Source: Candidatus Magasanikiibacteriota bacterium
Lineage (GTDB): Bacteria > Patescibacteriota > Patescibacteriia > Magasanikbacterales > GWA2-37-8
DNA: 40,082 nucleotides
Assembly (NCBI GenBank): GCA_943359595.1
Contig: CALRIA010000004.1
Coordinates: 1-40,082, forward strand
Reading direction: 5' to 3'
Part shown: positions 1 through 40,082 of the stretch, piece after piece
How the letters are laid out: each line of letters begins with the position of its first letter
Numbering within the stretch: position 1 is the first letter of the stretch
Made by a program: the position numbers and the translations under genes
The notes under the pieces: generated by a model
What the model saw: the letters and a program-made list of their open reading frames with translations, nothing else
What the model was told of the DNA's origin: nothing
Databases searched by the model: none

Positions 1-2
1 TT

Positions 3-155
3 GTGGAACATATGGCTTCCTTTAAAAATTTGGATGCTGTTCATACTGCGCCGACTGGCACTAGCAGTGGTCCTCAAACTTTAAAACCAAAATCAGCTTT
101 TAATAATTCTTCATCTGGTGGTGGATATAAAGCGCCAGAACAACCCGAATATTAA
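3..155 (+). CDS. 3' end of a gene entering from the left edge, probably replicative helicase DnaB
   Basis: Frame 3 is open from the edge to TAA at 153-155: VEHMASFKNLDAVHTAPTG...PEQPEY. (F)VEHMASFKNLD resembles the DnaB terminal F-x5-F-x-N-L-[DE] motif, followed by a low-complexity tail. Only 50 codons are visible. Confidence 0.5.
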   Translation: MEHMASFKNLDAVHTAPTGTSSGPQTLKPKSAFNNSSSGGGYKAPEQPEY

Positions 156-188
156 TCATTTTATTTATTAAATTTTACAAACATACAT

Positions 189-494
189 ATGTCCATGTTT
201 TCAAAATTAAAACAATTTAAAGATTTACGTGACCAAGGCAAAAAATTACAAGATTTAATCGGCGGCGAAACAGTCACCGTAGACAAAGCCAGTGGTAAAG
301 TTGTTGTAACAATGAACGGTAACTTAGAAATGACTGGCCTAGCAATCGATGACAGTATGCTCTTTCCAGATAAAAAATCTGATCTGGAAAAAGCAATAAA
401 AGAAGCTCATAGTGAAGCTCTCAAAAAAATGCAACGTACTATTGCTATGAAAATGCAACAATCTGGTGAATTTAATATTCCTGGTTTAAATTAA
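189..494 (+). CDS. ybaB: YbaB/EbfC family nucleoid-associated protein
   Basis: 101 aa with the G.V.V.MNGN.E...L.ID pattern and C-terminal helix; directly upstream of recR, the classic linkage. Confidence 0.88.
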   Translation: MSMFSKLKQFKDLRDQGKKLQDLIGGETVTVDKASGKVVVTMNGNLEMTGLAIDDSMLFPDKKSDLEKAIKEAHSEALKKMQRTIAMKMQQSGEFNIPGLN

Positions 495-495
495 C

Positions 496-1098
496 ATGTA
501 TTCACCCACTATCAACAAATTGATTGGGATTTTAAAAAAACTACCATCGGTTGGACAACATACCGCTGAACGGTATGTTTTTCATTGGCTAAAATCTGGT
601 AAGGTAGAAGTTAATGAACTTAGGAACGCTTTAGATAACTTATTAAAAAATATCAAGAGTTGTGAAATTTGTTGGAACTTTTCTGATTTTACTCCCTGTG
701 AAATTTGCGCCAAGAAAGATCGCAATCAAACTCAAATTTGTGTGGTCGACGAAGCTCAGGCTGTCGCCGCTTTGGAAAAAACTGGAGCGTACACTGGTGT
801 TTATCACATTTTGCGTGGAACTATTGATGTCGGTAATGAAACTGGATTGGCGGAATTAAAAATTCATGAGCTGTTAGAGCGTATTAAAATAAATGAACAG
901 TTACAAGAGATAGTTTTAGCACTGAATCCTGATATGCCTGGAGAAACTACTATGTTATATTTGGAAAAACAGATAAAACAGATAAAACCACAAATTAAAA
1001 TATCTAGGCTAGCTCGAGGTTTGCCGATGGGATCTGATTTACAATATAGTGATGAAATTACTTTGGGTAGCGCGTTAAAAAACCGTTTCTCAAATTAA
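496..1098 (+). CDS. recR: Recombination mediator RecR
   Basis: HhH LPSVGQHTAER, C4 zinc finger CEIC...CEIC, TOPRIM region, C-terminal SRLARGLPMGSDLQYSDEITL. Confidence 0.97.
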   Translation: MYSPTINKLIGILKKLPSVGQHTAERYVFHWLKSGKVEVNELRNALDNLLKNIKSCEICWNFSDFTPCEICAKKDRNQTQICVVDEAQAVAALEKTGAYTGVYHILRGTIDVGNETGLAELKIHELLERIKINEQLQEIVLALNPDMPGETTMLYLEKQIKQIKPQIKISRLARGLPMGSDLQYSDEITLGSALKNRFSN

Positions 1099-1127
1099 AA
1101 AACCCTCGAAAATTTCGAGGGTTTTTT
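1097..1127. terminator. Bidirectional intrinsic terminator between convergent recR and rplU
   Basis: AAAAAACCCTCGAAA-A-TTTCGAGGGTTTTTT is a perfect inverted repeat with A and T tracts. Confidence 0.9.
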
Positions 1128-1144
1128 AATTTTTGTTTTTTAGA

Positions 1145-1465
1145 TTAAACAATTTCCACTTCAGTGAATCTCTGTCTCTGACCGTGAACTTTATGAAAAC
1201 GTACTTTACTCTTGAATTTCTCAACGCGTAAAGTGCGATGTTTGCCTTGTTTTAAAACTTTGGCATTGACTACTTCACCAGCGATATAAGGTTTACCGAT
1301 TTCTACCAAATTTCCTTCTTCATCAGCTTTCAAAAGTACTTTGTCAAATTTAAAGTTTGTATCCGCCAAAACATCGATACCATCAACTTTTAATTTTTCG
1401 AATTTAAATTTTTCACCAGATTTAACAATATATTGTTTACCACCAGTTGCAATAATAGAGATCAT
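1145..1465 (-). CDS. rplU: 50S ribosomal protein bL21
   Basis: IIATGGKQYIVK N-terminus; KFKSKVRFHKVHGQRQRFTEVEI C-terminus. Confidence 0.97.
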   Translation of the reverse strand: MISIIATGGKQYIVKSGEKFKFEKLKVDGIDVLADTNFKFDKVLLKADEEGNLVEIGKPYIAGEVVNAKVLKQGKHRTLRVEKFKSKVRFHKVHGQRQRFTEVEIV

Positions 1466-1480
1466 AATTTAAGTTTAAAT

Positions 1481-1519
1481 ACCCATTTTCTAGTCCATCG
1501 AAGTTGTCCTAGTTGGGCT
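1481..1519 (-). ncRNA. Candidate structured 5' leader of rplU
   Basis: The minus strand folds as AGCCCA-A-CUAG-GA-CA-(ACUUCGA)-UG-GA-CUAG-AAAA-UGGGU, and lies between the predicted promoter and the ATG. Confidence 0.55.
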
Positions 1520-1542
1520 TACTTTAGATATAAAACGTGTTA

Positions 1543-1570
1543 ATTATAACAAAAATAAACAAAATGTCAA
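1543..1570 (-). promoter_or_regulatory. Sigma70-type promoter of rplU
   Basis: Minus strand TTGACA (1570-1565), 16 nt spacer ending TGT, TATAAT (1548-1543): perfect hexamers plus extended -10 TG. Confidence 0.85.
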
Positions 1571-1595
1571 GGGATACGACTAATTTATGCTTAAT

Positions 1596-2072
1596 CTACC
1601 GTAAAAACTCAAATTTATCCCCGATTTTAAAATTAAATTTTTGTGCAAATCCAGCTGGAATTTCCAACACTCGATCAGAGACATCTCTGGCTGGATATAA
1701 TGTCAATTCTTCCTCAATAACATCACGTTCGAGTGGCAAATTTGGCGCTATATCTATTATCATTCCTTTATTAAACCAAATAATATCCAAAGGGAATTTC
1801 ATATCTCTCATCACAAATACATGTTGTTTAGCTTCTGGAAAAACAAACAACATTCCATCATATTTACCCAAATCATCACGTCCACCCAATCCTTTTTGCC
1901 AATGTTTGATATTGTTAGCCACTAGTACGGTCAAAACTTGATTGTTGATTTTAAGAATAGCCTTTGGCCAATAAAAAGCATAATACAATTTTAAACCAAC
2001 AGTAAACACTACAATCAATCCTAAAATAAAGAATTGCCATTTTTTTATTTCAGATTTTTTATTTATTGACAT
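1596..2072 (-). CDS. DUF192 family protein with N-terminal membrane anchor
   Basis: GLGGR..L...DGMLFVF......FVMRDMKFPLDIIW and VLEIPAG motifs. ATG at 2072 is preferred over 2093 because it gives a shorter overlap. Confidence 0.85.
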   Translation of the reverse strand: MSINKKSEIKKWQFFILGLIVVFTVGLKLYYAFYWPKAILKINNQVLTVLVANNIKHWQKGLGGRDDLGKYDGMLFVFPEAKQHVFVMRDMKFPLDIIWFNKGMIIDIAPNLPLERDVIEEELTLYPARDVSDRVLEIPAGFAQKFNFKIGDKFEFLR

Positions 2073-3129
2073 ATTTTTGACGTTTAAAGACATACATTTC
2101 CATCACGACAATAGCTATTACCAATAATAACAAAGAAACAATTTTAAAAATACTACTCATATATAAAGCTGAAAAACCAAACAGAGCTGAGAAACCATAA
2201 AAAATTAATACAGCTTGCCATTGTTTAAAACCAATATCTACCAATCTAAAATGCAAATGTCGGCGATCACCTTTGGCTATGGATTGACCACTAAAAAGTC
2301 TAGAAGTAATAACCCAAATCAAATCAACTATTGGGACCGCCATAACAAGCAACGCCGTCGCAATTTTACTGCCCGCCACAATAGCTAGCACACCCAACAT
2401 CAAGCCAAGGAACTGCCCACCCCCCTCACCTAAAAATATTTTGGCCGGATAAAAATTTAATACTAAGAACCCAAAACAAGTCGCCGCCAAAACTATCGCA
2501 ACCACTGCCACATCCGGTTGATGAAATTTTGTTGCCCCACCAGCCAAAGCTGCGATAGAAAGTGCACCGATTGCTGACACTCCAGTCGATAAACCGTCTA
2601 AGCCATCTAAAATTTTAACGGTATACATCATACCTAGTAACCAGAAAAATGCCAAAATATCCACCCCTACTAAAACTGTGCCAAAATTTTGGGTATGAAT
2701 TTTCCAAAAATCTAACCCAATAGTACCACCAAACGGATTGGTAATACCATCAAAATTTAAACCACCGGCCAATACTAACAATACTGCTACTATCGAACCC
2801 AACAATCTCCACTGATATTTTAAACGCACAATGTCATCTAAATATCCGACAATCATTAAAATTAACCCAGCGAAAAATATCAACCAAAATTGATTGATGA
2901 TAAAATGTTTAAAAACAACACCACCACAATATAAAAATAAAATAACAATCCAAAAACTTAAAAAAATCCCCAAACCACCAAGTAGTGGAACGGGATTTTT
3001 ATGAAGTTTGCGATCTTTATCAGGATAATCAAAAATTTTTAATTTTGTGGCTATTTTTTTAATAAAAAAAGTTACAAAAATAGCTAAAAAAAACGGTAAA
3101 ATAAATATCAACGATAAAATAAACATCAT
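2059..3129 (-). CDS. Polyprenyl-phosphate HexNAc-1-phosphate transferase (WecA/TagO-like, MraY superfamily)
   Basis: About 10-11 hydrophobic segments; RKLHKNPVPLLGG, GYLDD, LDGLDGL, NFYPAKIFLG and DRRHLHFRL motifs. Confidence 0.88.
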   Translation of the reverse strand: MMFILSLIFILPFFLAIFVTFFIKKIATKLKIFDYPDKDRKLHKNPVPLLGGLGIFLSFWIVILFLYCGGVVFKHFIINQFWLIFFAGLILMIVGYLDDIVRLKYQWRLLGSIVAVLLVLAGGLNFDGITNPFGGTIGLDFWKIHTQNFGTVLVGVDILAFFWLLGMMYTVKILDGLDGLSTGVSAIGALSIAALAGGATKFHQPDVAVVAIVLAATCFGFLVLNFYPAKIFLGEGGGQFLGLMLGVLAIVAGSKIATALLVMAVPIVDLIWVITSRLFSGQSIAKGDRRHLHFRLVDIGFKQWQAVLIFYGFSALFGFSALYMSSIFKIVSLLLLVIAIVVMEMYVFKRQKYVNK

Positions 3130-5921
3130 ACAACTTTAATCTCTCCTCCTTGACCAATCATTACTGTATCACGACGTTTTAATTTACCAGATAATAATAA
3201 TTCTGCCAACTGATTTTCTACCTTTTCTTGTAAAGCACGACGCATTGGACGAGCACCAAATTCTGGATCAAACCCAACATCAGCCAAAAATTCCATCGCC
3301 GTTGGTTCTATCTTTAATTCAATTCCTTTGGCCTCCAAATCCTTGGCCACACGCTTAAGCATCAAACCAGCTATCTTAATAATATCCTCACGATTTAACG
3401 CTTTAAACAAAACAATGCCATCAAAACGATTTAAAAACTCCGGACGGAAGTATTGTTTGAGTTCACCATGCAATAATTTATCTTTAATAATATCGGAAGT
3501 CACTCCGGCACGCAATTGTTCTTGTACATAAGCAGTACCAGCATTGGCCGTCGCAATCAAAATTACATTGGTAAAATCCACCACTCGGCCAACACTGTCA
3601 GTTAAACGCCCATCATCCATTACCTGTAAAAATAAATTCAAAATATCTTTATCAGCTTTTTCCATCTCGTCTAACAATAATAAAGAAAACGGACTGCGAC
3701 GGATTGCCTCAGTCAACATACCACTACCTTTTTCACCTGGAGTACCAATCAAACGATAGATACTGCTTTTATCTTGGTATTCACTCATATCCAAACGTAC
3801 CATGCGTTCCTCACCACCAAAATATACCTCTGCAATAGTCTTGGCCAATTCGGTCTTACCCACACCAGTTGGACCCAAAAATAAAAAATTGGCAATCGGA
3901 CGTTTGGAAGATCTAATCTCCGCTCGCGCGCGTCGCAATGCATTGGCGACCAAACCAACTGCTTCAACTTGGCCGATTACTCGTTTATGCATTTCTTCTT
4001 CTAAATGCATCAACTTGGTACTTTCATCAGACGAAACAGTAGTGACTGGCACACCAGTTTTTTGTGCTACTACTACTGCCACTTCTTCACTAGTAACAAA
4101 ACTATTAGGGCCCTTTTTATTATGTGAAAAAGAAGCCGCTTCTGTCATTAATTCTTGCGCACTGCCAGGTAGATAAGACTCATGTAAAAATCTCGCCGCC
4201 AGCTGAACTGATTTGGCCACTGCGTCATAAGAAAAAAATACATTTTGTTTATATTCTATCGTACCAACTTTTGATTCCAAGACTTGAATGGCTTGATTTT
4301 CATCCATTTCTTTTATTTCCACTTTGGCGAATAAATTACCAAGTGGCGAACTAACGATATGACGAGAATATTCGTCGGGAGTAGTCGTGGCAAAAGTCAA
4401 AAATCGGCCACTACCCAAATATTCATTTAAAGTACCGGCAACATCAAGACTACCGGTCGCGCCACCGGCAGAAACGCCAGTTAATTCATGAATATTATTT
4501 ATAAATAAAATAACATTACCAGAACGACCAACATCTTGCATGATTCCAATTAAACGTTCAACCGCACCAGCTGGAGTAGTTCCGGCCAATAATTTTGGCA
4601 CGCTCAAACGCACTAAGCGTTTATCTTGTAAACGACTTGGGATATCGTCTTCTACCATTTTTTGAGCCAAACCTTGAATAATAGTAGTTTTACCAACACC
4701 AGTATCCCCGACTAAAATTACATTTTGTCCTCCACCTTCTACTATCCGGATCACTTCTTCTATTTCTTTTTCACGAGCAACACAACTTTCCAAATTACCA
4801 AACTGAGCTAAAATCGTCAGATCATCACTAAAATTATTTAAAAATGGAGTCTGCACTGCAGTCATAGCTTTATCCATGCCAGTTTTAGAACGACCAGCGG
4901 CAGCTTTGTGAAATTTTATATATTGACGATATAACCGCTCTCGAATTCTCGCCCATTCCACTACATTTAATAATTTTTGTTTATCAACTGCTAAATCAAA
5001 TAAAATTTCTTGTAATTTTTCTGATTGTTTTATAGTAGACAATAATAATTCTGTAACACTAACATATTCTTGGTGAGCACTATAGGCTTCTTCGTAAGCA
5101 TTAAATAAAATTTGTTGAAAATCAATCGAAATTAATGGCATAGTCATCTTATCTCGCTGACCACTTACCGCTGGAGAAGACCCTAAAACATCAGCCAAAG
5201 TTTTTTGTAATGAACCAGTCGAAATAGCCAAACGAGTAAAAATATTGGCAATGCGATCAGAAGAAAGTAAAGCGTAAAAAAGGTGTTCAGGAGTAACACT
5301 GCCGAAGCCACTTTTGTCCGCCACCAGATAAGCATCACCCAATACTGTCAACGCCTCATCCGTAAAAGTATCAGCAATATTTATTTTTTTCTTTGATTTT
5401 ATTTTTTTGGCTTGGCGCCAATCAACCACATCCATTTTTTCATCGAACCCTTCTTTGGTTTCGTATTGACTATAATGATAGCGCTCTACATTGTCTTTTT
5501 TAATTCTTTCAACTATTGCGCGATACCATAAATAAAATAAAATCGTAACACCAGCATAAAACAATGCTCCATCTATTCCTCTCAAATTCACAACCAACGA
5601 CCACCAAAAAGACCAATCAAGCAACATGGAAGGATTGGAAAAAATACCTTTATGTAAAAGAAAATATATCCCCCACCCCCAGGCATTTATCCACAAAAGT
5701 ATAAGGGAAACAAAACGAACTTTATTAAAAACACGTCGTGCTTTGGCCAAACTCAAATGATATCGAGTAAGTGGATAAAACCAAAATAACCAGTGTCCAC
5801 GAATAAAATGACCAACCGACATCCCGTGACATTCTTTGCATCTACTAAAACCAACAAAACCAGTAGCACGACAAATTGGACATGATAATAAAGAGATAGA
5901 TTGTGGTTTATCAAACAACAT
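3126..5921 (-). CDS. Atypical Clp/Hsp100 class I AAA+ ATPase with N-terminal Zn finger and transmembrane segments
   Basis: Two Clp-N repeats (TPEHLFYALL, VTELLLSTI); NBD1 Walker A GDTGVGKT; NBD2 GPTGVGKTE, LLLLDEMEKA, FRPEFLNRFD, GARPMRR. N-terminal CPIC...CKEC and two hydrophobic helices. Confidence 0.9.
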   Translation of the reverse strand: MLFDKPQSISLLSCPICRATGFVGFSRCKECHGMSVGHFIRGHWLFWFYPLTRYHLSLAKARRVFNKVRFVSLILLWINAWGWGIYFLLHKGIFSNPSMLLDWSFWWSLVVNLRGIDGALFYAGVTILFYLWYRAIVERIKKDNVERYHYSQYETKEGFDEKMDVVDWRQAKKIKSKKKINIADTFTDEALTVLGDAYLVADKSGFGSVTPEHLFYALLSSDRIANIFTRLAISTGSLQKTLADVLGSSPAVSGQRDKMTMPLISIDFQQILFNAYEEAYSAHQEYVSVTELLLSTIKQSEKLQEILFDLAVDKQKLLNVVEWARIRERLYRQYIKFHKAAAGRSKTGMDKAMTAVQTPFLNNFSDDLTILAQFGNLESCVAREKEIEEVIRIVEGGGQNVILVGDTGVGKTTIIQGLAQKMVEDDIPSRLQDKRLVRLSVPKLLAGTTPAGAVERLIGIMQDVGRSGNVILFINNIHELTGVSAGGATGSLDVAGTLNEYLGSGRFLTFATTTPDEYSRHIVSSPLGNLFAKVEIKEMDENQAIQVLESKVGTIEYKQNVFFSYDAVAKSVQLAARFLHESYLPGSAQELMTEAASFSHNKKGPNSFVTSEEVAVVVAQKTGVPVTTVSSDESTKLMHLEEEMHKRVIGQVEAVGLVANALRRARAEIRSSKRPIANFLFLGPTGVGKTELAKTIAEVYFGGEERMVRLDMSEYQDKSSIYRLIGTPGEKGSGMLTEAIRRSPFSLLLLDEMEKADKDILNLFLQVMDDGRLTDSVGRVVDFTNVILIATANAGTAYVQEQLRAGVTSDIIKDKLLHGELKQYFRPEFLNRFDGIVLFKALNREDIIKIAGLMLKRVAKDLEAKGIELKIEPTAMEFLADVGFDPEFGARPMRRALQEKVENQLAELLLSGKLKRRDTVMIGQGGEIKVV

Positions 5922-5922
5922 A

Positions 5923-6279
5923 CTATTTTATAAACAACATAATAAAACCATTTGCTACTACAACCGGTAATAAAAGCCAAATAATAAACAAAACCACACA
6001 CACCAACAACCAAAATATCAAAGCAACTGAACGCGCGCAAAACTGCACAAACCGCATCATAAAACTAATAATTCTTCCTTGCCAGTCATATTGCCCATAC
6101 ATCGGCACGAATAAATTTTTTAACCACAAACCAGGGGCTAAAGTTTGGTTACCTTCTAAGAAAAAACCAACACACCATTTGAAAGAATGCAAAACTCCGC
6201 CGGTATACCACCAAAGCGGAAAATAAAATATATCCACAATTGCATCAAACAAAATACGCTGAAAAATCAATAACCACAT
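5923..6279 (-). CDS. Small Trp/aromatic-rich membrane protein of unknown function, coupled to the Clp ATPase
   Basis: 118 aa, FPLWWYTGG and LFVPMYGQYDWQGR, long hydrophobic C-terminus; 1 nt gap to the ATPase ATG. Confidence 0.8.
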   Translation of the reverse strand: MWLLIFQRILFDAIVDIFYFPLWWYTGGVLHSFKWCVGFFLEGNQTLAPGLWLKNLFVPMYGQYDWQGRIISFMMRFVQFCARSVALIFWLLVCVVLFIIWLLLPVVVANGFIMLFIK

Positions 6280-6298
6280 AACTACTTTTTATGAGATT

Positions 6299-6307
6299 AT
6301 TATACCA
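6299..6307 (-). promoter_or_regulatory. Extended -10 promoter for the membrane protein/Clp/WecA-like/DUF192 operon
   Basis: Minus strand TGGTATAAT about 20 nt upstream of ATG 6279; no clear -35. Confidence 0.6.
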
Positions 6308-6321
6308 TAAAATTTCAAAAA

Positions 6322-6347
6322 TAAAAAATCCACCTACTGACGGATTT
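6322..6347 (-). terminator. Possible weak terminator after the ftsL-like gene
   Basis: Minus strand AAATCC-N10-GGATTT followed by TTTATTTTT; the stem is short. Confidence 0.35.
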
Positions 6348-6354
6348 CAAAAAT

Positions 6355-6717
6355 TTATTTGGCCATCGCCACTGCTCCACCAGCCGGATTATAACGTTGA
6401 AATTCCTCAACTGTTACCAAATTCATACCCTGCAGATGTTTTTCAATATTATTCATCGAACCGGCGTCAGCAATCTTTATCTCCAAACCTTGCAAATCAA
6501 CATTCATTTCGCTAATTTGGCTCTCCAGAGCATGCGCTTCATAACCACGAGTAGCTGCTGAATTGACTCTAACCATATAAGCTACAGACACTATAACAAC
6601 CACACTTAATAAGCTAGCACGCATTGCTCTGCCACTAAACCATTCTGGCATAGTGATGGTATACAAAGCATTTAAAAAATTATGATAATGAGCCTGAAAT
6701 TGACGTTTATAAGACAT
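6355..6717 (-). CDS. FtsL-like bitopic cell division protein
   Basis: Follows mraZ-rsmH; one TM helix, a coiled coil and SMNNIEK...GMNL, resembling the FtsL 'RIE..A..LGM' region. ATG 6717 is preferred to TTG 6738. Confidence 0.65.
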   Translation of the reverse strand: MSYKRQFQAHYHNFLNALYTITMPEWFSGRAMRASLLSVVVIVSVAYMVRVNSAATRGYEAHALESQISEMNVDLQGLEIKIADAGSMNNIEKHLQGMNLVTVEEFQRYNPAGGAVAMAK

Positions 6718-6724
6718 ATGTAAT

Positions 6725-7627
6725 TTAAATTTTTTCAATAATTCTTAATTTGGCACTACGACTACTAGGATTATTTTTGAGTTCTTCATCATTGGCGACG
6801 AGCGGTTTTTTGTTAATAGTTCTGATAGTTTTATTTTGATTTTTTACAAAAAATTGCTTTACTATTCTATCTTCTAGAGAGTGGAAAGAAATCACCGCCA
6901 AACGTCCGCCGCTTGATAATATTTCGATTGCTTGTGGTAAAACTTGTCGCACCACTTCTAATTCTTTATTTACAGCAATGCGTAAAGCTTGAAATACTTT
7001 GGTAGCTGGATGAATACCACCTACCCAAGGAATTTCTTTATCAGTTTTTAATTTGCGACGATAGACTCCCAAAATTATTTCTACTAGCGGTGCAGTACGA
7101 TCGATTTTATTTACCGCTCTAGCTCCAACAATTTCTTTGGCAATTTCTCGACTTAACTTTTCTTCTCCATAATAGCGCAATATTTTTTCTAATTCAGCTT
7201 CACTATAATCATTTATTATATCAGTTGCAGTTTCACCAGTTATGCCACCGTAGCGCATATCTAGCGGTTCGTCATTTTCAAAGCTAAATCCCCGACCGCG
7301 TTCTTTGAACTGTGGTGTGGACCAACCAAGATCCATTAAAACTGCATTAGCATTTTCAAAATTATTTGCAATAACTATTTCTTTTAAATTTACAAAATTA
7401 TCTCGAACAAAAATTACTTGATTCTCATAGCGATATAAATTTCTTTTTGCTCTCAGTAATGATTCCGGATCCGCATCAATGCCAAGTAATTTTCCTTTTG
7501 GGCCAATTTTATCCAAAATCGCTTCACTATGACCAGCGTCACCTAAAGTGCAATCAATTACTTTACTATTTTTACTTAAGTTCAACCCCTCAAGAACTTC
7601 ATTCAGTAGCACGGGTATGTGTCTCAT
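6725..7627 (-). CDS. rsmH: 16S rRNA m4C1402 methyltransferase RsmH
   Basis: HIPVLLNE, DCTLGDAGHS, DLGWSTPQ..RGFSF...PLDMR, HPATKVFQALRIAVN, ISFHSLEDRIVK, SRSAKLR. Confidence 0.97.
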   Translation of the reverse strand: MRHIPVLLNEVLEGLNLSKNSKVIDCTLGDAGHSEAILDKIGPKGKLLGIDADPESLLRAKRNLYRYENQVIFVRDNFVNLKEIVIANNFENANAVLMDLGWSTPQFKERGRGFSFENDEPLDMRYGGITGETATDIINDYSEAELEKILRYYGEEKLSREIAKEIVGARAVNKIDRTAPLVEIILGVYRRKLKTDKEIPWVGGIHPATKVFQALRIAVNKELEVVRQVLPQAIEILSSGGRLAVISFHSLEDRIVKQFFVKNQNKTIRTINKKPLVANDEELKNNPSSRSAKLRIIEKI

Positions 7628-7628
7628 A

Positions 7629-8060
7629 TTATATTCCTAATTCCGCCATCTTCTCGGCAATTTCATTACTGTTGGTTTCGGTCTGACTCTTGTATATCTT
7701 CCATTTTTCTTCATCCCAGATTTCTGCGCGATTGTACAAACCAGCTAAAATAACATTTTTCTTTAAGCCTGCAAATTCACGTAGATACTCTGGCAAAACG
7801 ACACGTCCTTGCTTGTCTATTTCCACTTCCATTGCTCCCGCCAACATCAGACGAGAAAAAGCACGACTGTTGGATTGGCTAATTGGTAGAGTGGCCAACT
7901 TTTCGGCCAACTTTTCCCATTCGGTTTTAGTGTAAAGAAATAAACAGTTGTCTAGACCGCGAGTGACGATTGCTCCCTTACTTAAATCACGACGAAATTT
8001 GGCCGGTATAGCCAACCGTCCTTTTTCATCTAAATTGTGAGTATACTCACCGATAAACAT
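7629..8060 (-). CDS. mraZ: Division/cell wall cluster transcriptional repressor MraZ
   Basis: MFIGEYTHNLDEKGRLAIPAKFR and DKQGRVVLP repeats; canonical start MFIGE at ATG 8060. Confidence 0.97.
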   Translation of the reverse strand: MFIGEYTHNLDEKGRLAIPAKFRRDLSKGAIVTRGLDNCLFLYTKTEWEKLAEKLATLPISQSNSRAFSRLMLAGAMEVEIDKQGRVVLPEYLREFAGLKKNVILAGLYNRAEIWDEEKWKIYKSQTETNSNEIAEKMAELGI

Positions 8061-8074
8061 ATCATGAAAATTCA

Positions 8075-8110
8075 CCATTTCTCTCCACTACATCCCATTT
8101 TACACCACTT
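8075..8110 (-). promoter_or_regulatory. MraZ operator: four direct repeats with 10 bp period
   Basis: Minus strand AAGTGG (8110-8105), AAATGG (8100-8095), TAGTGG (8090-8085), AAATGG (8080-8075). MraZ is known to bind (G)TGG-core repeats spaced 10 bp upstream of its own gene. Confidence 0.8.
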
Positions 8111-8128
8111 TAATACATCGGTCAACAC

Positions 8129-8137
8129 TTTATACCA
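8129..8137 (-). promoter_or_regulatory. Extended -10 promoter of mraZ
   Basis: Minus strand TGGTATAAA just upstream of the repeat array. Confidence 0.5.
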
Positions 8138-8193
8138 ATCTATTCCCCGCTTGTTTTGGCTAACACATAATAAAAAATCACATTATTTTAATA

Positions 8194-8202
8194 TGTGGAT
8201 AA
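8194..8202. promoter_or_regulatory. Perfect DnaA box upstream of the mraZ promoter
   Basis: TGTGGATAA is the reverse complement of TTATCCACA. A 1-mismatch copy, TTTGGATAA, lies at 8259-8267. Confidence 0.4.
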
Positions 8203-8321
8203 CTCTCTATGCTTTCTAAAAGAAGTTGTCTATGTTGCAAAGACCAAAGATATGACATTTTGGATAAAAGAAGACATTGAAAAATATGGTTATCAAGTTA
8301 TTGCGTTTAAATAAAAAGAGC

Positions 8322-8354
8322 AAAAAAAATACACACCTAATTTGATGTGTATTT
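8322..8354 (-). terminator. Intrinsic terminator downstream of the MBL nuclease gene
   Basis: AAATACACA (8327-8335) / TGTGTATTT (8346-8354) stem, with a T tract on the minus strand. Confidence 0.7.
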
Positions 8355-8382
8355 AATCTTAAAATAAAAGTTTAGACCAAAC

Positions 8383-9744
8383 CTAAACTTCTACTTCCAT
8401 TCCGCCAGTAACTGGCAGAGCTGAAATATTGAGTTTTTCTTTTATTTTTGCCGCCAGACGATGTTTGACCTCGGTTTCACCATGATTGAGACAGACTTTT
8501 TTAGGGAGATTTTTGGCGCTCCCGATCCAACTCAGCAATTTAGCCTGATCACCATGCGCTGAGAACGCTCCTATGGATTTTACTTTGCATTTTACCGATA
8601 TACGTTCACCCATTATATTCACATGTGCGGCGCCTTCCTGAATTTCACGTCCAATAGTCCCATACGCCTGATAACCAACGATAAGTAAAGTACTATGTGG
8701 ATCAGATAAATAACGCAAGGCGTGGTACAAAATACGGCCACCGTTCATCATACCAGCGCCAGCAATAATAATCTTAGGATTAGGAACGTTGTTAATATGT
8801 TTGGAATCTTCTCTAGTATCAGACAGTACGAGCCCAGGAAAATCAAACATGTCATCGCCACTTTTTATAAGCCTGATAGCGTGTTCGTCATAATACTGAG
8901 TATATTTACGATAAATTTTAGTCGCGCCAATTGCGAGTGGACTATCTAAAAATATCGGGAGAACTGGTAAGCGATGTTGTTGTTCTATTAATTTATCCAA
9001 TTCATAAAGCAACTCTTGGGTACGTTCCAAAGAAAATGATGGAATCATCAATACACCACCCAGCCGTACCGCTTCCAACACCACTTTTTCCAAAATATCA
9101 CGACGGGATTGATCGGATTCGTGCAATTTATCGCCATAAGTAGATTCACATACAAGCAAATCAATATCATCTGGCAAATTATCAGTATCACGCAAAATTG
9201 GTACATTTACATTACCTACATCACCGGAAAACACGATACGCTTTCCTTCGGAAACTATTTCGATAAATGCCGAACCAAAAATATGACCAGCATCACGCAA
9301 ATATACCTTGACATTTTTATCACCAAACAGGTCCTGCCATTGATAATAATCTAAAGGTTTAAATTGTGCCATTACAGCGGCAATATCTTGTTCACTATAT
9401 AATATTTGTCGACCAAATTTTATATTATCATGAATCATTACGCCAAGAGCATCGTGCATAACCAGCTCGGCCAAATCCATAGTCGCCGGTGTAGCATAAA
9501 AAAATCCTGTAAAACCTCCTTTGGTCAACAACGGCAGACGCCCAACATGGTCTAAATGCGCATGCGTGATAAGCACGGCTGAAATATCTTTGGGATTATA
9601 TGGCAATGGACGATGATTGAATTCTTCGTTGAATTGTCCACCCTGATACATACCACAATCCACCAAAATTTTTCTGCCCGCCGTTTCTATCAAACTATTT
9701 GAGCCGGTGACATCATCAGCTCCACCTAAAAAATGTATTTTCAT
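8383..9744 (-). CDS. Metallo-beta-lactamase fold beta-CASP ribonuclease (Ysh1/TTHA0252-like)
   Basis: LVDCGMYQG, THAHLDHVG (HxHxDH), AGHIFGS, FSGDVG, ESTYGD, GGRILYH, FSAHGDQ, NHGE. Confidence 0.93.
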   Translation of the reverse strand: MKIHFLGGADDVTGSNSLIETAGRKILVDCGMYQGGQFNEEFNHRPLPYNPKDISAVLITHAHLDHVGRLPLLTKGGFTGFFYATPATMDLAELVMHDALGVMIHDNIKFGRQILYSEQDIAAVMAQFKPLDYYQWQDLFGDKNVKVYLRDAGHIFGSAFIEIVSEGKRIVFSGDVGNVNVPILRDTDNLPDDIDLLVCESTYGDKLHESDQSRRDILEKVVLEAVRLGGVLMIPSFSLERTQELLYELDKLIEQQHRLPVLPIFLDSPLAIGATKIYRKYTQYYDEHAIRLIKSGDDMFDFPGLVLSDTREDSKHINNVPNPKIIIAGAGMMNGGRILYHALRYLSDPHSTLLIVGYQAYGTIGREIQEGAAHVNIMGERISVKCKVKSIGAFSAHGDQAKLLSWIGSAKNLPKKVCLNHGETEVKHRLAAKIKEKLNISALPVTGGMEVEV

Positions 9745-9889
9745 AATATATTTTAACTAATAACCGTACATATATTGTAGTTATTTTACCTTATTACAAA
9801 ACTATATACAAGCTTATATTTTTATGATAAAATATTTTATAAGAACAAACAAAAAAAATGACTAAAAACTACACTTAAAATCAACAATT

Positions 9890-10531
9890 ATGCGTCGAAA
9901 TTTAGAAGATATTGAAATTGTAGAACCACCCATTGGAGAACTAACCAAAAAAAAATCATGGAAAGGAACTTGTTTTACTGGTTGCTTTTTTTTAATAATA
10001 TTAGCGATAGCAACAGTCGTTGGAATCCGTTTTTATGTCGGTCCAGGACCAAAAATCAGCACCACCATTCCAAACAATTTTCCCGCTGATATTCCAGTTT
10101 ACGATAAAGATAATATAGAAGCGATTACCAATATTCCAGCTCGCTACAAAGAGCGCGGCGTAGGTGTATCCACTATTTTACCAAAATTGATACTTTCACC
10201 AATATTTTATAATTCAGACAATACCAACAATGGTAGCTCGTTACAAAATATCTGGAAGGCAGTCACTTTGCCTAGTGGAAACTATCGTGACAGTATTCAG
10301 ATTGAATGGCGCAAAATAAATGCCGATCCAAATTTTGTTATTGCTTATTACAAAAAAGAACTAAAAAAGAAAAATTTTAAAATTGATATTGAATCTGAAG
10401 GTAAAAAAGTTCAGCAATTTTCATTTAGTCGTGAAGATGGTTTGGACGGATCGATTTTTATTCAAATAGAGGATGACAAGAAGTCTGGTACCGATTATAT
10501 GATTTTGACTGTAAACTTACCAAAACAATAA
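9890..10531 (+). CDS. Hypothetical single-pass membrane/surface protein
   Basis: 213 aa; TM helix at residues ~27-50, FPADIPVY and VIAYYKKEL motifs; overlaps the murJ start. Confidence 0.75.
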   Translation: MRRNLEDIEIVEPPIGELTKKKSWKGTCFTGCFFLIILAIATVVGIRFYVGPGPKISTTIPNNFPADIPVYDKDNIEAITNIPARYKERGVGVSTILPKLILSPIFYNSDNTNNGSSLQNIWKAVTLPSGNYRDSIQIEWRKINADPNFVIAYYKKELKKKNFKIDIESEGKKVQQFSFSREDGLDGSIFIQIEDDKKSGTDYMILTVNLPKQ

Positions 10532-12147
10532 TGTTAAAAATTTTAAATTCTCAATCTAAAACCATTACTGGAGCGGCCATTATTTTATCTGGCGCAACTT
10601 TGTTGTCTCGTTTAGTGGGAATAATTCGCGATCGAGTTTTGGCTCATTATTATGGGGCCGGACCAGTTATGGATGCTTATTACGCCGCTTTTAAAATTCC
10701 TGATTTAATATACAATCTTTTAATTGTTGGCGCTCTAACCGCCGGCTTTATCCCCACTTTTACCAAACTCCTCAGTGAAAAAGACGATAATAAACGCGCT
10801 TGGTACTTAACCAATAATATTTTAAATATTCTAGGTTTAGCGCTGTTAATATTATGCTCGCTAGGACTAATACTTACTCCGATTTTAAACAAAATCATTG
10901 CCCCAGGATTTCATGACGACAATTTAGCTCGAGTGATTGGTTTTACACGCATTATGTTTTTATCCCCAATTTTCTTGGGTATTTCCATGATTATGGGTGG
11001 TGTTTTACAATCATTACGTCGCTTTGTTTTATATGCTTTTGCTCCAATTTTTTATAACTTTGGTATTATCTTTGGAGCGACGGTGCTAGTACGTCTTATG
11101 GGAGAAAACGGTTTGGCTTGGGGGGTTGTTCTGGGCGCTTTTGTCCACTGTGCTATTCAAATATATGGCGTCAGACAGGTGGGCTGGCGATATCATTTTA
11201 ATTTTGACACTAAAGACAAAGATACCAATACTGTTGGTAAACTAATGGTCCCTCGCACTTTGGGGTTAGCGATCACACAATTAAATCAGGTTATTATCAC
11301 AATACTAGCTTCATTCTTACCTATAGGTAGTATCGCCGTTTACAACTACGCCAATAATTTACAAGCGGTACCAGTTGGAGTTTTGGCTATCCCATTTGCC
11401 TTAGCGATTTTTCCGCTTTTATCTTCAGCGGCAGCAGAAAATGATATGGGACAATTTGTCTCTCATCTATCCAATGTCATTCGCCAAATATTATTTTTAA
11501 TAATGCCGGCAGCTATACTAATATTATTATTACGCGCACAAATTGTTCGCGTGATTTTAGGTAGCGGCCAGTTTGACTGGAATGCAACTGTTAACACCGC
11601 TGACGCTTTGGCTTTTTTTTCACTAGGTCTCGTGGCTCAAGCTTTAATTCCAGTATTATCACGAGCTTTTTTTGCTCTTTCAAACACCAAGACTCCATTT
11701 ATAATTGGCATTATTTCTGAACTTATTAGTATTATTGCCGCCTTAATATTGATGAAACCACTAGGAGCGGCTGGTTTGGCACTAGCCAGTTCGATTGGAG
11801 TTACAATCAATCTAATTTTGTTGTGGATAAGCCTACGATTCGAAACTAAAACTCTAAACGAGTCAGCAATTTTGTCTTTAATTTATAAAATTTCCCTAGC
11901 GAGTCTCGTAATGGGGATAGTAGTTCAATTATTAAAGTATCCCTTGGCCAGATTATTAAACCAACAAATTTTCTGGGGAATATTCGGACAAGGTGCCATT
12001 GCTGGAATGACTGGTATTGTTGTTTATTTTTTCTTATGCTATATATTAAAGGTACCAGAATTTATACAATTAAAAGACAGTTTTGCTAGACGCTGGCTGA
12101 AAATCCGCAATATCAACACAACTGAAATTATTGAAAATAAAGAATAA
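10531..12147 (+). CDS. murJ: Lipid II flippase MurJ (MviN)
   Basis: SRLVGIIRDRVLA..YGAG...DAYYAAFKIPD, FIPTF, IFPLLS and LSRAFFAL motifs; ~14 TM helices. Confidence 0.95.
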   Translation: MLKILNSQSKTITGAAIILSGATLLSRLVGIIRDRVLAHYYGAGPVMDAYYAAFKIPDLIYNLLIVGALTAGFIPTFTKLLSEKDDNKRAWYLTNNILNILGLALLILCSLGLILTPILNKIIAPGFHDDNLARVIGFTRIMFLSPIFLGISMIMGGVLQSLRRFVLYAFAPIFYNFGIIFGATVLVRLMGENGLAWGVVLGAFVHCAIQIYGVRQVGWRYHFNFDTKDKDTNTVGKLMVPRTLGLAITQLNQVIITILASFLPIGSIAVYNYANNLQAVPVGVLAIPFALAIFPLLSSAAAENDMGQFVSHLSNVIRQILFLIMPAAILILLLRAQIVRVILGSGQFDWNATVNTADALAFFSLGLVAQALIPVLSRAFFALSNTKTPFIIGIISELISIIAALILMKPLGAAGLALASSIGVTINLILLWISLRFETKTLNESAILSLIYKISLASLVMGIVVQLLKYPLARLLNQQIFWGIFGQGAIAGMTGIVVYFFLCYILKVPEFIQLKDSFARRWLKIRNINTTEIIENKE

Positions 12148-12163
12148 GCTGAAACAACTTTTT

Positions 12164-13972
12164 ATGAATGATCATTTACGAAATTTTTGTATCATCGCTC
12201 ATATAGATCATGGTAAATCGACTTTAGCCGATCGTTTCTTGGAATTCACTGGGACTGTATCCAAACGCGACATGAAGAATCAATTGCTTGATTCCATGGA
12301 TTTAGAACGCGAACGTGGTATTACCATCAAACTTACACCAGTGCGAATGAAATATATATTAGATAACAAAGAATACGTTTTAAATTTAATTGACACACCA
12401 GGACATGTAGACTTCAATTATGAAGTATCACGTTCACTGGCTGCCGTAGAGGGCGCGGTACTGCTCGTTGACGCTACTCAAGGAGTACAGGCTCAAACTA
12501 TCGGTAATCTTTATTTAGCTATTGAACAAAATTTACAAATTATTCCAATAATCAATAAAGTCGACTCTCCAGCTGCTAACATTGAAAAAACGACTGCTGA
12601 AATTATTCATCTTTTAGGCTGTGACCCAGCGGATATTATTTTAGCTTCCGGAAAAACTGGCCAAGGGGTAGAAGATATTTTAAAAGCAATTGTGAAAAAG
12701 GTACCACCGCCAACCGATTTAAACACCCAACCGGCGCGTGCTTTGATTTTTGATTCCTCTTATAATGAATTTAAAGGTGTAGTGGCTTCGGTGCGAGTCG
12801 CTGATGGTGAATTAAAAAAAGGTGATCGAATCTATCTCATGGGCACTCAAACTCCTGCCGAAGTGTTGGAATTGGGATATTACACTCCAAAATTTCAGCC
12901 TGCCCCAATTTTAAAAAATGGAGAAATCGGTTATATCGTGACTGGCTTAAAAGAAGTACGTGATTGTCGCGTGGGTGATACGATTACCACTTTAAATTCA
13001 GAAAAAACTGGTGTTGCCAAAGAATCATTACCAGGCTACAAGGAAGTAAAACCAATGGTTTATGCCGGCATTTTTCCAAGCGAAGGTGATGGTTACGAAG
13101 AATTACGTGATGCTATTGATCGCCTAAAATTGAGCGATTCTGCATTAATTTATGAGCCAGAACATTCACAAGCGCTGGGCTTTGGTTTTCGTTGTGGATT
13201 CCTTGGCATGTTGCATCTAGATATTTTCCAAGAACGTCTGAAGCGAGAATTCAATTTAGAAGTAGTAATCACCGTTCCGAGCGTCGCCTACAAAATAGAA
13301 AAAACTAATGGTACTGGCATGACCATTCACAGCCCCCAAGAAATGCCCGAACCAAATCATATCCTTTCTATTATGGAGCCATGGATGACGTTGGATATTA
13401 TTACTCCAAAAGAATATGTCGGCAATGTGATGACTTTAATCTCTGAACGTCGTGGTCGTTATCTCAATACTGAATATCTCAGTACCGGTTCAGACCAACG
13501 CGCACTTTTACATTATCAAATTCCGTTGGCGGCTCTAATCACCGATTTTTATGATAAATTAAAAACCGTCACTTCTGGTTATGGTTCCATGAATTATGAA
13601 TTAATTGATTATGAAAAAACCGATGTGGTGAAAATTGATATTCTAGTAGCCGAAGAATCAGTGGAAGCATTAGCCACTTTAGTCTGGCGCGAAGATGCTT
13701 TTCACATTGGGAAAAAAATCTGCGAATCATTAAAAGATTCACTCCCCCGCCAACAATTTGAACTAAAAATACAAGCCGCCATTGGTGGAAAAGTAGTAGC
13801 TTCAGAAAGATTGGGAGCATTACGTAAAGATGTTATCGCCAAACTTTATGGTGGTGATGTCACCCGTAAAATGAAATTATTAGAAAAACAGAAAAAAGGA
13901 AAAAAGCGTATGATGGCTCATAGTAAAGTTGATATTCCTGCTGAGGCCTATTTAGCCGTATTAAAGAGATAA
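12164..13972 (+). CDS. lepA: Elongation factor 4 LepA
   Basis: RNFCIIAHIDHGKSTLADR, ERERGITIK, DTPGHVDF, GFRCGFLGMLH, GGDVTRKMKLLEKQKKGKKRM. ATG 12164 preferred. Confidence 0.98.
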   Translation: MNDHLRNFCIIAHIDHGKSTLADRFLEFTGTVSKRDMKNQLLDSMDLERERGITIKLTPVRMKYILDNKEYVLNLIDTPGHVDFNYEVSRSLAAVEGAVLLVDATQGVQAQTIGNLYLAIEQNLQIIPIINKVDSPAANIEKTTAEIIHLLGCDPADIILASGKTGQGVEDILKAIVKKVPPPTDLNTQPARALIFDSSYNEFKGVVASVRVADGELKKGDRIYLMGTQTPAEVLELGYYTPKFQPAPILKNGEIGYIVTGLKEVRDCRVGDTITTLNSEKTGVAKESLPGYKEVKPMVYAGIFPSEGDGYEELRDAIDRLKLSDSALIYEPEHSQALGFGFRCGFLGMLHLDIFQERLKREFNLEVVITVPSVAYKIEKTNGTGMTIHSPQEMPEPNHILSIMEPWMTLDIITPKEYVGNVMTLISERRGRYLNTEYLSTGSDQRALLHYQIPLAALITDFYDKLKTVTSGYGSMNYELIDYEKTDVVKIDILVAEESVEALATLVWREDAFHIGKKICESLKDSLPRQQFELKIQAAIGGKVVASERLGALRKDVIAKLYGGDVTRKMKLLEKQKKGKKRMMAHSKVDIPAEAYLAVLKR

Positions 13973-13977
13973 TTATT

Positions 13978-14484
13978 ATGACCGAAGATAAAAAAATCAA
14001 AAGATGCGTTGGCCCAATAATTTATAATTTGGAAGGAAAAATATTTCTAATGAAATCACCAAAATGGCGACAAGGCAAAGACGGTAAATTTGGCGAAGTT
14101 TGGACAGTGCCAGGAGGAGAAATTGAAAAAGATGACACTGGAACAGAAATAGAAACACCAGAACAAGCTTTAAAACGAGAAATTAAAGAAGAACTCGGCA
14201 TAGAACTGAGTCATATTGAATATATTGGCGAAGGAAGAAAATCCGGTGAAACAGATTTTATTAAACCAAATATTAATTTTGAATTTATAGATTTTATTGC
14301 CCGAACAGAAAATTCTAAAATTTCGCCTAATAGTGAAATTAGTGAATACGGGTGGTTTACTTTAAATGAAGCGGACTCATTACCTATGATCGATGTTACC
14401 AAAGGGTTTATCACACGATGCCGTCAGTTGGTTGAAAAAAGAATAGTCGAATTTCAAACAGAATATAAAATTAACAAAAGATAA
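13978..14484 (+). CDS. NUDIX hydrolase
   Basis: WTVPGGEIEK...ETPEQALKREIKEELGI Nudix box; EISEYGWF. Confidence 0.88.
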   Translation: MTEDKKIKRCVGPIIYNLEGKIFLMKSPKWRQGKDGKFGEVWTVPGGEIEKDDTGTEIETPEQALKREIKEELGIELSHIEYIGEGRKSGETDFIKPNINFEFIDFIARTENSKISPNSEISEYGWFTLNEADSLPMIDVTKGFITRCRQLVEKRIVEFQTEYKINKR

Positions 14485-14485
14485 T

Positions 14486-14581
14486 ATGAAACACAAAACA
14501 ATAAAACAAATTTGGACAGTAATTGCCATAATCGGTATTTTGGCCATGGTTTTTTTTACAATTTTACCAATTTTCCAATAA
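14486..14581 (+). CDS. Unannotated 31-aa single-pass membrane peptide
   Basis: ATG 14486 to TAA 14581 encodes MKHKTIKQIWTVIAIIGILAMVFFTILPIFQ. It fills the gap with exactly 1 nt on each side. Confidence 0.7.
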   Translation: MKHKTIKQIWTVIAIIGILAMVFFTILPIFQ

Positions 14582-14582
14582 C

Positions 14583-14972
14583 ATGAAAATTCTGCGCCAA
14601 TATCAGCTAGACATTATTTTTCTTTTTTTTGCCTTGATCTTGATTATGTGGTCTTATTTTTATGGTTTAAGATATTTGGGAGTTGATCCACATAGATATG
14701 AATGGCTATTGGCTGTTCCATTATTATTTTTTTATGTCATTTATATCTTTAAAATTCGAAACAAAATTGCTATTGCCGATCGACGTAATCTTACCACCAA
14801 ATCTTTAGTGTATTGGATACTATTTGGAGTTTCTTTATTTTCCACATATGGTACTCCAATTCCAGCCAAAGATTATTGGTCACTCAATGCCCTATTTTTT
14901 ATTTTTACAATTTTTTTGGCCGATTCATATTGGGATTTTAAAAGCATCACTCTAAAAAATTTTAAAAAATAA
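14583..14972 (+). CDS. Hypothetical integral membrane protein (~4 TM)
   Basis: 129 aa with four hydrophobic aromatic-rich segments; operon-packed. Confidence 0.7.
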   Translation: MKILRQYQLDIIFLFFALILIMWSYFYGLRYLGVDPHRYEWLLAVPLLFFYVIYIFKIRNKIAIADRRNLTTKSLVYWILFGVSLFSTYGTPIPAKDYWSLNALFFIFTIFLADSYWDFKSITLKNFKK

Positions 14973-14973
14973 T

Positions 14974-16224
14974 ATGTCAGAACAACCAAGAAATTTAGAA
15001 TTCCATCATGTACCATACGGTCGACAAGATTTTGAATATGAACCAACTGGTGGATTGGCTGATATGTTTAAAAATGCTGATTATTTAAAACCAGAAATAA
15101 TTAAAAATTATATTCAACAAATTGTTGAACAGGTAAACCAAAGTCAGGACAGTACTGCTCAAAAGGCCTGTGTAATAGATTTGTTAAGAGAAGAAAATAT
15201 TCAAAAACTATTGGCACAAAAAGAAATTGACGCGGATGATAAAGAAGAAATAGAAAAAATGACTCTTTACTGGGTAAAAAAAATTAAAAAAGGAATAATC
15301 GAAGAATTAAAAAAATATTTACCAGATGATTTATATTTTTTTGTAAAAGAAAAAGAAAAACAAGATTACCATCTTTTCAATAAAAAAAGCATCATCATCG
15401 ATTCAAAAACTGATCGAGAATATTTTTTTAAAGAAAGTAGAATGTTCTCTAATGAAACAAGAGAAGAAATGGAAGAATGTTTTAGAATATTAAGAAATGC
15501 AATAAATAATTTAAAGAACCCAGAAAAAGAAATGCCTTTTATTATTAAACCAGAAAATATAGGACAAAATACCAAAGACGGCCACGTTGACAATCAATCT
15601 ATAAGTCTTACCTCCAACCAAGTGGATTTAACATCCATAGAAGACGCTCTCGGTGAAGAAGCGCACGGGAACATGTATTATAAAGAATTAGATGAAGCCT
15701 CTGCAAAAAAAGCATTGTCTGGCATTTTGGACTGTCTTAGAGGTACAAGATTTCTAGCTCAAAACGGTTTGACTCTCACTGACTTAGATACTGAGCCGAT
15801 CGGAAAAAATTTGGGAATAAACAACAAAAACAAAAGAGGTGTTCTTTTTGATTTGGATGGGTTACAACAGATTGGTCATAATATTAATAGGATCATCGCT
15901 CCATCTAAAGCAAACGGGGAAAAAGAGCTTCGTTTGTTTGCACCAGAATATAGATTGTTCGGTATAGAAGTTAACACTGTAGCTACTGCAGAATCGATGA
16001 TCTGGGAAATTGGTGATTCCATACTTGGGTTAGCCGAAATTCAAATCGACATACTTTTTAAATCTTCTGATTTTTTTGCTAAAAATAAATTAATCTCCGT
16101 ATGGGAAAAATTGAGAGAATTTAGCAATAAAATGATTGCCAAAAAACCAACGGATCGACCGTCGTTTGATATTTGTATCACAAAAATAGAAGAGATAATT
16201 AATAAACTTCCCGACCAACAATAA
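14974..16224 (+). CDS. Divergent protein-kinase-fold (Hanks-like) protein
   Basis: Motifs in kinase order: YFFK (K153), alphaC EEMEE, GTRFLAQNGLTLTD (D270)...KN (N279), FDLDG (D293), FAPEY, MIWEIG, PTDRPSF. Confidence 0.7.
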   Translation: MSEQPRNLEFHHVPYGRQDFEYEPTGGLADMFKNADYLKPEIIKNYIQQIVEQVNQSQDSTAQKACVIDLLREENIQKLLAQKEIDADDKEEIEKMTLYWVKKIKKGIIEELKKYLPDDLYFFVKEKEKQDYHLFNKKSIIIDSKTDREYFFKESRMFSNETREEMEECFRILRNAINNLKNPEKEMPFIIKPENIGQNTKDGHVDNQSISLTSNQVDLTSIEDALGEEAHGNMYYKELDEASAKKALSGILDCLRGTRFLAQNGLTLTDLDTEPIGKNLGINNKNKRGVLFDLDGLQQIGHNINRIIAPSKANGEKELRLFAPEYRLFGIEVNTVATAESMIWEIGDSILGLAEIQIDILFKSSDFFAKNKLISVWEKLREFSNKMIAKKPTDRPSFDICITKIEEIINKLPDQQ

Positions 16225-16225
16225 T

Positions 16226-18010
16226 ATGTCAAAAAAATGGATAATTTCTCCCGCAGTACCAGATGAATTTTTAATTGCTCACCCAGAACTACCGTCAATA
16301 GTAGCGCGTTTGCTATACAATCGAAATATAAAAACTCAAGAACAGATTGACGAATTTTTAAATCCAGATTATTTACAAGACATTCATGATCCATTTTTAT
16401 TTAATGACATGGAAAAAGCGGTAGAAATTATTTTTTCACATATTAAAGAACAAAAAAATATCGTTGTACATGGCGATTACGATGCTGATGGAGTTTGCGC
16501 ATCCGCAACCATTGTTAGTTGTCTACAAAAAATTGGTGCACAAAATGTTTCGGTATTTTTACCACATCGAGAAACAGATGGATACGGACTAAACATGAAT
16601 ACAGTCAAAAATCTCAAAGAACAAAAAACTGATTTAATAATTACTTGTGACTGTGGAGTGAGCAATACGCCAGAGGTAAAATTGGCCAAACAACTTGGTA
16701 TGATGGTAATTATAACTGACCACCATTCAATTCCCGCCGAAATACCACCAGCCGACGCCATCATTCACCCCAAAATTCCCGATGAGAAATATCCAGACAA
16801 AGGCTTGTGTGGTGGAGCGGTCGCTTTTAAATTAGTTCAAGCCTTACTAAAAAAACATCAGGAGAAAAACGCCACATTACTTGATGGACAATCACATGAA
16901 GCATTTGAAAAGTGGCTACTGGATCTAGCAGCCATCGCCTCTATCGGCGATATGGTTCCACTAATCGGTGAATCCCGCACACTTACTCGTTACGGACTGA
17001 CCGTATTGAATAAGACTCACAATTTGGGATTAAAAAAATTGATGTTTGTCGCTGGCATATTGGATGAAAACGACCAACCTAAACGAGGAACAATCGGAGC
17101 ACATACCGTTGGCTTTCAGATTGTACCTCGTCTTAATGCCGCTGGGCGTATGGATCATGCTAATAGCGCATATGCTCTACTCATGGCCAAAGACGAACAT
17201 GGGGCGGAAAATTTGGCGTGGCAATTGAATCAAAATAATATTGATCGTCAAAAATTAACAGAAAATTTAGTAAACCAAGCAATTAAACAGATAAAAGACA
17301 CTGGCCAAGAAAAAAATCCAGCTTTATTCGCGTTCGCTGAAGATTGGCCAACTGGAGTACTAGGTTTAGTATCTGGTCGTCTCAAGGATATGTTTTATAA
17401 ACCATCATTGGCGATGGGGAAAAATAGTAGTGGAGAAATCGTTGGTTCAGGCCGTAGTATTTCTGAATTTAATCTTATTGCTACTATGCAAGAACGACCA
17501 GAATTTTTTGATAAATTTGGTGGTCACCCTCAAGCTTGTGGCTTTACTATAAAATCCAAAGAAACACTAGAAGAATTTAAAAAATTCTTAAATAAAAAAG
17601 TGCTCGAGGGAACCAAAGAAATTGAACTGGTACCACAAATTAATATTGATTCTATAGTTGATTTAGATGAAATAAATTGGAAAATGTATGATTTATTACA
17701 AAAATTTGAACCATTTGGAATGAATAATGAAGAACCGATCTATGCCGCTTATGGTTTAACTATAGTAAATATTGATCCAGTCGGACAAGACGGCAAGCAC
17801 TTACGCATGAATCTCAAACACAACTCTCAAACAATTAAAAAAACCATCGGATTTGGGCTGGGTGATATCACTAGGCATCCCGATGATTGGAAAAATAGCC
17901 TACATTCTGGGGATAAAATAGATATTGCATTCTGTATAAGTGTGAATGAATGGAACGGTAATCGAGAATTACAGATGACTATTCATGATATTAAAAAAAG
18001 CACCGAATAA
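16226..18010 (+). CDS. recJ: Single-stranded DNA exonuclease RecJ
   Basis: HGDYDADG, PHRETDGYG, ITCDCG, TDHH, PRLNAAGR, GSGRS, GGHPQACG, EPFG..N.EP. Confidence 0.97.
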   Translation: MSKKWIISPAVPDEFLIAHPELPSIVARLLYNRNIKTQEQIDEFLNPDYLQDIHDPFLFNDMEKAVEIIFSHIKEQKNIVVHGDYDADGVCASATIVSCLQKIGAQNVSVFLPHRETDGYGLNMNTVKNLKEQKTDLIITCDCGVSNTPEVKLAKQLGMMVIITDHHSIPAEIPPADAIIHPKIPDEKYPDKGLCGGAVAFKLVQALLKKHQEKNATLLDGQSHEAFEKWLLDLAAIASIGDMVPLIGESRTLTRYGLTVLNKTHNLGLKKLMFVAGILDENDQPKRGTIGAHTVGFQIVPRLNAAGRMDHANSAYALLMAKDEHGAENLAWQLNQNNIDRQKLTENLVNQAIKQIKDTGQEKNPALFAFAEDWPTGVLGLVSGRLKDMFYKPSLAMGKNSSGEIVGSGRSISEFNLIATMQERPEFFDKFGGHPQACGFTIKSKETLEEFKKFLNKKVLEGTKEIELVPQINIDSIVDLDEINWKMYDLLQKFEPFGMNNEEPIYAAYGLTIVNIDPVGQDGKHLRMNLKHNSQTIKKTIGFGLGDITRHPDDWKNSLHSGDKIDIAFCISVNEWNGNRELQMTIHDIKKSTE

Positions 18011-18022
18011 TCGGTGCTTTTT
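17995..18022. terminator. Bidirectional intrinsic terminator; the recJ stop codon lies in the loop
   Basis: AAAAAGCACCGA-ATAA-TCGGTGCTTTTT. Confidence 0.9.
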
Positions 18023-18035
18023 ATTTTGTTTATAT

Positions 18036-18347
18036 TTATGATTTTTTTAATTCTTTTTGCAGTTGAATCCATTTCTTTTTTAATTGTTTGATAAGATTAT
18101 TTTTTACCTCTTCAGCTAAATCTTTTTTAGCCGCATACTCTTCTACCGCTCGTTCAACTAGGGCATCCCACATTTCCTGGGTAGGGCCTTCTAGCTGTTT
18201 TATACTGGCTTTCAATTCGTTATATAAAGGTTCCAAATGCAACATTATTTTGTCACGCATTTCTTTACCCTGTGGAGTGACATTGAGCCAAGTCAAAAAC
18301 GCCCCTACTGCCCCTCCCAAAATAAGTCCTCTTTTAAAATTACCCAT
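18036..18347 (-). CDS. YtxH-like protein
   Basis: GLILGGAVGAFL....TPQGKEMRDKI N-terminus followed by a charged helical region. Confidence 0.75.
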   Translation of the reverse strand: MGNFKRGLILGGAVGAFLTWLNVTPQGKEMRDKIMLHLEPLYNELKASIKQLEGPTQEMWDALVERAVEEYAAKKDLAEEVKNNLIKQLKKKWIQLQKELKKS

Positions 18348-18376
18348 ATAATAACAATTAATATAAAGCCAATAGT

Positions 18377-18385
18377 ATTATACCA
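18377..18385 (-). promoter_or_regulatory. Extended -10 promoter for the YtxH-like gene
   Basis: Minus strand TGGTATAAT about 30 nt upstream of the ATG. Confidence 0.55.
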
Positions 18386-18395
18386 CACTTATAAA

Positions 18396-19247
18396 CTAGT
18401 TGGTAGCGCAGGCAGCACCAGCTGAAGCATTACCAGTAGCATCATAGCCGAATCCAGCCCCATAAGCTGCGCTAGCCAAGGTTGTGCCACATTCAGCTGG
18501 TGGGTTATTAAACGCAGCACAGATAGCTTGCTTAACTGCATCAGCAGTGCGGTTTACTCCATCTACTTGGGCACCATTGATTACTAGAGTTGGAGAACCC
18601 TGCACACCATATTTGATATTTAGGTCTTCATTGATTGGATAAACTGGATAACGACCAGATAGCCAAGTGGTTTGATCATTATATTTATCTAAAGTCTTAT
18701 ATTTAGCGTTTATAGCATTAACACAAGAACTTAGACTACCTTCAGACAATCCGGCTTGAGACAAACAGGCCTTATAATCATCTTTACCAGTAAAACATGT
18801 CAGGTAAGCTTGGTATTTAGCCGGTTGATTTTGTTCGATACAATATTGTCTAGTATTTTCTTCTATTTCTTTTAGACCATGCATCGCATAAGATACAAAT
18901 TTGATATCAATATCAGCTTTGTTTTTAAGTAAATTCCAAGCTGGCAAATAAGCTTTTTCCATCTGTAAACCAAATGGACAATAGGCCATAACGAATAACT
19001 CTACTTTCGGACGATCAGATTTTGTGACTGAAACTGGAGCAGAAGGTTGTGGTGGTTGAGCTTCCGGATCGGCAGTAGCCACTGGAGAAACCGAAGTAGA
19101 AAGGCCAGATTTATTATTTACTTTAAAATATAAACCTAACATTACTACAAAACCAATAGTACAAATAACTAAAATGCCGGCAACCAAGCCAACAAGCAAA
19201 GCACTCTTTGAATCTAGACTAGCAAAAAAAGATTTCTTCTGTTCCAT
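18396..19247 (-). CDS. Membrane-anchored thioredoxin-fold (DsbA-like) protein
   Basis: N-terminal TM helix, Pro-rich linker, VELFVMAYCPFG, cis-Pro loop GVQGSPTLVING, several additional Cys. Confidence 0.8.
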   Translation of the reverse strand: MEQKKSFFASLDSKSALLVGLVAGILVICTIGFVVMLGLYFKVNNKSGLSTSVSPVATADPEAQPPQPSAPVSVTKSDRPKVELFVMAYCPFGLQMEKAYLPAWNLLKNKADIDIKFVSYAMHGLKEIEENTRQYCIEQNQPAKYQAYLTCFTGKDDYKACLSQAGLSEGSLSSCVNAINAKYKTLDKYNDQTTWLSGRYPVYPINEDLNIKYGVQGSPTLVINGAQVDGVNRTADAVKQAICAAFNNPPAECGTTLASAAYGAGFGYDATGNASAGAACATN

Positions 19248-19274
19248 ATAAAATGTATTAGAAATTAATTATTA

Positions 19275-19865
19275 TTATTTAGATGCCAATATATTATAAA
19301 CCATAACTAAATCTTCGGCAATACTCGGATTGTGAGTATCCGCCTCTTCTAGCGGCAGACCTAAAACTACAATTTTTTCCTCATCCTTTAGCATCTTTAA
19401 ACCCACTTGTGAGAGATTGCGTCTATCAGCAAAGAAAGTAACGTGTCGCGCTACCTTAAACAATTTTGGGAGATAATAATAATTATAAAATTTTATTAAA
19501 TAACCAAAAAAATCTGGTGTTTTAAAATCGTGGTGATAAGTGATAATTAAACTTTTTTCCGGATGATCTGTAACCCATTGCAAAATTTTTTCGGCTGCAC
19601 CAAAAAATGGACAGTGTAAATTTATTATATCATAATATTCCCAAGCTTCAATATTTTTTTCAACCGGCTCTTGTCCAACAAATTTTCTGGAAGGGGCAGA
19701 TTTTTTTACTTCAAATGTGTCTTTTCTAGTAACACTACCATAATTTAAAGTAATAGCATCAGCTTCTACACCAAGATCACTTTCCGCTTCTAAAATTTTA
19801 AAGGCTTCGGTATTAATTTCCTCAAAATAATCAAAAGCATTAGGAATGATATGAAGAACTTTCAT
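19275..19865 (-). CDS. Glycosyltransferase family 4 N-terminal domain only (half GT-B)
   Basis: MKVLHIIP, DIINLHCPF, LIITYHHD, LFKVARHVTF; only 196 aa with no donor-binding domain. Confidence 0.65.
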   Translation of the reverse strand: MKVLHIIPNAFDYFEEINTEAFKILEAESDLGVEADAITLNYGSVTRKDTFEVKKSAPSRKFVGQEPVEKNIEAWEYYDIINLHCPFFGAAEKILQWVTDHPEKSLIITYHHDFKTPDFFGYLIKFYNYYYLPKLFKVARHVTFFADRRNLSQVGLKMLKDEEKIVVLGLPLEEADTHNPSIAEDLVMVYNILASK

Positions 19866-20193
19866 ATTTTTTTGTTTGATTAAGAGTGTCTTGTCTAACT
19901 AATTTAGTTATCTGACGTTCGATTTTTTCTAAACGTACAAAAATTTTAAATACTAAGAAAAATAACAAAGTTATTGTTAAATACAAAATAGCATCAACTC
20001 CCCTACCAACTCCTAGCACTTTAGCTAAAATTAAGGTAGAATTTGGATTAATAACTACCGCCATTGCCAAAATCCAAAAAATTACCCACCCCACCGTTTC
20101 TTTACCTTTCAAATATCCCGATCGAAATTTACTTAAAACTTTAAACAAGACAACTAAGAAAAAAACCACTAAAATAATTTGAATAACCATCAT
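19840..20193 (-). CDS. DUF2304 family membrane protein
   Basis: W...WI...AV.INP......AKVLGVGRGVDAILY...RLEKIERQITKLVRQ; typically paired with a DPM-synthase-like GT2. Confidence 0.88.
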   Translation of the reverse strand: MMVIQIILVVFFLVVLFKVLSKFRSGYLKGKETVGWVIFWILAMAVVINPNSTLILAKVLGVGRGVDAILYLTITLLFFLVFKIFVRLEKIERQITKLVRQDTLNQTKKYESSSYHS

Positions 20194-20198
20194 ATTTA

Positions 20199-20858
20199 TT
20201 AATTAATTTTAGCTATCAACAAATCCCACAAAATTTTTAAACCGCCTGACACACCCTGGCCATTTTCAAAATAAAGCACTTCAACTGGCAATTCACCATA
20301 TTTAAGATTGTTTTCTTTTACTAAACGTGGAATTTCAGAATTATGAGCCATCTGATCTTGGGTAATATTGATTTTTTCAAGCGCTCGACGATGCATTATC
20401 CTAAACCCATTGTGAACATCAGATAGATTTAATTTTGTTATAAAATTATTGATAATTCTACTAAATGGTAAAATAAAATATTTTTTAAAAAACGGAACTT
20501 TTGATCGAGTGTCTAAAAACCTAGAACCAAAAACTATATCTAAATTTTCTTCGATTAATTTTTCAATACCTTTATTGATATCATTTACATTAAATTGGCC
20601 ATCCGAATCAAAATGAACCACAATTTCCGCCCCATTTTGTAACACAAATTCGTTTCCAGTTTGCAAAGCCGCTCCCTGACCACGATTAATCATATGCTTT
20701 AAAACTTTTGCTCCCGCAGTTACAGCTTCACTGACCGTATTATCATCTGAACCATCATCGACAACTATGATGTTTTTAAAACCGTGTTGAAAAAGGTCGC
20801 GAATTACGCGACCGATTTTTTGTTCTTCATTATAAGCTGGAAGCACTATGAATATCAT
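20199..20858 (-). CDS. GT2 glycosyltransferase, DPM1-like polyprenol-phosphate sugar synthase
   Basis: VLPAYNEE, VVDDGSDD, NRGQGAALQTG, FDSDGQ, VFGSRFL, DVHNGFR. Confidence 0.9.
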   Translation of the reverse strand: MIFIVLPAYNEEQKIGRVIRDLFQHGFKNIIVVDDGSDDNTVSEAVTAGAKVLKHMINRGQGAALQTGNEFVLQNGAEIVVHFDSDGQFNVNDINKGIEKLIEENLDIVFGSRFLDTRSKVPFFKKYFILPFSRIINNFITKLNLSDVHNGFRIMHRRALEKINITQDQMAHNSEIPRLVKENNLKYGELPVEVLYFENGQGVSGGLKILWDLLIAKIN

Positions 20859-20883
20859 ATACCGTCTTAAACAACCATCGTAT

Positions 20884-21900
20884 TTATTTACTATGGAATA
20901 ACAAGGCTTCTTTGTTGGCTACTGTATAATCTATTGCTTTCTGCAAACCATCTTCTAAGCGAACTAACGGCAACCAGCCTAAAGATTCTTTGACATAAGT
21001 CAGATCCGGTAAGCCTTTTTTGGTCAAAAATACTAGTGGTTTTTCAAAAACTACCCTGGAAGTAGAACCGGTAAGTTCAATAATTTTTTGAGCTACTTCA
21101 GTATAACTTATCACTCGATCGCCACCTAAATTGACTATTTTTACATCAGGAGAAGCCCCCATCAAACGCGCAAAACCATCTACCATATCAGTGACATATA
21201 AAAGCGACGTAGACATAGTTTCATCTCCATAAATAACCAAATCTTTTCCTTCTAATGCGTTGATTATAAAATCAGGAATCAACTGTCCTTCAAATAATTT
21301 CATACGTGGTCCATATGTGGTAAAAACACGAGCAATTTTGGCATCAATGCCATAGATTTGACGATAAGTTTCTACACAAGTTTCAGCGAAACGTTTTCCT
21401 TCGTCATAACAAGCGCGAGGAGTTAGATGATCTACTACTCCCTGGTAAGATTCCAAAAAAACACCGCCATCCTGAGGATTGCCATAAACCACAGAGCTAG
21501 AAGCAAAAACATATTTGGCACGATATTTTACTGCCAAATCCAAGGTGCTAATCATGGCTGAAGAATTGGAAAGCAACGATTTCATCTTTAATCTTTCAAA
21601 ATCATTCGGGCTAGTTGGACAAGCCAAATGATAAATTTCTTGAACACCTTGAAATTTTACTTTAAATTTATCCAACTCATCAAATTTATTTAAATCAATC
21701 GGATTGTCTACATCATAATTAATAAATTCAAAATCAGGATATTGCAAAAGATGTTCGATATTTTTTGGCGATGAATTTGAAAAATCATCAACACAAATTA
21801 CATTGGCTTCTTTTAGCAAACGTTCGCACAGATGGGAGCCGATAAAGCCAGCTCCACCAGTAACCAAGATATTTTTTTTCTCAAATACAGGATTTTCCAT
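20884..21900 (-). CDS. Extended SDR nucleotide-sugar epimerase/dehydratase, UDP-glucuronate decarboxylase-like
   Basis: TGGAGFIGSHL, IYHLACPTSP, RACYDEGKRFAET (YxxxK), RVFTTYGPRM. ATG 21900 preferred. Confidence 0.88.
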   Translation of the reverse strand: MENPVFEKKNILVTGGAGFIGSHLCERLLKEANVICVDDFSNSSPKNIEHLLQYPDFEFINYDVDNPIDLNKFDELDKFKVKFQGVQEIYHLACPTSPNDFERLKMKSLLSNSSAMISTLDLAVKYRAKYVFASSSVVYGNPQDGGVFLESYQGVVDHLTPRACYDEGKRFAETCVETYRQIYGIDAKIARVFTTYGPRMKLFEGQLIPDFIINALEGKDLVIYGDETMSTSLLYVTDMVDGFARLMGASPDVKIVNLGGDRVISYTEVAQKIIELTGSTSRVVFEKPLVFLTKKGLPDLTYVKESLGWLPLVRLEDGLQKAIDYTVANKEALLFHSK

Positions 21901-21929
21901 AAGGAAAAACATTAATTTTTAGCGCTTAT

Positions 21930-21958
21930 ACTATAGCATTTATCTAAAAAAAGGGCAA
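21930..21958 (-). promoter_or_regulatory. Sigma70-type promoter for the SDR/GT2/DUF2304/half-GT operon
   Basis: Minus strand TTGCCC (21958-21953), 17 nt spacer ending TGC, TATAGT (21935-21930). Confidence 0.55.
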
Positions 21959-21968
21959 CCACAAAAAA

Positions 21969-23495
21969 TTAATTTTGGTCCAACCAGCCGTATTGTTTGA
22001 TTGTAATTTTATTAGTGGTTTTTTTACCTTTTTTTACTAATTTTTCTGTAAATTCCAACTGCACTTTCCTTTGACTATCAATAGTTACAATTTTAATACC
22101 AGTCGGTATTTTTTTAGTTGAGTAATCAGTGGTTGGAACGGCTTTTTCCATCCATCTGTGACCTTGTTCAGTGAAAAATTGAACATAATAATAATTGTTT
22201 CTTTTTGTCAAAGAATACACCTCATCTAATTTATTATTAAAAGAGCGAGCGGCAGCTAAAGTTATTATAGACGCATCGCCTGTATCAGCAAAAAAATAAT
22301 TAATCTCATCGTGTTTAGTAAATATTACATTGCCTTTAAAATAATATTTTTCTTTAGGTAAAAAATAAGTTATCTGTGAACCATCTAATGCACTTTCTGC
22401 GGCCCGACCAATATTTAAACGACCAAACCCAACATCATTTGGAAAATCCAAATTTTTAGATTGAATATCATCACTATTTTTAAGAAGATTATTAATAATA
22501 TCTTTAGCTGACCAATCTGGTCGCAAAGATTTTATCAAAGCCGCCGCTCCAGCTACTAGTGGCACCGAAAATGAAGTCCCCTTCCATGGACCATCAAATT
22601 CTTTATTATAGCCATAAACCGGTGAATATCTTTGAGTACTAAAAATATTTTGTCCAGGTGCGAATAGATCAACACAATTGCCGTAATTTGAAAATTTACT
22701 AAGTTGATCATTTTCATCAACAGATGATACGCCGAGAATCCAATTTTCAGCCGAATCAACATCCATACAAATTGGGTAATGACGAATATTGTTTAAATTA
22801 CCATTACCAGAACGTTGATCGTTTCCAGCGGCCGCCACAACAACAATGCCAGCATCATAAGCTTCACGCAATATTTTTTTTAAAGATATATCATCATTGA
22901 ATCCAACCATGCTCAAACTAATAACATCTGCTCCATTATCTATGGCATAACGTACCGCTTCTATTACTTGCACATATGAGCCACTACCGTCGCTAGCTAT
23001 TGCGCGCAATGGCATGATTTTTACTTTCCAACTCAAACCAACGCCATCTTGGCCATTGTCTCCTACTGCTCCAATCAAACCGGCAATAACAGTGCCGTGG
23101 TTAATCGCATCTGGATCATCGGTATTATCAAATACACTAGTACGAATATCATTACTGTTTTCAATAAAATTCCAACCATGCACATCGTCCACTAGACCAT
23201 TACCATCATCATCATAGCCATTGTCTGAAATTTCATATGGATTGGTCCAAATATTATTTTTTAGATCACCATGCCAAATATCGGCTCCAGTATCAACGAT
23301 AGCTACAGTCACCTGATTTGAACCAGTTGTATAGTCCCAAGCTTTTTCCGCCCCAATTTGTTGCCATATTTTTTGTTGTTTTGAATAATCTGGATCATTT
23401 GGTATTTTAGCCTCAACAACGGTAGAAAATAAAAAAAGACCCAAAAACACAATTAGGGTTGATTTTTTAGCCAAATTATAATATAATCTAAACAT
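21969..23495 (-). CDS. Secreted S8 (subtilisin-like) serine peptidase
   Basis: Signal peptide ending VEA; catalytic triad VDTG (D), NHGT (H), GTSFSVP (S); oxyanion AAAGND. Confidence 0.93.
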   Translation of the reverse strand: MFRLYYNLAKKSTLIVFLGLFLFSTVVEAKIPNDPDYSKQQKIWQQIGAEKAWDYTTGSNQVTVAIVDTGADIWHGDLKNNIWTNPYEISDNGYDDDGNGLVDDVHGWNFIENSNDIRTSVFDNTDDPDAINHGTVIAGLIGAVGDNGQDGVGLSWKVKIMPLRAIASDGSGSYVQVIEAVRYAIDNGADVISLSMVGFNDDISLKKILREAYDAGIVVVAAAGNDQRSGNGNLNNIRHYPICMDVDSAENWILGVSSVDENDQLSKFSNYGNCVDLFAPGQNIFSTQRYSPVYGYNKEFDGPWKGTSFSVPLVAGAAALIKSLRPDWSAKDIINNLLKNSDDIQSKNLDFPNDVGFGRLNIGRAAESALDGSQITYFLPKEKYYFKGNVIFTKHDEINYFFADTGDASIITLAAARSFNNKLDEVYSLTKRNNYYYVQFFTEQGHRWMEKAVPTTDYSTKKIPTGIKIVTIDSQRKVQLEFTEKLVKKGKKTTNKITIKQYGWLDQN

Positions 23496-23539
23496 AAATA
23501 GCTTAAAATATAGTATACACTAATAAATACTTTAATTCC

Positions 23540-24892
23540 ATGTACCGTCTAAAACAACTAACCATTCTTATCGGCGATCTATTATCTCTTTATATAGGTT
23601 TGTATTTAGCTATATTTTTACGATATTTGGATATTCCTAGCCAAACAAATATAAATAATTTATTAGGACCTTTTAGTGGTTTATTTTTTATAGCCATTAT
23701 TATCGCTTTTATCAGTGGTATATATGATTTAGGAAAAGCCAAAAATACTTTTGCTCTTTATCAAAAAATATTTTTTGCGGCTATAATTTGGACTGTACTA
23801 GGAGTATTATACTTTTATATTACACCAAAAACTAATATTAACCCAAAAACAATTCTAGCTCTAACCACTTTATGCGGATTTGGTTTATTGTCCTTGTGGC
23901 GGTTTTTATACAATCGTTTTGTAGCCACAACTATTTTAAAAACCAAAATTGTCTTCGTTGGATTTTCCAGTGAAGCGCAAAAAATTACCGAAACAATAAC
24001 GCGCTCACCTCAAATAGGCTATGAAATAGTTGGTATAGTAGGTTCACCAAATTGTTCAACAGACATTCCTTGTATTCAAAACTTATCTGATCTTAAGATG
24101 AATCCAGATTTAATTGTACTTGATTTTAACTATCAAAAAAATAATACTATCACCAAAGAATTATATCAAAAAATATTTCAACAAATTGGCATTATTGATT
24201 TGGCGGATTTTTATGAAATAATTTATCGCCGTCTACCACCTTTTACTTTTTCGGAAAATTGGTTTTTAACTAAATTTCAAGAACAATCTAAAAAAATATA
24301 CGATCGTTTTCGTTTGCTAACAGATTTTATTGCCGCTATTTTTATGGCAATATTTTTTATCATAACTTTTCCATTGATTGCCATAGCTATAAAATTAAAT
24401 TCAAGAGGGCCAATCTTATTTCAACAATTCCGAATTGGTCGTAATGGTCAAATATTTTCTATCTACAAATACCGAACAATGAGAGCTTTGAATTCTGATG
24501 GCAGCGCCGAGATTAACGGACCACAATATGCTACTGAAAAAGATAACCGCATTACATTGATAGGAAAATTTTTAAGAGCTACGCGTTTAGATGAAATACC
24601 TCAATTTATCAATATCTTTAAAAATGAGATGGGACTAATCGGACCACGACCAGAGAGACCAGAATTTGTTGACCAACTAACAAAATTAATGCCATTTTAC
24701 GCCTTGCGTCATTTGGTAAAACCAGGATTAACTGGTTGGGCTCAACTACAAAGTGGCTACTATGGAACTCTAGATGAGAATTTAGGAAAATTGGAATATG
24801 ATTTATATTATATAAAAAATCGCGGTCCAATCTTGGATATCGCAATTATTTTAAAAACTATTAGTGTTGTACTAGGAATGATTGGACGATAA
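23540..24892 (+). CDS. Polyprenyl-phosphate hexose-1-phosphate transferase (WcaJ/WbaP-like)
   Basis: Four N-terminal TMs, a Rossmann-like middle domain, then KYRTM, RATRLDEIPQ, GPRPE, KPGLTGWAQ, DLYYIKN. Confidence 0.93.
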   Translation: MYRLKQLTILIGDLLSLYIGLYLAIFLRYLDIPSQTNINNLLGPFSGLFFIAIIIAFISGIYDLGKAKNTFALYQKIFFAAIIWTVLGVLYFYITPKTNINPKTILALTTLCGFGLLSLWRFLYNRFVATTILKTKIVFVGFSSEAQKITETITRSPQIGYEIVGIVGSPNCSTDIPCIQNLSDLKMNPDLIVLDFNYQKNNTITKELYQKIFQQIGIIDLADFYEIIYRRLPPFTFSENWFLTKFQEQSKKIYDRFRLLTDFIAAIFMAIFFIITFPLIAIAIKLNSRGPILFQQFRIGRNGQIFSIYKYRTMRALNSDGSAEINGPQYATEKDNRITLIGKFLRATRLDEIPQFINIFKNEMGLIGPRPERPEFVDQLTKLMPFYALRHLVKPGLTGWAQLQSGYYGTLDENLGKLEYDLYYIKNRGPILDIAIILKTISVVLGMIGR

Positions 24893-24904
24893 TAAATAAC
24901 AAAT

Positions 24905-24934
24905 AAAAAATCCTGTATCAACACAGGATTTTTT
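24905..24934. terminator. Bidirectional intrinsic terminator
   Basis: AAAAAATCCTGT-ATCAAC-ACAGGATTTTTT between convergent genes. Confidence 0.9.
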
Positions 24935-24937
24935 ATT

Positions 24938-26026
24938 TTATAATTCAATTACCGTTTGTTCACCAACTATCAATCGGTGAAATCCATCATTATTTTTTTT
25001 CTTTATCTGAACATTTCCGCCGACGATACTATCTTTTATTTTTAAATCGCAAATCAAATGACAGTTGGTCAAAATAATTGAATTAGCAATTTCTACACCC
25101 TCAATTATACTCCCACTACCGATAGTAACATTGGGAGATATAATACAATTTTTTAAGGTACAATTTTCACCTATGATTACTGGACCATTAATTTTAACAT
25201 CCTGATCAACGGTGGTTCCAACGCCGATTTTAACTTTACCAAAAATTTGTGCGCCACTAAGCACTTGACCCAAATTTTTAAATTCGCTCTCTGGTATTTC
25301 TTCTAATAGTAGCTGGTTAGCCAAAATTAAATCTATTGGCGCACCAGTGTCTTTCCACCAACCGGTAATTTCTTTATGCCCGACTTTGAAATTATTTTTT
25401 AAAAAATAGGAATGAATATCAGAAATTTCATACTCACCACGAGCGCTTTTATTTATTTTTTTAAAAGCATCAAAAAATACTTTCGGGCCATATAAATATA
25501 TTCCCGTAACGGCAAAATCATTGGGAGGATTTTTAGGTTTTTCGTGTACATCAATAAGATTGTTACTGCTATCAAAAATTGGCACACCAAAACGATTTGG
25601 ATCTGGAACTTTAGATAAAGCCAGCATGCAATCAAATTTGTTTTCAGCAAAATTATCCAACATTGGTTTGATGCTACCTAAAATAATATTGTCGGATAGA
25701 TAAAACATAAAAGGATCATCGCCAATAAATTTTTGTGCTTCGTTTACCACGTGAGCAATTCCTTGAGGGCCACCGGTTTGTTCAAAAAATTGAATTTTTA
25801 TACCCCAATGTCCGCCATCACCAATATGCTTTTGTAAATCAGTTTCACCAGGGTTGGTATTGATGAAAATCTCTTCAACCCCAGCTTCAACTGCCTTGGC
25901 AATAGCATGAAAAATCATTGGTTTGTTGGCCAAAGGAATTAAATGTTTATTCATAGTAGAGGTTACCGGACGCAATCTAGTCGCTCGGCCACCTCCGGTT
26001 AAAATTGCTTTTTTTATTTTTTGCAT
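24938..26026 (-). CDS. rmlA: Glucose-1-phosphate thymidylyltransferase, long form with C-terminal left-handed beta-helix
   Basis: ILTGGGRATRLRP.T..NKHLIP, GIAH, YLSDNI, AVTGIYLY, SARGEYEISD, GWWKDTG, hexapeptide repeats. ATG 26026 (MQKIKKAIL) preferred. Confidence 0.88.
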   Translation of the reverse strand: MQKIKKAILTGGGRATRLRPVTSTMNKHLIPLANKPMIFHAIAKAVEAGVEEIFINTNPGETDLQKHIGDGGHWGIKIQFFEQTGGPQGIAHVVNEAQKFIGDDPFMFYLSDNIILGSIKPMLDNFAENKFDCMLALSKVPDPNRFGVPIFDSSNNLIDVHEKPKNPPNDFAVTGIYLYGPKVFFDAFKKINKSARGEYEISDIHSYFLKNNFKVGHKEITGWWKDTGAPIDLILANQLLLEEIPESEFKNLGQVLSGAQIFGKVKIGVGTTVDQDVKINGPVIIGENCTLKNCIISPNVTIGSGSIIEGVEIANSIILTNCHLICDLKIKDSIVGGNVQIKKKNNDGFHRLIVGEQTVIEL

Positions 26027-26064
26027 ACATTTTTCGTCATTCTCGCGAAAACAGTAATCTAAAA

Positions 26065-27162
26065 CTACCAAATAATAATATATTTTACAACCTTCCAATA
26101 AAAATCCATTAACGGATTGGCAATATTGTCTAGAATCGGATTCTTTATACTAGCTTCATTAAATTCAACCTTGCCAACAAAAGTTTTTATCATTTCTTTA
26201 TCAGATATTTTACGAATACTTTGTATATATGTTCGTTTTTTTAACCACAATTTCCAACTGGATAATTTAAACCAATAAGCATAGGCCTTTAATTTTTCTT
26301 TGACCCAACCTTGTTTGGCGGCGAACAACAATAAACCAACCTCAAGAATTAGCCCCATCGGTAAAAATACTAATAAAGTTGGCCACTTGAAAAACATTAA
26401 CATCACACCCAAACGATTACGTTCGATATAATAAAATTTTATCTGATTACGACCAAAAGAATATTTGTGAAAAAACAAAGAATCAGATGCAACCATTATT
26501 TTATAGCCGGCGATTTTCAAACGAAAACTATATTCAATATCTTCATGATACATAAAAAAATCATGATCCCACAAACCATATTGACGCAATAGATCAGATC
26601 TCATTAAAACTGCTGCCCCACTAGAATAAGAAGTTTCGTAAACTTTTTCTAATTTTATATTATCTTTTTTGACGCGCAAATTATTACAAAAACCTAAACC
26701 TAAATAATGAAAAGAATTACCAGAACTATTTAACGAATCTGTTTCCGGGTAAAGCATTAAAAGTGACTGTACCGCTCCGACTGTTTTATCTTTTTCCATT
26801 ACATCAATCAACGGCTCCAAAAAGTTCGCCGCCACAAAACCATCATTGTTGTGAAAATAAATATAATCAAAACCATTATCCAGCGCCCACTTTATTCCTA
26901 CATTATTTCCACCGGAAAAACCAAGATTTTCTTTTTGAGGTAAAAGTGTAATATGCGGTAATTCGTTTCCAGACAACGACATTACATTTTCTTCCAAATA
27001 TCGCACCGACAAACCATGAATTGGGTGTGGATTGTCTACGACCACAAATTCCACTTTATCTTTTGGGTAAGTCATTTTCTTCAACGCTGATACCACATCG
27101 TCGATATATGGTTCGCAATGAAAAGATAAATAAACGATAGCTACTTTTGGAAATTGATTCAT
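26065..27162 (-). CDS. GT2 glycosyltransferase (rhamnosyltransferase-like)
   Basis: VVVDN, NLGFSGGNNVG, FHNND, SGAAVL, FFMYHEDIEYSFR. Confidence 0.9.
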   Translation of the reverse strand: MNQFPKVAIVYLSFHCEPYIDDVVSALKKMTYPKDKVEFVVVDNPHPIHGLSVRYLEENVMSLSGNELPHITLLPQKENLGFSGGNNVGIKWALDNGFDYIYFHNNDGFVAANFLEPLIDVMEKDKTVGAVQSLLMLYPETDSLNSSGNSFHYLGLGFCNNLRVKKDNIKLEKVYETSYSSGAAVLMRSDLLRQYGLWDHDFFMYHEDIEYSFRLKIAGYKIMVASDSLFFHKYSFGRNQIKFYYIERNRLGVMLMFFKWPTLLVFLPMGLILEVGLLLFAAKQGWVKEKLKAYAYWFKLSSWKLWLKKRTYIQSIRKISDKEMIKTFVGKVEFNEASIKNPILDNIANPLMDFYWKVVKYIIIW

Positions 27163-27165
27163 ATA

Positions 27166-28005
27166 TTAAACAGAATAATATTTATTATTTCCTTTCCACT
27201 TCCAAATATATTTTAACCAACTAACAAAATGAATACGAGCTAATTTATTTTTGAAGAAGGCTTTAAAAATACCTGGCACTTTTGCCGAGTCGCGAGCATG
27301 CGCATGAAAAATTTTAATGTCAGCCAAATAATAAACTGGCCAACCTTTTTCCCACATCCGGCGACACCAATCAGAATCTTCCATATACATAAAATAACGA
27401 TCATCAAAAAAACCCACTTGATCCGTTGCTTCTTTTCGCGCCATCATGACTGAACCCATCACCCAATCTACTGGACGAGTTTCGTTGTGATCAAAGTCTT
27501 TCATTAATAATCGGTCAGAATATTTTTGAATCCAAGCGTATTTTTTATCAAAATTTATTTGCTTTAACGGCTTAATAAAAATTGAAGGAAAATCAAAGCG
27601 ATAACAAGAATATTGTAACGAACCATCCATATTCAAAATTTTTGGTCCAATCATACCAATTTTTGGATGTTCATCCATATATTTTATCATACGTTCAATA
27701 GTATGGAAATTTTCTGGAATAATAGTGTCCGGATTAAGCGTCATATAATAACGAGCTTCCACTTGTGTAAACGCCATATTCAAACCGCGGCCAAAACCAA
27801 CGTTATCACCACAACTAAAATATTGAATGTTGGGAAACTTTTCTTTGAGCGCTTCTTCTACACCATCTTTATTTAATGAATTATCCGCCACAATAATTTT
27901 TACATCATAAGAACAATTCGCAATATCTTTGATAACCGAATCAAGCGCACGTAAAATGTCGTCTTTAGATAAAAAATTTAGAAATACTAGATTGACATCT
28001 TTCAT
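27166..28005 (-). CDS. GT2 glycosyltransferase (WbbL-like)
   Basis: IVADNS, NVGFGRGLN, LNPDT, DWVMGSVMM, FFDDRYFMYMEDSDWCRR. Confidence 0.9.
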   Translation of the reverse strand: MKDVNLVFLNFLSKDDILRALDSVIKDIANCSYDVKIIVADNSLNKDGVEEALKEKFPNIQYFSCGDNVGFGRGLNMAFTQVEARYYMTLNPDTIIPENFHTIERMIKYMDEHPKIGMIGPKILNMDGSLQYSCYRFDFPSIFIKPLKQINFDKKYAWIQKYSDRLLMKDFDHNETRPVDWVMGSVMMARKEATDQVGFFDDRYFMYMEDSDWCRRMWEKGWPVYYLADIKIFHAHARDSAKVPGIFKAFFKNKLARIHFVSWLKYIWKWKGNNKYYSV

Positions 28006-28006
28006 A

Positions 28007-29065
28007 TTAATTCCACCATTTTCTTAAATCTCTCCAACTTATTTTTTTTATTTTGTTAATCTGCACTCGTTTATTTTTTAAATCTACCATTCCCTGCCAT
28101 ACTTCTTTTAAACCAGCCAAAACCTTTCTATCAAAAAATAAAAAGTAAATAAACTTCTTTAATTCATACCATAAAATCCAAGGAAAATCAAGGGTCATAT
28201 TTTGCCAATATTCATTTTTATAGAGCGTGCGCAGATGGTTTTTATAGCTATGGTATTGAACCCATGGTGACTGATTTTTTCTGTTTTGCATTGCCGATCT
28301 ATCATCCATCTCTTTTGGACCAGCACCAGAGCGATCATGGTAAGCGACAGTATCAAGTAAAATAAACGATTTAAAACCAGCTTCTTGCAAACGATAAGAC
28401 AAATCAACATCTTCTTTATAAGCATGATAAAATTCGTCCAAAAATTGACCACCAGTAAAAGCCACCTGAGCAATAATACTACGACGAAACATAGGAAACG
28501 CTCCAGAAGCACCAAAAACTTCTAATGCTGAATTACTATCATTCTCGTAAAAACTTAAATCCGCTTTAATTGTAGCCCAATCCTGTTGAGTATATTGTTC
28601 TATCACTCGACGATTACGAAAAATTTTTAAACCCAACGCATCTATTTGATTGCTAAAACTTTTTTCTAAGCCTTCCGCGCTAATTTTGCTAAAATTCCAT
28701 TTCATTAATCGCGGTGATACCGCCGCCACTTCCTTATTTTTATCTAAAAAATTTACCATATTTTCTAAACAATCTGGCTGTAAATACATATCCTGATTTA
28801 ACAACAAAAAATATTCACTATCGGTATCGCGATAAGCCTGGTTGTGACCGCCAGCAAAACCATTGTTAGACTGATTAATAACCAGTTTATATGGGACAGA
28901 AAAATCTTCTAGCTCTTTTTTAATCAATTCAACTGTATTGTCTTTAGAATCATTATCTACAATATACAAAAACCAATCTTTAATAGATTGTTTACGCAAA
29001 GATTCAAATAAATATGGAATATATTTTTCGCCGTTCCAAACAACAAGATGTACGGATAATTTCAT
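28007..29065 (-). CDS. GT2 glycosyltransferase
   Basis: VVWNGEKYI, VDNDSKD, NNGFAGGHN, LLNQD, YKEDVDLSYRL. Confidence 0.9.
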   Translation of the reverse strand: MKLSVHLVVWNGEKYIPYLFESLRKQSIKDWFLYIVDNDSKDNTVELIKKELEDFSVPYKLVINQSNNGFAGGHNQAYRDTDSEYFLLLNQDMYLQPDCLENMVNFLDKNKEVAAVSPRLMKWNFSKISAEGLEKSFSNQIDALGLKIFRNRRVIEQYTQQDWATIKADLSFYENDSNSALEVFGASGAFPMFRRSIIAQVAFTGGQFLDEFYHAYKEDVDLSYRLQEAGFKSFILLDTVAYHDRSGAGPKEMDDRSAMQNRKNQSPWVQYHSYKNHLRTLYKNEYWQNMTLDFPWILWYELKKFIYFLFFDRKVLAGLKEVWQGMVDLKNKRVQINKIKKISWRDLRKWWN

Positions 29066-29081
29066 TTTGATTCAAATATTA

Positions 29082-30041
29082 TTATTTAACCTCACGACCA
29101 TCAATTTTTAATGCTTCACGACCATTAGCCTGTATATATTCTTGTGATAATTGATATACTAATTCTAAATTAATATCGCATTCTTGTTGTTGTCCATTTT
29201 CACGACGCAAAATTAATTTTACTATTTTTTCCCCTTGAACGTCGTTGAATACTTTTAAATCCCAACTATCTAAAATTTTTAAACTACCGCCAATCTCCGT
29301 CAAAGAATCAAAACCAACAATTTTTTTATTATTTATTTCCCTTTCAATAACATATTTTAAAAATGCCTCAGTCGAAGTCTTATGCCCGGCACTAACCAGA
29401 TCAACTTTGGCACCGCTTTCCATAAAATTTGGCATGTTTATAAAACGATTAATTTTAAAAGCAACAGCAGCAGCGCATTCACGAGGTGACGGAGTATCTT
29501 TGTCAGGGCGTTGATCATCAAAAGTAAGATACCATTCCAAAGCTGGTTCTTCGGCATATTCAGCCACTTCTTCTTGCTGATCTGGAGTTAAATCATCAAA
29601 ATTTATATTACCAAAATGTTCTGAAATATACTTTTGACGAATTGGCTCAGATATATCATCATATTTTTTGTTAAAGTCCGCACTACCTGGCATTGCTGGT
29701 AGAGCAAAAAAAGCATTAAATTTTCCTTTTTGTTTTAAAATTTGTGGGCTTACTTCAGCTCCAGCAAAAGCCTTTTCTAAAGTCTGTCTAGTTCTATCTG
29801 AGGTAGTAGCATAACTTTTATCTATATTTCTACCGGTCAAATTTTTAGCACCAAAATCAAAAGCTCTAGATTCACCTGCCTCAGAAATATTAGCCGACGA
29901 TATTCCGCCAGCATCGGCAGAAAAAACTCTACCAGAGCTTTTTTGGCTATGTCTCAAGAATGTAAATCTAGCCTCTGTGTCTCGCCCAATCTTTTCTTCA
30001 GGACTACGGCTAAAATCTAAACCTGGTTTTCTCTCACTCAT
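29082..30041 (-). CDS. Histidine phosphatase superfamily-like protein
   Basis: FTFLRHSQK (RH[G/S] motif), SDRTRQTL (S...R..QT motif), LVSAGHK (late His motif). Confidence 0.65.
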   Translation of the reverse strand: MSERKPGLDFSRSPEEKIGRDTEARFTFLRHSQKSSGRVFSADAGGISSANISEAGESRAFDFGAKNLTGRNIDKSYATTSDRTRQTLEKAFAGAEVSPQILKQKGKFNAFFALPAMPGSADFNKKYDDISEPIRQKYISEHFGNINFDDLTPDQQEEVAEYAEEPALEWYLTFDDQRPDKDTPSPRECAAAVAFKINRFINMPNFMESGAKVDLVSAGHKTSTEAFLKYVIEREINNKKIVGFDSLTEIGGSLKILDSWDLKVFNDVQGEKIVKLILRRENGQQQECDINLELVYQLSQEYIQANGREALKIDGREVK

Positions 30042-30060
30042 AAAATTAAATAATAAATAA

Positions 30061-31128
30061 TTAAATTATTTCCTCTTCTAAAACCTCTTTAGCAAAAATT
30101 CTTAAACCAAAACTATCTATATATTCTTCAACACTCCCCATCATTTTACCTTGAGGCAACAAACTTTTTAACAACGGCTTATTATGGAAACGATCTACCA
30201 TCGCATCAGTTGGGCGCCAATTAATATCTGCAACATCAAATAATTTTTTGAGTTGATAACACTCTTGAGTAGCCACCATATTTTTTAATTCTTCAAAATT
30301 CTTTTTTCTAATTTCTAAATAAATTTCTTCAGCTTTAACAGCAAATTCCTGAATCAATTGGTCAACCTGATCGCCATTTATTTCTTTACCATCAGCCTCA
30401 ATATAATATTGGCTTAGTCCAGAAATTGGACTACCAGAAGAAGTCACAGTATGACAGCCAACACATAATATTTTCCATTCTACCCCACGATATAAACCAT
30501 AAATTTTTAATGATTTAATAGATGGTAGAAATTTATTATCCCAAATTTCTTTTGGTTGTAAATCTGGAAAATCTCTAATCAACAAAGAACAATCGTTATA
30601 CAAAAATGGTCCATAGGCATCCCAAGCAAAGTCTGTAACCAAATCATTGTACAATCCATGCACCAAAGAACCAGCTGTGGTAATAAGTTTGCCAATCTGT
30701 TTGGCTGCCAAAACATTTCCTTCTTGCCAATTAATTTTTTCTATAATATTTTTAACTTCAATATTAGAAAATAACGGATTAGAAATTAATCCAAAAGGAT
30801 CACTCGGACAAGCTTCCGCCAACATACGAGCAAAAAAATTGGCTACTATTTTGTAATCATTCGCATTTTTTTGTTTCAATCCCATATAACTGGGTATCAA
30901 TTTTTGCAAAATTGCACGCATGCTAGATGGTGTTGGCAATAGTTCTTTGATCTCTGCAAAATGTTTGTTGTCTAGATCCAATTTTTTTATCACCTGTGCA
31001 GTTCTTTCTACCCATAGATCATACCATAAAGGAAAGAAGTGAAAAAAATCTAAAGGTTGAAAAGCATCTATGGTATTACCAGCATAAAGAGAAAAAGAAC
31101 CAACGGCGAAATTTTTAATCCATGGCAT
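30061..31128 (-). CDS. Hypothetical protein of unknown family, coupled to the PEP swivel-domain gene
   Basis: Long soluble ORF. Preferred ATG 31128 overlaps the upstream gene's last 14 nt and follows AAGGAG. No family recognised. Confidence 0.75.
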   Translation of the reverse strand: MPWIKNFAVGSFSLYAGNTIDAFQPLDFFHFFPLWYDLWVERTAQVIKKLDLDNKHFAEIKELLPTPSSMRAILQKLIPSYMGLKQKNANDYKIVANFFARMLAEACPSDPFGLISNPLFSNIEVKNIIEKINWQEGNVLAAKQIGKLITTAGSLVHGLYNDLVTDFAWDAYGPFLYNDCSLLIRDFPDLQPKEIWDNKFLPSIKSLKIYGLYRGVEWKILCVGCHTVTSSGSPISGLSQYYIEADGKEINGDQVDQLIQEFAVKAEEIYLEIRKKNFEELKNMVATQECYQLKKLFDVADINWRPTDAMVDRFHNKPLLKSLLPQGKMMGSVEEYIDSFGLRIFAKEVLEEEII

Positions 31129-31450
31129 ATACTTCTCCTTTCTGGCCATCAACCAAAATAGTCTGGCCATTTTTAATCTTACTGGTACCTATTTTTGTGT
31201 TGACTACGCAAGGAATACCCATTTCACGACTCAATATAGCCGGATGTGAAGTGATCCCTCCTAAATCGCTAACTATAGCAGCAGCTTTAATCATAGCCTG
31301 CACCATCGTAGGATCGGTTAATGTAGTCACCAAAATTTCTCCTTCTTCAAAAGAAGCAAGACTATCTCCTGGCAAAAAAATTCTAGCTTTACCCTGAGCT
31401 ACTCCGGCACTAGCTGGCATTCCACTCACTATAATTTTATTATCTGACAT
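31115..31450 (-). CDS. Stand-alone PEP-utilising enzyme mobile (phospho-His swivel) domain
   Basis: GMPASAGVAQGKAR, GEILVT..TDP, GGITSHPAILSREMGIPCVV (His69), VDGQKGEV; only 111 aa. Confidence 0.9.
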   Translation of the reverse strand: MSDNKIIVSGMPASAGVAQGKARIFLPGDSLASFEEGEILVTTLTDPTMVQAMIKAAAIVSDLGGITSHPAILSREMGIPCVVNTKIGTSKIKNGQTILVDGQKGEVYAMD

Positions 31451-31455
31451 ACAAA

Positions 31456-32307
31456 TTAATTTATAAATTTATCATTTATCCAAGCCATTGCGATACCAAC
31501 TGGTCGCAGTATTGCTATCCATATCCATTTATACCACGGTTCCCATTTTTGAAAATATTGCAACATGCTTTTGGTAAAATTTTTTTGTTTCCAAAGAGTT
31601 GTACGCTGTTTAAAACTTTGACCAATATAATCTATACAAGAAATTACGGGGGTATGGACTACTTTGTAACCAAGTTTTTTCACTTCTCTACAAATATCTA
31701 CATCTTCAAACCAAATAAAATAACGCGGATCAAAGGCAAAACCTAATTTTTCAAAAACTTCACGACGCATGATCATAAATGAACCACGTATTGAATCCAC
31801 TTCTTGTTCTTTGTCAGCGTCAAAACCTTTAAACATATATCTGTTTAGAATACCGGTAAAAATATGTGGCAGTTTCAAAATTATTGCCAGTTGATCAAAA
31901 ATATCAGGAAAACGACGCGGTTGGGCATCCGCATTAAGAATACCATGTTCATCCACCAATCTACAACTTGCCAGACCAACCTCGCCATGCACTTGCATCC
32001 AAGATAACATTTCATCTAAACTACCAACTTGTACACGCATATCTGGATTTAAAAATAACAAAAATTCACCGTCGCTGATTTTAGCCGCCATATTATTAGC
32101 CGCACTGAAACCAATATTTTGTTTGTTTTCAATCAATTTAACCCAAGGATATTTTTCTTTAATAATTTTTATTGTATTGTCCGTCGAACCATTATCTACA
32201 ACAATCTCTTCAAACGAAATACTTTGACAGCCGTTTTTTACGGAATCAATTTGCTCACCAACTAATTTTTCTGAATTCCAAGTAACGGTAATAATTGAAA
32301 GATTCAT
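31456..32307 (-). CDS. GT2 glycosyltransferase (WbbL-like)
   Basis: VVDNGSTD, NIGFSAANN, FLNPD, RGSFMIMRR, FDPRYFIWFEDVDICR. Confidence 0.9.
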   Translation of the reverse strand: MNLSIITVTWNSEKLVGEQIDSVKNGCQSISFEEIVVDNGSTDNTIKIIKEKYPWVKLIENKQNIGFSAANNMAAKISDGEFLLFLNPDMRVQVGSLDEMLSWMQVHGEVGLASCRLVDEHGILNADAQPRRFPDIFDQLAIILKLPHIFTGILNRYMFKGFDADKEQEVDSIRGSFMIMRREVFEKLGFAFDPRYFIWFEDVDICREVKKLGYKVVHTPVISCIDYIGQSFKQRTTLWKQKNFTKSMLQYFQKWEPWYKWIWIAILRPVGIAMAWINDKFIN

Positions 32308-32323
32308 AACTATTCAAAAAAAA

Positions 32324-33394
32324 TTATTTTTTCAATTCATCTTTAAAAAAATCCACAAAAGGAATCGCAGTTGGATTTATCCATTGCAACAAAGCACCAT
32401 AATAGCTAACATAACTTCCAAAAACTAAAGTCTCACAAGCTTGTAAAATTTTGTCTTTTTCTTGAGAAATATATGACCAGTATTTAATTTTATTTTTATC
32501 CAAAACTTTTTTGGTAATATCAAAACGTTTTTGGATATGAACATCGTACAGAGTTGATTCCAACAACACAAATCCTAGATTATTTTTATTACTTTCTGGA
32601 TAAAACATCCCTTCCATCAAATGATGATTAAGTTCAGGAATCAAAAAATATCCAGCAAAACGTTTGGCATTTTCATTGGTTTGGTTGGCAGCAGCATGAG
32701 CATTGCCAGCAAGGTGTTCGGCTCCGATATACCACACGCTTCTATCAAATAAATTTTTGGCCATTTCTTTGGCCAAATTTCTAGCAATATTTACTACACC
32801 AAATTCAGTATTATATTTTTCTAAAACTAAAACAATATTTTTAATATCTTTTGGTGATAATTTTATCAGCCCCGCTTTAGCAAATAAAACCATCTGCCCT
32901 ACTATCGAATAACCCAAACCCATACGTGGCGAACCACAAGGATTGTTGTTAGTTGAAAAAATTAAACCAGGAATTTTTGATGCAGAAGAAAATTTGGCCA
33001 AATCACCACCAGAAGTAATAATGGCCAACTTAGCTTTTCGTTTTTGTGCTTCTTTCATAGCAAATATCGGTTCTTCAGTCGTGCCAGAATAGCTAGAAAC
33101 TAGCACAAAACTATTTTTATCTACATATTCCGGTACATGGTAGCCGTTCACTATTTCTAACGGTGCTGTTAATTTATTAAAAAAAACGGATTTTAAAATA
33201 TTAGCGCCAAGAGTGGATCCACCCATACCAAGCACTACAATATTTTTTGCTTTTTTATAATAAGTGGGAATTTTTATATTTTTAGCACAATACAAAACTT
33301 CTTTCACTTGAGCAGAAAGCAATTCTAAGCTACCAAGCATGTTTTGAGAATCCAATTTTTTAATTTCTTCGATATTATCTAAAATATTATTCAT
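32324..33394 (-). CDS. Bifunctional phosphoglucose/phosphomannose isomerase (SIS-domain PGI/PMI)
   Basis: GMGGSTLG, SYSGTTEEP, SPRMGLGY, NENAK, PELNHH. Confidence 0.87.
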   Translation of the reverse strand: MNNILDNIEEIKKLDSQNMLGSLELLSAQVKEVLYCAKNIKIPTYYKKAKNIVVLGMGGSTLGANILKSVFFNKLTAPLEIVNGYHVPEYVDKNSFVLVSSYSGTTEEPIFAMKEAQKRKAKLAIITSGGDLAKFSSASKIPGLIFSTNNNPCGSPRMGLGYSIVGQMVLFAKAGLIKLSPKDIKNIVLVLEKYNTEFGVVNIARNLAKEMAKNLFDRSVWYIGAEHLAGNAHAAANQTNENAKRFAGYFLIPELNHHLMEGMFYPESNKNNLGFVLLESTLYDVHIQKRFDITKKVLDKNKIKYWSYISQEKDKILQACETLVFGSYVSYYGALLQWINPTAIPFVDFFKDELKK

Positions 33395-33398
33395 AAAA

Positions 33399-34256
33399 TT
33401 AATTTAAATATTCATTTAATGCTTCCTGCCAATTACGCTGAATTGGCAATTTAGTATTTAATAATTCTGAATACATTGGGCGCTTGGCTGATCGAGGAAA
33501 TTTATCACCAGAAACTGGAGTGATGCCAATATTAATTTTTTTAATTTTAAAAATTTCTTTAGCCCATTCATACCAGCTACAAACCCCGCTATTACTGCCG
33601 TGATAAATTCCAAATGGTCTTTCATCCTCGACAACACTGCGGGTCAGTTTTGCTAAATCTGGAGCATACGTAATACAACCTATTTCTTCATCCACCAAAT
33701 CTAGATGAGTTTTTCCGCCTTCAGTAGCTAGCCAAATCATTGTATCAACAAAACTTTTCTTAGCTCCGATACTAGAAGCAGGTTTACCAAATAATTTGGA
33801 TAATCTTATTATATAAAATTTTCCATCAACCTCTAAAGCCTGTTGTTCACCAATCGCTTTGGTTTCTCCATATTTATTTATTGGACTTACCTGATTGTCC
33901 TCTTTGTATCCTTCACCATCACTACCTTTAAAAACATAGTCTGAAGAAAAATGAACAAAAATTGATTCCAGCTCTTTACAAATACCAGCCAAATTCCCTA
34001 CTGCTTCACCATTTATTTTCTTTGCTAATTCAAATACACTTTCATCTTCTTCTATTTTATCCACTGCATTATACGCCACTGCATTTATTACAATATCCGG
34101 ATGCAAATCAGAAATTTTTGAAGCAGCAGCGATAAAATCAGCTATATCCAATTCTTCTTTGTCCCAATCAAAGACTTCGTATTTATGAATAATAAATTCA
34201 CTGACCAATTCTTGGCCAAGCATTCCCTTTGACCCTAATATTAAAACTTTTGGCAT
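33399..34256 (-). CDS. rmlD: dTDP-4-dehydrorhamnose reductase
   Basis: LGSKGMLG, NAVAYNAVD..E, HFSSDYVF, PINKYGETK (YxxxK), AKRPMYSEL. ATG 34256 preferred. Confidence 0.92.
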   Translation of the reverse strand: MPKVLILGSKGMLGQELVSEFIIHKYEVFDWDKEELDIADFIAAASKISDLHPDIVINAVAYNAVDKIEEDESVFELAKKINGEAVGNLAGICKELESIFVHFSSDYVFKGSDGEGYKEDNQVSPINKYGETKAIGEQQALEVDGKFYIIRLSKLFGKPASSIGAKKSFVDTMIWLATEGGKTHLDLVDEEIGCITYAPDLAKLTRSVVEDERPFGIYHGSNSGVCSWYEWAKEIFKIKKINIGITPVSGDKFPRSAKRPMYSELLNTKLPIQRNWQEALNEYLN

Positions 34257-34257
34257 A

Positions 34258-34665
34258 TTATAATTCAGCAACTATTTTTTTATATTCCTCATAATTTACA
34301 ATATAATCACTTCTCTCAGGATTATAATTAGTAGAAGACAAAGCCAACAGAACACAATCTGCAGAGGCGTCTTTAAAACCATGCCACACATAATTATCTA
34401 CCAAAATTCCATCTTCTGGACCATGCATCAATAAATTTTCGATACCATTTCCACAATCAATAACAGCCGTTATTATTCCACGCTGACAAACAAATAACTC
34501 TTGTTCCTGTTTATGACAATGTTGGCCAGTCGGTTTGGTAAAATCAGTAATAAAATAGATACGTTTTACATCCCAATTTATAAAATCTTTCAACTCTACT
34601 GGAGTTAAAGAAACTCCGGTATTTGTAAAAGTCTTAAATTTAAATTGTTTAAAATTTAATTCCAT
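34258..34665 (-). CDS. FdtA/QdtA/WxcM-like cupin (nucleotide-sugar ketoisomerase family)
   Basis: VKRIYFI, TGQHCHK (HxH), VWHGF, LLALSS..Y...SDYIVNYEEY. Confidence 0.8.
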   Translation of the reverse strand: MELNFKQFKFKTFTNTGVSLTPVELKDFINWDVKRIYFITDFTKPTGQHCHKQEQELFVCQRGIITAVIDCGNGIENLLMHGPEDGILVDNYVWHGFKDASADCVLLALSSTNYNPERSDYIVNYEEYKKIVAEL

Positions 34666-34725
34666 ATTATTTAAAATAATTTATGGGGGGGGTGGGCGTT
34701 TTGAACAGACGCCAAAACTGTTTGT

Positions 34726-34962
34726 TCAACGATTCTTGCGCTGCTTTGGAGTAATTTTAGCAGGAAAAAGCGGAACTACACTAGCGGAGTTTCCAAAAGA
34801 TTGGACAGATGGAGACGACGGTTCTGGTTCCTTCCAGTGAGGGCTTAAGGTATAGTTGCCACCGTTAGCATTGCACGAATCACACTCCCGAAAGAACTCT
34901 TGGTTCTTTCCATCATCAATATGTCCAGTGACAAACGAACACCCACAGACGAATCTACTCAT
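34726..34962 (-). CDS. Small Cys-containing orphan protein (78 aa from ATG 34962)
   Basis: MSRFVCGC...ECDSC... preceded by tandem GGAGGT; the region is GC-rich relative to its neighbours. Confidence 0.55.
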   Translation of the reverse strand: MSRFVCGCSFVTGHIDDGKNQEFFRECDSCNANGGNYTLSPHWKEPEPSSPSVQSFGNSASVVPLFPAKITPKQRKNR

Positions 34963-35014
34963 CGCAACCTCCGAACCTCCAATTTTTGCCACGTTCAAAG
35001 AGTGAATTACCCTC

Positions 35015-35049
35015 TGAAAAAATAAAATGACTACAGCTATTCATTTTAT
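35015..35049 (-). terminator. Probable terminator after rmlB
   Basis: ATAAAATGA (35022-35030) / TCATTTTAT (35041-35049) AT-rich stem, followed by a T tract on the minus strand. Confidence 0.5.
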
Positions 35050-35073
35050 CATTTCAAAATATAATTTTTTGTA

Positions 35074-36087
35074 TTATTTAATATGATTATTTATTTCATC
35101 TTTCTTGGCCCAAATTTTTTCAACCCAATCCAAATGATTTAGATACCAATCAACGGTTTCTTTTAAACCCTGTTCAAATTTATCTCTAGTATAATCAGGC
35201 CTCCAACCCAAAGATAAAATTTTGGTAGAATCAATTGCATAACGACGATCGTGACCTGGCCTGTCCTGCACATATTCGATAAAACTTTCATCTTTACCCA
35301 TCATTTTTAAAATCATATGAGTAATTTCCATATTACTTCGCTCATTGTCAACGCCGATATTGTATACACCACCAGCTTCTCCTTTTTCTAACAATAAATC
35401 TAAAGCAGAAGCGTGATCATTTACATGGATCCAATCGCGCACATATAGACCATCTCCATACATTGGCACTTTTTCATTTTTCATTAAACGCATCACAAAA
35501 AACGGAATCAATTTTTCTGGATATTGAAATGGTCCATAATTGTTGGAACAATGCGTCACCACTACCGGCACTTTATGTGTGACAAAATAAGCATGACACA
35601 TCAAATCACCACCGGCCTTAGCGGCGGCATATGGCATATTAGGATTGATTGGAGTAAGCTCTGAAAATTTTTCTGGGCTATCCAAATGCAAAGCACCGTA
35701 TACTTCGTCTGTCGAAACATTAACCATTTTGGCCAAATTATTTATTCGAACCGCATCAAGCAACATTTGTACTCCTAAAGTATTAGTCAACACAAAATCT
35801 TTACAACCACCATGAATAGATCTGTCCACATGGGTTTCAGCCGCAAAATTTATCAGATGAGTAATGTCGTATTTTTTTATTGTTTTATTAATTTTATCCA
35901 AATCAATAATGTCACCCTGGACAAATTGATAACGAATGTTCTTTTCTATATCTTTTAAATTATCTAGGTTACCAGCATACGTTAATTTATCAAAATTTAC
36001 TATCTCACGATCTGGATATTTATTTAGATAATAATGTATAAAATTTGAACCAATAAATCCCGCTCCTCCGCAAACTAATAATTTCAT
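35074..36087 (-). CDS. rmlB: dTDP-glucose 4,6-dehydratase
   Basis: GGAGFIGSNF, DKLTYAGNL, FAAETHVDRS, STDEVYG, YAAAK, SNNYGPFQYPEKLIP, DRPGHDRRYAID. ATG 36087 preferred. Confidence 0.96.
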   Translation of the reverse strand: MKLLVCGGAGFIGSNFIHYYLNKYPDREIVNFDKLTYAGNLDNLKDIEKNIRYQFVQGDIIDLDKINKTIKKYDITHLINFAAETHVDRSIHGGCKDFVLTNTLGVQMLLDAVRINNLAKMVNVSTDEVYGALHLDSPEKFSELTPINPNMPYAAAKAGGDLMCHAYFVTHKVPVVVTHCSNNYGPFQYPEKLIPFFVMRLMKNEKVPMYGDGLYVRDWIHVNDHASALDLLLEKGEAGGVYNIGVDNERSNMEITHMILKMMGKDESFIEYVQDRPGHDRRYAIDSTKILSLGWRPDYTRDKFEQGLKETVDWYLNHLDWVEKIWAKKDEINNHIK

Positions 36088-36130
36088 AATTTCAGATCTT
36101 AACAATTATTAATATATTTTAAAAAAATAA

Positions 36131-37231
36131 TTAAATTTTTTGTCTGCTGATATTTAATACCAAAGCTACAGCTGCCAACTCCGACATTAAAGCCGAACCA
36201 CCGTGGGAAACAAACGGCAACGGCACACCAGTAAGCGGCAGAGCCCCCACCATCGCCCCAATATTTAAAAATGATTGCCAAACTAACCAAACTATGATCC
36301 CGACCACAAGTAGCCGACCAAATTCACTTTTAGTATCTTTGGCAATTTTTAGACCACGCAAACCAATCAATAAAATTAAAATTATTAAACCAGTAGAAAT
36401 AAGAAAACCAGTTTCTTCAGCAATTATTGCAAAAATAGAATCCGAATTTACTTCTGGTAGATATTGAAATTTCTGACGTGATTGTCCTATCCCCAACCCC
36501 CAAAAACCACCAGATCCAACTGCCAAAAATGCTTGGTTAATCTGGTAACCAATACCTTTTGGATCTAATTCAGGATGCATAAAAATAGTAATACGCTGTA
36601 AACGATAAGGTTTTAAGAATACCAAAAATGCAAAAACAACTATAGCGAGCATCCCCAAAACTACTAAATATTTTTTTGGTACATGCGCTTCAAGTAACAT
36701 AAAAAATAAAATAACAAGCATTATAGATAGAGTTCCGACATCTGGTTGAATCAAAACCAAAACTATAATCGGCGCTAATAAAGTTAAGATTGGGAACAAT
36801 CCCATCTGCCAATTTTGTAAATCACGCTTGCGGTCAGATAAAAGATAGGCGGCAAAAATTATTAAACCCAATTTGGCAATTTCTGACGGTTGAAAATTGT
36901 AACCAAAAATATTTATCCAACTACGCGCCCCGTTGATAACCTGACCAACACCTGGTATCAATACTAAAAGTAATAAAGTCACCGCTCCCAAATATGGCAA
37001 CCAACTTAGCTTGCGCCATTTTTCATAATTAAATTTTATTAGAAAATAACCCAGCACTAAGCCCGGTAATAATCCAAAAATTATTTGACGTTTAACAAAA
37101 AAATATGAATCATGAAATTTGCCATAAGCTAACGGTCCACTTGCCGACATTAGAGCGGCCAAGCCAAAAATCAAGAGTATCCCAATATAAAGCAAAAATA
37201 CTCGATCGATTGTACTTTCAGTACGTGCCAT
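36131..37231 (-). CDS. ftsW: SEDS peptidoglycan polymerase, FtsW type
   Basis: NGARSWI, FQPSEIAK, QPDVGT, GYQINQA..AVGSGG..G.G.G.SRQKF.YLPE..SDSIF, TGVPLPFVSHGGS. RodA is not fully excluded. Confidence 0.85.
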   Translation of the reverse strand: MARTESTIDRVFLLYIGILLIFGLAALMSASGPLAYGKFHDSYFFVKRQIIFGLLPGLVLGYFLIKFNYEKWRKLSWLPYLGAVTLLLLVLIPGVGQVINGARSWINIFGYNFQPSEIAKLGLIIFAAYLLSDRKRDLQNWQMGLFPILTLLAPIIVLVLIQPDVGTLSIMLVILFFMLLEAHVPKKYLVVLGMLAIVVFAFLVFLKPYRLQRITIFMHPELDPKGIGYQINQAFLAVGSGGFWGLGIGQSRQKFQYLPEVNSDSIFAIIAEETGFLISTGLIILILLIGLRGLKIAKDTKSEFGRLLVVGIIVWLVWQSFLNIGAMVGALPLTGVPLPFVSHGGSALMSELAAVALVLNISRQKI

Positions 37232-37234
37232 AAT

Positions 37235-37588
37235 TTAGATATTTAACCCAACTACCAGGTAAAAAGCTATAACCAAAAATAAATTGAGGGTAGCGGCTAC
37301 AACAGTCAAAAAACGAGCCAAGATTTTATCTTTACTATAACAATACCAAGACAAGGAAAAATTCAGCAAAAATATTAAAAATCCACCAAACGGTACTGCA
37401 AGTATTTTCCACCACTCCCCAATCAAATCTACTCCAAAAACTACATTGTAGTGCAAAAAAATCTGGTCAGCAGTTGGATGAACGTAAAAAGCCGCATAAA
37501 CCCACATAATTAGCTGAAAAAATAACAAAAAGACCGCTGGCATCCAGATGAAACGATCCTTCCAATAAACTTTAGGATATTTAAACAT
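37235..37588 (-). CDS. Membrane protein (3 TM), DUF1648-like
   Basis: IFLHYNVVFGVDLIGEW loop between TM helices. ATG 37588 preferred because the longer start runs over promoter elements. Confidence 0.65.
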   Translation of the reverse strand: MFKYPKVYWKDRFIWMPAVFLLFFQLIMWVYAAFYVHPTADQIFLHYNVVFGVDLIGEWWKILAVPFGGFLIFLLNFSLSWYCYSKDKILARFLTVVAATLNLFLVIAFYLVVGLNI

Positions 37589-37598
37589 AAACACCGAT

Positions 37599-37627
37599 AT
37601 TTTAGCATGTCTAACCGCCCTTGACAA
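37599..37627 (-). promoter_or_regulatory. Promoter for the DUF1648-like/ftsW/rml transcript
   Basis: Minus strand TTGTCA (37627-37622), 17 nt spacer ending TGC, TAAAAT (37604-37599). Confidence 0.7.
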
Positions 37628-37649
37628 GTTAGCCAAATTAGAATACAAT
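37621..37649 (+). promoter_or_regulatory. Sigma70-type promoter of rpmA
   Basis: TTGACA (37621-37626), 17 nt spacer, TACAAT (37644-37649). Confidence 0.85.
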
Positions 37650-37681
37650 AAAGCCACTTTTTACCATTTAAGTATTCAATT

Positions 37682-37969
37682 ATGTCACATAAAAAAGCGG
37701 GTGGTTCTACCCACCTAGGCCGAGATTCCGTCGCAAAACGCCTAGGAGTAAAAAAACATGACGGAGAGACTATTAAAGCTGGCATGATCATTGTCAAGCA
37801 ACGCGGTACAAAAATTAACGCTGGCAAAAATGTTTTGCGCGGTGGAGACGATACTCTATTTGCACACACTGCTGGTAAAGTAAAATTCTCCAGTCACAAG
37901 CGCCGTCGTTTTGATGGATCTTTGAAGACTGCACAATATGTAAGTGTGGTAGAACAAGCAACAAAATAA
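37682..37969 (+). CDS. rpmA: 50S ribosomal protein bL27
   Basis: [37 protein letters not shown]; short form with no N-terminal extension. Confidence 0.98.
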
Positions 37970-37980
37970 ATTGTATTTTA

Positions 37981-38007
37981 AAAAACCCACCGATTGGTGG
38001 GTTTTTT
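37981..38007. terminator. Bidirectional intrinsic terminator
   Basis: AAAAACCCACC-GATT-GGTGGGTTTTTT. Confidence 0.9.
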
Positions 38008-38009
38008 GT

Positions 38010-40082
38010 TTATGGTGTAATGGACAAGCCATCATACCAAATTATTGGATCCCAAAATAATTTTACATTCATAAAATTTCTAGAATCCATATTATTAAGA
38101 ATTAGGTCTGGAAATGGAGCCAACGTGCCAGAATAAATACCCGTATCTAAATTCATCAAATTTGTATTATTTAGCATGAGCTCACCGCTATTAATTTTTA
38201 TACCATCGGTATGATCAAAATTTGGTTTTGAACCAATATAGCCAATGGTACTATTATTAACGCCAACCGTTGAATTGGTTATTTCCAAAGCATTGCCTGG
38301 CGCTCTACTGCCTAACAATTGAGAATTTTGTAATTCTAGTTCACCATTGTTTACTGTTATCATTCCCTGATAACCATCGCTACCGATTGAACCGCGTCCA
38401 CCAGATATATTGGCATTTTTAAAAATACCTTTACCACCATCAAAAATAATTCTTCCCCAATAATAATTTTCTAGTAATTGAACTGGTCTAATGTCTACCG
38501 GTTCATCTTCTGCTCCATTTAAATTTAATGTACCTTTTACAAAAATATTGGCATATTCTGGCATTTTAATGTTTGTTCCAGCTGAAATATCAACTGTAAC
38601 AGCAGGTTGAATCGTAATATTTTGCCATGTCATCGGAATATCTTTAGTAACAACTAGATCAGAAGTGATGTCCGCCTGATCAATCGCAATATTATTGGTA
38701 ACATTGTTACTAAAATTTATTTGCAACATTTTTGGCCAAATATTTTTTATATAAACCGGACCATTAGGATTGGAGAAATTATTTAAATTAATATTTTCTA
38801 ATTCTAAACTACCATCATAATTTTCTACCGCCAACTGACCATTTTTAAAATCAGTATTTTTAATGGTTGAATTTGATTTTGATAAATAAATTGTAGTATC
38901 GCCATTATCACTAAAAATAGAATTATTAATATTCAGTATGGCACTATCACTTCGCACTGCCTGAGACACCAATGAGTCCCACATATTAGCCCCAGGTGCT
39001 CTAAAAGCTTTGCCAGCATAACGCAAGTCTAGACCAGACAAGCTCGCTGTAGAACTAGCATACAACAACAAGCCCTGCCAATCTTTAGATTGAGGATTTC
39101 CAGAACGAGAACCGATAATAGCTTTATTTCCTTCGTCTTCAAAATTAGTATCTCTACCCGACGTTATAATTACTTTATTACTATCAGAACCATTAATATT
39201 TAAATTTCCTTTAATATCAACTTTAGAATCTGGATAATAAGTTTTTATTACAACCCCTGGATCAACATTTAAAGTTTTACCAACTGGAATTTCATAATAA
39301 GTTAAAATATAAGGATAATCACTTTTTTTCAAAGTGCGATTAACCTCCACTTGGCGACTCTTGAGAACAATTGAACCAAAATTTGATTGTTTTGGTGAAC
39401 CGTTGAGCGAAATGTCGTCACCACCGCCATCGACTTTACCTTCGAATCTTGGACCTTGGTTTGTTTGCCAATTGGTAGATGTATTACCAGATAAACGAGA
39501 ATTAATTTTTTCCATTGAGGAATAAGTTGTAGTTGAACCAGCGAACCAACCTCCACTATTATTTACTTCATCCACCAATTGGTTGCTTCCATCAAATAAA
39601 CGCAAACGCTCACCGCTGTTTTTTAAGGCTCCAGAATATATAATATCCGCTGAAATTTCATTGACTGTTCTATCATCTGTACGTTCAAATAAATAATAAC
39701 CATTTTTAGGAATAATTCGATTGATAATTTTACCAATACTAATTTCTTTATCACCTATCATTAGCTTCCACCATTTAGAAGTGTTAGTAGCAGAAAATAA
39801 ATTAATATCTTGATTGGTATTATTATAAAGTTCAATATACTCATCTTGGTCAGTGGCCGCCGAAGTCCCAGCCCAGGCAATTTCGTTTATTACCACATCA
39901 GGAGCTGGTGGTAATGGCTCAATGATAATCGTGGAGGTTGTAGAGGTAACTGGTGAGACTAAGATAGTCGTGGTGGCGACATCAACTGTCGTTGAAGAAA
40001 CTACACTTGATGTAGTAACAATTATAATCGAGGATGAAGTATTGATTGTCGAGGTTGTCAAAACTGTTAAAACTGGCAAAGT
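38010..40082 (-). CDS. Partial (5' end beyond the window) large surface protein: Thr/Ser-rich linker, lamin tail domain, right-handed beta-helix repeats
   Basis: Frame is open to the window edge; VVINEIAWAGT...DEYIELYN and LKNSGERLRLFD (LTD); two 'T.T..PG...K...KG.L...G' beta-helix modules. Confidence 0.85.
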   Translation of the reverse strand, partial: TLPVLTVLTTSTINTSSSIIIVTTSSVVSSTTVDVATTTILVSPVTSTTSTIIIEPLPPAPDVVINEIAWAGTSAATDQDEYIELYNNTNQDINLFSATNTSKWWKLMIGDKEISIGKIINRIIPKNGYYLFERTDDRTVNEISADIIYSGALKNSGERLRLFDGSNQLVDEVNNSGGWFAGSTTTYSSMEKINSRLSGNTSTNWQTNQGPRFEGKVDGGGDDISLNGSPKQSNFGSIVLKSRQVEVNRTLKKSDYPYILTYYEIPVGKTLNVDPGVVIKTYYPDSKVDIKGNLNINGSDSNKVIITSGRDTNFEDEGNKAIIGSRSGNPQSKDWQGLLLYASSTASLSGLDLRYAGKAFRAPGANMWDSLVSQAVRSDSAILNINNSIFSDNGDTTIYLSKSNSTIKNTDFKNGQLAVENYDGSLELENINLNNFSNPNGPVYIKNIWPKMLQINFSNNVTNNIAIDQADITSDLVVTKDIPMTWQNITIQPAVTVDISAGTNIKMPEYANIFVKGTLNLNGAEDEPVDIRPVQLLENYYWGRIIFDGGKGIFKNANISGGRGSIGSDGYQGMITVNNGELELQNSQLLGSRAPGNALEITNSTVGVNNSTIGYIGSKPNFDHTDGIKINSGELMLNNTNLMNLDTGIYSGTLAPFPDLILNNMDSRNFMNVKLFWDPIIWYDGLSITP

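Follow-up and report, generated by a model that had tools for sequence, protein, structure and literature searches.

A conserved hairpin in the rplU leader of a genus-level clade of Candidatus Magasanikbacteria

We found that, in one genus-level clade of CPR bacteria, the rplU gene, which encodes ribosomal protein bL21, has in its 5' leader a compact two-tier hairpin that is structured, conserved, present in single copy and held at a fixed position before the start codon. The window, the whole stretch of 40,082 nucleotides analysed here, comes from one member of this clade. Very probably, selection maintains this hairpin as a strand-specific element of the RNA, within the 5' leader of an mRNA that carries rplU alone. 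Beyond that, and judging only from its context, we regard it with some reserve as a possible translational operator specific to the lineage, whose most likely ligand is bL21.

Results

The rplU gene is located on the minus strand at 1145..1465 and encodes a bL21 of 106 aa (Pfam Ribosomal_L21p, E=2.5e-22). The perfect TTGACA/TATAAT promoter described in the original prediction is indeed present on this strand, with a 12/12 match to the sigma-70 consensus. Its -35 hexamer, TTGACA, lies at 1565..1570 (-) and is followed after a 16-nt spacer by the -10 hexamer TATAAT at 1543..1548 (-), which has a TG upstream (extended -10). Of the clade loci, 10 extend far enough upstream for the promoter to be scored, and there it likewise reaches 11-12/12. 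Transcription is predicted to start at about 1536-1538 (-), as estimated from the distance to the -10 hexamer, which would give a leader of about 71 nt. An A/U-rich 5' leader segment that includes the predicted start (1519..1538, (-)) is 100% identical in the closest relatives, and the hairpin follows 24 nt downstream of the promoter and 15 nt upstream of the rplU start codon. A CAC(T/G) motif is found 4-10 nt past the -10 hexamer of rplU in many genera, and also at rpmA of the window (1537-1539 (-) for rplU and 37654-37657 (+) for rpmA); this may be a preferred start-site context in the lineage.

The upstream neighbour of rplU is a DUF192 gene (1596-2093, (-)). On the other side, a terminator scan located a bidirectional terminator-like hairpin at 1092..1132, beyond which lies the convergent gene recR. 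With the DUF192 gene upstream and the terminator and convergent recR downstream, rplU stands alone between promoter and terminator and is therefore monocistronic. The gene for bL27, rpmA, is 36 kb away at 37682-37969 and has its own promoter (TTGACA/TACAAT); its leader of about 30 nt was searched by eye for a hairpin, and none was seen. The DUF192-rplU order is widely kept: across the order, many genomes have the conserved C-terminal coding motif of the DUF192 gene just ahead of their rplU promoter.

Every part of the structured leader that had been listed at the outset is present in the sequence, on the minus strand. The outer stem pairs its 5' arm GCCCA (1514..1518) with its 3' arm UGGGU (1481..1485), and it is separated from the inner stem by an asymmetric internal loop with a single A (1513) opposite an AAAA linker (1486..1489); in relatives this 3' side is 3-9 nt long and A-rich. 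The 5' arm of the inner stem (1505..1512) consists of CUAG (1512-1509), GA (1508-1507) and CA (1506-1505) and folds onto a 3' arm (1490..1497) of UG (1497-1496), GA (1495-1494) and CUAG (1493-1490), closing a 7-nt loop, ACUUCGA (1498..1504), with the core CUUCG at 1503-1499. The span of 1481-1519 needs a small correction: the hairpin occupies 1518..1481, base 1519 is an unpaired A, and the element is thus 38 nt long and not 39. As described, the hairpin forms a GC-richer island (GC 0.47, versus 3/18 and 1/15 G+C in its flanks), and a 15-nt A/U-rich spacer without a Shine-Dalgarno motif (1480-1466, (-)) leads to the ATG.

Folded alone, the hairpin reaches -11.0 kcal/mol (z = -2.66; 4 of 200 shuffles were as stable), and its antisense is weaker at -7.1 kcal/mol (z = -0.96). 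The fold of the whole 78-nt leader is ordinary (z = -0.87, 34 of 200 shuffles), and the base pairs that it draws between the start codon and the 5' leader were discounted as not significant. The sense hairpins of four relatives have z values of only -1.0 to -1.6, and antisense folding is equal or better in two of five comparisons; therefore, thermodynamics alone is insufficient to make the case. Two short AUG frames in the 3' half of the hairpin were considered as upstream mini-ORFs and rejected, their AUGs being lost in relatives.

A bL21 query found a match in 59 of 61 related genomes and in 80 metagenome loci besides. The closest relatives belong to Candidatus Magasanikbacteria / Magasanikiibacteriota (Patescibacteria and Parcubacteria groups at NCBI). 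Of the loci that encode a bL21 at least 74% identical to that of the window, 25 have upstream sequence and could be assessed (11 from genomes and 14 from metagenomes), and the hairpin precedes rplU in every one; together they hold 17 distinct leaders. The expectation that rplU has a structured and conserved leader in this CPR lineage is thereby borne out. Using a covariance model (R2) built from hairpin variants, we found a single copy in the window genome (0.93 Mb) and one copy each, always at rplU, in 11 of 12 same-genus genomes; in the twelfth, the contig is cut inside rplU. Being single-copy, the hairpin is not a repeat family.

The hairpin is restricted to one genus-level CPR clade. In a family survey of 100 genomes from 41 genera, 13 had a model match at E <= 0.1, and nowhere outside the genus did the model match rplU. 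Two model matches outside the clade (G064 and G106) were rejected after inspection as unrelated to rplU: one is a terminator-like hairpin that lacks the loop core and lies away from rplU, and the other is a 17-nt partial match. Among 80 rplU loci across Patescibacteria, the model matches only the 10 with a bL21 at least 75% identical. The loop core CUUCG was found in 29 of 103 rplU upstream regions, namely the 25 clade loci, one further locus (L050, see below) and 3 incidental cases (L020, L023, L053).

The comparison with relatives reveals that the leader has changed less than codon third positions have. Seven close relatives have identities to the window of 0.80-1.00 in the promoter, the 5' leader and the hairpin, as compared to 0.62-0.74 at codon third positions (the exception is L006, with a promoter 0.68 identical where its contig ends). 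In distant clade members, the hairpin is 0.62-0.75 identical and third positions are 0.46-0.60 identical. The four inner pairs A-U, G-C, C-G and A-U (AG/CU and CA/UG) and the loop core CUUCG are invariant, and the core is also found in L043, a seventeenth, divergent leader. The loop, invariant and asymmetric, points to sequence-specific recognition.

Pairing was counted in a model-fitted alignment of 16 matches (14 distinct rows), which leans towards structure; MAFFT alignments, in which the shorter variants had a misregistered outer 5' arm, were set aside in its favour. A match at L017 (E = 0.53) was removed before counting. The divergent clade member L043 and L050, unrecognised by the model at E <= 5, are outside these counts. 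Standard pairs fill 84.9% of 172 cells, as compared to 15-52% when the 3' partner column is slid, and G-U pairs occur in 12 cells, which fits an RNA of the rplU-sense strand. Double-sided changes are present in three of the five outer-stem pairs (C-G to G-C, C-G to U-A and A-U to U-A), a count attained by 4 of 500 shuffles; the score for covariation is 0.112 versus 0.083 (reached by 8 of 500 shuffles), each double change being found in one distinct sequence only (L038, L040) and 14 sequences from one clade giving low power. The covariation of the outer stem is probably real, but modest. The original prediction had staked itself on what collected rplU leaders would show, and they display conservation together with some compensatory change.

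The placement of the hairpin is also constrained. Its base lies 14-17 nt from the AUG across the clade, and the distance from the -10 hexamer to the AUG is 75-78 nt, versus a median of 42 nt at 44 other rplU loci of the order (all with a promoter score of at least 10/12, and 12 of them at least 60 nt long). From these distances, it seems that the leader was ancestrally short and that the hairpin was inserted into it.

The symmetric tandem G-A internal loop, presented in the original prediction as a key feature, fared less well, being unconserved among the 14 distinct sequences. The two columns read G.A/A.G in six sequences, the reversed A.G/G.A in two (L038, L040) and a mixture in two others (U-A + G.G in L007, C.A + G.A in L009). 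One column has 8 of 14 non-standard combinations and 6 Watson-Crick or wobble pairs, the other 9 and 5, and the non-standard ones are of mixed kinds. Five sequences are fully paired there (U-A + U-G or U-A), and these also lack the two outermost inner pairs. With G.A replaced by A.G/G.A, U-A + G.G, C.A + G.A or regular pairing, it is not a conserved recognition feature; what is kept in the aligned sequences is an unbroken helix that presents the loop and not a sheared G-A platform. The window does resemble tandem sheared G.A and kink-turn sites in its 5'-GA-3'/3'-AG-5' between Watson-Crick pairs, but the 3-nt bulge of a kink-turn is absent from the hairpin fold.

The bL21 protein of the clade is also distinctive. 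All 10 aligned clade sequences have 106 aa with a 5-residue insertion (residues 27-31) after an EKL motif, whereas all 9 aligned non-clade sequences have 101 aa and no such insertion. The insertion and the hairpin share one history, and their co-occurrence is not independent support for binding of bL21.

Outside the clade, a lone metagenome contig with a bL21 57.7% identical has a nested hairpin about 14 nt before rplU (L050:1455-1487 (+)), in which the outer stem is of G+C and an inner stem of 3 bp closes a loop with CUUCGA. Its bL21 is without the insertion, although its leader hairpin has the same loop core. This hairpin may be a remote homologue; a closer relative of L050 was sought among 240 genomes of the order and none was found, the best identity being 63%. 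Several other loci have long rplU leaders of their own (65-100 nt from -10 to ATG) with unrelated hairpins: L137, L141, L018, L022, L130/L157, L131, L135, L155 and L171. The leaders of L137 and L141, which are from the same genus, are alike. That long rplU leaders differ across genera suggests repeated, independent leader elaboration. Similar G+C-rich inverted repeats were seen near rplU in L009 (upstream of the -35 hexamer) and in the leaders of L028 and L171, and these look like small dispersed repeats.

The missing Shine-Dalgarno motif, pointed out in the original prediction, is usual in this genome and does not set rplU apart. In a crude survey that took the first ATG in each ORF of 150 aa or more, GGAG, GAGG or AGGA at -20..-4 preceded only 47 of 713 long ORFs, as compared to 37 of 711 controls (6.6% versus 5.2% in the control window), and G content drops towards start codons. 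The rplU leaders of other genera and rpmA of the window are likewise without a Shine-Dalgarno motif. The 3' end of the 16S rRNA carries a canonical anti-Shine-Dalgarno (G000 16S, C11:3019-4538). From these sequence counts, the genome appears to initiate translation largely without Shine-Dalgarno motifs, an SD-poor mode of initiation that has been described for Bacteroidetes. The 23S rRNA match of the same genome (G000:C32:5863-9061) has 3199 nt versus 2925 positions in the model, corresponding to about 270 nt of insertion(s).

An Infernal-type check against Rfam, proposed with the L21_leader of Firmicutes in mind, left the rplU leader unmatched. The L21_leader model (RF00559) had no gathering matches in the window and none at E <= 10 in 1380-1650; on the whole genome its best match was 18.7 bits, on another contig, versus a gathering score of 36. 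In control genomes, the same model matched 6 of 14, in 2 of them above the cut-off. An Rfam match to TrxA_thermometer (E = 4) was noise.

Other known elements were considered for the hairpin and rejected. An intrinsic terminator or attenuator does not fit, as there is no terminator-like site on the minus strand here and the hairpin is followed by AUUUAAAC. A cUUCGg tetraloop is excluded, as the C-G closure of UUCG is absent; the two bases flanking CUUCG are A/A, C/A, A/C or U/C, so the loop is one of 7 nt. Three true C(UUCG)G loops are present in the genome's own 23S rRNA, in different contexts. The GGA motifs of a CsrA-type site are absent in L010 and L041, and in the T-loop-like UUCGA the A is replaced by C in 7 of 14 sequences.

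Discussion

The hairpin is a conserved 5' UTR structure of a ribosomal protein gene, which is one feature of the r-leader class. In Firmicutes, L21_leader precedes the rplU-(ysxB)-rpmA operon, whereas rplU in the window is monocistronic and rpmA is remote. The two share the character of a candidate cis-regulatory structure in the rplU 5' leader with a presumed ligand, but RF00559 is a 77-position model and the element described here is a 38-nt two-tier hairpin, from a CPR lineage with SD-poor translation and not from Firmicutes. Our hairpin is unrelated in structure to L21_leader and constitutes another r-protein leader candidate with a putative ligand. The Firmicute L21_leader, as presented by Yao et al. 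2007 (PMC1913097), is itself a computational candidate only.

Narrow distribution and independent invention are a known pattern in r-protein leaders, according to the main text of Eckert and Weinberg 2020 (PMC7247131). The hairpin resembles the leaders treated there in its conserved structure, some covariation, narrow taxon and location upstream of an r-protein gene, and also in the unrelated leader inserts found for the same gene in other lineages; it differs from them in being much smaller and in its genus-level, not phylum-level, distribution. L21, Parcubacteria and Patescibacteria receive no mention in that main text.

How the hairpin might act can be pictured from the thrS operator of E. 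coli, a hairpin just upstream of the initiation region that blocks 30S binding when protein-bound. Here, a protein, most likely free bL21, would recognise the invariant CUUCG held up by the AG/CU and CA/UG pairs, which are themselves invariant, and the bound protein would block docking of the 30S subunit on the unstructured A/U-rich initiation region, which appears to stand in for a Shine-Dalgarno motif. The hairpin base, 14-17 nt upstream of the AUG, is at the 5' edge of the 30S footprint, so that a protein bound there would obstruct docking. The presumed outcome would be feedback control of bL21 synthesis. Among possible ligands we favour bL21, as rplU is the only gene that the element would control; the perfect promoter directly upstream and the isolation of rplU before the terminator provide supporting context. 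The proposed arrangement shares with thrS a sequence-specific loop 5' of the ribosome landing site, a free start codon and steric competition; it differs in that we detected no imitation of an RNA which the regulator is known to bind, in the missing Shine-Dalgarno motif and in its putative ligand.

Likeness to the rRNA site of the protein is common, but not obligatory, in r-leaders. When the 23S and 16S rRNA of the same genome were scanned with the hairpin model, only noise-level matches appeared, the best at 9.8 bits (E = 0.77), and the hairpin is thus not detectably copied from an rRNA helix. The literature yielded no validated bL21-mRNA interaction, and a review holds that E. coli rplU-rpmA is unresponsive to an excess of its products. 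In its fullest form, the proposal would be that a genus-level clade of Magasanikbacteria gained both the hairpin and the 5-residue insertion in bL21, and that the altered bL21 binds the hairpin and blocks SD-independent initiation, which would make it the first CPR r-protein operator and the first bL21-mRNA interaction. This extended scenario is doubtful, and we offer it as a speculation.

The hairpin could instead be a determinant of mRNA stability or processing that protects the rplU message from 5'-end-dependent decay, perhaps with cleavage in the A/U-rich 5' segment first, and involves no bL21 feedback. A stable, G+C-richer hairpin within an A/U-rich leader that leaves the start codon free would suit such a role, and so would the observation that the continuity of the helix is kept and its internal loop is not, the G.A positions being paired in type B. 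However, protection requires neither an invariant asymmetric loop core nor invariant inner pairs nor a fixed distance of 14-17 nt to the AUG. At about 18 nt from the predicted 5' end, the hairpin would also be far for a 5'-terminal protector, and rplU of most other genera, like rpmA of the window, manages without it. We consider this explanation unlikely.

Recognition by a trans-acting factor other than bL21 is another improbable explanation. The invariant loop and the fixed AUG distance would suit any sequence-specific binder, whether some other protein with affinity for RNA, a small RNA complementary to the loop, or else the 30S subunit (as a standby site or enhancer of SD-independent initiation), and no rRNA mimic was found that would single out bL21. 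Moreover, in a genome without Shine-Dalgarno enrichment, non-SD determinants of initiation must exist. General factors and general enhancers of initiation would nevertheless not usually act through a single-copy element found only at rplU, and no complement of the loop stands out, the 5-mer complement occurring seven times in 23S and four times in 16S rRNA, at sites whose surroundings looked ordinary.

There is little probability that the hairpin is a functionless, lineage-specific insertion into an ancestrally short leader, kept by the youth of the clade or by promoter-proximal constraints. The limitation of the element to one genus-level clade, the short leaders or unrelated inserts (including repeat-like hairpins) of other genera and the modest covariation statistics would all be expected of such an insertion. 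Against it, identity at codon third positions has dropped to about 0.5, yet the loop core and four pairs are invariant, the stems stay paired through changes and the AUG spacing is held. Least probable of all is a DNA-level operator, in which the inverted repeat AGnnCA-N7-TGnnCT would act as a transcription-factor roadblock at about +20 to +55: its half-sites are invariant, with a perfect 6-N7-6 palindrome in L010 and L041, and the antisense folds as well as the sense in two of five comparisons, but conservation is highest in the asymmetric central loop core, where palindromic operators typically show the reverse, the outer stem co-varies over a linker of changing length, something that binding to DNA would not call for, and symmetry at the DNA level is broken by the G-U pairs (12 cells) and the G.A positions.

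Cis-regulatory RNAs of CPR/Patescibacteria have hardly been described so far. A search for work on ribosomal leaders, including the main text of PMC7247131, gave no CPR or L21 motif, and judged by title and abstract, the papers found on Patescibacteria and the Shine-Dalgarno sequence do not deal with leaders. The narrow clade and its uncultured organisms limit the reach of the finding either way. If bL21 does not bind, the element would be one more lineage-specific leader hairpin. If bL21 does bind, the hairpin and the protein would form a compact 38-nt protein-RNA pair and provide feedback control in an organism that apparently initiates translation without Shine-Dalgarno motifs, with the leader and the protein insertion having arisen in the same small clade.

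Follow-up and report, generated by a model that had tools for sequence, protein, structure and literature searches.

A predicted membrane-anchored, two-ring Clp/Hsp100-type ATPase and its small co-encoded partner in Patescibacteria

Hsp100 proteins normally have two active rings. What might such a protein do if one ring lacks its catalytic residues, neither pore loop carries a tyrosine, and the gene travels with that of a small membrane protein? This question is raised by a locus of Candidatus Magasanikiibacteriota bacterium (GCA_943359595.1, contig CALRIA010000004.1, positions 1-40,082, forward strand); the window is this whole stretch of 40,082 nt, and its sequence was found solely in DNA runs from lake water. 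A sequence-only reading had proposed a two-component membrane AAA+ machine without canonical polypeptide threading. All of its motif coordinates are correct when checked by translation and its observation is confirmed, whereas its interpretation as a whole is partly supported.

All features described here lie on the minus strand. The ATPase gene (3126..5921) encodes a 931-aa Hsp100/Clp-family protein that is predicted to be membrane-anchored. A single nucleotide separates the end of the 118-aa partner gene (5923..6279) from the ATPase start codon, and the ATPase stop codon overlaps the ATG of the next gene (ATGA), which encodes a co-operonic, divergent WecA/MraY-like polyprenyl-phosphate sugar-phosphate transferase (GT4; 2059..3129; Pfam PF00953). 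The end of the GT4 gene is overlapped by a DUF192 gene (1596..2093; Pfam PF02643). Upstream lie mraZ (7629-8078), rsmH (6725-7627) and an ftsL-like gene for a small membrane protein (6355-6738), divided from the pair by a terminator-like hairpin with a 10-bp stem and a T-run (6325..6348). An extended -10 promoter element, TGGTATAAT (6299..6307), stands 19 nt ahead of the ATG of the small gene, where a promoter had been placed earlier. Related loci show comparable hairpins 5′ of the small gene, and in 55 of 78 such loci the 120 nt upstream of it contain TGnTAnAAT, versus 2.4% of random windows. Judged by the hairpin and the conserved extended -10 element, the pair is a transcription unit of its own.

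The ATPase begins with four cysteines (C14, C17, C28 and C31; 5823..5882; motif CPICRATGFVGFSRCKECHG, confirmed by translation) that are invariant in all 75 species sequences and would form a C4 zinc ribbon. Residues 12-47 are beta strands in the AF2 prediction, and C-terminal to the ribbon there is a beta-hairpin and then a conserved juxtamembrane motif, YPLTRYHL. The zinc finger described earlier stands, but 'DnaJ-like' is a resemblance of pattern only, as Pfam zinc-finger models do not match the cysteine motif, and a subclade is without it (of 36 divergent-clade sequences with a complete N-terminus, 9 lack it or have a degenerate form). ClpX and ClpE likewise carry a C4 zinc module at the extreme N-terminus, and that of ClpX recruits substrates and adaptors. 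However, the cysteine spacing here is CxxC-x10-CxxC as against about x18-19 in ClpX, two transmembrane helices separate the module from the remainder of the protein, a subclade can dispense with it, and Pfam detected no homology to the ClpX/ClpE zinc domain.

The two predicted transmembrane helices (residues 68-90, 5652..5720, and 116-137, 5511..5576) were located by hydropathy and coincide with AF2 helices at 53-90 and 116-141. Basic residues flank the N-terminal side of the first, and the linker of about 50 residues after the second is flexible, with low pLDDT at 150-160 (AF2). By Kyte-Doolittle values the helices of the window protein are of no more than moderate hydrophobicity, and one or two segments per relative exceed a strict hydropathy threshold. 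The proposal of two hydrophobic helices ahead of Clp_N nonetheless agrees with hydropathy and AF2: every N-terminally complete relative examined has both segments, which stay hydrophobic throughout the family with a sequence conservation of only about 30%. On hydropathy and the AF2 model, the N-terminus is predicted to be a cytoplasmic C4 zinc ribbon joined to a two-helix membrane hairpin. The Clp_N domain (4992..5366; Pfam PF02861, E = 3.7e-7) aligns to the ClpC N-domain and is a helical bundle at 188-309 in the AF2 prediction. Between it and the first ring, D1, lies a family-specific conserved helix, NVVEWxRIRExL (4893..4982; AF2 helix 314-343), in which N319, W323, R325 and E328 are invariant and the region identity is 0.68; it aligns poorly to ClpC and has no ClpC counterpart.

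Alignment to ClpC and to homologs shows D1 (4107..4805) to be a catalytically degenerate AAA+ module. Its Walker A, GDTGVGKT (4686-4709), keeps the P-loop lysine and is intact here, as first read, but only a minority of the family shows an intact GK-T: in most relatives the lysine is followed by K, R or M, with S or T one residue on. The 'Walker B', ILFINNIHEL (4482-4511), is without its acidic pair, pore loop 1, AGTTPAGA (4563-4586), is non-aromatic, and PLGNLF occupies the place of ALERRF (4329-4346), leaving no Arg finger. Residue-by-residue alignment of D1 with B. subtilis ClpC upholds these three deviations, which had been picked out before (KYR to TPA, DE to NN, ERRF to GNLF), and they are kept family-wide: the DE pair was never found in D1 of the homologs compared, and pore loop 1 is conserved as small residues (GT[TS]P[AS]GA). 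By its motifs, D1 is a conserved yet catalytically dead ring.

The second ring, D2, comprises an AAA+ module and a ClpB_D2-small domain (3129..4106; Pfam AAA_2 E = 5.6e-51, ClpB_D2-small E = 6.7e-26). Its Walker A (GPTGVGKTE, 3849-3875), Walker B (LLLLDEMEKA, 3654-3683), Arg finger (LNRFD, 3420-3434) and sensor 2 (GARPMRR, 3237-3257) are intact, as had been read, and invariant in 75 of 75 sequences; conservation is 79% in D2 and 63% in D1. D2 thus has the motifs of a fully intact ATPase ring. The exception to its orthodoxy is the pore loop, GTPGEKGSGML (3714-3746), which is shortened and without tyrosine in the translation, with a 4-residue deletion in the GYVG segment relative to B. subtilis ClpC. 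The same alignment shows that the window protein has neither the M-domain of about 57 aa nor the VGF ClpP loop, in line with the earlier remark that a ClpP-docking motif and a ClpB middle coiled coil are missing.

These departures are not peculiar to the window. The same motif deviations occur in 120 database homologs, 74 species-representative genomes and 35 divergent metagenomic relatives, a conservation far beyond chance, and none of the homologs compared has intact DE and KYRG motifs. Both genes are under purifying selection, with a dN/dS of 0.05-0.07 (ATPase) and 0.08-0.12 (partner). Decay as a cause of the deviations was rejected on their recurrence in about 110 relatives, the conservation of D1 and a dN/dS of about 0.06. 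In one relative (L116) a canonical ClpB with KFR, DE, ERRF, GYVG and an M-domain adjoins the pair, which makes the ATPase an extra paralog. We therefore read the protein, from its sequence, as a class-I (two-ring) Clp/Hsp100 paralog and not as a decayed housekeeping Clp. By sequence and by fold, its best matches in the PDB are ClpC, ClpC1 and ClpB (TM about 0.8 over D1-D2, 38-41% identity), and all NCBIfam scores lie far under the equivalog cut-offs. With ClpC, ClpB and ClpA it shares the order of Clp_N, two AAA+ modules and ClpB_D2-small, and its D2, with every catalytic motif, is about 50% identical to that of ClpC and ClpB. Unlike all three, it has a two-helix N-terminal membrane hairpin, a zinc-ribbon cap and an obligate small membrane partner; a D1 without the Walker B acidic pair, Arg fingers or KYR pore loop; and a shortened, tyrosine-free D2 pore loop. 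It resembles ClpA and differs from ClpB and ClpC in having no M-domain, and it differs from ClpA and ClpC in having no IGF/VGF ClpP loop.

The partner ORF is a real gene, represented by 426 clusters at 50% identity, whose product had zero matches in Pfam, NCBIfam, PDB and a fold search. Across the family it is a predicted two-helix membrane protein of 110-135 aa; here the prediction (pLDDT 88.7) gives a long helix at residues 2-47 and another at 66-117, joined by a conserved tip and hydrophobic at their ends, the C-terminal one being strongly hydrophobic by hydropathy. It has 19 invariant columns and the conserved motifs YFPLWWY, GN, LAPxLW and PMYGQxDxxGR. By the positive-inside rule, the conserved helical stalk and the tip (PMYGQxDxxGR) would face the cytoplasm, towards the ATPase. 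The small gene lies directly upstream of the ATPase gene, co-oriented, in 80 of 80 species genomes, with gaps mostly of -26 to +26 nt; the pairing extends to six distant relatives of the small protein, including Uhrbacteria, and to all 50 informative loci found by searching with the ATPase N-terminus. This adjacency and the two hydrophobic segments of the ATPase strongly support the two-component membrane-anchored AAA+ module that had been proposed, and the gene linkage, taken by itself, suggests that the partner is an obligate cofactor or membrane adaptor of the ATPase. Record names bearing the pair include Magasanikbacteria, Uhrbacteria, Kerfeldbacteria and a Falkowbacteria-like lineage, all Patescibacteria.

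Does this module thread its substrates? Loss of the aromatics in both pore loops normally abolishes Hsp100 substrate translocation, as established for ClpB, Hsp104 and ClpX, so any pulling mechanism is uncertain. Both loops are without aromatics in all 75 Magasanikbacteria-like sequences, and 4-6 residues of the ClpC D2 loop are missing from the family's. Together with the conserved small residues of pore loop 1, this is compatible with a non-threading switch or assembly factor, in which D2 ATP turnover would drive the assembly or disassembly of a membrane complex containing the partner, or change its conformation. The eukaryotic Torsins offer a parallel, as Clp/Hsp100 relatives without aromatic pore loops that act at a membrane and need a membrane-anchored cofactor, LAP1 or LULL1 (PMC5425593). 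However, Torsin is a single ring whose Arg finger is supplied by the cofactor, whereas D2 keeps its own (R832) and all other catalytic motifs, and the Torsin cofactor has an AAA-like domain where the partner is a helical hairpin. Moreover, the canonical D2 GY(A/G)G survives in two relatives (L117 and L120) that share the partner and the architecture, which makes a threading ancestor probable, and position 735, directly after the shortened loop, is always hydrophobic (I/V/L/M; M735 here) or, in a sister clade, tyrosine. 'No pore tyrosines' therefore holds for the window protein but not for these relatives, and with D2 intact a loss of threading is not established. We regard a Torsin-like mechanism as possible but rather unlikely. 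It is the one that the sequence-only reading had favoured.

If threading persists, the module could instead be an FtsH/Msp1-like extractase or quality-control unfoldase without a protease, D2 threading membrane proteins out of the bilayer, for example tail-anchored or hairpin proteins and perhaps the partner, whose C-terminal helix is strongly hydrophobic. The predicted topology is that of FtsH, in which a two-TM N-terminal anchor leads into a cytoplasmic AAA+ ring lying at the membrane surface; the motor of D2 is intact, and some members retain the ancestral D2 tyrosine. FtsH, however, is a one-ring member of the classic AAA clade whose pore loop is aromatic and which carries a metalloprotease domain at its C-terminus; here most members lack the aromatic loop, and protease domain and ClpP loop are both absent. 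Nor is a client likely to be strictly co-encoded under purifying selection equal to a cofactor's, and we think this reading quite improbable. Membrane-associated Hsp100 motors do exist at translocons, namely PTEX HSP101 (6e10/6e11), which is among the PDB relatives of the ATPase, and chloroplast ClpC/Hsp93. By analogy, the ring might dock on a channel built from its own 12 TM helices and those of the partner, a 1:1 complex giving many TM helices per hexamer, and push substrate across. Yet those motors are soluble, partner-recruited and keep their pore-loop tyrosines, whereas this ATPase is predicted to be integral to the membrane and lacks the aromatic loops; the N-terminal tether would turn the substrate-entry (N/D1) face, not the exit face, to the membrane; and the neighbourhoods of 80 and 53 loci contain no conserved secreted-cargo genes. 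Such an export motor seems very improbable.

The neighbouring genes bear on the likely clients. The GT4 transferase scores 98 bits against WecA and 61 bits against mraY in NCBIfam, both under cut-off, and reaches MraY in the PDB only at E ~1e-8. It lies 3′ of the pair in 62 of 80 Magasanikbacteria-like and 25 of 53 divergent loci, and is missing from 18 (some ended by the contig) and 28, respectively; the DUF192 gene is a common fourth member of the cluster. MraZ and Methyltransf_5 annotations are present in homologous loci, mraZ being 5′ of the pair in 65 of the 80 loci but in only 3 of the 53; terminator and promoter set these dcw genes apart from the pair. MurJ, FtsW and a glycan cluster were also found nearby in loci examined. 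If anything, the conserved neighbours (mraZ-rsmH-ftsL-like upstream in one clade, the WecA/MraY-like transferase and DUF192 downstream) point to envelope biogenesis, through a neighbourhood that is not universal. Of the targets suggested earlier, an envelope complex would accord with this, whereas a pilus complex or host contact site finds no support.

On balance, we favour a dedicated, membrane-embedded Hsp100-type machine of two genes, in which D2 would drive the remodelling of membrane-embedded envelope-biogenesis clients; we name such clients because of the co-operonic transferase and the neighbouring division genes. The ATPase would form a hexamer tethered to the membrane on its cytoplasmic side, with D2 as the sole motor and D1 as a nucleotide-binding or assembly scaffold. 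One silent and one working ring, as the motifs suggest here, are also found in NSF and PEX1/PEX6, members of another AAA+ clade, where NSF D2 and PEX1/PEX6 D1 are silent yet conserved, presumably binding nucleotide for assembly. Running without ClpP and without DnaK coupling, D2 might perhaps pull on or remodel a few membrane-embedded clients with low grip or a short stroke, its loop being short and polar and residue 735 a probable substrate contact; processive, general unfolding would not be expected. The pair looks like a hitherto undescribed form of the Clp/Hsp100 protein-unfolding motor, and in this Patescibacteria clade the ATPase may serve as a D2-powered, ClpP- and DnaK-independent membrane remodeller, probably linked to the envelope.

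Hsp100/Clp motors are textbook soluble machines that work through two active rings and pore loops bearing tyrosine. The 931-residue ATPase encoded at 3126-5921 (minus strand) is a member of this superfamily by fold and domain order, yet it lacks the defining features of ClpA, ClpB, ClpC and ClpV. Pfam resolves the order of a class-I protein: Clp_N (PF02861, E = 3.7e-7), a first AAA+ ring (D1) with AAA_lid_9 (PF17871, E = 1.2e-5), and a second ring (D2) made of AAA_2 (PF07724, E = 5.6e-51) with ClpB_D2-small (PF10431, E = 6.7e-26). The best solved relatives, by sequence and by fold, are ClpC and ClpB (TM ~0.8 over ~580 residues, 38-41% identity), and the NCBIfam matches to ClpB, ClpA, ClpV and ClpG/ClpK are partial and far below the equivalog cut-offs.

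To define the state of each motif we aligned the protein to B. subtilis ClpC and read the direct translation. In D1, Walker A is intact in both proteins (here GDTGVGKT); the pore loop reads AGTTPAGA where ClpC has AGTKYRGE, Walker B reads ILFINN for ILFIDE, and the arginine-finger segment is PLGNLF for ALERRF. In D2, as in ClpC, Walker A (GPTGVGKTE), Walker B (LLLLDEMEKA), the sensor 1 asparagine, the arginine finger (LNRFD) and sensor 2 (GARPMRR) are all in place; the pore loop, GTP----GEKGSGMLTE, carries a four-residue deletion and no tyrosine relative to GSPPGYVGYDEGGQLTE in ClpC. The protein therefore departs from class I twice: D1 has no competent catalytic motifs (NN for DE, GN for RR) beside an intact D2, so that the two rings are not both competent, and the pore loops are not aromatic (TPA for KYR in D1, no tyrosine in D2). 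The sequence-only reading had described a degenerate D1, an intact D2 and missing pore tyrosines, and each motif is borne out. It had also seen neither a ClpP-docking motif nor a ClpB middle coiled coil; indeed, the docking region is seven residues shorter than in ClpC, with no VGF and no [LIV]G[FL] motif, and the M-domain present in ClpC (~57 residues) is absent.

These differences separate the ATPase from each canonical relative. Unlike ClpB, it passes from the D1 small domain into D2 without an insertion, and its TIGR03346 score is 572 bits against a cut-off of 1232. Unlike ClpA and ClpC, it has no IGF/LGF/VGF docking loop, and it reaches 525 bits with the ClpA model (TIGR02639; cut-off 993). 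With the ClpV/TssH model (TIGR03345) it scores 450 bits against 885, and the window holds no type VI secretion genes; it also contains no genes for ClpP, ClpX or ClpS. The missing docking loop argues against coupling to ClpP, and the missing M-domain against coupling to DnaK. To our knowledge, no described Hsp100 is itself an integral membrane protein, and none pairs a dead D1 with a tyrosine-less D2. A full-text literature search yielded no account of any Patescibacteria Hsp100 that is membrane-anchored or has a degenerate D1, an absence that is no proof.

Lineage-specific decay of a housekeeping Clp was considered as a source of these deviations. Across 120 database homologs (58-89% identity) and 74 species-representative genomes, I[HN]N stands in the D1 Walker B motif, the D1 arginine-finger pair is G/S/K and then N/T/S/D, pore loop 1 conforms to G[TA][TS]P[AS]GA, and the D2 pore loop to PG[EQ][KQ]G[ST]G[IVLM]L. 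The D2 catalytic motifs are invariant in 75 of 75 sequences, and mean identity is 63% in D1 and 79% in D2. Comparison with four close relatives gives the ATPase a dN/dS of 0.05-0.07 and the small gene directly upstream one of 0.08-0.12, at a dS of ~1, which is near saturation. Moreover, in one related locus (L116) a canonical ClpB of 879 amino acids (1511-4150, minus strand; 90% identical to Falkowbacteria ClpB) is encoded divergently, upstream of the two genes, and has the KFR pore loop, DE pair, ERRF, GYVG and M-domain. Family-wide deviations, a dN/dS of ~0.06 and this neighbouring ClpB rule out decay, and the membrane Clp is, at least in L116, an additional paralog. As to a canonical clpB elsewhere in the genome, which the sequence-only reading had put forward as a check, L116 provides the one example beside the pair; a ClpB search matched Falkowbacteria-like proteins only, on none of the contigs that carry the membrane Clp.

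The intact D1 Walker A stood in the window protein but not as a family trait: its GK-T P-loop is the minority state, and most relatives have GK[KRM][ST]. D1 therefore probably does no more than bind nucleotide, without hydrolysis.

The N-terminus of the ATPase carries a CxxC-x10-CxxC zinc ribbon (residues 14-31), followed by two hydrophobic stretches at residues 68-90 and 116-137, as the sequence-only reading had noted. This predicted transmembrane hairpin is only 30% identical among homologs, yet its hydrophobicity is kept. The membrane helices of both gene products are predictions from hydropathy and AlphaFold2 helices, and the positive-inside rule would place both the ribbon and the Clp body in the cytoplasm. 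All four ribbon cysteines are invariant in Magasanikbacteria-like homologs; the earlier claim of an N-terminal zinc motif holds there, but not throughout the divergent relatives described below.

The gene directly upstream (5923-6279, minus strand) encodes a protein of 118 amino acids. An ORF arising by chance is ruled out by 305 homologs in a 90%-identity collection, by a profile search that returned 426 clusters at 50% identity (261 at E <= 1e-10, nearly all of 105-160 amino acids), by 19 invariant alignment columns, and by a dN/dS of ~0.1. The conserved positions include D16, YFPxWWY, GN, LAPxLW, PMxGQxDxxGR, R76 and R83. Its AlphaFold2 model (pLDDT 88.7) consists of two long helices (2-47 and 66-117) joined by a conserved loop; both ends, ~22 residues at the N-terminus and ~35 at the C-terminus, are hydrophobic, and conserved basic residues lie in the middle. 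Together these features point to a membrane hairpin with a helical stalk and conserved tip projecting into the cytoplasm; a tail-anchored protein whose N-terminal helix is amphipathic would be the other possibility. No alignment member matches a Pfam family at E <= 10, apart from a sub-threshold DUF4873; NCBIfam, PADLOC and PDB sequence profiles yield no relative, and Foldseek against the PDB returns only generic helical hairpins with E > 1. The small proteins, at 426 clusters, define a new family of predicted membrane proteins without annotation.

The linkage of the two genes was examined from both sides. We scanned one genome for each of 185,579 species for the small protein; 386 genomes encode it, and in all 80 loci kept (80/80) the ATPase gene, N-terminal part included, lies directly downstream on the same strand, with a gap of -26 to +26 nt in most. 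Many of the species-representative MAG records that carry the locus (L005, L006, L008, L011, L023 and others) bear the title ‘uncultured Gammaproteobacteria bacterium’ or ‘Candidatus Udaeobacter sp.’, names that almost certainly misstate the taxonomy. The nearest relatives of the window are labelled Candidatus Magasanikbacteria, and record names in the wider family include Magasanikbacteria, Uhrbacteria and Kerfeldbacteria. Six distant relatives of the small protein were looked up individually. Three on intact contigs with room downstream (L084 from Uhrbacteria, L085 and L087) have the small gene followed by the ATPase gene, and L086 keeps this order in fragments on a frameshift-ridden contig. 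The high-GC relatives L081 and L083 have a partial ORF after the small gene, which in L083 begins with two transmembrane segments and a Clp_N-like domain. L086 is an ENA contig of 85.6 kb in which the small gene, Clp gene, downstream transferase gene, UvrC and DnaB are all fragmented, typical of an error-rich long-read assembly, and its 414-residue ‘fusion’ protein P0306 is an artefact of that fragmentation. From the other side, a metagenome scan with a four-sequence alignment of divergent ATPase N-termini returned 53 loci; the small gene is directly upstream in 50 of the 50 with upstream sequence, and the other three end at a contig edge. Both searches uphold the adjacency of the two genes that the sequence-only reading had noted.

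In the window, the pair lies within seven successive minus-strand genes. The series begins with mraZ (7629-8078), rsmH (6725-7627) and a gene for an ftsL-like small membrane protein (6355-6738). The partner gene ends 1 nt before the ATG of the ATPase gene, whose stop codon overlaps, in an ATGA, the start of a polyprenyl-phosphate sugar-phosphate transferase gene (GT4, WecA/MraY-like; 2059-3129), which is translationally coupled to it; a DUF192 gene (1596-2093) is the last. Between the ftsL-like gene and the partner gene there is a terminator-like hairpin (6348-6325, minus strand), followed by an extended -10 box, TGGTATAAT (6307-6299, minus strand), ~20 nt before the partner's ATG. Of 78 related loci, 55 have TGnTAnAAT in the 120 nt that precede the small gene, compared with 2.4% of random windows; this enrichment indicates that the pair heads its own transcription unit. 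Hairpin and box form an apparently conserved promoter architecture with no obvious -35 element, in an AT-rich Patescibacteria genome. The window derives from a lake-water metagenome. A search for RNA with its sequence found none; the sequence is present in only three DNA runs, all from lake water.

The wider neighbourhood is conserved to different degrees. In the Magasanikbacteria-like set, mraZ-rsmH lies upstream in 65 of 80 loci and GT4 downstream in 62 of 80, contig ends cutting several of the remainder; in the divergent set, mraZ is found in only 3 of 53 loci and GT4 in 25 of 53. No conserved third gene lies between ATPase and GT4 in the divergent clade, just variable short ORFs. The GT4 gene occupies the position of mraY in a dcw cluster. 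Its identity as a true MraY is unsupported: it falls below all equivalog cut-offs (WecA 98 bits against 326, mraY 61 against 192) and matches solved MraY structures only at E ~1e-8. MurJ, FtsW/RodA (36131-37231) and a surface-glycan cluster are encoded elsewhere in the window. The cluster (19200-36100, mostly minus strand) comprises five GT2 genes, two epimerase/dehydratases, RmlD-like and FdtA/WxcM-like genes, a nucleotidyl transferase, Bac_transf, a SIS/PGI-like gene and an ORF with a PEP-utilizers mobile domain. An LTD-domain protein lies at 38010-40079, and ORFs of 416, 319, 369, 283 and 196 amino acids, in the regions 14974-16224 (plus), 29082-31170 (minus) and 18396-19865 (minus), have no Pfam match at E <= 1e-4. 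Among the distant relatives, L084 has a phosphagen-kinase-like gene (ATP-gua_PtransN and ATP-gua_Ptrans; 4898-5932) just upstream of mraZ, and L085 has hrcA-grpE-dnaK (13064-16284) after the pair, with one unannotated gene between. A role in anti-phage defence was rejected: PADLOC matched the ATPase only through generic D2 AAA hits (PDC-M37B, DolB) and the partner not at all, and the chromosomal context is fixed across species.

The divergent relatives indicate the order in which these features may have arisen. Their identity to the window ATPase is 23-51% over the N-terminal part and 42-73% over the AAA+ modules. D1 is still degenerate, with Walker B as DN, EN, ED, NN or QN but never DE and with no arginine finger; the D2 catalytic motifs are all intact and the transmembrane segments are present. 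The zinc ribbon is degenerate or missing in 9 of 36 N-terminally complete sequences. A ribbon-less subclade (L111, L113-L115, L118, L121, L127, L130, L137 and L083; L121 has serine at the cysteine positions) keeps the transmembrane hairpin and partner, so that the core function can do without the ribbon. L117 and L120 have a D2 pore loop of canonical length with GY(A/G)G, and L122 has retained an aromatic residue in its first pore loop (QFG); in all three, partner and membrane anchor are as in the rest of the family. Most other divergent members have a shortened D2 loop followed by GYLTEA, whose tyrosine aligns with I/V/L/M in the Magasanikbacteria clade and with glutamine in canonical Clp proteins. 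From this distribution we infer that the ancestor of the family already had the membrane anchor, the partner and a dead D1, and that loss of the aromatic D2 loop came later and spared a hydrophobic residue beside it. The proposal of a machine that does not thread polypeptide canonically is accordingly affected: the pore loops of the window protein are non-aromatic, but the GY(A/G)G loops of L117 and L120 and the retained hydrophobic residue weaken any claim that polypeptide is not engaged.

The architecture of the ATPase and its conservation are solid; how the machine most likely works can be sketched from knowledge of Hsp100 and other AAA+ proteins. A hexamer would be tethered to the cytoplasmic face of the membrane, D1 serving as a nucleotide-binding or assembly scaffold and D2 as the sole motor. 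The small protein might be a stoichiometric cofactor or adaptor whose cytoplasmic stalk touches the ATPase, the clients could be membrane proteins of envelope or division biogenesis, and pulling might be short in stroke or low in grip instead of processive unfolding. A rival is a Torsin-like non-threading switch (PMC5425593): the ATPase resembles Torsin in having no aromatic pore loop and in its predicted membrane association, but Torsin receives its arginine finger from a cofactor, whereas here D2 supplies the finger itself (R832) and the partner lacks an AAA fold. An FtsH/Msp1-like extractase would share with FtsH the anchor topology alone, since FtsH has one ring and an M41 protease and the ATPase has no protease domain; a PTEX-like export motor is a third rival. 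A more far-reaching and rather unlikely reading is a new class of integral-membrane Hsp100 machine, confined to one Patescibacteria branch, in which a lone live D2 with truncated, non-aromatic pore loops would act on or through the partner's cytoplasmic stalk and control a step of envelope biogenesis, for example at the co-operonic transferase or the divisome. If true, the Torsin-cofactor principle would have a bacterial counterpart, one that transmits force in a way that other Hsp100 proteins do not show.

The family departs from the rules for Hsp100 proteins in four ways: it is predicted to be an integral membrane protein, it has one dead ring and stripped-down pore loops, and it has an obligate tiny partner. 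It is under strong purifying selection in several hundred species. This makes it a natural experiment in the capabilities of an Hsp100 ring devoid of aromatic pore loops, with the rare aromatic-loop relatives (L117, L120 and L122) as built-in controls that would serve to define the role of the lost tyrosines. For Patescibacteria, whose cell biology is almost unknown and which so far resist growth on their own, a conserved, lineage-specific component probably linked to the envelope or to division offers a handle on how their envelopes are made.

Follow-up and report, generated by a model that had tools for sequence, protein, structure and literature searches.

The open reading frame (ORF) at positions 14974..16224 of the forward strand of the window, i.e., of the whole 40,082-nucleotide stretch of DNA analysed here, quite probably encodes a stand-alone, soluble, cytoplasmic kinase of the ePK fold that has kept a catalytically competent core and is carried as an accessory, hypervariable cassette. 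A recognisable Hanks kinase is found in about 15% of the sampled Patescibacteria genomes, and a literature search combining Patescibacteria or CPR with Hanks-type or eukaryotic-like kinases returned nothing relevant. The ORF had originally been predicted from the sequence alone to encode a cryptic Hanks-type kinase inserted between lepA and recJ. It is a real ORF of 416 aa, and its predicted coordinates are exact.

Gene and operon context

The kinase gene and the features next to it are the following:

13978..14484, forward strand, NUDIX hydrolase gene in the slot between lepA and the 31-aa ORF; a window-specific insertion
14486..14581, forward strand, peptide ORF of 31 aa with a single TM segment; kept in relatives
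14583..14972, forward strand, multi-pass membrane protein of 129 aa; its stop is 1 nt ahead of the kinase ATG
14974..16224, forward strand, hypervariable-cassette kinase ORF, atypical Hanks-type (ePK fold), 416 aa (ORF list, AF2, Foldseek, hhalign, divergence trough)
16226..18010, forward strand, recJ, conserved flank; its start is 1 nt past the kinase stop
17995..18022, forward strand, terminator-like hairpin with a 12-bp stem and a T run, closing the recJ operon

The upstream and downstream junctions of the kinase gene in the window measure 1 nt each, and at all three loci of the family the gene is translationally coupled within housekeeping operons; here it would be co-transcribed within the murJ-lepA-...-recJ operon. 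Promoter-like matches that could represent a promoter of the kinase's own numbered 42 (34.6 +/- 6.1 expected), which is not above chance. Regarding horizontal acquisition, base composition was checked, and the GC content over 14-16 kb (31-32%) lies inside the range of the window.

That the gene is an insertion ahead of recJ is supported by two empty sites, in genomes G192 and G018, in which the gene for the membrane protein directly adjoins recJ. The direct adjacency to lepA implied by the original prediction does not hold, as the NUDIX gene, the 31-aa ORF and the 129-aa membrane ORF lie between lepA and the kinase gene. The 31-aa single-TM peptide ORF was also called at the related loci L002, L003, L005 and L064. 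The NUDIX gene is missing from the slot between lepA and this ORF at L002 and L004, and at L064 the same slot is filled by EamA and asparaginase genes.

The 129-aa membrane protein was considered as an obligate partner or anchor of the kinase and rejected. Genomes G192 and G158 have it without the kinase, in G018 the two lie 285 kb apart, and in G071 it went undetected. It is the ancestral upstream neighbour of recJ.

Fold and homology

The AF2 model of the window protein (pLDDT 77.8, pTM 0.68) was compared with the PDB using Foldseek, the check that had been proposed along with the original prediction, and a kinase-like fold was returned. A total of 1559 chains were matched at E<=1e-3, and the 50 matches listed are protein kinases throughout, including Pto, JAK2, DRAK2, IRAK4 and PknB (TM about 0.6 per target). 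The best structural matches belong to the non-RD IRAK/Pelle/Pto group (Pto 2qkw_B, IRAK4; Foldseek E 2e-8 to 1e-7). Kinases of the IRAK/Pelle type include non-RD members, and in the window protein, too, the catalytic Asp is not preceded by Arg. However, identity to this group is only 11-14%, and those eukaryotic signalling kinases keep the Gly-rich loop and the alphaC Glu, both of which the window protein has given up. The similarity is that of the general kinase fold, with no sign of a specific evolutionary link.

In an hhalign comparison of the family with 12 canonical CPR Pkinase domains, the probability was 98.1% (E 1.2e-13, 218 columns), and K153, D270, N279, D293, the APE motif and R395 were paired with the canonical residues. 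When only the orthologues were compared with canonical CPR kinases, a probability of 87.6% was obtained over the C-lobe. Pfam Pkinase matched 25 of the 55 distant relatives at E<=0.1 (best E 5.2e-11), and whole-genome scans with the Pkinase HMM matched the copies from the sister genus with E values of 1e-6 to 8e-6. The window protein itself yielded no kinase match in Pfam, NCBIfam or the PDB (phmmer and profile search). Regarding PF00069 (Pkinase) in particular, there was no match to the window protein at E<=1 and the gathering cut-off of 31.7 bits was not reached; the relatives among the matches listed scored 20-29 bits. The Pfam searches gave no match to SelO or to any other atypical family. 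As the structural search, the profile-profile comparison and the Pfam matches of the relatives agree, the window protein is, as judged from its model and the profiles, of the Hanks-type (ePK) fold, diverged past the reach of sequence profiles, and the cryptic kinase fold proposed from the sequence is borne out.

Catalytic residues and conserved motifs

The following features were located within the kinase ORF:

14974..15084, forward strand, predicted disordered N-terminus, residues 1-37, with a conserved MSE.PR start (pLDDT <50, alignment)
15085..15357, forward strand, family-specific helical N-terminal extension, residues 38-128 (alignment, AF2)
15364..15381, forward strand, DYHLFN, degenerate remnant of the Gly-rich loop (placed by hhalign opposite GGM..V of canonical kinases)
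15430..15432, forward strand, beta3 (VAIK) lysine K153 (invariant in the A1 orthologues; aligned by hhalign with the canonical Lys)
15565..15693, forward strand, most variable insert, residues 198-240, from beta4 to alphaE (28% mean orthologue identity)
15781..15810, forward strand, catalytic loop D270-L-D-T-EPIG-K-N279 (conservation, hhalign)
15850..15861, forward strand, DFG equivalent D293-L-D-G with the metal-binding Asp (D293 invariant in 55/55; aligned by hhalign with DFG)
15862..15948, forward strand, activation segment up to A323-P-E325 (P-E aligned by hhalign with APE)
15997..16014, forward strand, alphaF motif MIWEIG (DxWxxG with Met for Asp; alignment, hhalign)
16156..16158, forward strand, subdomain XI Arg R395, in ePKs the partner of the APE Glu (hhalign)

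The motifs on which the original prediction was built are all present at their residue numbers, far beyond what chance would give, namely K153, D270 (as LTD), the EPIG insertion at 274-277, K278-N279 and D293-L-D-G296 and, in the C-lobe, A323-P-E325, M342-I-W-E-I-G347 and D394-R-P-S-F398. Thirteen positions are invariant in the 25 orthologues (K153, D270, N279, D293, D295, P324, E325, Y326, W344, E345, G347, R395 and P396), and among the 55 sequences of the wider family, with a mean column identity of 18%, the only invariant columns are D270, N279 and D293. Invariance of just these three columns makes catalytic activity likely. Values of dN/dS of 0.12 and 0.25 indicate purifying selection. The Lys, the catalytic Asp, the Asn and the DFG Asp, originally named as the minimal active set, are all intact in the window protein, which makes the predicted "active atypical kinase" probable; as far as sequence can tell, the protein is probably an active phosphotransferase.

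The catalytic loop is of the non-RD type (LTD), has neither the HRD His or Arg nor a Lys at D+2, and carries K/R at N-1. Its 4-residue insertion (15793-15804) falls in a column that is gapped in 46 of the 55 sequences. The DLDG motif comes after a beta7-beta8 hairpin in the AF2 model. The ePK-specific C-lobe features E325, W344, G347 and R395 are all conserved and match the canonical residues in the alignment, position 395 being R in 51/55 sequences; M342 stands in place of the alphaF Asp. At the beta3 position, 41 of the 55 wider-family sequences have K and 13 have R. Replacement of the beta3 Lys by Arg inactivates canonical kinases, and its occurrence in these relatives hints at a non-canonical nucleotide binding or a different reaction.

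In the N-lobe, the predicted absence of a Gly-rich loop is right for the window protein, as DYHLFN contains no Gly; a vestigial Gly at position 133 occurs in 8 of the 25 orthologues, and N136 of this region is invariant in them. The "alphaC glutamates" (E164-E168) of the original prediction did not stand, since they are not conserved and position 168 is E/D in just 7/25 orthologues. In the hhalign comparison the canonical alphaC Glu falls near C169 of the window protein, which has E167 and E168. The Gly-rich loop and the alphaC Glu are normally important in positioning ATP. As predicted, the protein has no TM helix (maximal Kyte-Doolittle 19-residue mean 1.06) and no PASTA domain; other Pfam domains are absent as well.

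The helical N-terminal extension also occurs in the g2 paralogues, which are 25% identical, and D69, L71, I104 and L112 are conserved in it. When modelled alone (pLDDT 67), the extension gave no fold match in the PDB (best E 0.95). In addition to the insert at residues 198-240, the activation segment is variable, with 33% identity.

Distribution and allele exchange

The kinase family was found only in one Patescibacteria family, in 17 of the 81 genomes of this GTDB family, and is absent from 64/81; among the 64 are two of the five further genomes sampled in the window's genus. Three operon slots are occupied by the family, and tandem duplicates occur. The contexts comprise recJ, rpoD-murG, PfkB/transketolase, DoxX and a third site, and the kinase neighbours are murJ, lepA and recJ, or dnaG, rpoD and murG; functional neighbours conserved across the kinase family were not found. 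The window protein is the sole ePK-like gene product of its genome. A scan of this genome detected no canonical kinase, no PP2C and no FHA, so there is no recognisable Ser/Thr signalling partner.

Compared with its closest relative (L004), the window is 82-94% identical in the flanks and 38% identical in the kinase. The trough in nucleotide divergence coincides with the boundaries of the kinase ORF and spans all of it. Kinase types are incongruent with the RecJ/TM129 clades. One pair displays the reverse pattern, in which dS is 0.22 for the kinase versus 1.64 for the adjacent recJ and the change at the junction is abrupt. Recombination is indicated, on evidence drawn from a small number of metagenomic contigs. 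The cassette pattern is repeated at the rpoD-murG locus. The kinase gene thus behaves as a hypervariable, swappable cassette inside conserved housekeeping operons. Its overall dN/dS is below 1, and part of its "speed" may reflect old allele lineages and relaxed constraint. A diversity mechanism of the DGR type was rejected as the source of the hypervariability: no template-like match to the kinase gene exists in the genome, and the two RTs of the genome have local repeat pairs of their own.

A cassette that is both fast-changing and swappable suggests that the kinase takes part in some molecular arms race, and its hypervariable, recombining behaviour is compatible with a genetic conflict with phage or host.

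Proposed function and alternatives

The fold, the mapped residues and their conservation, as described above, show that the stand-alone kinase keeps the phosphotransfer core in K153, D270, N279 and D293 and the ePK C-lobe scaffold in E325, W344/G347 and R395. A C-lobe scaffold of this ePK-specific kind is typical of kinases acting on proteins. It has lost the Gly-rich loop and a conserved alphaC Glu, as well as the alphaF Asp and, in the catalytic loop, the Lys and the HRD His/Arg; lacking the HRD His/Arg, the enzyme is a non-RD kinase, in which gating by phosphorylation of the activation loop is unlikely. Gained features are the 4-residue catalytic-loop insertion and the N-terminal helical extension (about 90 residues), the latter being what defines the family. 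The predicted reaction is a transfer of the ATP gamma-phosphate to Ser/Thr residues in intracellular proteins. At the population level, divergent allele types appear to be swapped by homologous recombination via the conserved flanks, and the kinase gene is present or absent at the three operon slots and at times duplicated in tandem. Purifying selection acts on the catalytic core, and variation falls in the N-lobe, the insert at residues 198-240 and the activation segment. The variable surfaces may follow a partner that itself changes fast, be it a protein of a phage or host cell or a self substrate that varies, and the kinase may sense or modify this partner. Points against the reading as a whole are the missing Gly-rich loop and alphaC Glu, the beta3 Arg in 13 of the 55 relatives, and the lack of PP2C and FHA in the genome.

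Were the protein an anti-phage sensor kinase of the abortive-infection type, it would sense a phage protein through its variable surfaces and phosphorylate essential cell proteins, and growth would stop, as in the case of Stk2 or PD-T4-6. We consider this role unlikely, although a single gene with a patchy accessory distribution, tandem duplications and alleles that are extremely divergent and exchanged at fixed loci would suit it. Kinase-based phage defences have been documented (e.g., PMC11341870). Like the stand-alone defence kinases Staphylococcus Stk2 and PD-T4-6, the window protein is a single-gene, ePK-like, accessory and patchily distributed kinase; unlike them, it has no PADLOC match and is encoded outside a defence island. 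Its paralogues weakly match the PADLOC kinase domains of PD-T4-6, mad6 and MkoA (E 5e-8 to 1e-3), but generic kinase-domain similarity can account for these matches, and the window protein matched nothing in PHROG either. The location in a housekeeping operon with no adjoining defence genes and the dN/dS below 1 also speak against a defence role.

The second alternative is an ordinary housekeeping Ser/Thr kinase (PknB/PrkC-like, serving the cell wall or replication) that evolves fast through relaxed constraint in a reduced genome. The neighbouring murJ, lepA and recJ, or dnaG, rpoD and murG, the purifying selection and the status as the only ePK-like gene of the window genome would all be expected of such a kinase. 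Compared with PF00069 Hanks kinases (M. tuberculosis PknB, 1mru, 5u94; Foldseek E 1.6e-7, TM 0.60-0.64 per target), the window protein shares the bilobal fold and the order and spacing of the beta3 Lys, the Asp, the Asn, the DFG Asp, APE, the alphaF W/G and the subdomain XI Arg, whereas it lacks GxGxxG, a conserved alphaC Glu and the D+2 Lys and has LTD for HRD, DLDG for DFG and Met for the alphaF Asp. It further differs from PknB-type kinases in its catalytic-loop insertion, in its N-terminal helices of about 90 residues, in having neither TM segment nor PASTA domains, in falling below Pfam detection, and in belonging to a family that is hypervariable and accessory. A housekeeping role is improbable given that the gene is missing from 64 of the 81 family genomes, including two of the five others from its own genus, and that both occupied and empty sites are found. 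A high rate alone would not account for the dS differences and the incongruent genealogies, which point to an exchange of alleles, and the protein has no PASTA/TM sensor in a genome without PP2C and FHA.

Less probable still is a different nucleotide reaction (SelO-like AMPylation, SidJ-like glutamylation or phosphorylation of small molecules) or a dead pseudokinase scaffold. The disappearance of the Gly-rich loop, alphaC Glu, catalytic-loop Lys and alphaF Asp, the Arg in place of the beta3 Lys in 13/55 relatives, and D295, an extra invariant acidic residue in DLDG, would be compatible with such a departure. Against it, D270, N279 and D293 are invariant together. The HRD-equivalent Asp is absent from SelO-type enzymes, and pseudokinases normally lose the catalytic Asp, the Asn or the metal-binding Asp. 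The retention of the APE-Arg anchor and of the activation segment points to a protein substrate, and no Pfam match to SelO or other atypical families was obtained.

Delivery of the kinase by an episymbiont into a host cell, where it would phosphorylate host proteins, had been raised in the original prediction and is very improbable: a divergent, fast-evolving kinase that is limited to a presumably episymbiotic CPR lineage, that is hypervariable as in an arms race, and whose genome offers no endogenous PP2C/FHA partners would fit, but the protein has no signal peptide, hydrophobic N-terminus or TM segment (although CPR-specific signals may escape such checks). Housekeeping genes surround the kinase gene, with translational coupling to lepA/recJ or rpoD/murG, no secretion genes lie nearby, and no host is known for the lineage. 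The proposal found no direct support.

Biological significance

Patescibacteria represent a large share of bacterial diversity, and their signalling and their interactions with hosts and phages are almost uncharted. As the window genome lacks a canonical kinase, PP2C and FHA, the cryptic kinase described here is its sole candidate for Ser/Thr phosphorylation, and it is a concrete protein from an uncultivated lineage that can be expressed and assayed. With Asp, Asn and Asp as its invariant residues, the family shows the extent to which an ePK can drift and helps to define the minimal kinase. In population-genetic terms, a gene-sized divergence trough with recombination breakpoints that recurs at independent slots in essential operons is an unusual signature, and the kinase gene is likely to be a player in genetic conflict.

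A further reading, possible but somewhat doubtful at present, is that the family represents Patescibacteria-specific "polymorphic" kinases, i.e., a conflict system for immunity or host manipulation built on a Hanks kinase. A fixed catalytic core would be carried on exchangeable allele cassettes in essential operons (rpoD-murG, TM-recJ), and parking inside such operons would guarantee expression. The surfaces of the N-lobe, the insert and the activation segment would recognise rapidly evolving proteins of phages or host cells. If true, this would be a new principle by which ultra-small genomes organise their accessory genes.

Kinase gene and operon

The kinase ORF is intact, with an N-terminal MSE.PR start that is kept among the orthologues. 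It is embedded in an operon, a tightly packed co-directional string in the order 213-aa ORF, MurJ, LepA, NUDIX, 31-aa TM peptide, 129-aa membrane protein, kinase, RecJ, in which 1 nt separates the genes at every junction around the kinase. The architecture is stand-alone and cytoplasmic; hydrophobic segments are absent from the protein (Kyte-Doolittle mean over 19 residues at most 1.06).

Features of the window around the kinase gene
12164: ATG, probable start of lepA (MNDHLRNF...)
13978-14484: NUDIX gene
14486-14581: 31-aa single-TM peptide, MKHKTIKQIWTVIAIIGILAMVFFTILPIFQ
14583-14972: 129-aa multi-pass membrane protein
14974-16224 (+): kinase, 416 aa
17995-18022: terminator-like hairpin, 3' of recJ
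19275-19865 (-): unannotated 196-aa ORF

The order MurJ-LepA-(31 aa)-129 aa-kinase-RecJ-YtxH is kept among relatives. In genomes G192 and G018 of the same family the order is MurJ-LepA-TM-RecJ and the kinase is absent; the kinase gene is therefore an indel, located between recJ and the membrane gene, and was aptly called inserted in the original prediction.

The NUDIX gene is peculiar to the window; related loci L002 and L004 have nothing in that slot and L064 has EamA and asparaginase genes (2700-4548); these four loci thus show a hotspot for insertions between lepA and the 31-aa ORF. The conserved 31-aa ORF, which is separated by 1 nt from the NUDIX stop upstream and by 1 nt from the 129-aa ORF downstream, was called also in L002, L003, L005 and L064. 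The 129-aa protein belongs to no Pfam family, occurs in 14/61 genomes of the order and lies directly upstream of recJ where examined (G192, G018); it is more widely distributed than the kinase and was rejected as an obligate kinase partner. The longest lepA ORF (12131-12164 region) has a TTG start and a 17-nt overlap with murJ; orthologue N-termini match the ATG better, which makes the latter the probable start. Only one gene of the block evolves faster than the downstream 196-aa ORF (51-68% identity vs 71-94% for most neighbours).

Fold

Searches of Pfam, NCBIfam and PDB sequences with the kinase gave no match of any sort, kinases included, so the label 'cryptic' in the original prediction is apt. 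The AlphaFold2 model, built from the family alignment of 25 orthologues, has a pLDDT of 77.8 and a pTM of 0.68, with confidence of 85-98 over most of residues 160-410. Foldseek found 1559 matches to this model in the PDB at E<=1e-3. Each of the 50 listed is a protein kinase domain of the eukaryotic type, among them Pto, JAK2, DRAK2, Abl, IRAK4 and M. tuberculosis PknB, with target-normalised TM scores of about 0.6; the predicted structure is therefore kinase-like, as had been proposed.

Searched exhaustively with HMMER, 1.84 billion representatives yielded only 59 relatives. Among the 55 scanned, Pfam Pkinase matched 25 (best E 5.2e-11) and PK_Tyr_Ser-Thr 18; in whole-genome scans the Pkinase HMM detected the sister-genus copies at E 1e-6 to 8e-6. 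Aligned by hhalign with 12 canonical Patescibacteria Pkinase domains, the family scored a probability of 98.1% (E 1.2e-13, 218 columns), and the orthologue alignment alone 87.6% across the C-lobe. Model and profile comparisons together show a predicted Hanks-type fold. A helical N-terminal extension of ~90 residues (conserved D69, L71, I104 and L112) is common to all subfamilies and, modelled alone, had no PDB fold match.

Active site

Residues of the kinase mapped by hhalign alignments and secondary structure of the model
K153: beta3 Lys, conserved
M-P188-F-I: 'HPNI' motif after alphaC, conserved
G257 and F260-L-A: alphaE, conserved
D270: Asp of HRD, here LTD (non-RD)
D272: replaces the catalytic-loop Lys
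EPIG 274-277: no canonical counterpart, 4-residue insertion
K278: N-1 residue, either K or R among orthologues
N279: catalytic Asn, conserved
D293: Asp of DFG, here DLDG
P324-E325: APE, conserved
M342-x-W344-x-x-G347: alphaF DxWxxG, Met in place of Asp
R395: subdomain XI Arg, conserved

All motifs listed in the original prediction were found at the residue numbers given, i.e., K153 in beta3, the catalytic loop LTD270-LDT-EPIG-K278-N279, the DFG equivalent F-D293-L-D-G296, A323-P-E325, M342-I-W-E-I-G347 in alphaF and D394-R-P-S-F398. The alphaC glutamates fared less well as a motif: E167 and E168 are present in the window, but position 168 is acidic in just 7/25 orthologues and a conserved alphaC Glu is missing. 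The Gly-rich loop is also missing, with DYHLFN in its position and a vestigial Gly in 8/25 orthologues.

With LTD in place of HRD, lacking both His and Arg, the D270 loop is non-RD; K278 at N-1 recalls the AAR-N of Tyr kinases. The 4-residue insertion is confined to the window's subfamily (column gapped in 46/55 sequences), and 25%-identical paralogues have a loop of canonical length, QDI(K/R)xxN. As judged from the alignments, the beta3 Lys and the catalytic Asp, Asn and Asp are conserved and the C-lobe is of the ePK type; the beta3 residue is Arg in 13/55 distant relatives. The sole invariant columns among the 55 sequences (18% mean column identity) are D270, N279 and D293, as would be expected for an active phosphotransferase but not for a pseudokinase. 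We infer that the protein is probably active as a Ser/Thr protein kinase of the non-RD type, one whose ATP-binding N-lobe is unusual.

Distribution

Members of the family are present in 4/401 sampled Patescibacteria genomes and in 17/81 genomes (10/41 genera) of the window's GTDB family, at times in 2-3 copies; two members are publicly named Candidatus Magasanikbacteria. Many genera carry a copy between rpoD and murG (DnaG-RpoD-kinase-MurG), duplicated in tandem in genomes G434 and G489, and G492 has an additional copy at a third site. The window's genome has a single copy, both other sites being empty. In the ML tree the copies at the recJ site group in a single clade (100/100) with a long stem, apart from rpoD-site copies and canonical kinases; terminal branches have a median length of 1.26 substitutions per site. 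The rpoD-murG slot of G481 (L052/L058, G481:C3:81532-83001) holds an enlarged member of 535-544 aa, and sequence has thus been added to the kinase.

Canonical Pkinase occurs in 30/201 genomes of the phylum. A search of the window's genome found no canonical Pkinase, PP2C_2 or FHA; sister genera (G018, locus L018; G071, L017; G192, L015) have a short canonical Pkinase (~300-380 aa, E about 1e-42), and genomes of a single GTDB family thus differ in their Ser/Thr signalling content.

Hypervariability and recombination

Amino acid identity (%) to the window
L004: LepA 94, MurJ 88, RecJ 86, YtxH 83, 129-aa protein 82; kinase 38
L002 (same genus): flanking genes 51-91; kinase 41
L001: flanking genes 51-76; kinase 58

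The kinase gene is accessory, hypervariable and recombining. Sliding-window nucleotide identity is 74-80% in the 129-aa gene, 37-63% in the kinase and 75-88% in recJ, the trough coinciding with the kinase ORF boundaries. RecJ and the 129-aa protein form the clades {window, L004, L064} and {L001, L002, L063}, which the kinase types cross; L001 and L002 share 94% RecJ identity and only 43% kinase identity. Between L064 and L065 the kinase has a nucleotide identity of about 92% (dS 0.22) and the adjacent recJ about 77% (dS 1.64), the change being abrupt where the two genes meet. Protein-level constraint cannot produce such a gap in synonymous divergence between neighbouring genes, which indicates, from a few metagenomic contigs, that recombination moves whole kinase alleles. 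The rpoD-murG locus follows the same pattern (RpoD 71-92%, MurG 57-81%, kinase 26-40%).

Selection is purifying, laxer on the kinase (dN/dS 0.12 and 0.25) than on RecJ (0.03-0.07). Variation is concentrated in the N-lobe, the 198-240 insert and the activation segment (mean identity to the window protein 38%, 28% and 33%); the alphaE-to-DFG core is most conserved (63%).

A DGR mechanism for this variability was excluded, as the genome contains no kinase template repeat anywhere. The genome, G000, encodes two reverse transcriptases whose lengths of 347 and 380 aa are DGR-like (C7:614-2494 and C25:7652-9532; loci L066 and L067), each with a 126-134-nt repeat pair of 87% identity nearby; the two cassettes are therefore probably diversity-generating retroelements, unrelated to the kinase.

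Interpretation

A role in phage defence agrees with the population pattern but disagrees with the genomic context, and the protein had no match in PADLOC. Delivery to the host cell as an effector kinase, as first suggested, has no positive support, since neither signal sequence nor secretion context is present. A literature search on Patescibacteria/CPR returned no paper describing such kinases, and no curated family (Pfam, NCBIfam) covers the protein. It is a strongly derived form of Hanks-type kinase whose evolutionary behaviour is noteworthy: the variable kinase surfaces may track a changing partner, which could be a protein of a phage or of a host cell, or else an endogenous substrate.

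Follow-up and report, generated by a model that had tools for sequence, protein, structure and literature searches.

Fusions in relatives indicate a putative, previously undescribed type of PEP-synthase-like phosphotransfer enzyme behind a three-gene cassette in a patescibacterial glycan operon

Organization of the locus

The window, that is the whole stretch of DNA that was analysed (40,082 nucleotides, from an ultra-small bacterium of the CPR), carries a glycan operon in which RmlB-like, FdtA-like, RmlD, SIS/PGI-like and GT2 genes are followed by a trio of genes encoding a free-standing swivel protein of 111 aa, a 355-aa protein and a 319-aa histidine-phosphatase-like protein, and then by three further GT2 genes, an NTP-transferase gene and a hairpin terminator (Table 1). 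The spacing is tight throughout the trio: the upstream GT2 gene ends 5 nt ahead of the swivel gene, 19 nt separate the 355-aa gene from the phosphatase-like gene, a further 16 nt lead to the next GT2 gene, and an AAGGAG lies 6 nt ahead of the ATG of the 355-aa gene. A preliminary description of this DNA had placed the three co-oriented, tightly packed genes between two GT2 genes, with His69 of the swivel domain intact, and the ORFs, coordinates and junctions all agree with it. Its statement that the window lacks an ATP-grasp or PEP-binding domain also held, none being detected: PPDK_N was absent from all 40 kb by tblastn, and neither PEP-utilizers_C nor pyruvate-kinase domains were found by a Pfam scan that covered the large ORFs only and left small ORFs outside.

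Table 1. Features of the three-gene cassette and its surroundings, with positions in the window.
Feature	Position	Strand	Evidence or detail
Swivel (PEP-utilizer mobile) domain protein, free-standing, 111 aa	31115..31450	-	PF00391 E=4.8e-25
His69 codon CAT, predicted phosphocarrier, motif GGITSH	31244..31246	-	sequence reading
Translational-coupling junction (predicted)	31115..31140	-	AAGGAG 31140-31135; ATG 31128-31126; 14-nt overlap 31128-31115
355-aa protein, new family and fold	30061..31128	-	starts MPWIKNF; no Pfam, NCBIfam or PDB-sequence match
319-aa divergent histidine-phosphatase-superfamily protein	29082..30041	-	AF2 + Foldseek
R30-H31 codons of the 319-aa protein	29954-29949	-	alignment of 33 sequences
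H220 codon of the 319-aa protein	29384-29382	-	alignment of 33 sequences
GT2 glycosyltransferase flanking upstream (context)	31456..32307	-	PF00535 E=1e-21
GT2 glycosyltransferase flanking downstream (context)	28007..29065	-	PF00535 E=1.3e-23
Enclosing dTDP-6-deoxyhexose/glycan operon	24901..36105	-	Pfam + terminator scan
Hairpin terminator closing the glycan operon	24938-24901	-	terminator scan

The operon layout of the window is shared with two relatives (L032 and L033, 79% identical). Across the loci found, polysaccharide-gene contexts are limited to three lineages, and most loci have an adjoining TrmB regulator and housekeeping genes around them; at least 11 loci, an archaeal one among them, have a divergent TrmB regulator beside the module. 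The cassette does lie in a glycan operon here, but this is a trait of certain lineages, and the earlier idea that a glycan precursor is phosphorylated gains only limited support: the association does not extend to the majority of loci.

The swivel protein

The swivel protein matched PF00391 with 87.4 bits (cut-off 23.1) over profile positions 1-72 of 72, and its best NCBIfam match was to positions 353-462 of the PEP synthase model NF005057 (E=3e-34). The CAT codon of His69, read from 31246 to 31244, lies within GGITSHPAILSREMGIPCVV, and the encoded GGITSH satisfies the catalytic-His loop G-G-x-T/S-x-H. A GG(I/V)T(S/A)H motif was kept in those orthologous swivel ORFs that were read, and a T/SxxGGxxxH motif has been reported for swivel domains (PMC12167813). 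Models of PTS enzyme I matched the swivel segment of the window only (positions 176-227), and the other domains of enzyme I, namely the HPr-binding helical subdomain and the PEP-binding TIM barrel, were not found in the window by Pfam in the large ORFs. Across lineages, the free swivel ORF measures 108-112 aa with 60-72% identity, and no ATP-grasp remnant was found beside it. The preliminary description had named a swivel gene left over from a broken ppsA as one outcome that would refute its interpretation; this origin was ruled out by the conserved ORF, the conserved 14-nt junction with the 355-aa gene and the lack of a nearby ATP-grasp remnant.

The 355-aa protein: a new family and fold

The 355-aa protein had no match in Pfam, NCBIfam, PADLOC or PDB sequences, and no description of its family was found in the literature. 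Searched with Foldseek against the PDB and BFVD, its AF2 model (pLDDT 94.3, pTM 0.92) retrieved nothing at E<=0.001 (best E 0.23 and 0.06, respectively; TM <= 0.18). A TIM barrel of the PEP-utilizers_C type was not recognised in it by Pfam, NCBIfam or Foldseek against the PDB, and the RPH structures whose PDB IDs are given in PMC12167813 were absent among the Foldseek matches listed for it. The family comprises at least 386 sequence clusters and ranges over Patescibacteria and at least one archaeon. Its conserved polar core is made up of R71, D110, Y160, D162, R/K185 and H226, and the superfamily-wide Arg, Asp, Asp, Lys/Arg and His are, at the level of aligned residues, compatible with a putative phosphoryl-transfer site. 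A reading of the module as a defence system was rejected.

The histidine-phosphatase-like partner

The 319-aa protein scored 20.5 bits against PF00300, for which the cut-off is 21.7, and a precomputed PF00300 match was present in 12 of 44 homologues. Its AF2 model (pLDDT 90.1) gave 231 PDB matches with Foldseek at E<=1e-3, and the best 50 of the 231 all belong to the His-phosphatase superfamily, so that the predicted structure confirmed a histidine-phosphatase alpha/beta fold, into which a large helical insertion is placed at about residues 121-206. The catalytic R-H/R/H set, consisting of R30, H31, R83 and H220, was invariant in 33 sequences. At some loci, alternative partners (X233/X245) stand upstream. 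A comparison of these with the phosphatase family by hhalign gave no significant match, and a PDB profile search returned sub-threshold matches only, superfamily members making up 12 of the top 13; in the absence of a significant match they were counted as putative His phosphatases only.

Conserved linkage and natural fusions

Co-occurrence of the genes elsewhere, and fusions of the unknown protein to swivel or ATP-grasp domains, had been put forward in the preliminary description as checks on its interpretation, and both were found. The swivel gene lies directly upstream of, or is fused to, the 355-aa gene in all 35 loci having upstream DNA; the two are fused in five of these, and the same 14-nt stop/start overlap recurs in 25 of the 30 loci where they are separate. 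Fusions of swivel and 355-aa domain account for 17 of 151 family representatives and are no more than 33-67% identical among themselves. The swivel and the 355-aa protein are a conserved unit. The 319-aa phosphatase family adjoins the pair in 16 of 33 non-redundant loci and any His-phosphatase-like gene, proven or putative, is near it in 28 of 33, one of them a canonical PF00300 neighbour (L022); a phosphatase partner is absent in the remaining five (L018, L020, L023, L026 and L035). The commonest gene order in relatives is phosphatase-swivel-355-aa, from which that of the window differs. Recurring as it does in dozens of unrelated contigs, the arrangement is far beyond chance.

An ATP-grasp domain joins this unit in a few relatives. 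In P0174, which belongs to a different subfamily, the 355-aa domain is fused to an ATP-grasp domain, and in P0307 and L037 ATP-grasp, swivel and 355-aa domain are found in a single chain, L037 being an intact ORF in a second contig that is 67% identical to P0307. The N-terminal part of P0307 matched positions 94-479 of PEP synthase NF005057 with E=5e-131, and the predicted architecture of both chains is that of a PEP synthase with its C-terminal domain swapped. It follows from these fusions that the 355-aa domain sits where a dikinase has its second substrate domain. In L001 and L010, the stop of the 355-aa gene is directly adjoined by a PPDK_N gene, and overall an ATP-grasp was encoded within 10 kb in only 3 of about 33 loci. 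Some fusions carry an additional 'N' domain of roughly 335 aa, which did not match the ATP-grasp, swivel, 355-aa or phosphatase profiles. Separately, two ORFs could not be assigned to a family, one of 289 aa that precedes the gene of the three-domain enzyme in L037 and one of 204 aa in the archaeal locus L035.

With PEP synthase and PPDK (PPDK_N + PEP-utilizers + PEP-utilizers_C), the module shares a swivel that is nearest to that of PEP synthase, the order of swivel followed by second-substrate domain and, in P0307 and L037, a chain that starts with a PpsA-like ATP-grasp and swivel and ends in the new domain. It differs from them in having an unrelated domain without a PDB match in place of the PEP/pyruvate TIM barrel, and in that its parts are separate, come without an ATP-grasp in the window and are accompanied by a His-phosphatase-fold partner.

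Proposed mechanism and alternatives

Domain identities, linkage, fusions, fold results and conserved residues are direct observations, and on the strength of the fusions in relatives the trio was interpreted as parts of a PEP-synthase-like phosphotransfer enzyme of a type not described before. The reading that we favour, and regard as probable by a modest degree only, is a swivel-histidine phosphotransfer enzyme of the PEP-synthase type that is split into separate proteins, the trio supplying components of it; which way phosphate flows, that an ATP-grasp acts in trans, what the phosphatase does and what kind of substrate is used are inferences. A split dikinase-type system had been proposed in the preliminary description, and it is supported, without biochemistry, by the conserved linkage, the natural fusions and the exclusion of a broken ppsA as the source of the swivel.

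According to this proposal, the 111-aa swivel would be a free phosphocarrier, His69 of which takes up a phosphoryl group and hands it to a ligand on the 355-aa protein, and the new-fold domain would replace the PEP/pyruvate-binding domain of PEP synthase as an inferred second-substrate (acceptor) site. The two proteins may be made at about 1:1 through translational coupling, although only DNA runs and no RNA data exist for the window, and are, by inference, probably complexed. The donor module would be the ATP-grasp (PPDK_N), which some relatives carry as a fusion or as a neighbouring gene; since none is encoded in the window, one encoded at another site of the genome would have to supply the function in trans, and with only 3 of about 33 loci encoding one within 10 kb such a donor remains an assumption. 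The phosphatase-fold protein, with its intact R-H/R/H set, is proposed as a dedicated third component that would either hydrolyse the phosphorylated product or strip the phospho-swivel as SixA does NPr. In the lineage of the window, the cassette appears to have been inserted into a dTDP-6-deoxyhexose/GT2 glycan operon, which makes a sugar or a glycan precursor a possible local substrate. Against the proposal as a whole count the missing donor gene, the heterogeneous surroundings of the loci, the five loci without a phosphatase partner and the lack of a significant link between the X233/X245 partners and the His-phosphatase superfamily.

The direction of transfer could also be the reverse, with the 355-aa domain as donor site: with PEP or some other high-energy phosphoryl compound bound, it would phosphorylate His69 without an ATP-grasp, much as PTS enzyme I does with its C-terminal domain. 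From the swivel the phosphate would then go further, for instance onto the catalytic His of the phosphatase-fold protein (mutase-like priming or hydrolysis). About 30 of 33 loci lack an ATP-grasp within 10 kb and most loci have a His-phosphatase-like gene, the swivel is closest to the PEP synthase type, and the architecture of P0307 fits as well, because the homologous position in PEP synthase is a reversible PEP/pyruvate site; moreover, His-to-His transfer onto an enzyme of the His-phosphatase superfamily is documented for SixA (PMC7948535). We nevertheless consider a donor site unlikely, as the 355-aa domain resembles neither the PEP-utilizers_C TIM barrel nor known PEP-binding folds by Pfam and Foldseek, the phosphatase partner is missing in five loci, and the ATP-grasp fusions and adjacencies imply that at least some members use an ATP-dependent donor. 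A related and equally tentative possibility is that the free swivel diffuses as a phospho-His carrier within a minimal, ATP-grasp-free relay that resembles the PTS and is shared by CPR bacteria and DPANN-type archaea. Its docking stations would be the 355-aa protein and the phosphatase-fold enzyme, one of which would draw phosphate from PEP or from a phosphoester while the other would phosphorylate a sugar or glycan precursor under a TrmB sugar regulator. If true, the module would go beyond a split dikinase and count as a phosphotransfer system of a new kind.

Phosphate might alternatively pass without ATP from a phosphomonoester to the catalytic His of the phosphatase-fold protein, from there to the swivel and finally to an acceptor carried by the 355-aa protein (a transphosphorylation with the net reaction X-P + Y -> X + Y-P). 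All enzymes of the His-phosphatase superfamily form a phospho-His intermediate, and the three genes co-occur without an ATP-grasp at most loci. HpeH alone is known to move phosphate between phospho-product and substrate via its swivel (PMC12167813). This route is nonetheless improbable: the phosphatase is present also at the loci with an adjacent ATP-grasp (L001, L010 and L022), so the two are not complementary, none of the 151 representatives fuses a phosphatase to the swivel or the 355-aa domain, and an uphill transfer that starts at a monoester, runs through an N-P bond and ends at a second ester is without precedent for such a protein pairing.

A regulatory phosphorelay, with the swivel behaving like HPr or NPr, the 355-aa protein as a phospho-His-dependent sensor or effector, the phosphatase as resetting enzyme and TrmB as output or input, would account for the divergent TrmB genes that adjoin the module, in an archaeal locus too, and SixA-type resetting of phosphocarriers is known. 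It is very improbable in our view, given that the single-chain ATP-grasp-swivel-355-aa architecture resembles an enzyme, that the conserved polar core is typical for a catalytic or ligand site, and that the cassette also occurs within biosynthetic operons without a regulator. Lastly, the absence of ATP-grasp and PEP-binding domains from the window might suggest a meaningless adjacency, the swivel being a decayed ppsA remnant and the other two genes unrelated, but this can practically be discarded in view of the conserved free swivel ORFs, the 14-nt overlap, the many independent fusions and the occurrence of the family in bacteria as well as an archaeon.

Comparison with known swivel-histidine and histidine-phosphatase systems

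Swivel-histidine enzymes, including PEP synthase, PPDK, PTS enzyme I, rifampin phosphotransferase and phenol-type dikinases, are built on few architectures. To these the module would add a second-substrate domain that has no Pfam family and no PDB or viral (BFVD) fold match, a free-standing swivel protein and a recurrent His-phosphatase partner. The hosts have a reduced and poorly understood metabolism, in which most conserved unknown genes lack a functional handle. Here a concrete hypothesis is open to test: the proteins are small, soluble and only three in number, a single catalytic histidine is involved, and natural fusions tell which domain is the donor. Knowing the substrate might bring to light a phosphorylated metabolite or glycan modification not seen before and would give a new domain family its founding member.

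A kinase coupled to a phosphatase of the His-phosphatase fold, both acting on the same metabolite, is found in 6-phosphofructo-2-kinase/fructose-2,6-bisphosphatase. The likeness is one of analogy only: in fold and mechanism its kinase is unrelated to the module, and nothing in the present data points to a regulatory metabolite. The L-glutamine kinase Cj1418 of the Campylobacter capsule phosphoramidate pathway is reportedly a single protein composed of ATP-grasp and swivel and, from general knowledge, it resembles the present case as a swivel-His kinase encoded in a surface-glycan locus; we know of no counterpart of the new domain or of the phosphatase there. HpeHI, CreHI and the phenylphosphate synthase PpsAB are two-component dikinases in which the ATP-grasp is a separate protein, and they and rifampin phosphotransferase resemble the module in that a swivel His carries phosphate to a small-molecule site and in their split components (PMC12167813). 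Their swivel is C-terminal on a RIF-binding-type domain, whereas the module has it either free or at the N-terminus, and for the substrate domain of the module Foldseek gave no PDB match at E<=0.001. In the SixA-NPr system, an enzyme of the His-phosphatase superfamily is paired, as here, with a small phospho-His carrier, and phosphate passes from His to His to water (PMC7948535, PMC6282199). The window protein differs from SixA in its closest structures, which are histidine acid phosphatases, dPGM, RosC and GpgP, SixA being absent from the best 50 of 231 matches, and in its length of 319 aa, which includes the large helical insertion.

Gene organisation of the trio

Three same-direction minus-strand ORFs, flanked on both sides by GT2 genes, occupy positions 29082-31450 of the window, and the preliminary description of this trio (genes, coordinates, gaps, overlap and an intact His69 in the swivel domain) was confirmed in every detail. 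The start of the unknown gene overlaps the swivel stop by 14 nt, and the remaining intergenic gaps around the trio are 5, 19 and 16 nt. The top NCBIfam match of the swivel is PEP synthase (positions 353-462, E=3e-34). Elsewhere the window encodes housekeeping and envelope functions (Clp ATPase, RNase J-like, MurJ, LepA, RecJ, MraY-like and RsmH), and its sequence is present solely in DNA runs from lake-water metagenomes. Three further window ORFs, 14974-16224, 18396-19247 and 9890-10531 (416, 283 and 213 aa), lack a Pfam match at E<=1e-5, and the sole Pfam signal of a 689-aa ORF (38010-40079), which ends 3 bases short of the window end, is a sub-threshold Lamin Tail Domain (31.5 bits vs a cut-off of 34.3).

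Features of the trio and its operon, and of the module on archaeal contig L035
Feature	Position	Strand	Characteristics
Swivel gene	31450-31115	-	111 aa; complete PEP-utilizer mobile domain (PF00391, E=4.8e-25)
His69 codon	31246-31244	-	Intact phosphocarrier histidine (predicted); motif GGITSH
Unknown gene	ATG at 31128	-	355 aa; AAGGAG 6 nt 5' of ATG
His-phosphatase-like gene	30041-29082	-	319 aa; PF00300 sub-threshold (20.5 bits vs 21.7)
Enclosing operon			RmlB-like, FdtA-like, RmlD, SIS/PGI-like, GT2, trio, three GT2, NTP-transferase
17-bp hairpin	24938-24901		3' end of enclosing operon
Module of L035	6437-9377		Divergent TrmB gene, 204-aa ORF (no family given), 458-aa swivel-unknown fusion

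The swivel and the unknown protein

The 355-aa protein had no match in Pfam, NCBIfam, PADLOC or PDB sequences, and literature searches found no published description of its family. A word-indexed search returned 123 homologues of ~355 aa each, all from Patescibacteria wherever the source was named, and an exhaustive profile search, with its results clustered at 50% identity, gave 386 clusters, of which 109 reached E<=1e-30; judged by sequence conservation, the protein represents a real, conserved family. Its AlphaFold2 model is confident (pLDDT 94.3, pTM 0.92), comprising a helical N-terminal part, a sheet of six strands and helices at the C-terminus, and Foldseek found no match for it in the PDB (best E=0.23, TM<=0.15) or BFVD. 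The polar residues R71, D110, Y160, D162, R/K185 and H226 are conserved in 126 domains drawn from the wider family, as are G173, W196 and W304; such residues could form a phosphoryl-transfer or ligand site, their spatial clustering not having been shown.

Co-occurrence of the swivel and unknown genes at other loci, which the preliminary description had proposed to check, was borne out in a comparison of 37 loci (the window, 27 GTDB genomes and nine contigs retrieved by protein or pattern): at 35 of the 35 with upstream DNA, the swivel either lies directly 5' of the unknown gene or forms a fusion with it. Of 30 separate-gene loci, 25 have the same overlap as the window, exactly 14 nt between stop and start; in five other loci the genes are fused. 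Swivel-unknown fusions account for 17 of 151 family representatives and share at most 33-67% identity among themselves; in one, P0105, a linker of ~5 residues joins the two parts in frame. On this genomic evidence alone, the two proteins are taken to be one functional unit. Conserved adjacency, the 14-nt overlap and in-frame fusions rule out the swivel as a decayed ppsA fragment. At L005 (6774-8213), L013 (11106-12448) and L028 (11083-12445) a paralogous swivel and unknown-like pair, ~25% identical to the first and fused in L005, adjoins it, so that the module has duplicated and diverged within genomes.

The His-phosphatase-fold partner

The AF2 model of the 319-aa protein (pLDDT 90.1) gave 231 matches in the PDB (E<=1e-3), and the best 50 all belong to the histidine-phosphatase superfamily (histidine acid phosphatases, dPGM/BPGM, RosC and GpgP). 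Since R30-H31, R83 and H220 are also invariant in 33 sequences, the protein is probably catalytically competent, its activity being inferred. E157, E161 and E165, equally invariant in the 33, form an acidic helix inside a large helical insertion. This family adjoins the module in 16 of 33 non-redundant loci, usually in the order phosphatase-swivel-unknown; the order of the window trio, with the phosphatase last, is confined to the window lineage and is not canonical.

L022 has a canonical PF00300 neighbour, and five loci lack any phosphatase-like neighbour of these kinds. In ten further loci the upstream position is held by a different 233-282-aa family (X233/X245). RH near its N-terminus, an invariant Arg and SHFE (replaced by LNFE in one subtype) are only suggestive of a link to the superfamily. 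At L002 (6875-7576) and relatives the X245 subtype reads SHFE, CHFE or THFE; the X233 subtype (LNFE) has Asn where the second catalytic His would be expected, and may be inactive or altered if these proteins are His-phosphatase relatives. At L037, a second metagenome contig, a 289-aa ORF (5132-6001) overlaps by 4 nt the start of a gene for a three-domain ATP-grasp-swivel-unknown protein; its QQHGKT, GRRAEQTA and DTHGD motifs recall His phosphatases, and it had no significant match to any profile.

Genomic setting and taxonomic spread

The proposed link to glycan synthesis holds in the window lineage, the glycan-operon site being common to the window and relatives (79% identical) in two further samples; it is lineage-specific, and elsewhere the module lies mostly among unrelated housekeeping genes. 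Polysaccharide contexts recur in two other lineages: at L026 a flippase and two GT4 genes lie directly upstream, and at L019 (11083-11496) and L031 (719-1132) a HIT-family (nucleotide hydrolase/transferase) gene directly 3' of the unknown gene is followed 1.6-5 kb further downstream by Rml genes. Because of this recurrence a carbohydrate-related substrate is plausible but unproven. A gene for a DUF3865/Haem_oxygenas_2-like (iron-containing redox) enzyme is found near the module at L034 (9952-10773), L016 (6029-6802) and L022 (7904-8710).

The contig of L035 is clearly archaeal (proteasome, exosome, Rpp14, eIF2-alpha, Nop10, L44e and S27e genes) and carries a fused module, which is thus common to CPR bacteria and archaea. 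The GTDB TPA records of L007, L008, L019 and L022 are labelled 'uncultured Gammaproteobacteria'; these labels may be wrong, their module proteins being 50-56% identical to those of Patescibacteria and their gene content apparently CPR-like.

Proposed mechanism and alternatives

Dikinases have two substrate sites joined by a swivel. Fusions of the unknown protein, suggested as a check in the preliminary description, were found to ATP-grasp domains as well as to the swivel. In P0307 (771 aa), PPDK_N and swivel align with positions 94-479 of PEP synthase NF005057 (E=5e-131), and the unknown domain follows them in place of the PEP/pyruvate domain. An intact ORF of the same architecture, 67% identical, occurs at L037. 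P0174 joins the unknown domain to PPDK_N in a different subfamily (~36% identical to the domain of L001, a Moraniibacteriota genome). At L001 and L010 a PPDK_N gene begins at, or a few bases from, the stop of the unknown gene; at L022 it is 2.2 kb distant. If the ATP-grasp is taken as the donor site, the second-substrate site must be the new domain.

The split dikinase-type system inferred in the preliminary description is supported as far as computation allows, once the glycan link and gene order are corrected; a split PEP-synthase-type phosphotransfer enzyme is the most likely reading, held with some reserve. His69 of a free or loosely bound swivel would be charged by an ATP-grasp protein whose gene lies outside the window and would hand the phosphate to a ligand bound by the new domain, and the His-phosphatase-fold protein would act on either the phospho-product or the phospho-swivel. 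Split dikinases are known (HpeHI, CreHI, PpsAB; PMC12167813), and in SixA-NPr a superfamily member discharges a phosphocarrier, His-to-His (PMC7948535).

ATP-grasp genes lie within 10 kb at only ~3 of 33 non-redundant loci, and the window ORFs that were scanned showed no domain of the ATP-grasp, PEP-binding or pyruvate-kinase type, so the donor in this genome is inferred, not shown. The new domain might itself be a PEP-like donor site, given the position that it takes in P0307; this is unlikely, since the domain resembles no known PEP-binding fold and the ATP-grasp fusions and neighbours point to an ATP-dependent donor for at least some members. An ATP-independent relay starting at the phosphatase could do without the missing donor and is improbable, because the phosphatase is also present beside an adjacent ATP-grasp and is therefore no substitute for it. 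A regulatory phosphorelay is given slightly less credence still; a divergently transcribed TrmB-family regulator adjoins the module in at least 11 loci, and the fusions place the new domain at a substrate position. That the adjacency is without meaning can be dismissed in view of the constancy of the pairing.

On this reading the module resembles PEP synthase/PPDK and the two-component small-molecule dikinases in its way of working and belongs to neither, since the C-terminal TIM barrel that defines PpsA/PPDK and the RIF-binding-type substrate domain of HpeH/RPH were both tested for and are absent from it. What sets the module apart as new is the inferred substrate domain with its fold, together with a free swivel and a phosphatase partner that recurs.

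In some fusions an unannotated domain of ~335 aa ('N') takes the ATP-grasp position, either as N-swivel-unknown (P0242, P0249) or as N-unknown (P0208, P0228, P0241); its copies are mutually 30-46% identical, occur in none of the fetched loci, and matched neither Pfam or NCBIfam nor the ATP-grasp, swivel, phosphatase and unknown profiles. At L001 the module is directly followed by two giant ORFs (9077-13642 and 13486-16872) encoding 1521 aa (PPDK_N and two swivels) and 1128 aa (three swivels), with 330-410-aa stretches without Pfam match between the swivels; multi-swivel proteins of this kind are, to our knowledge, unusual.
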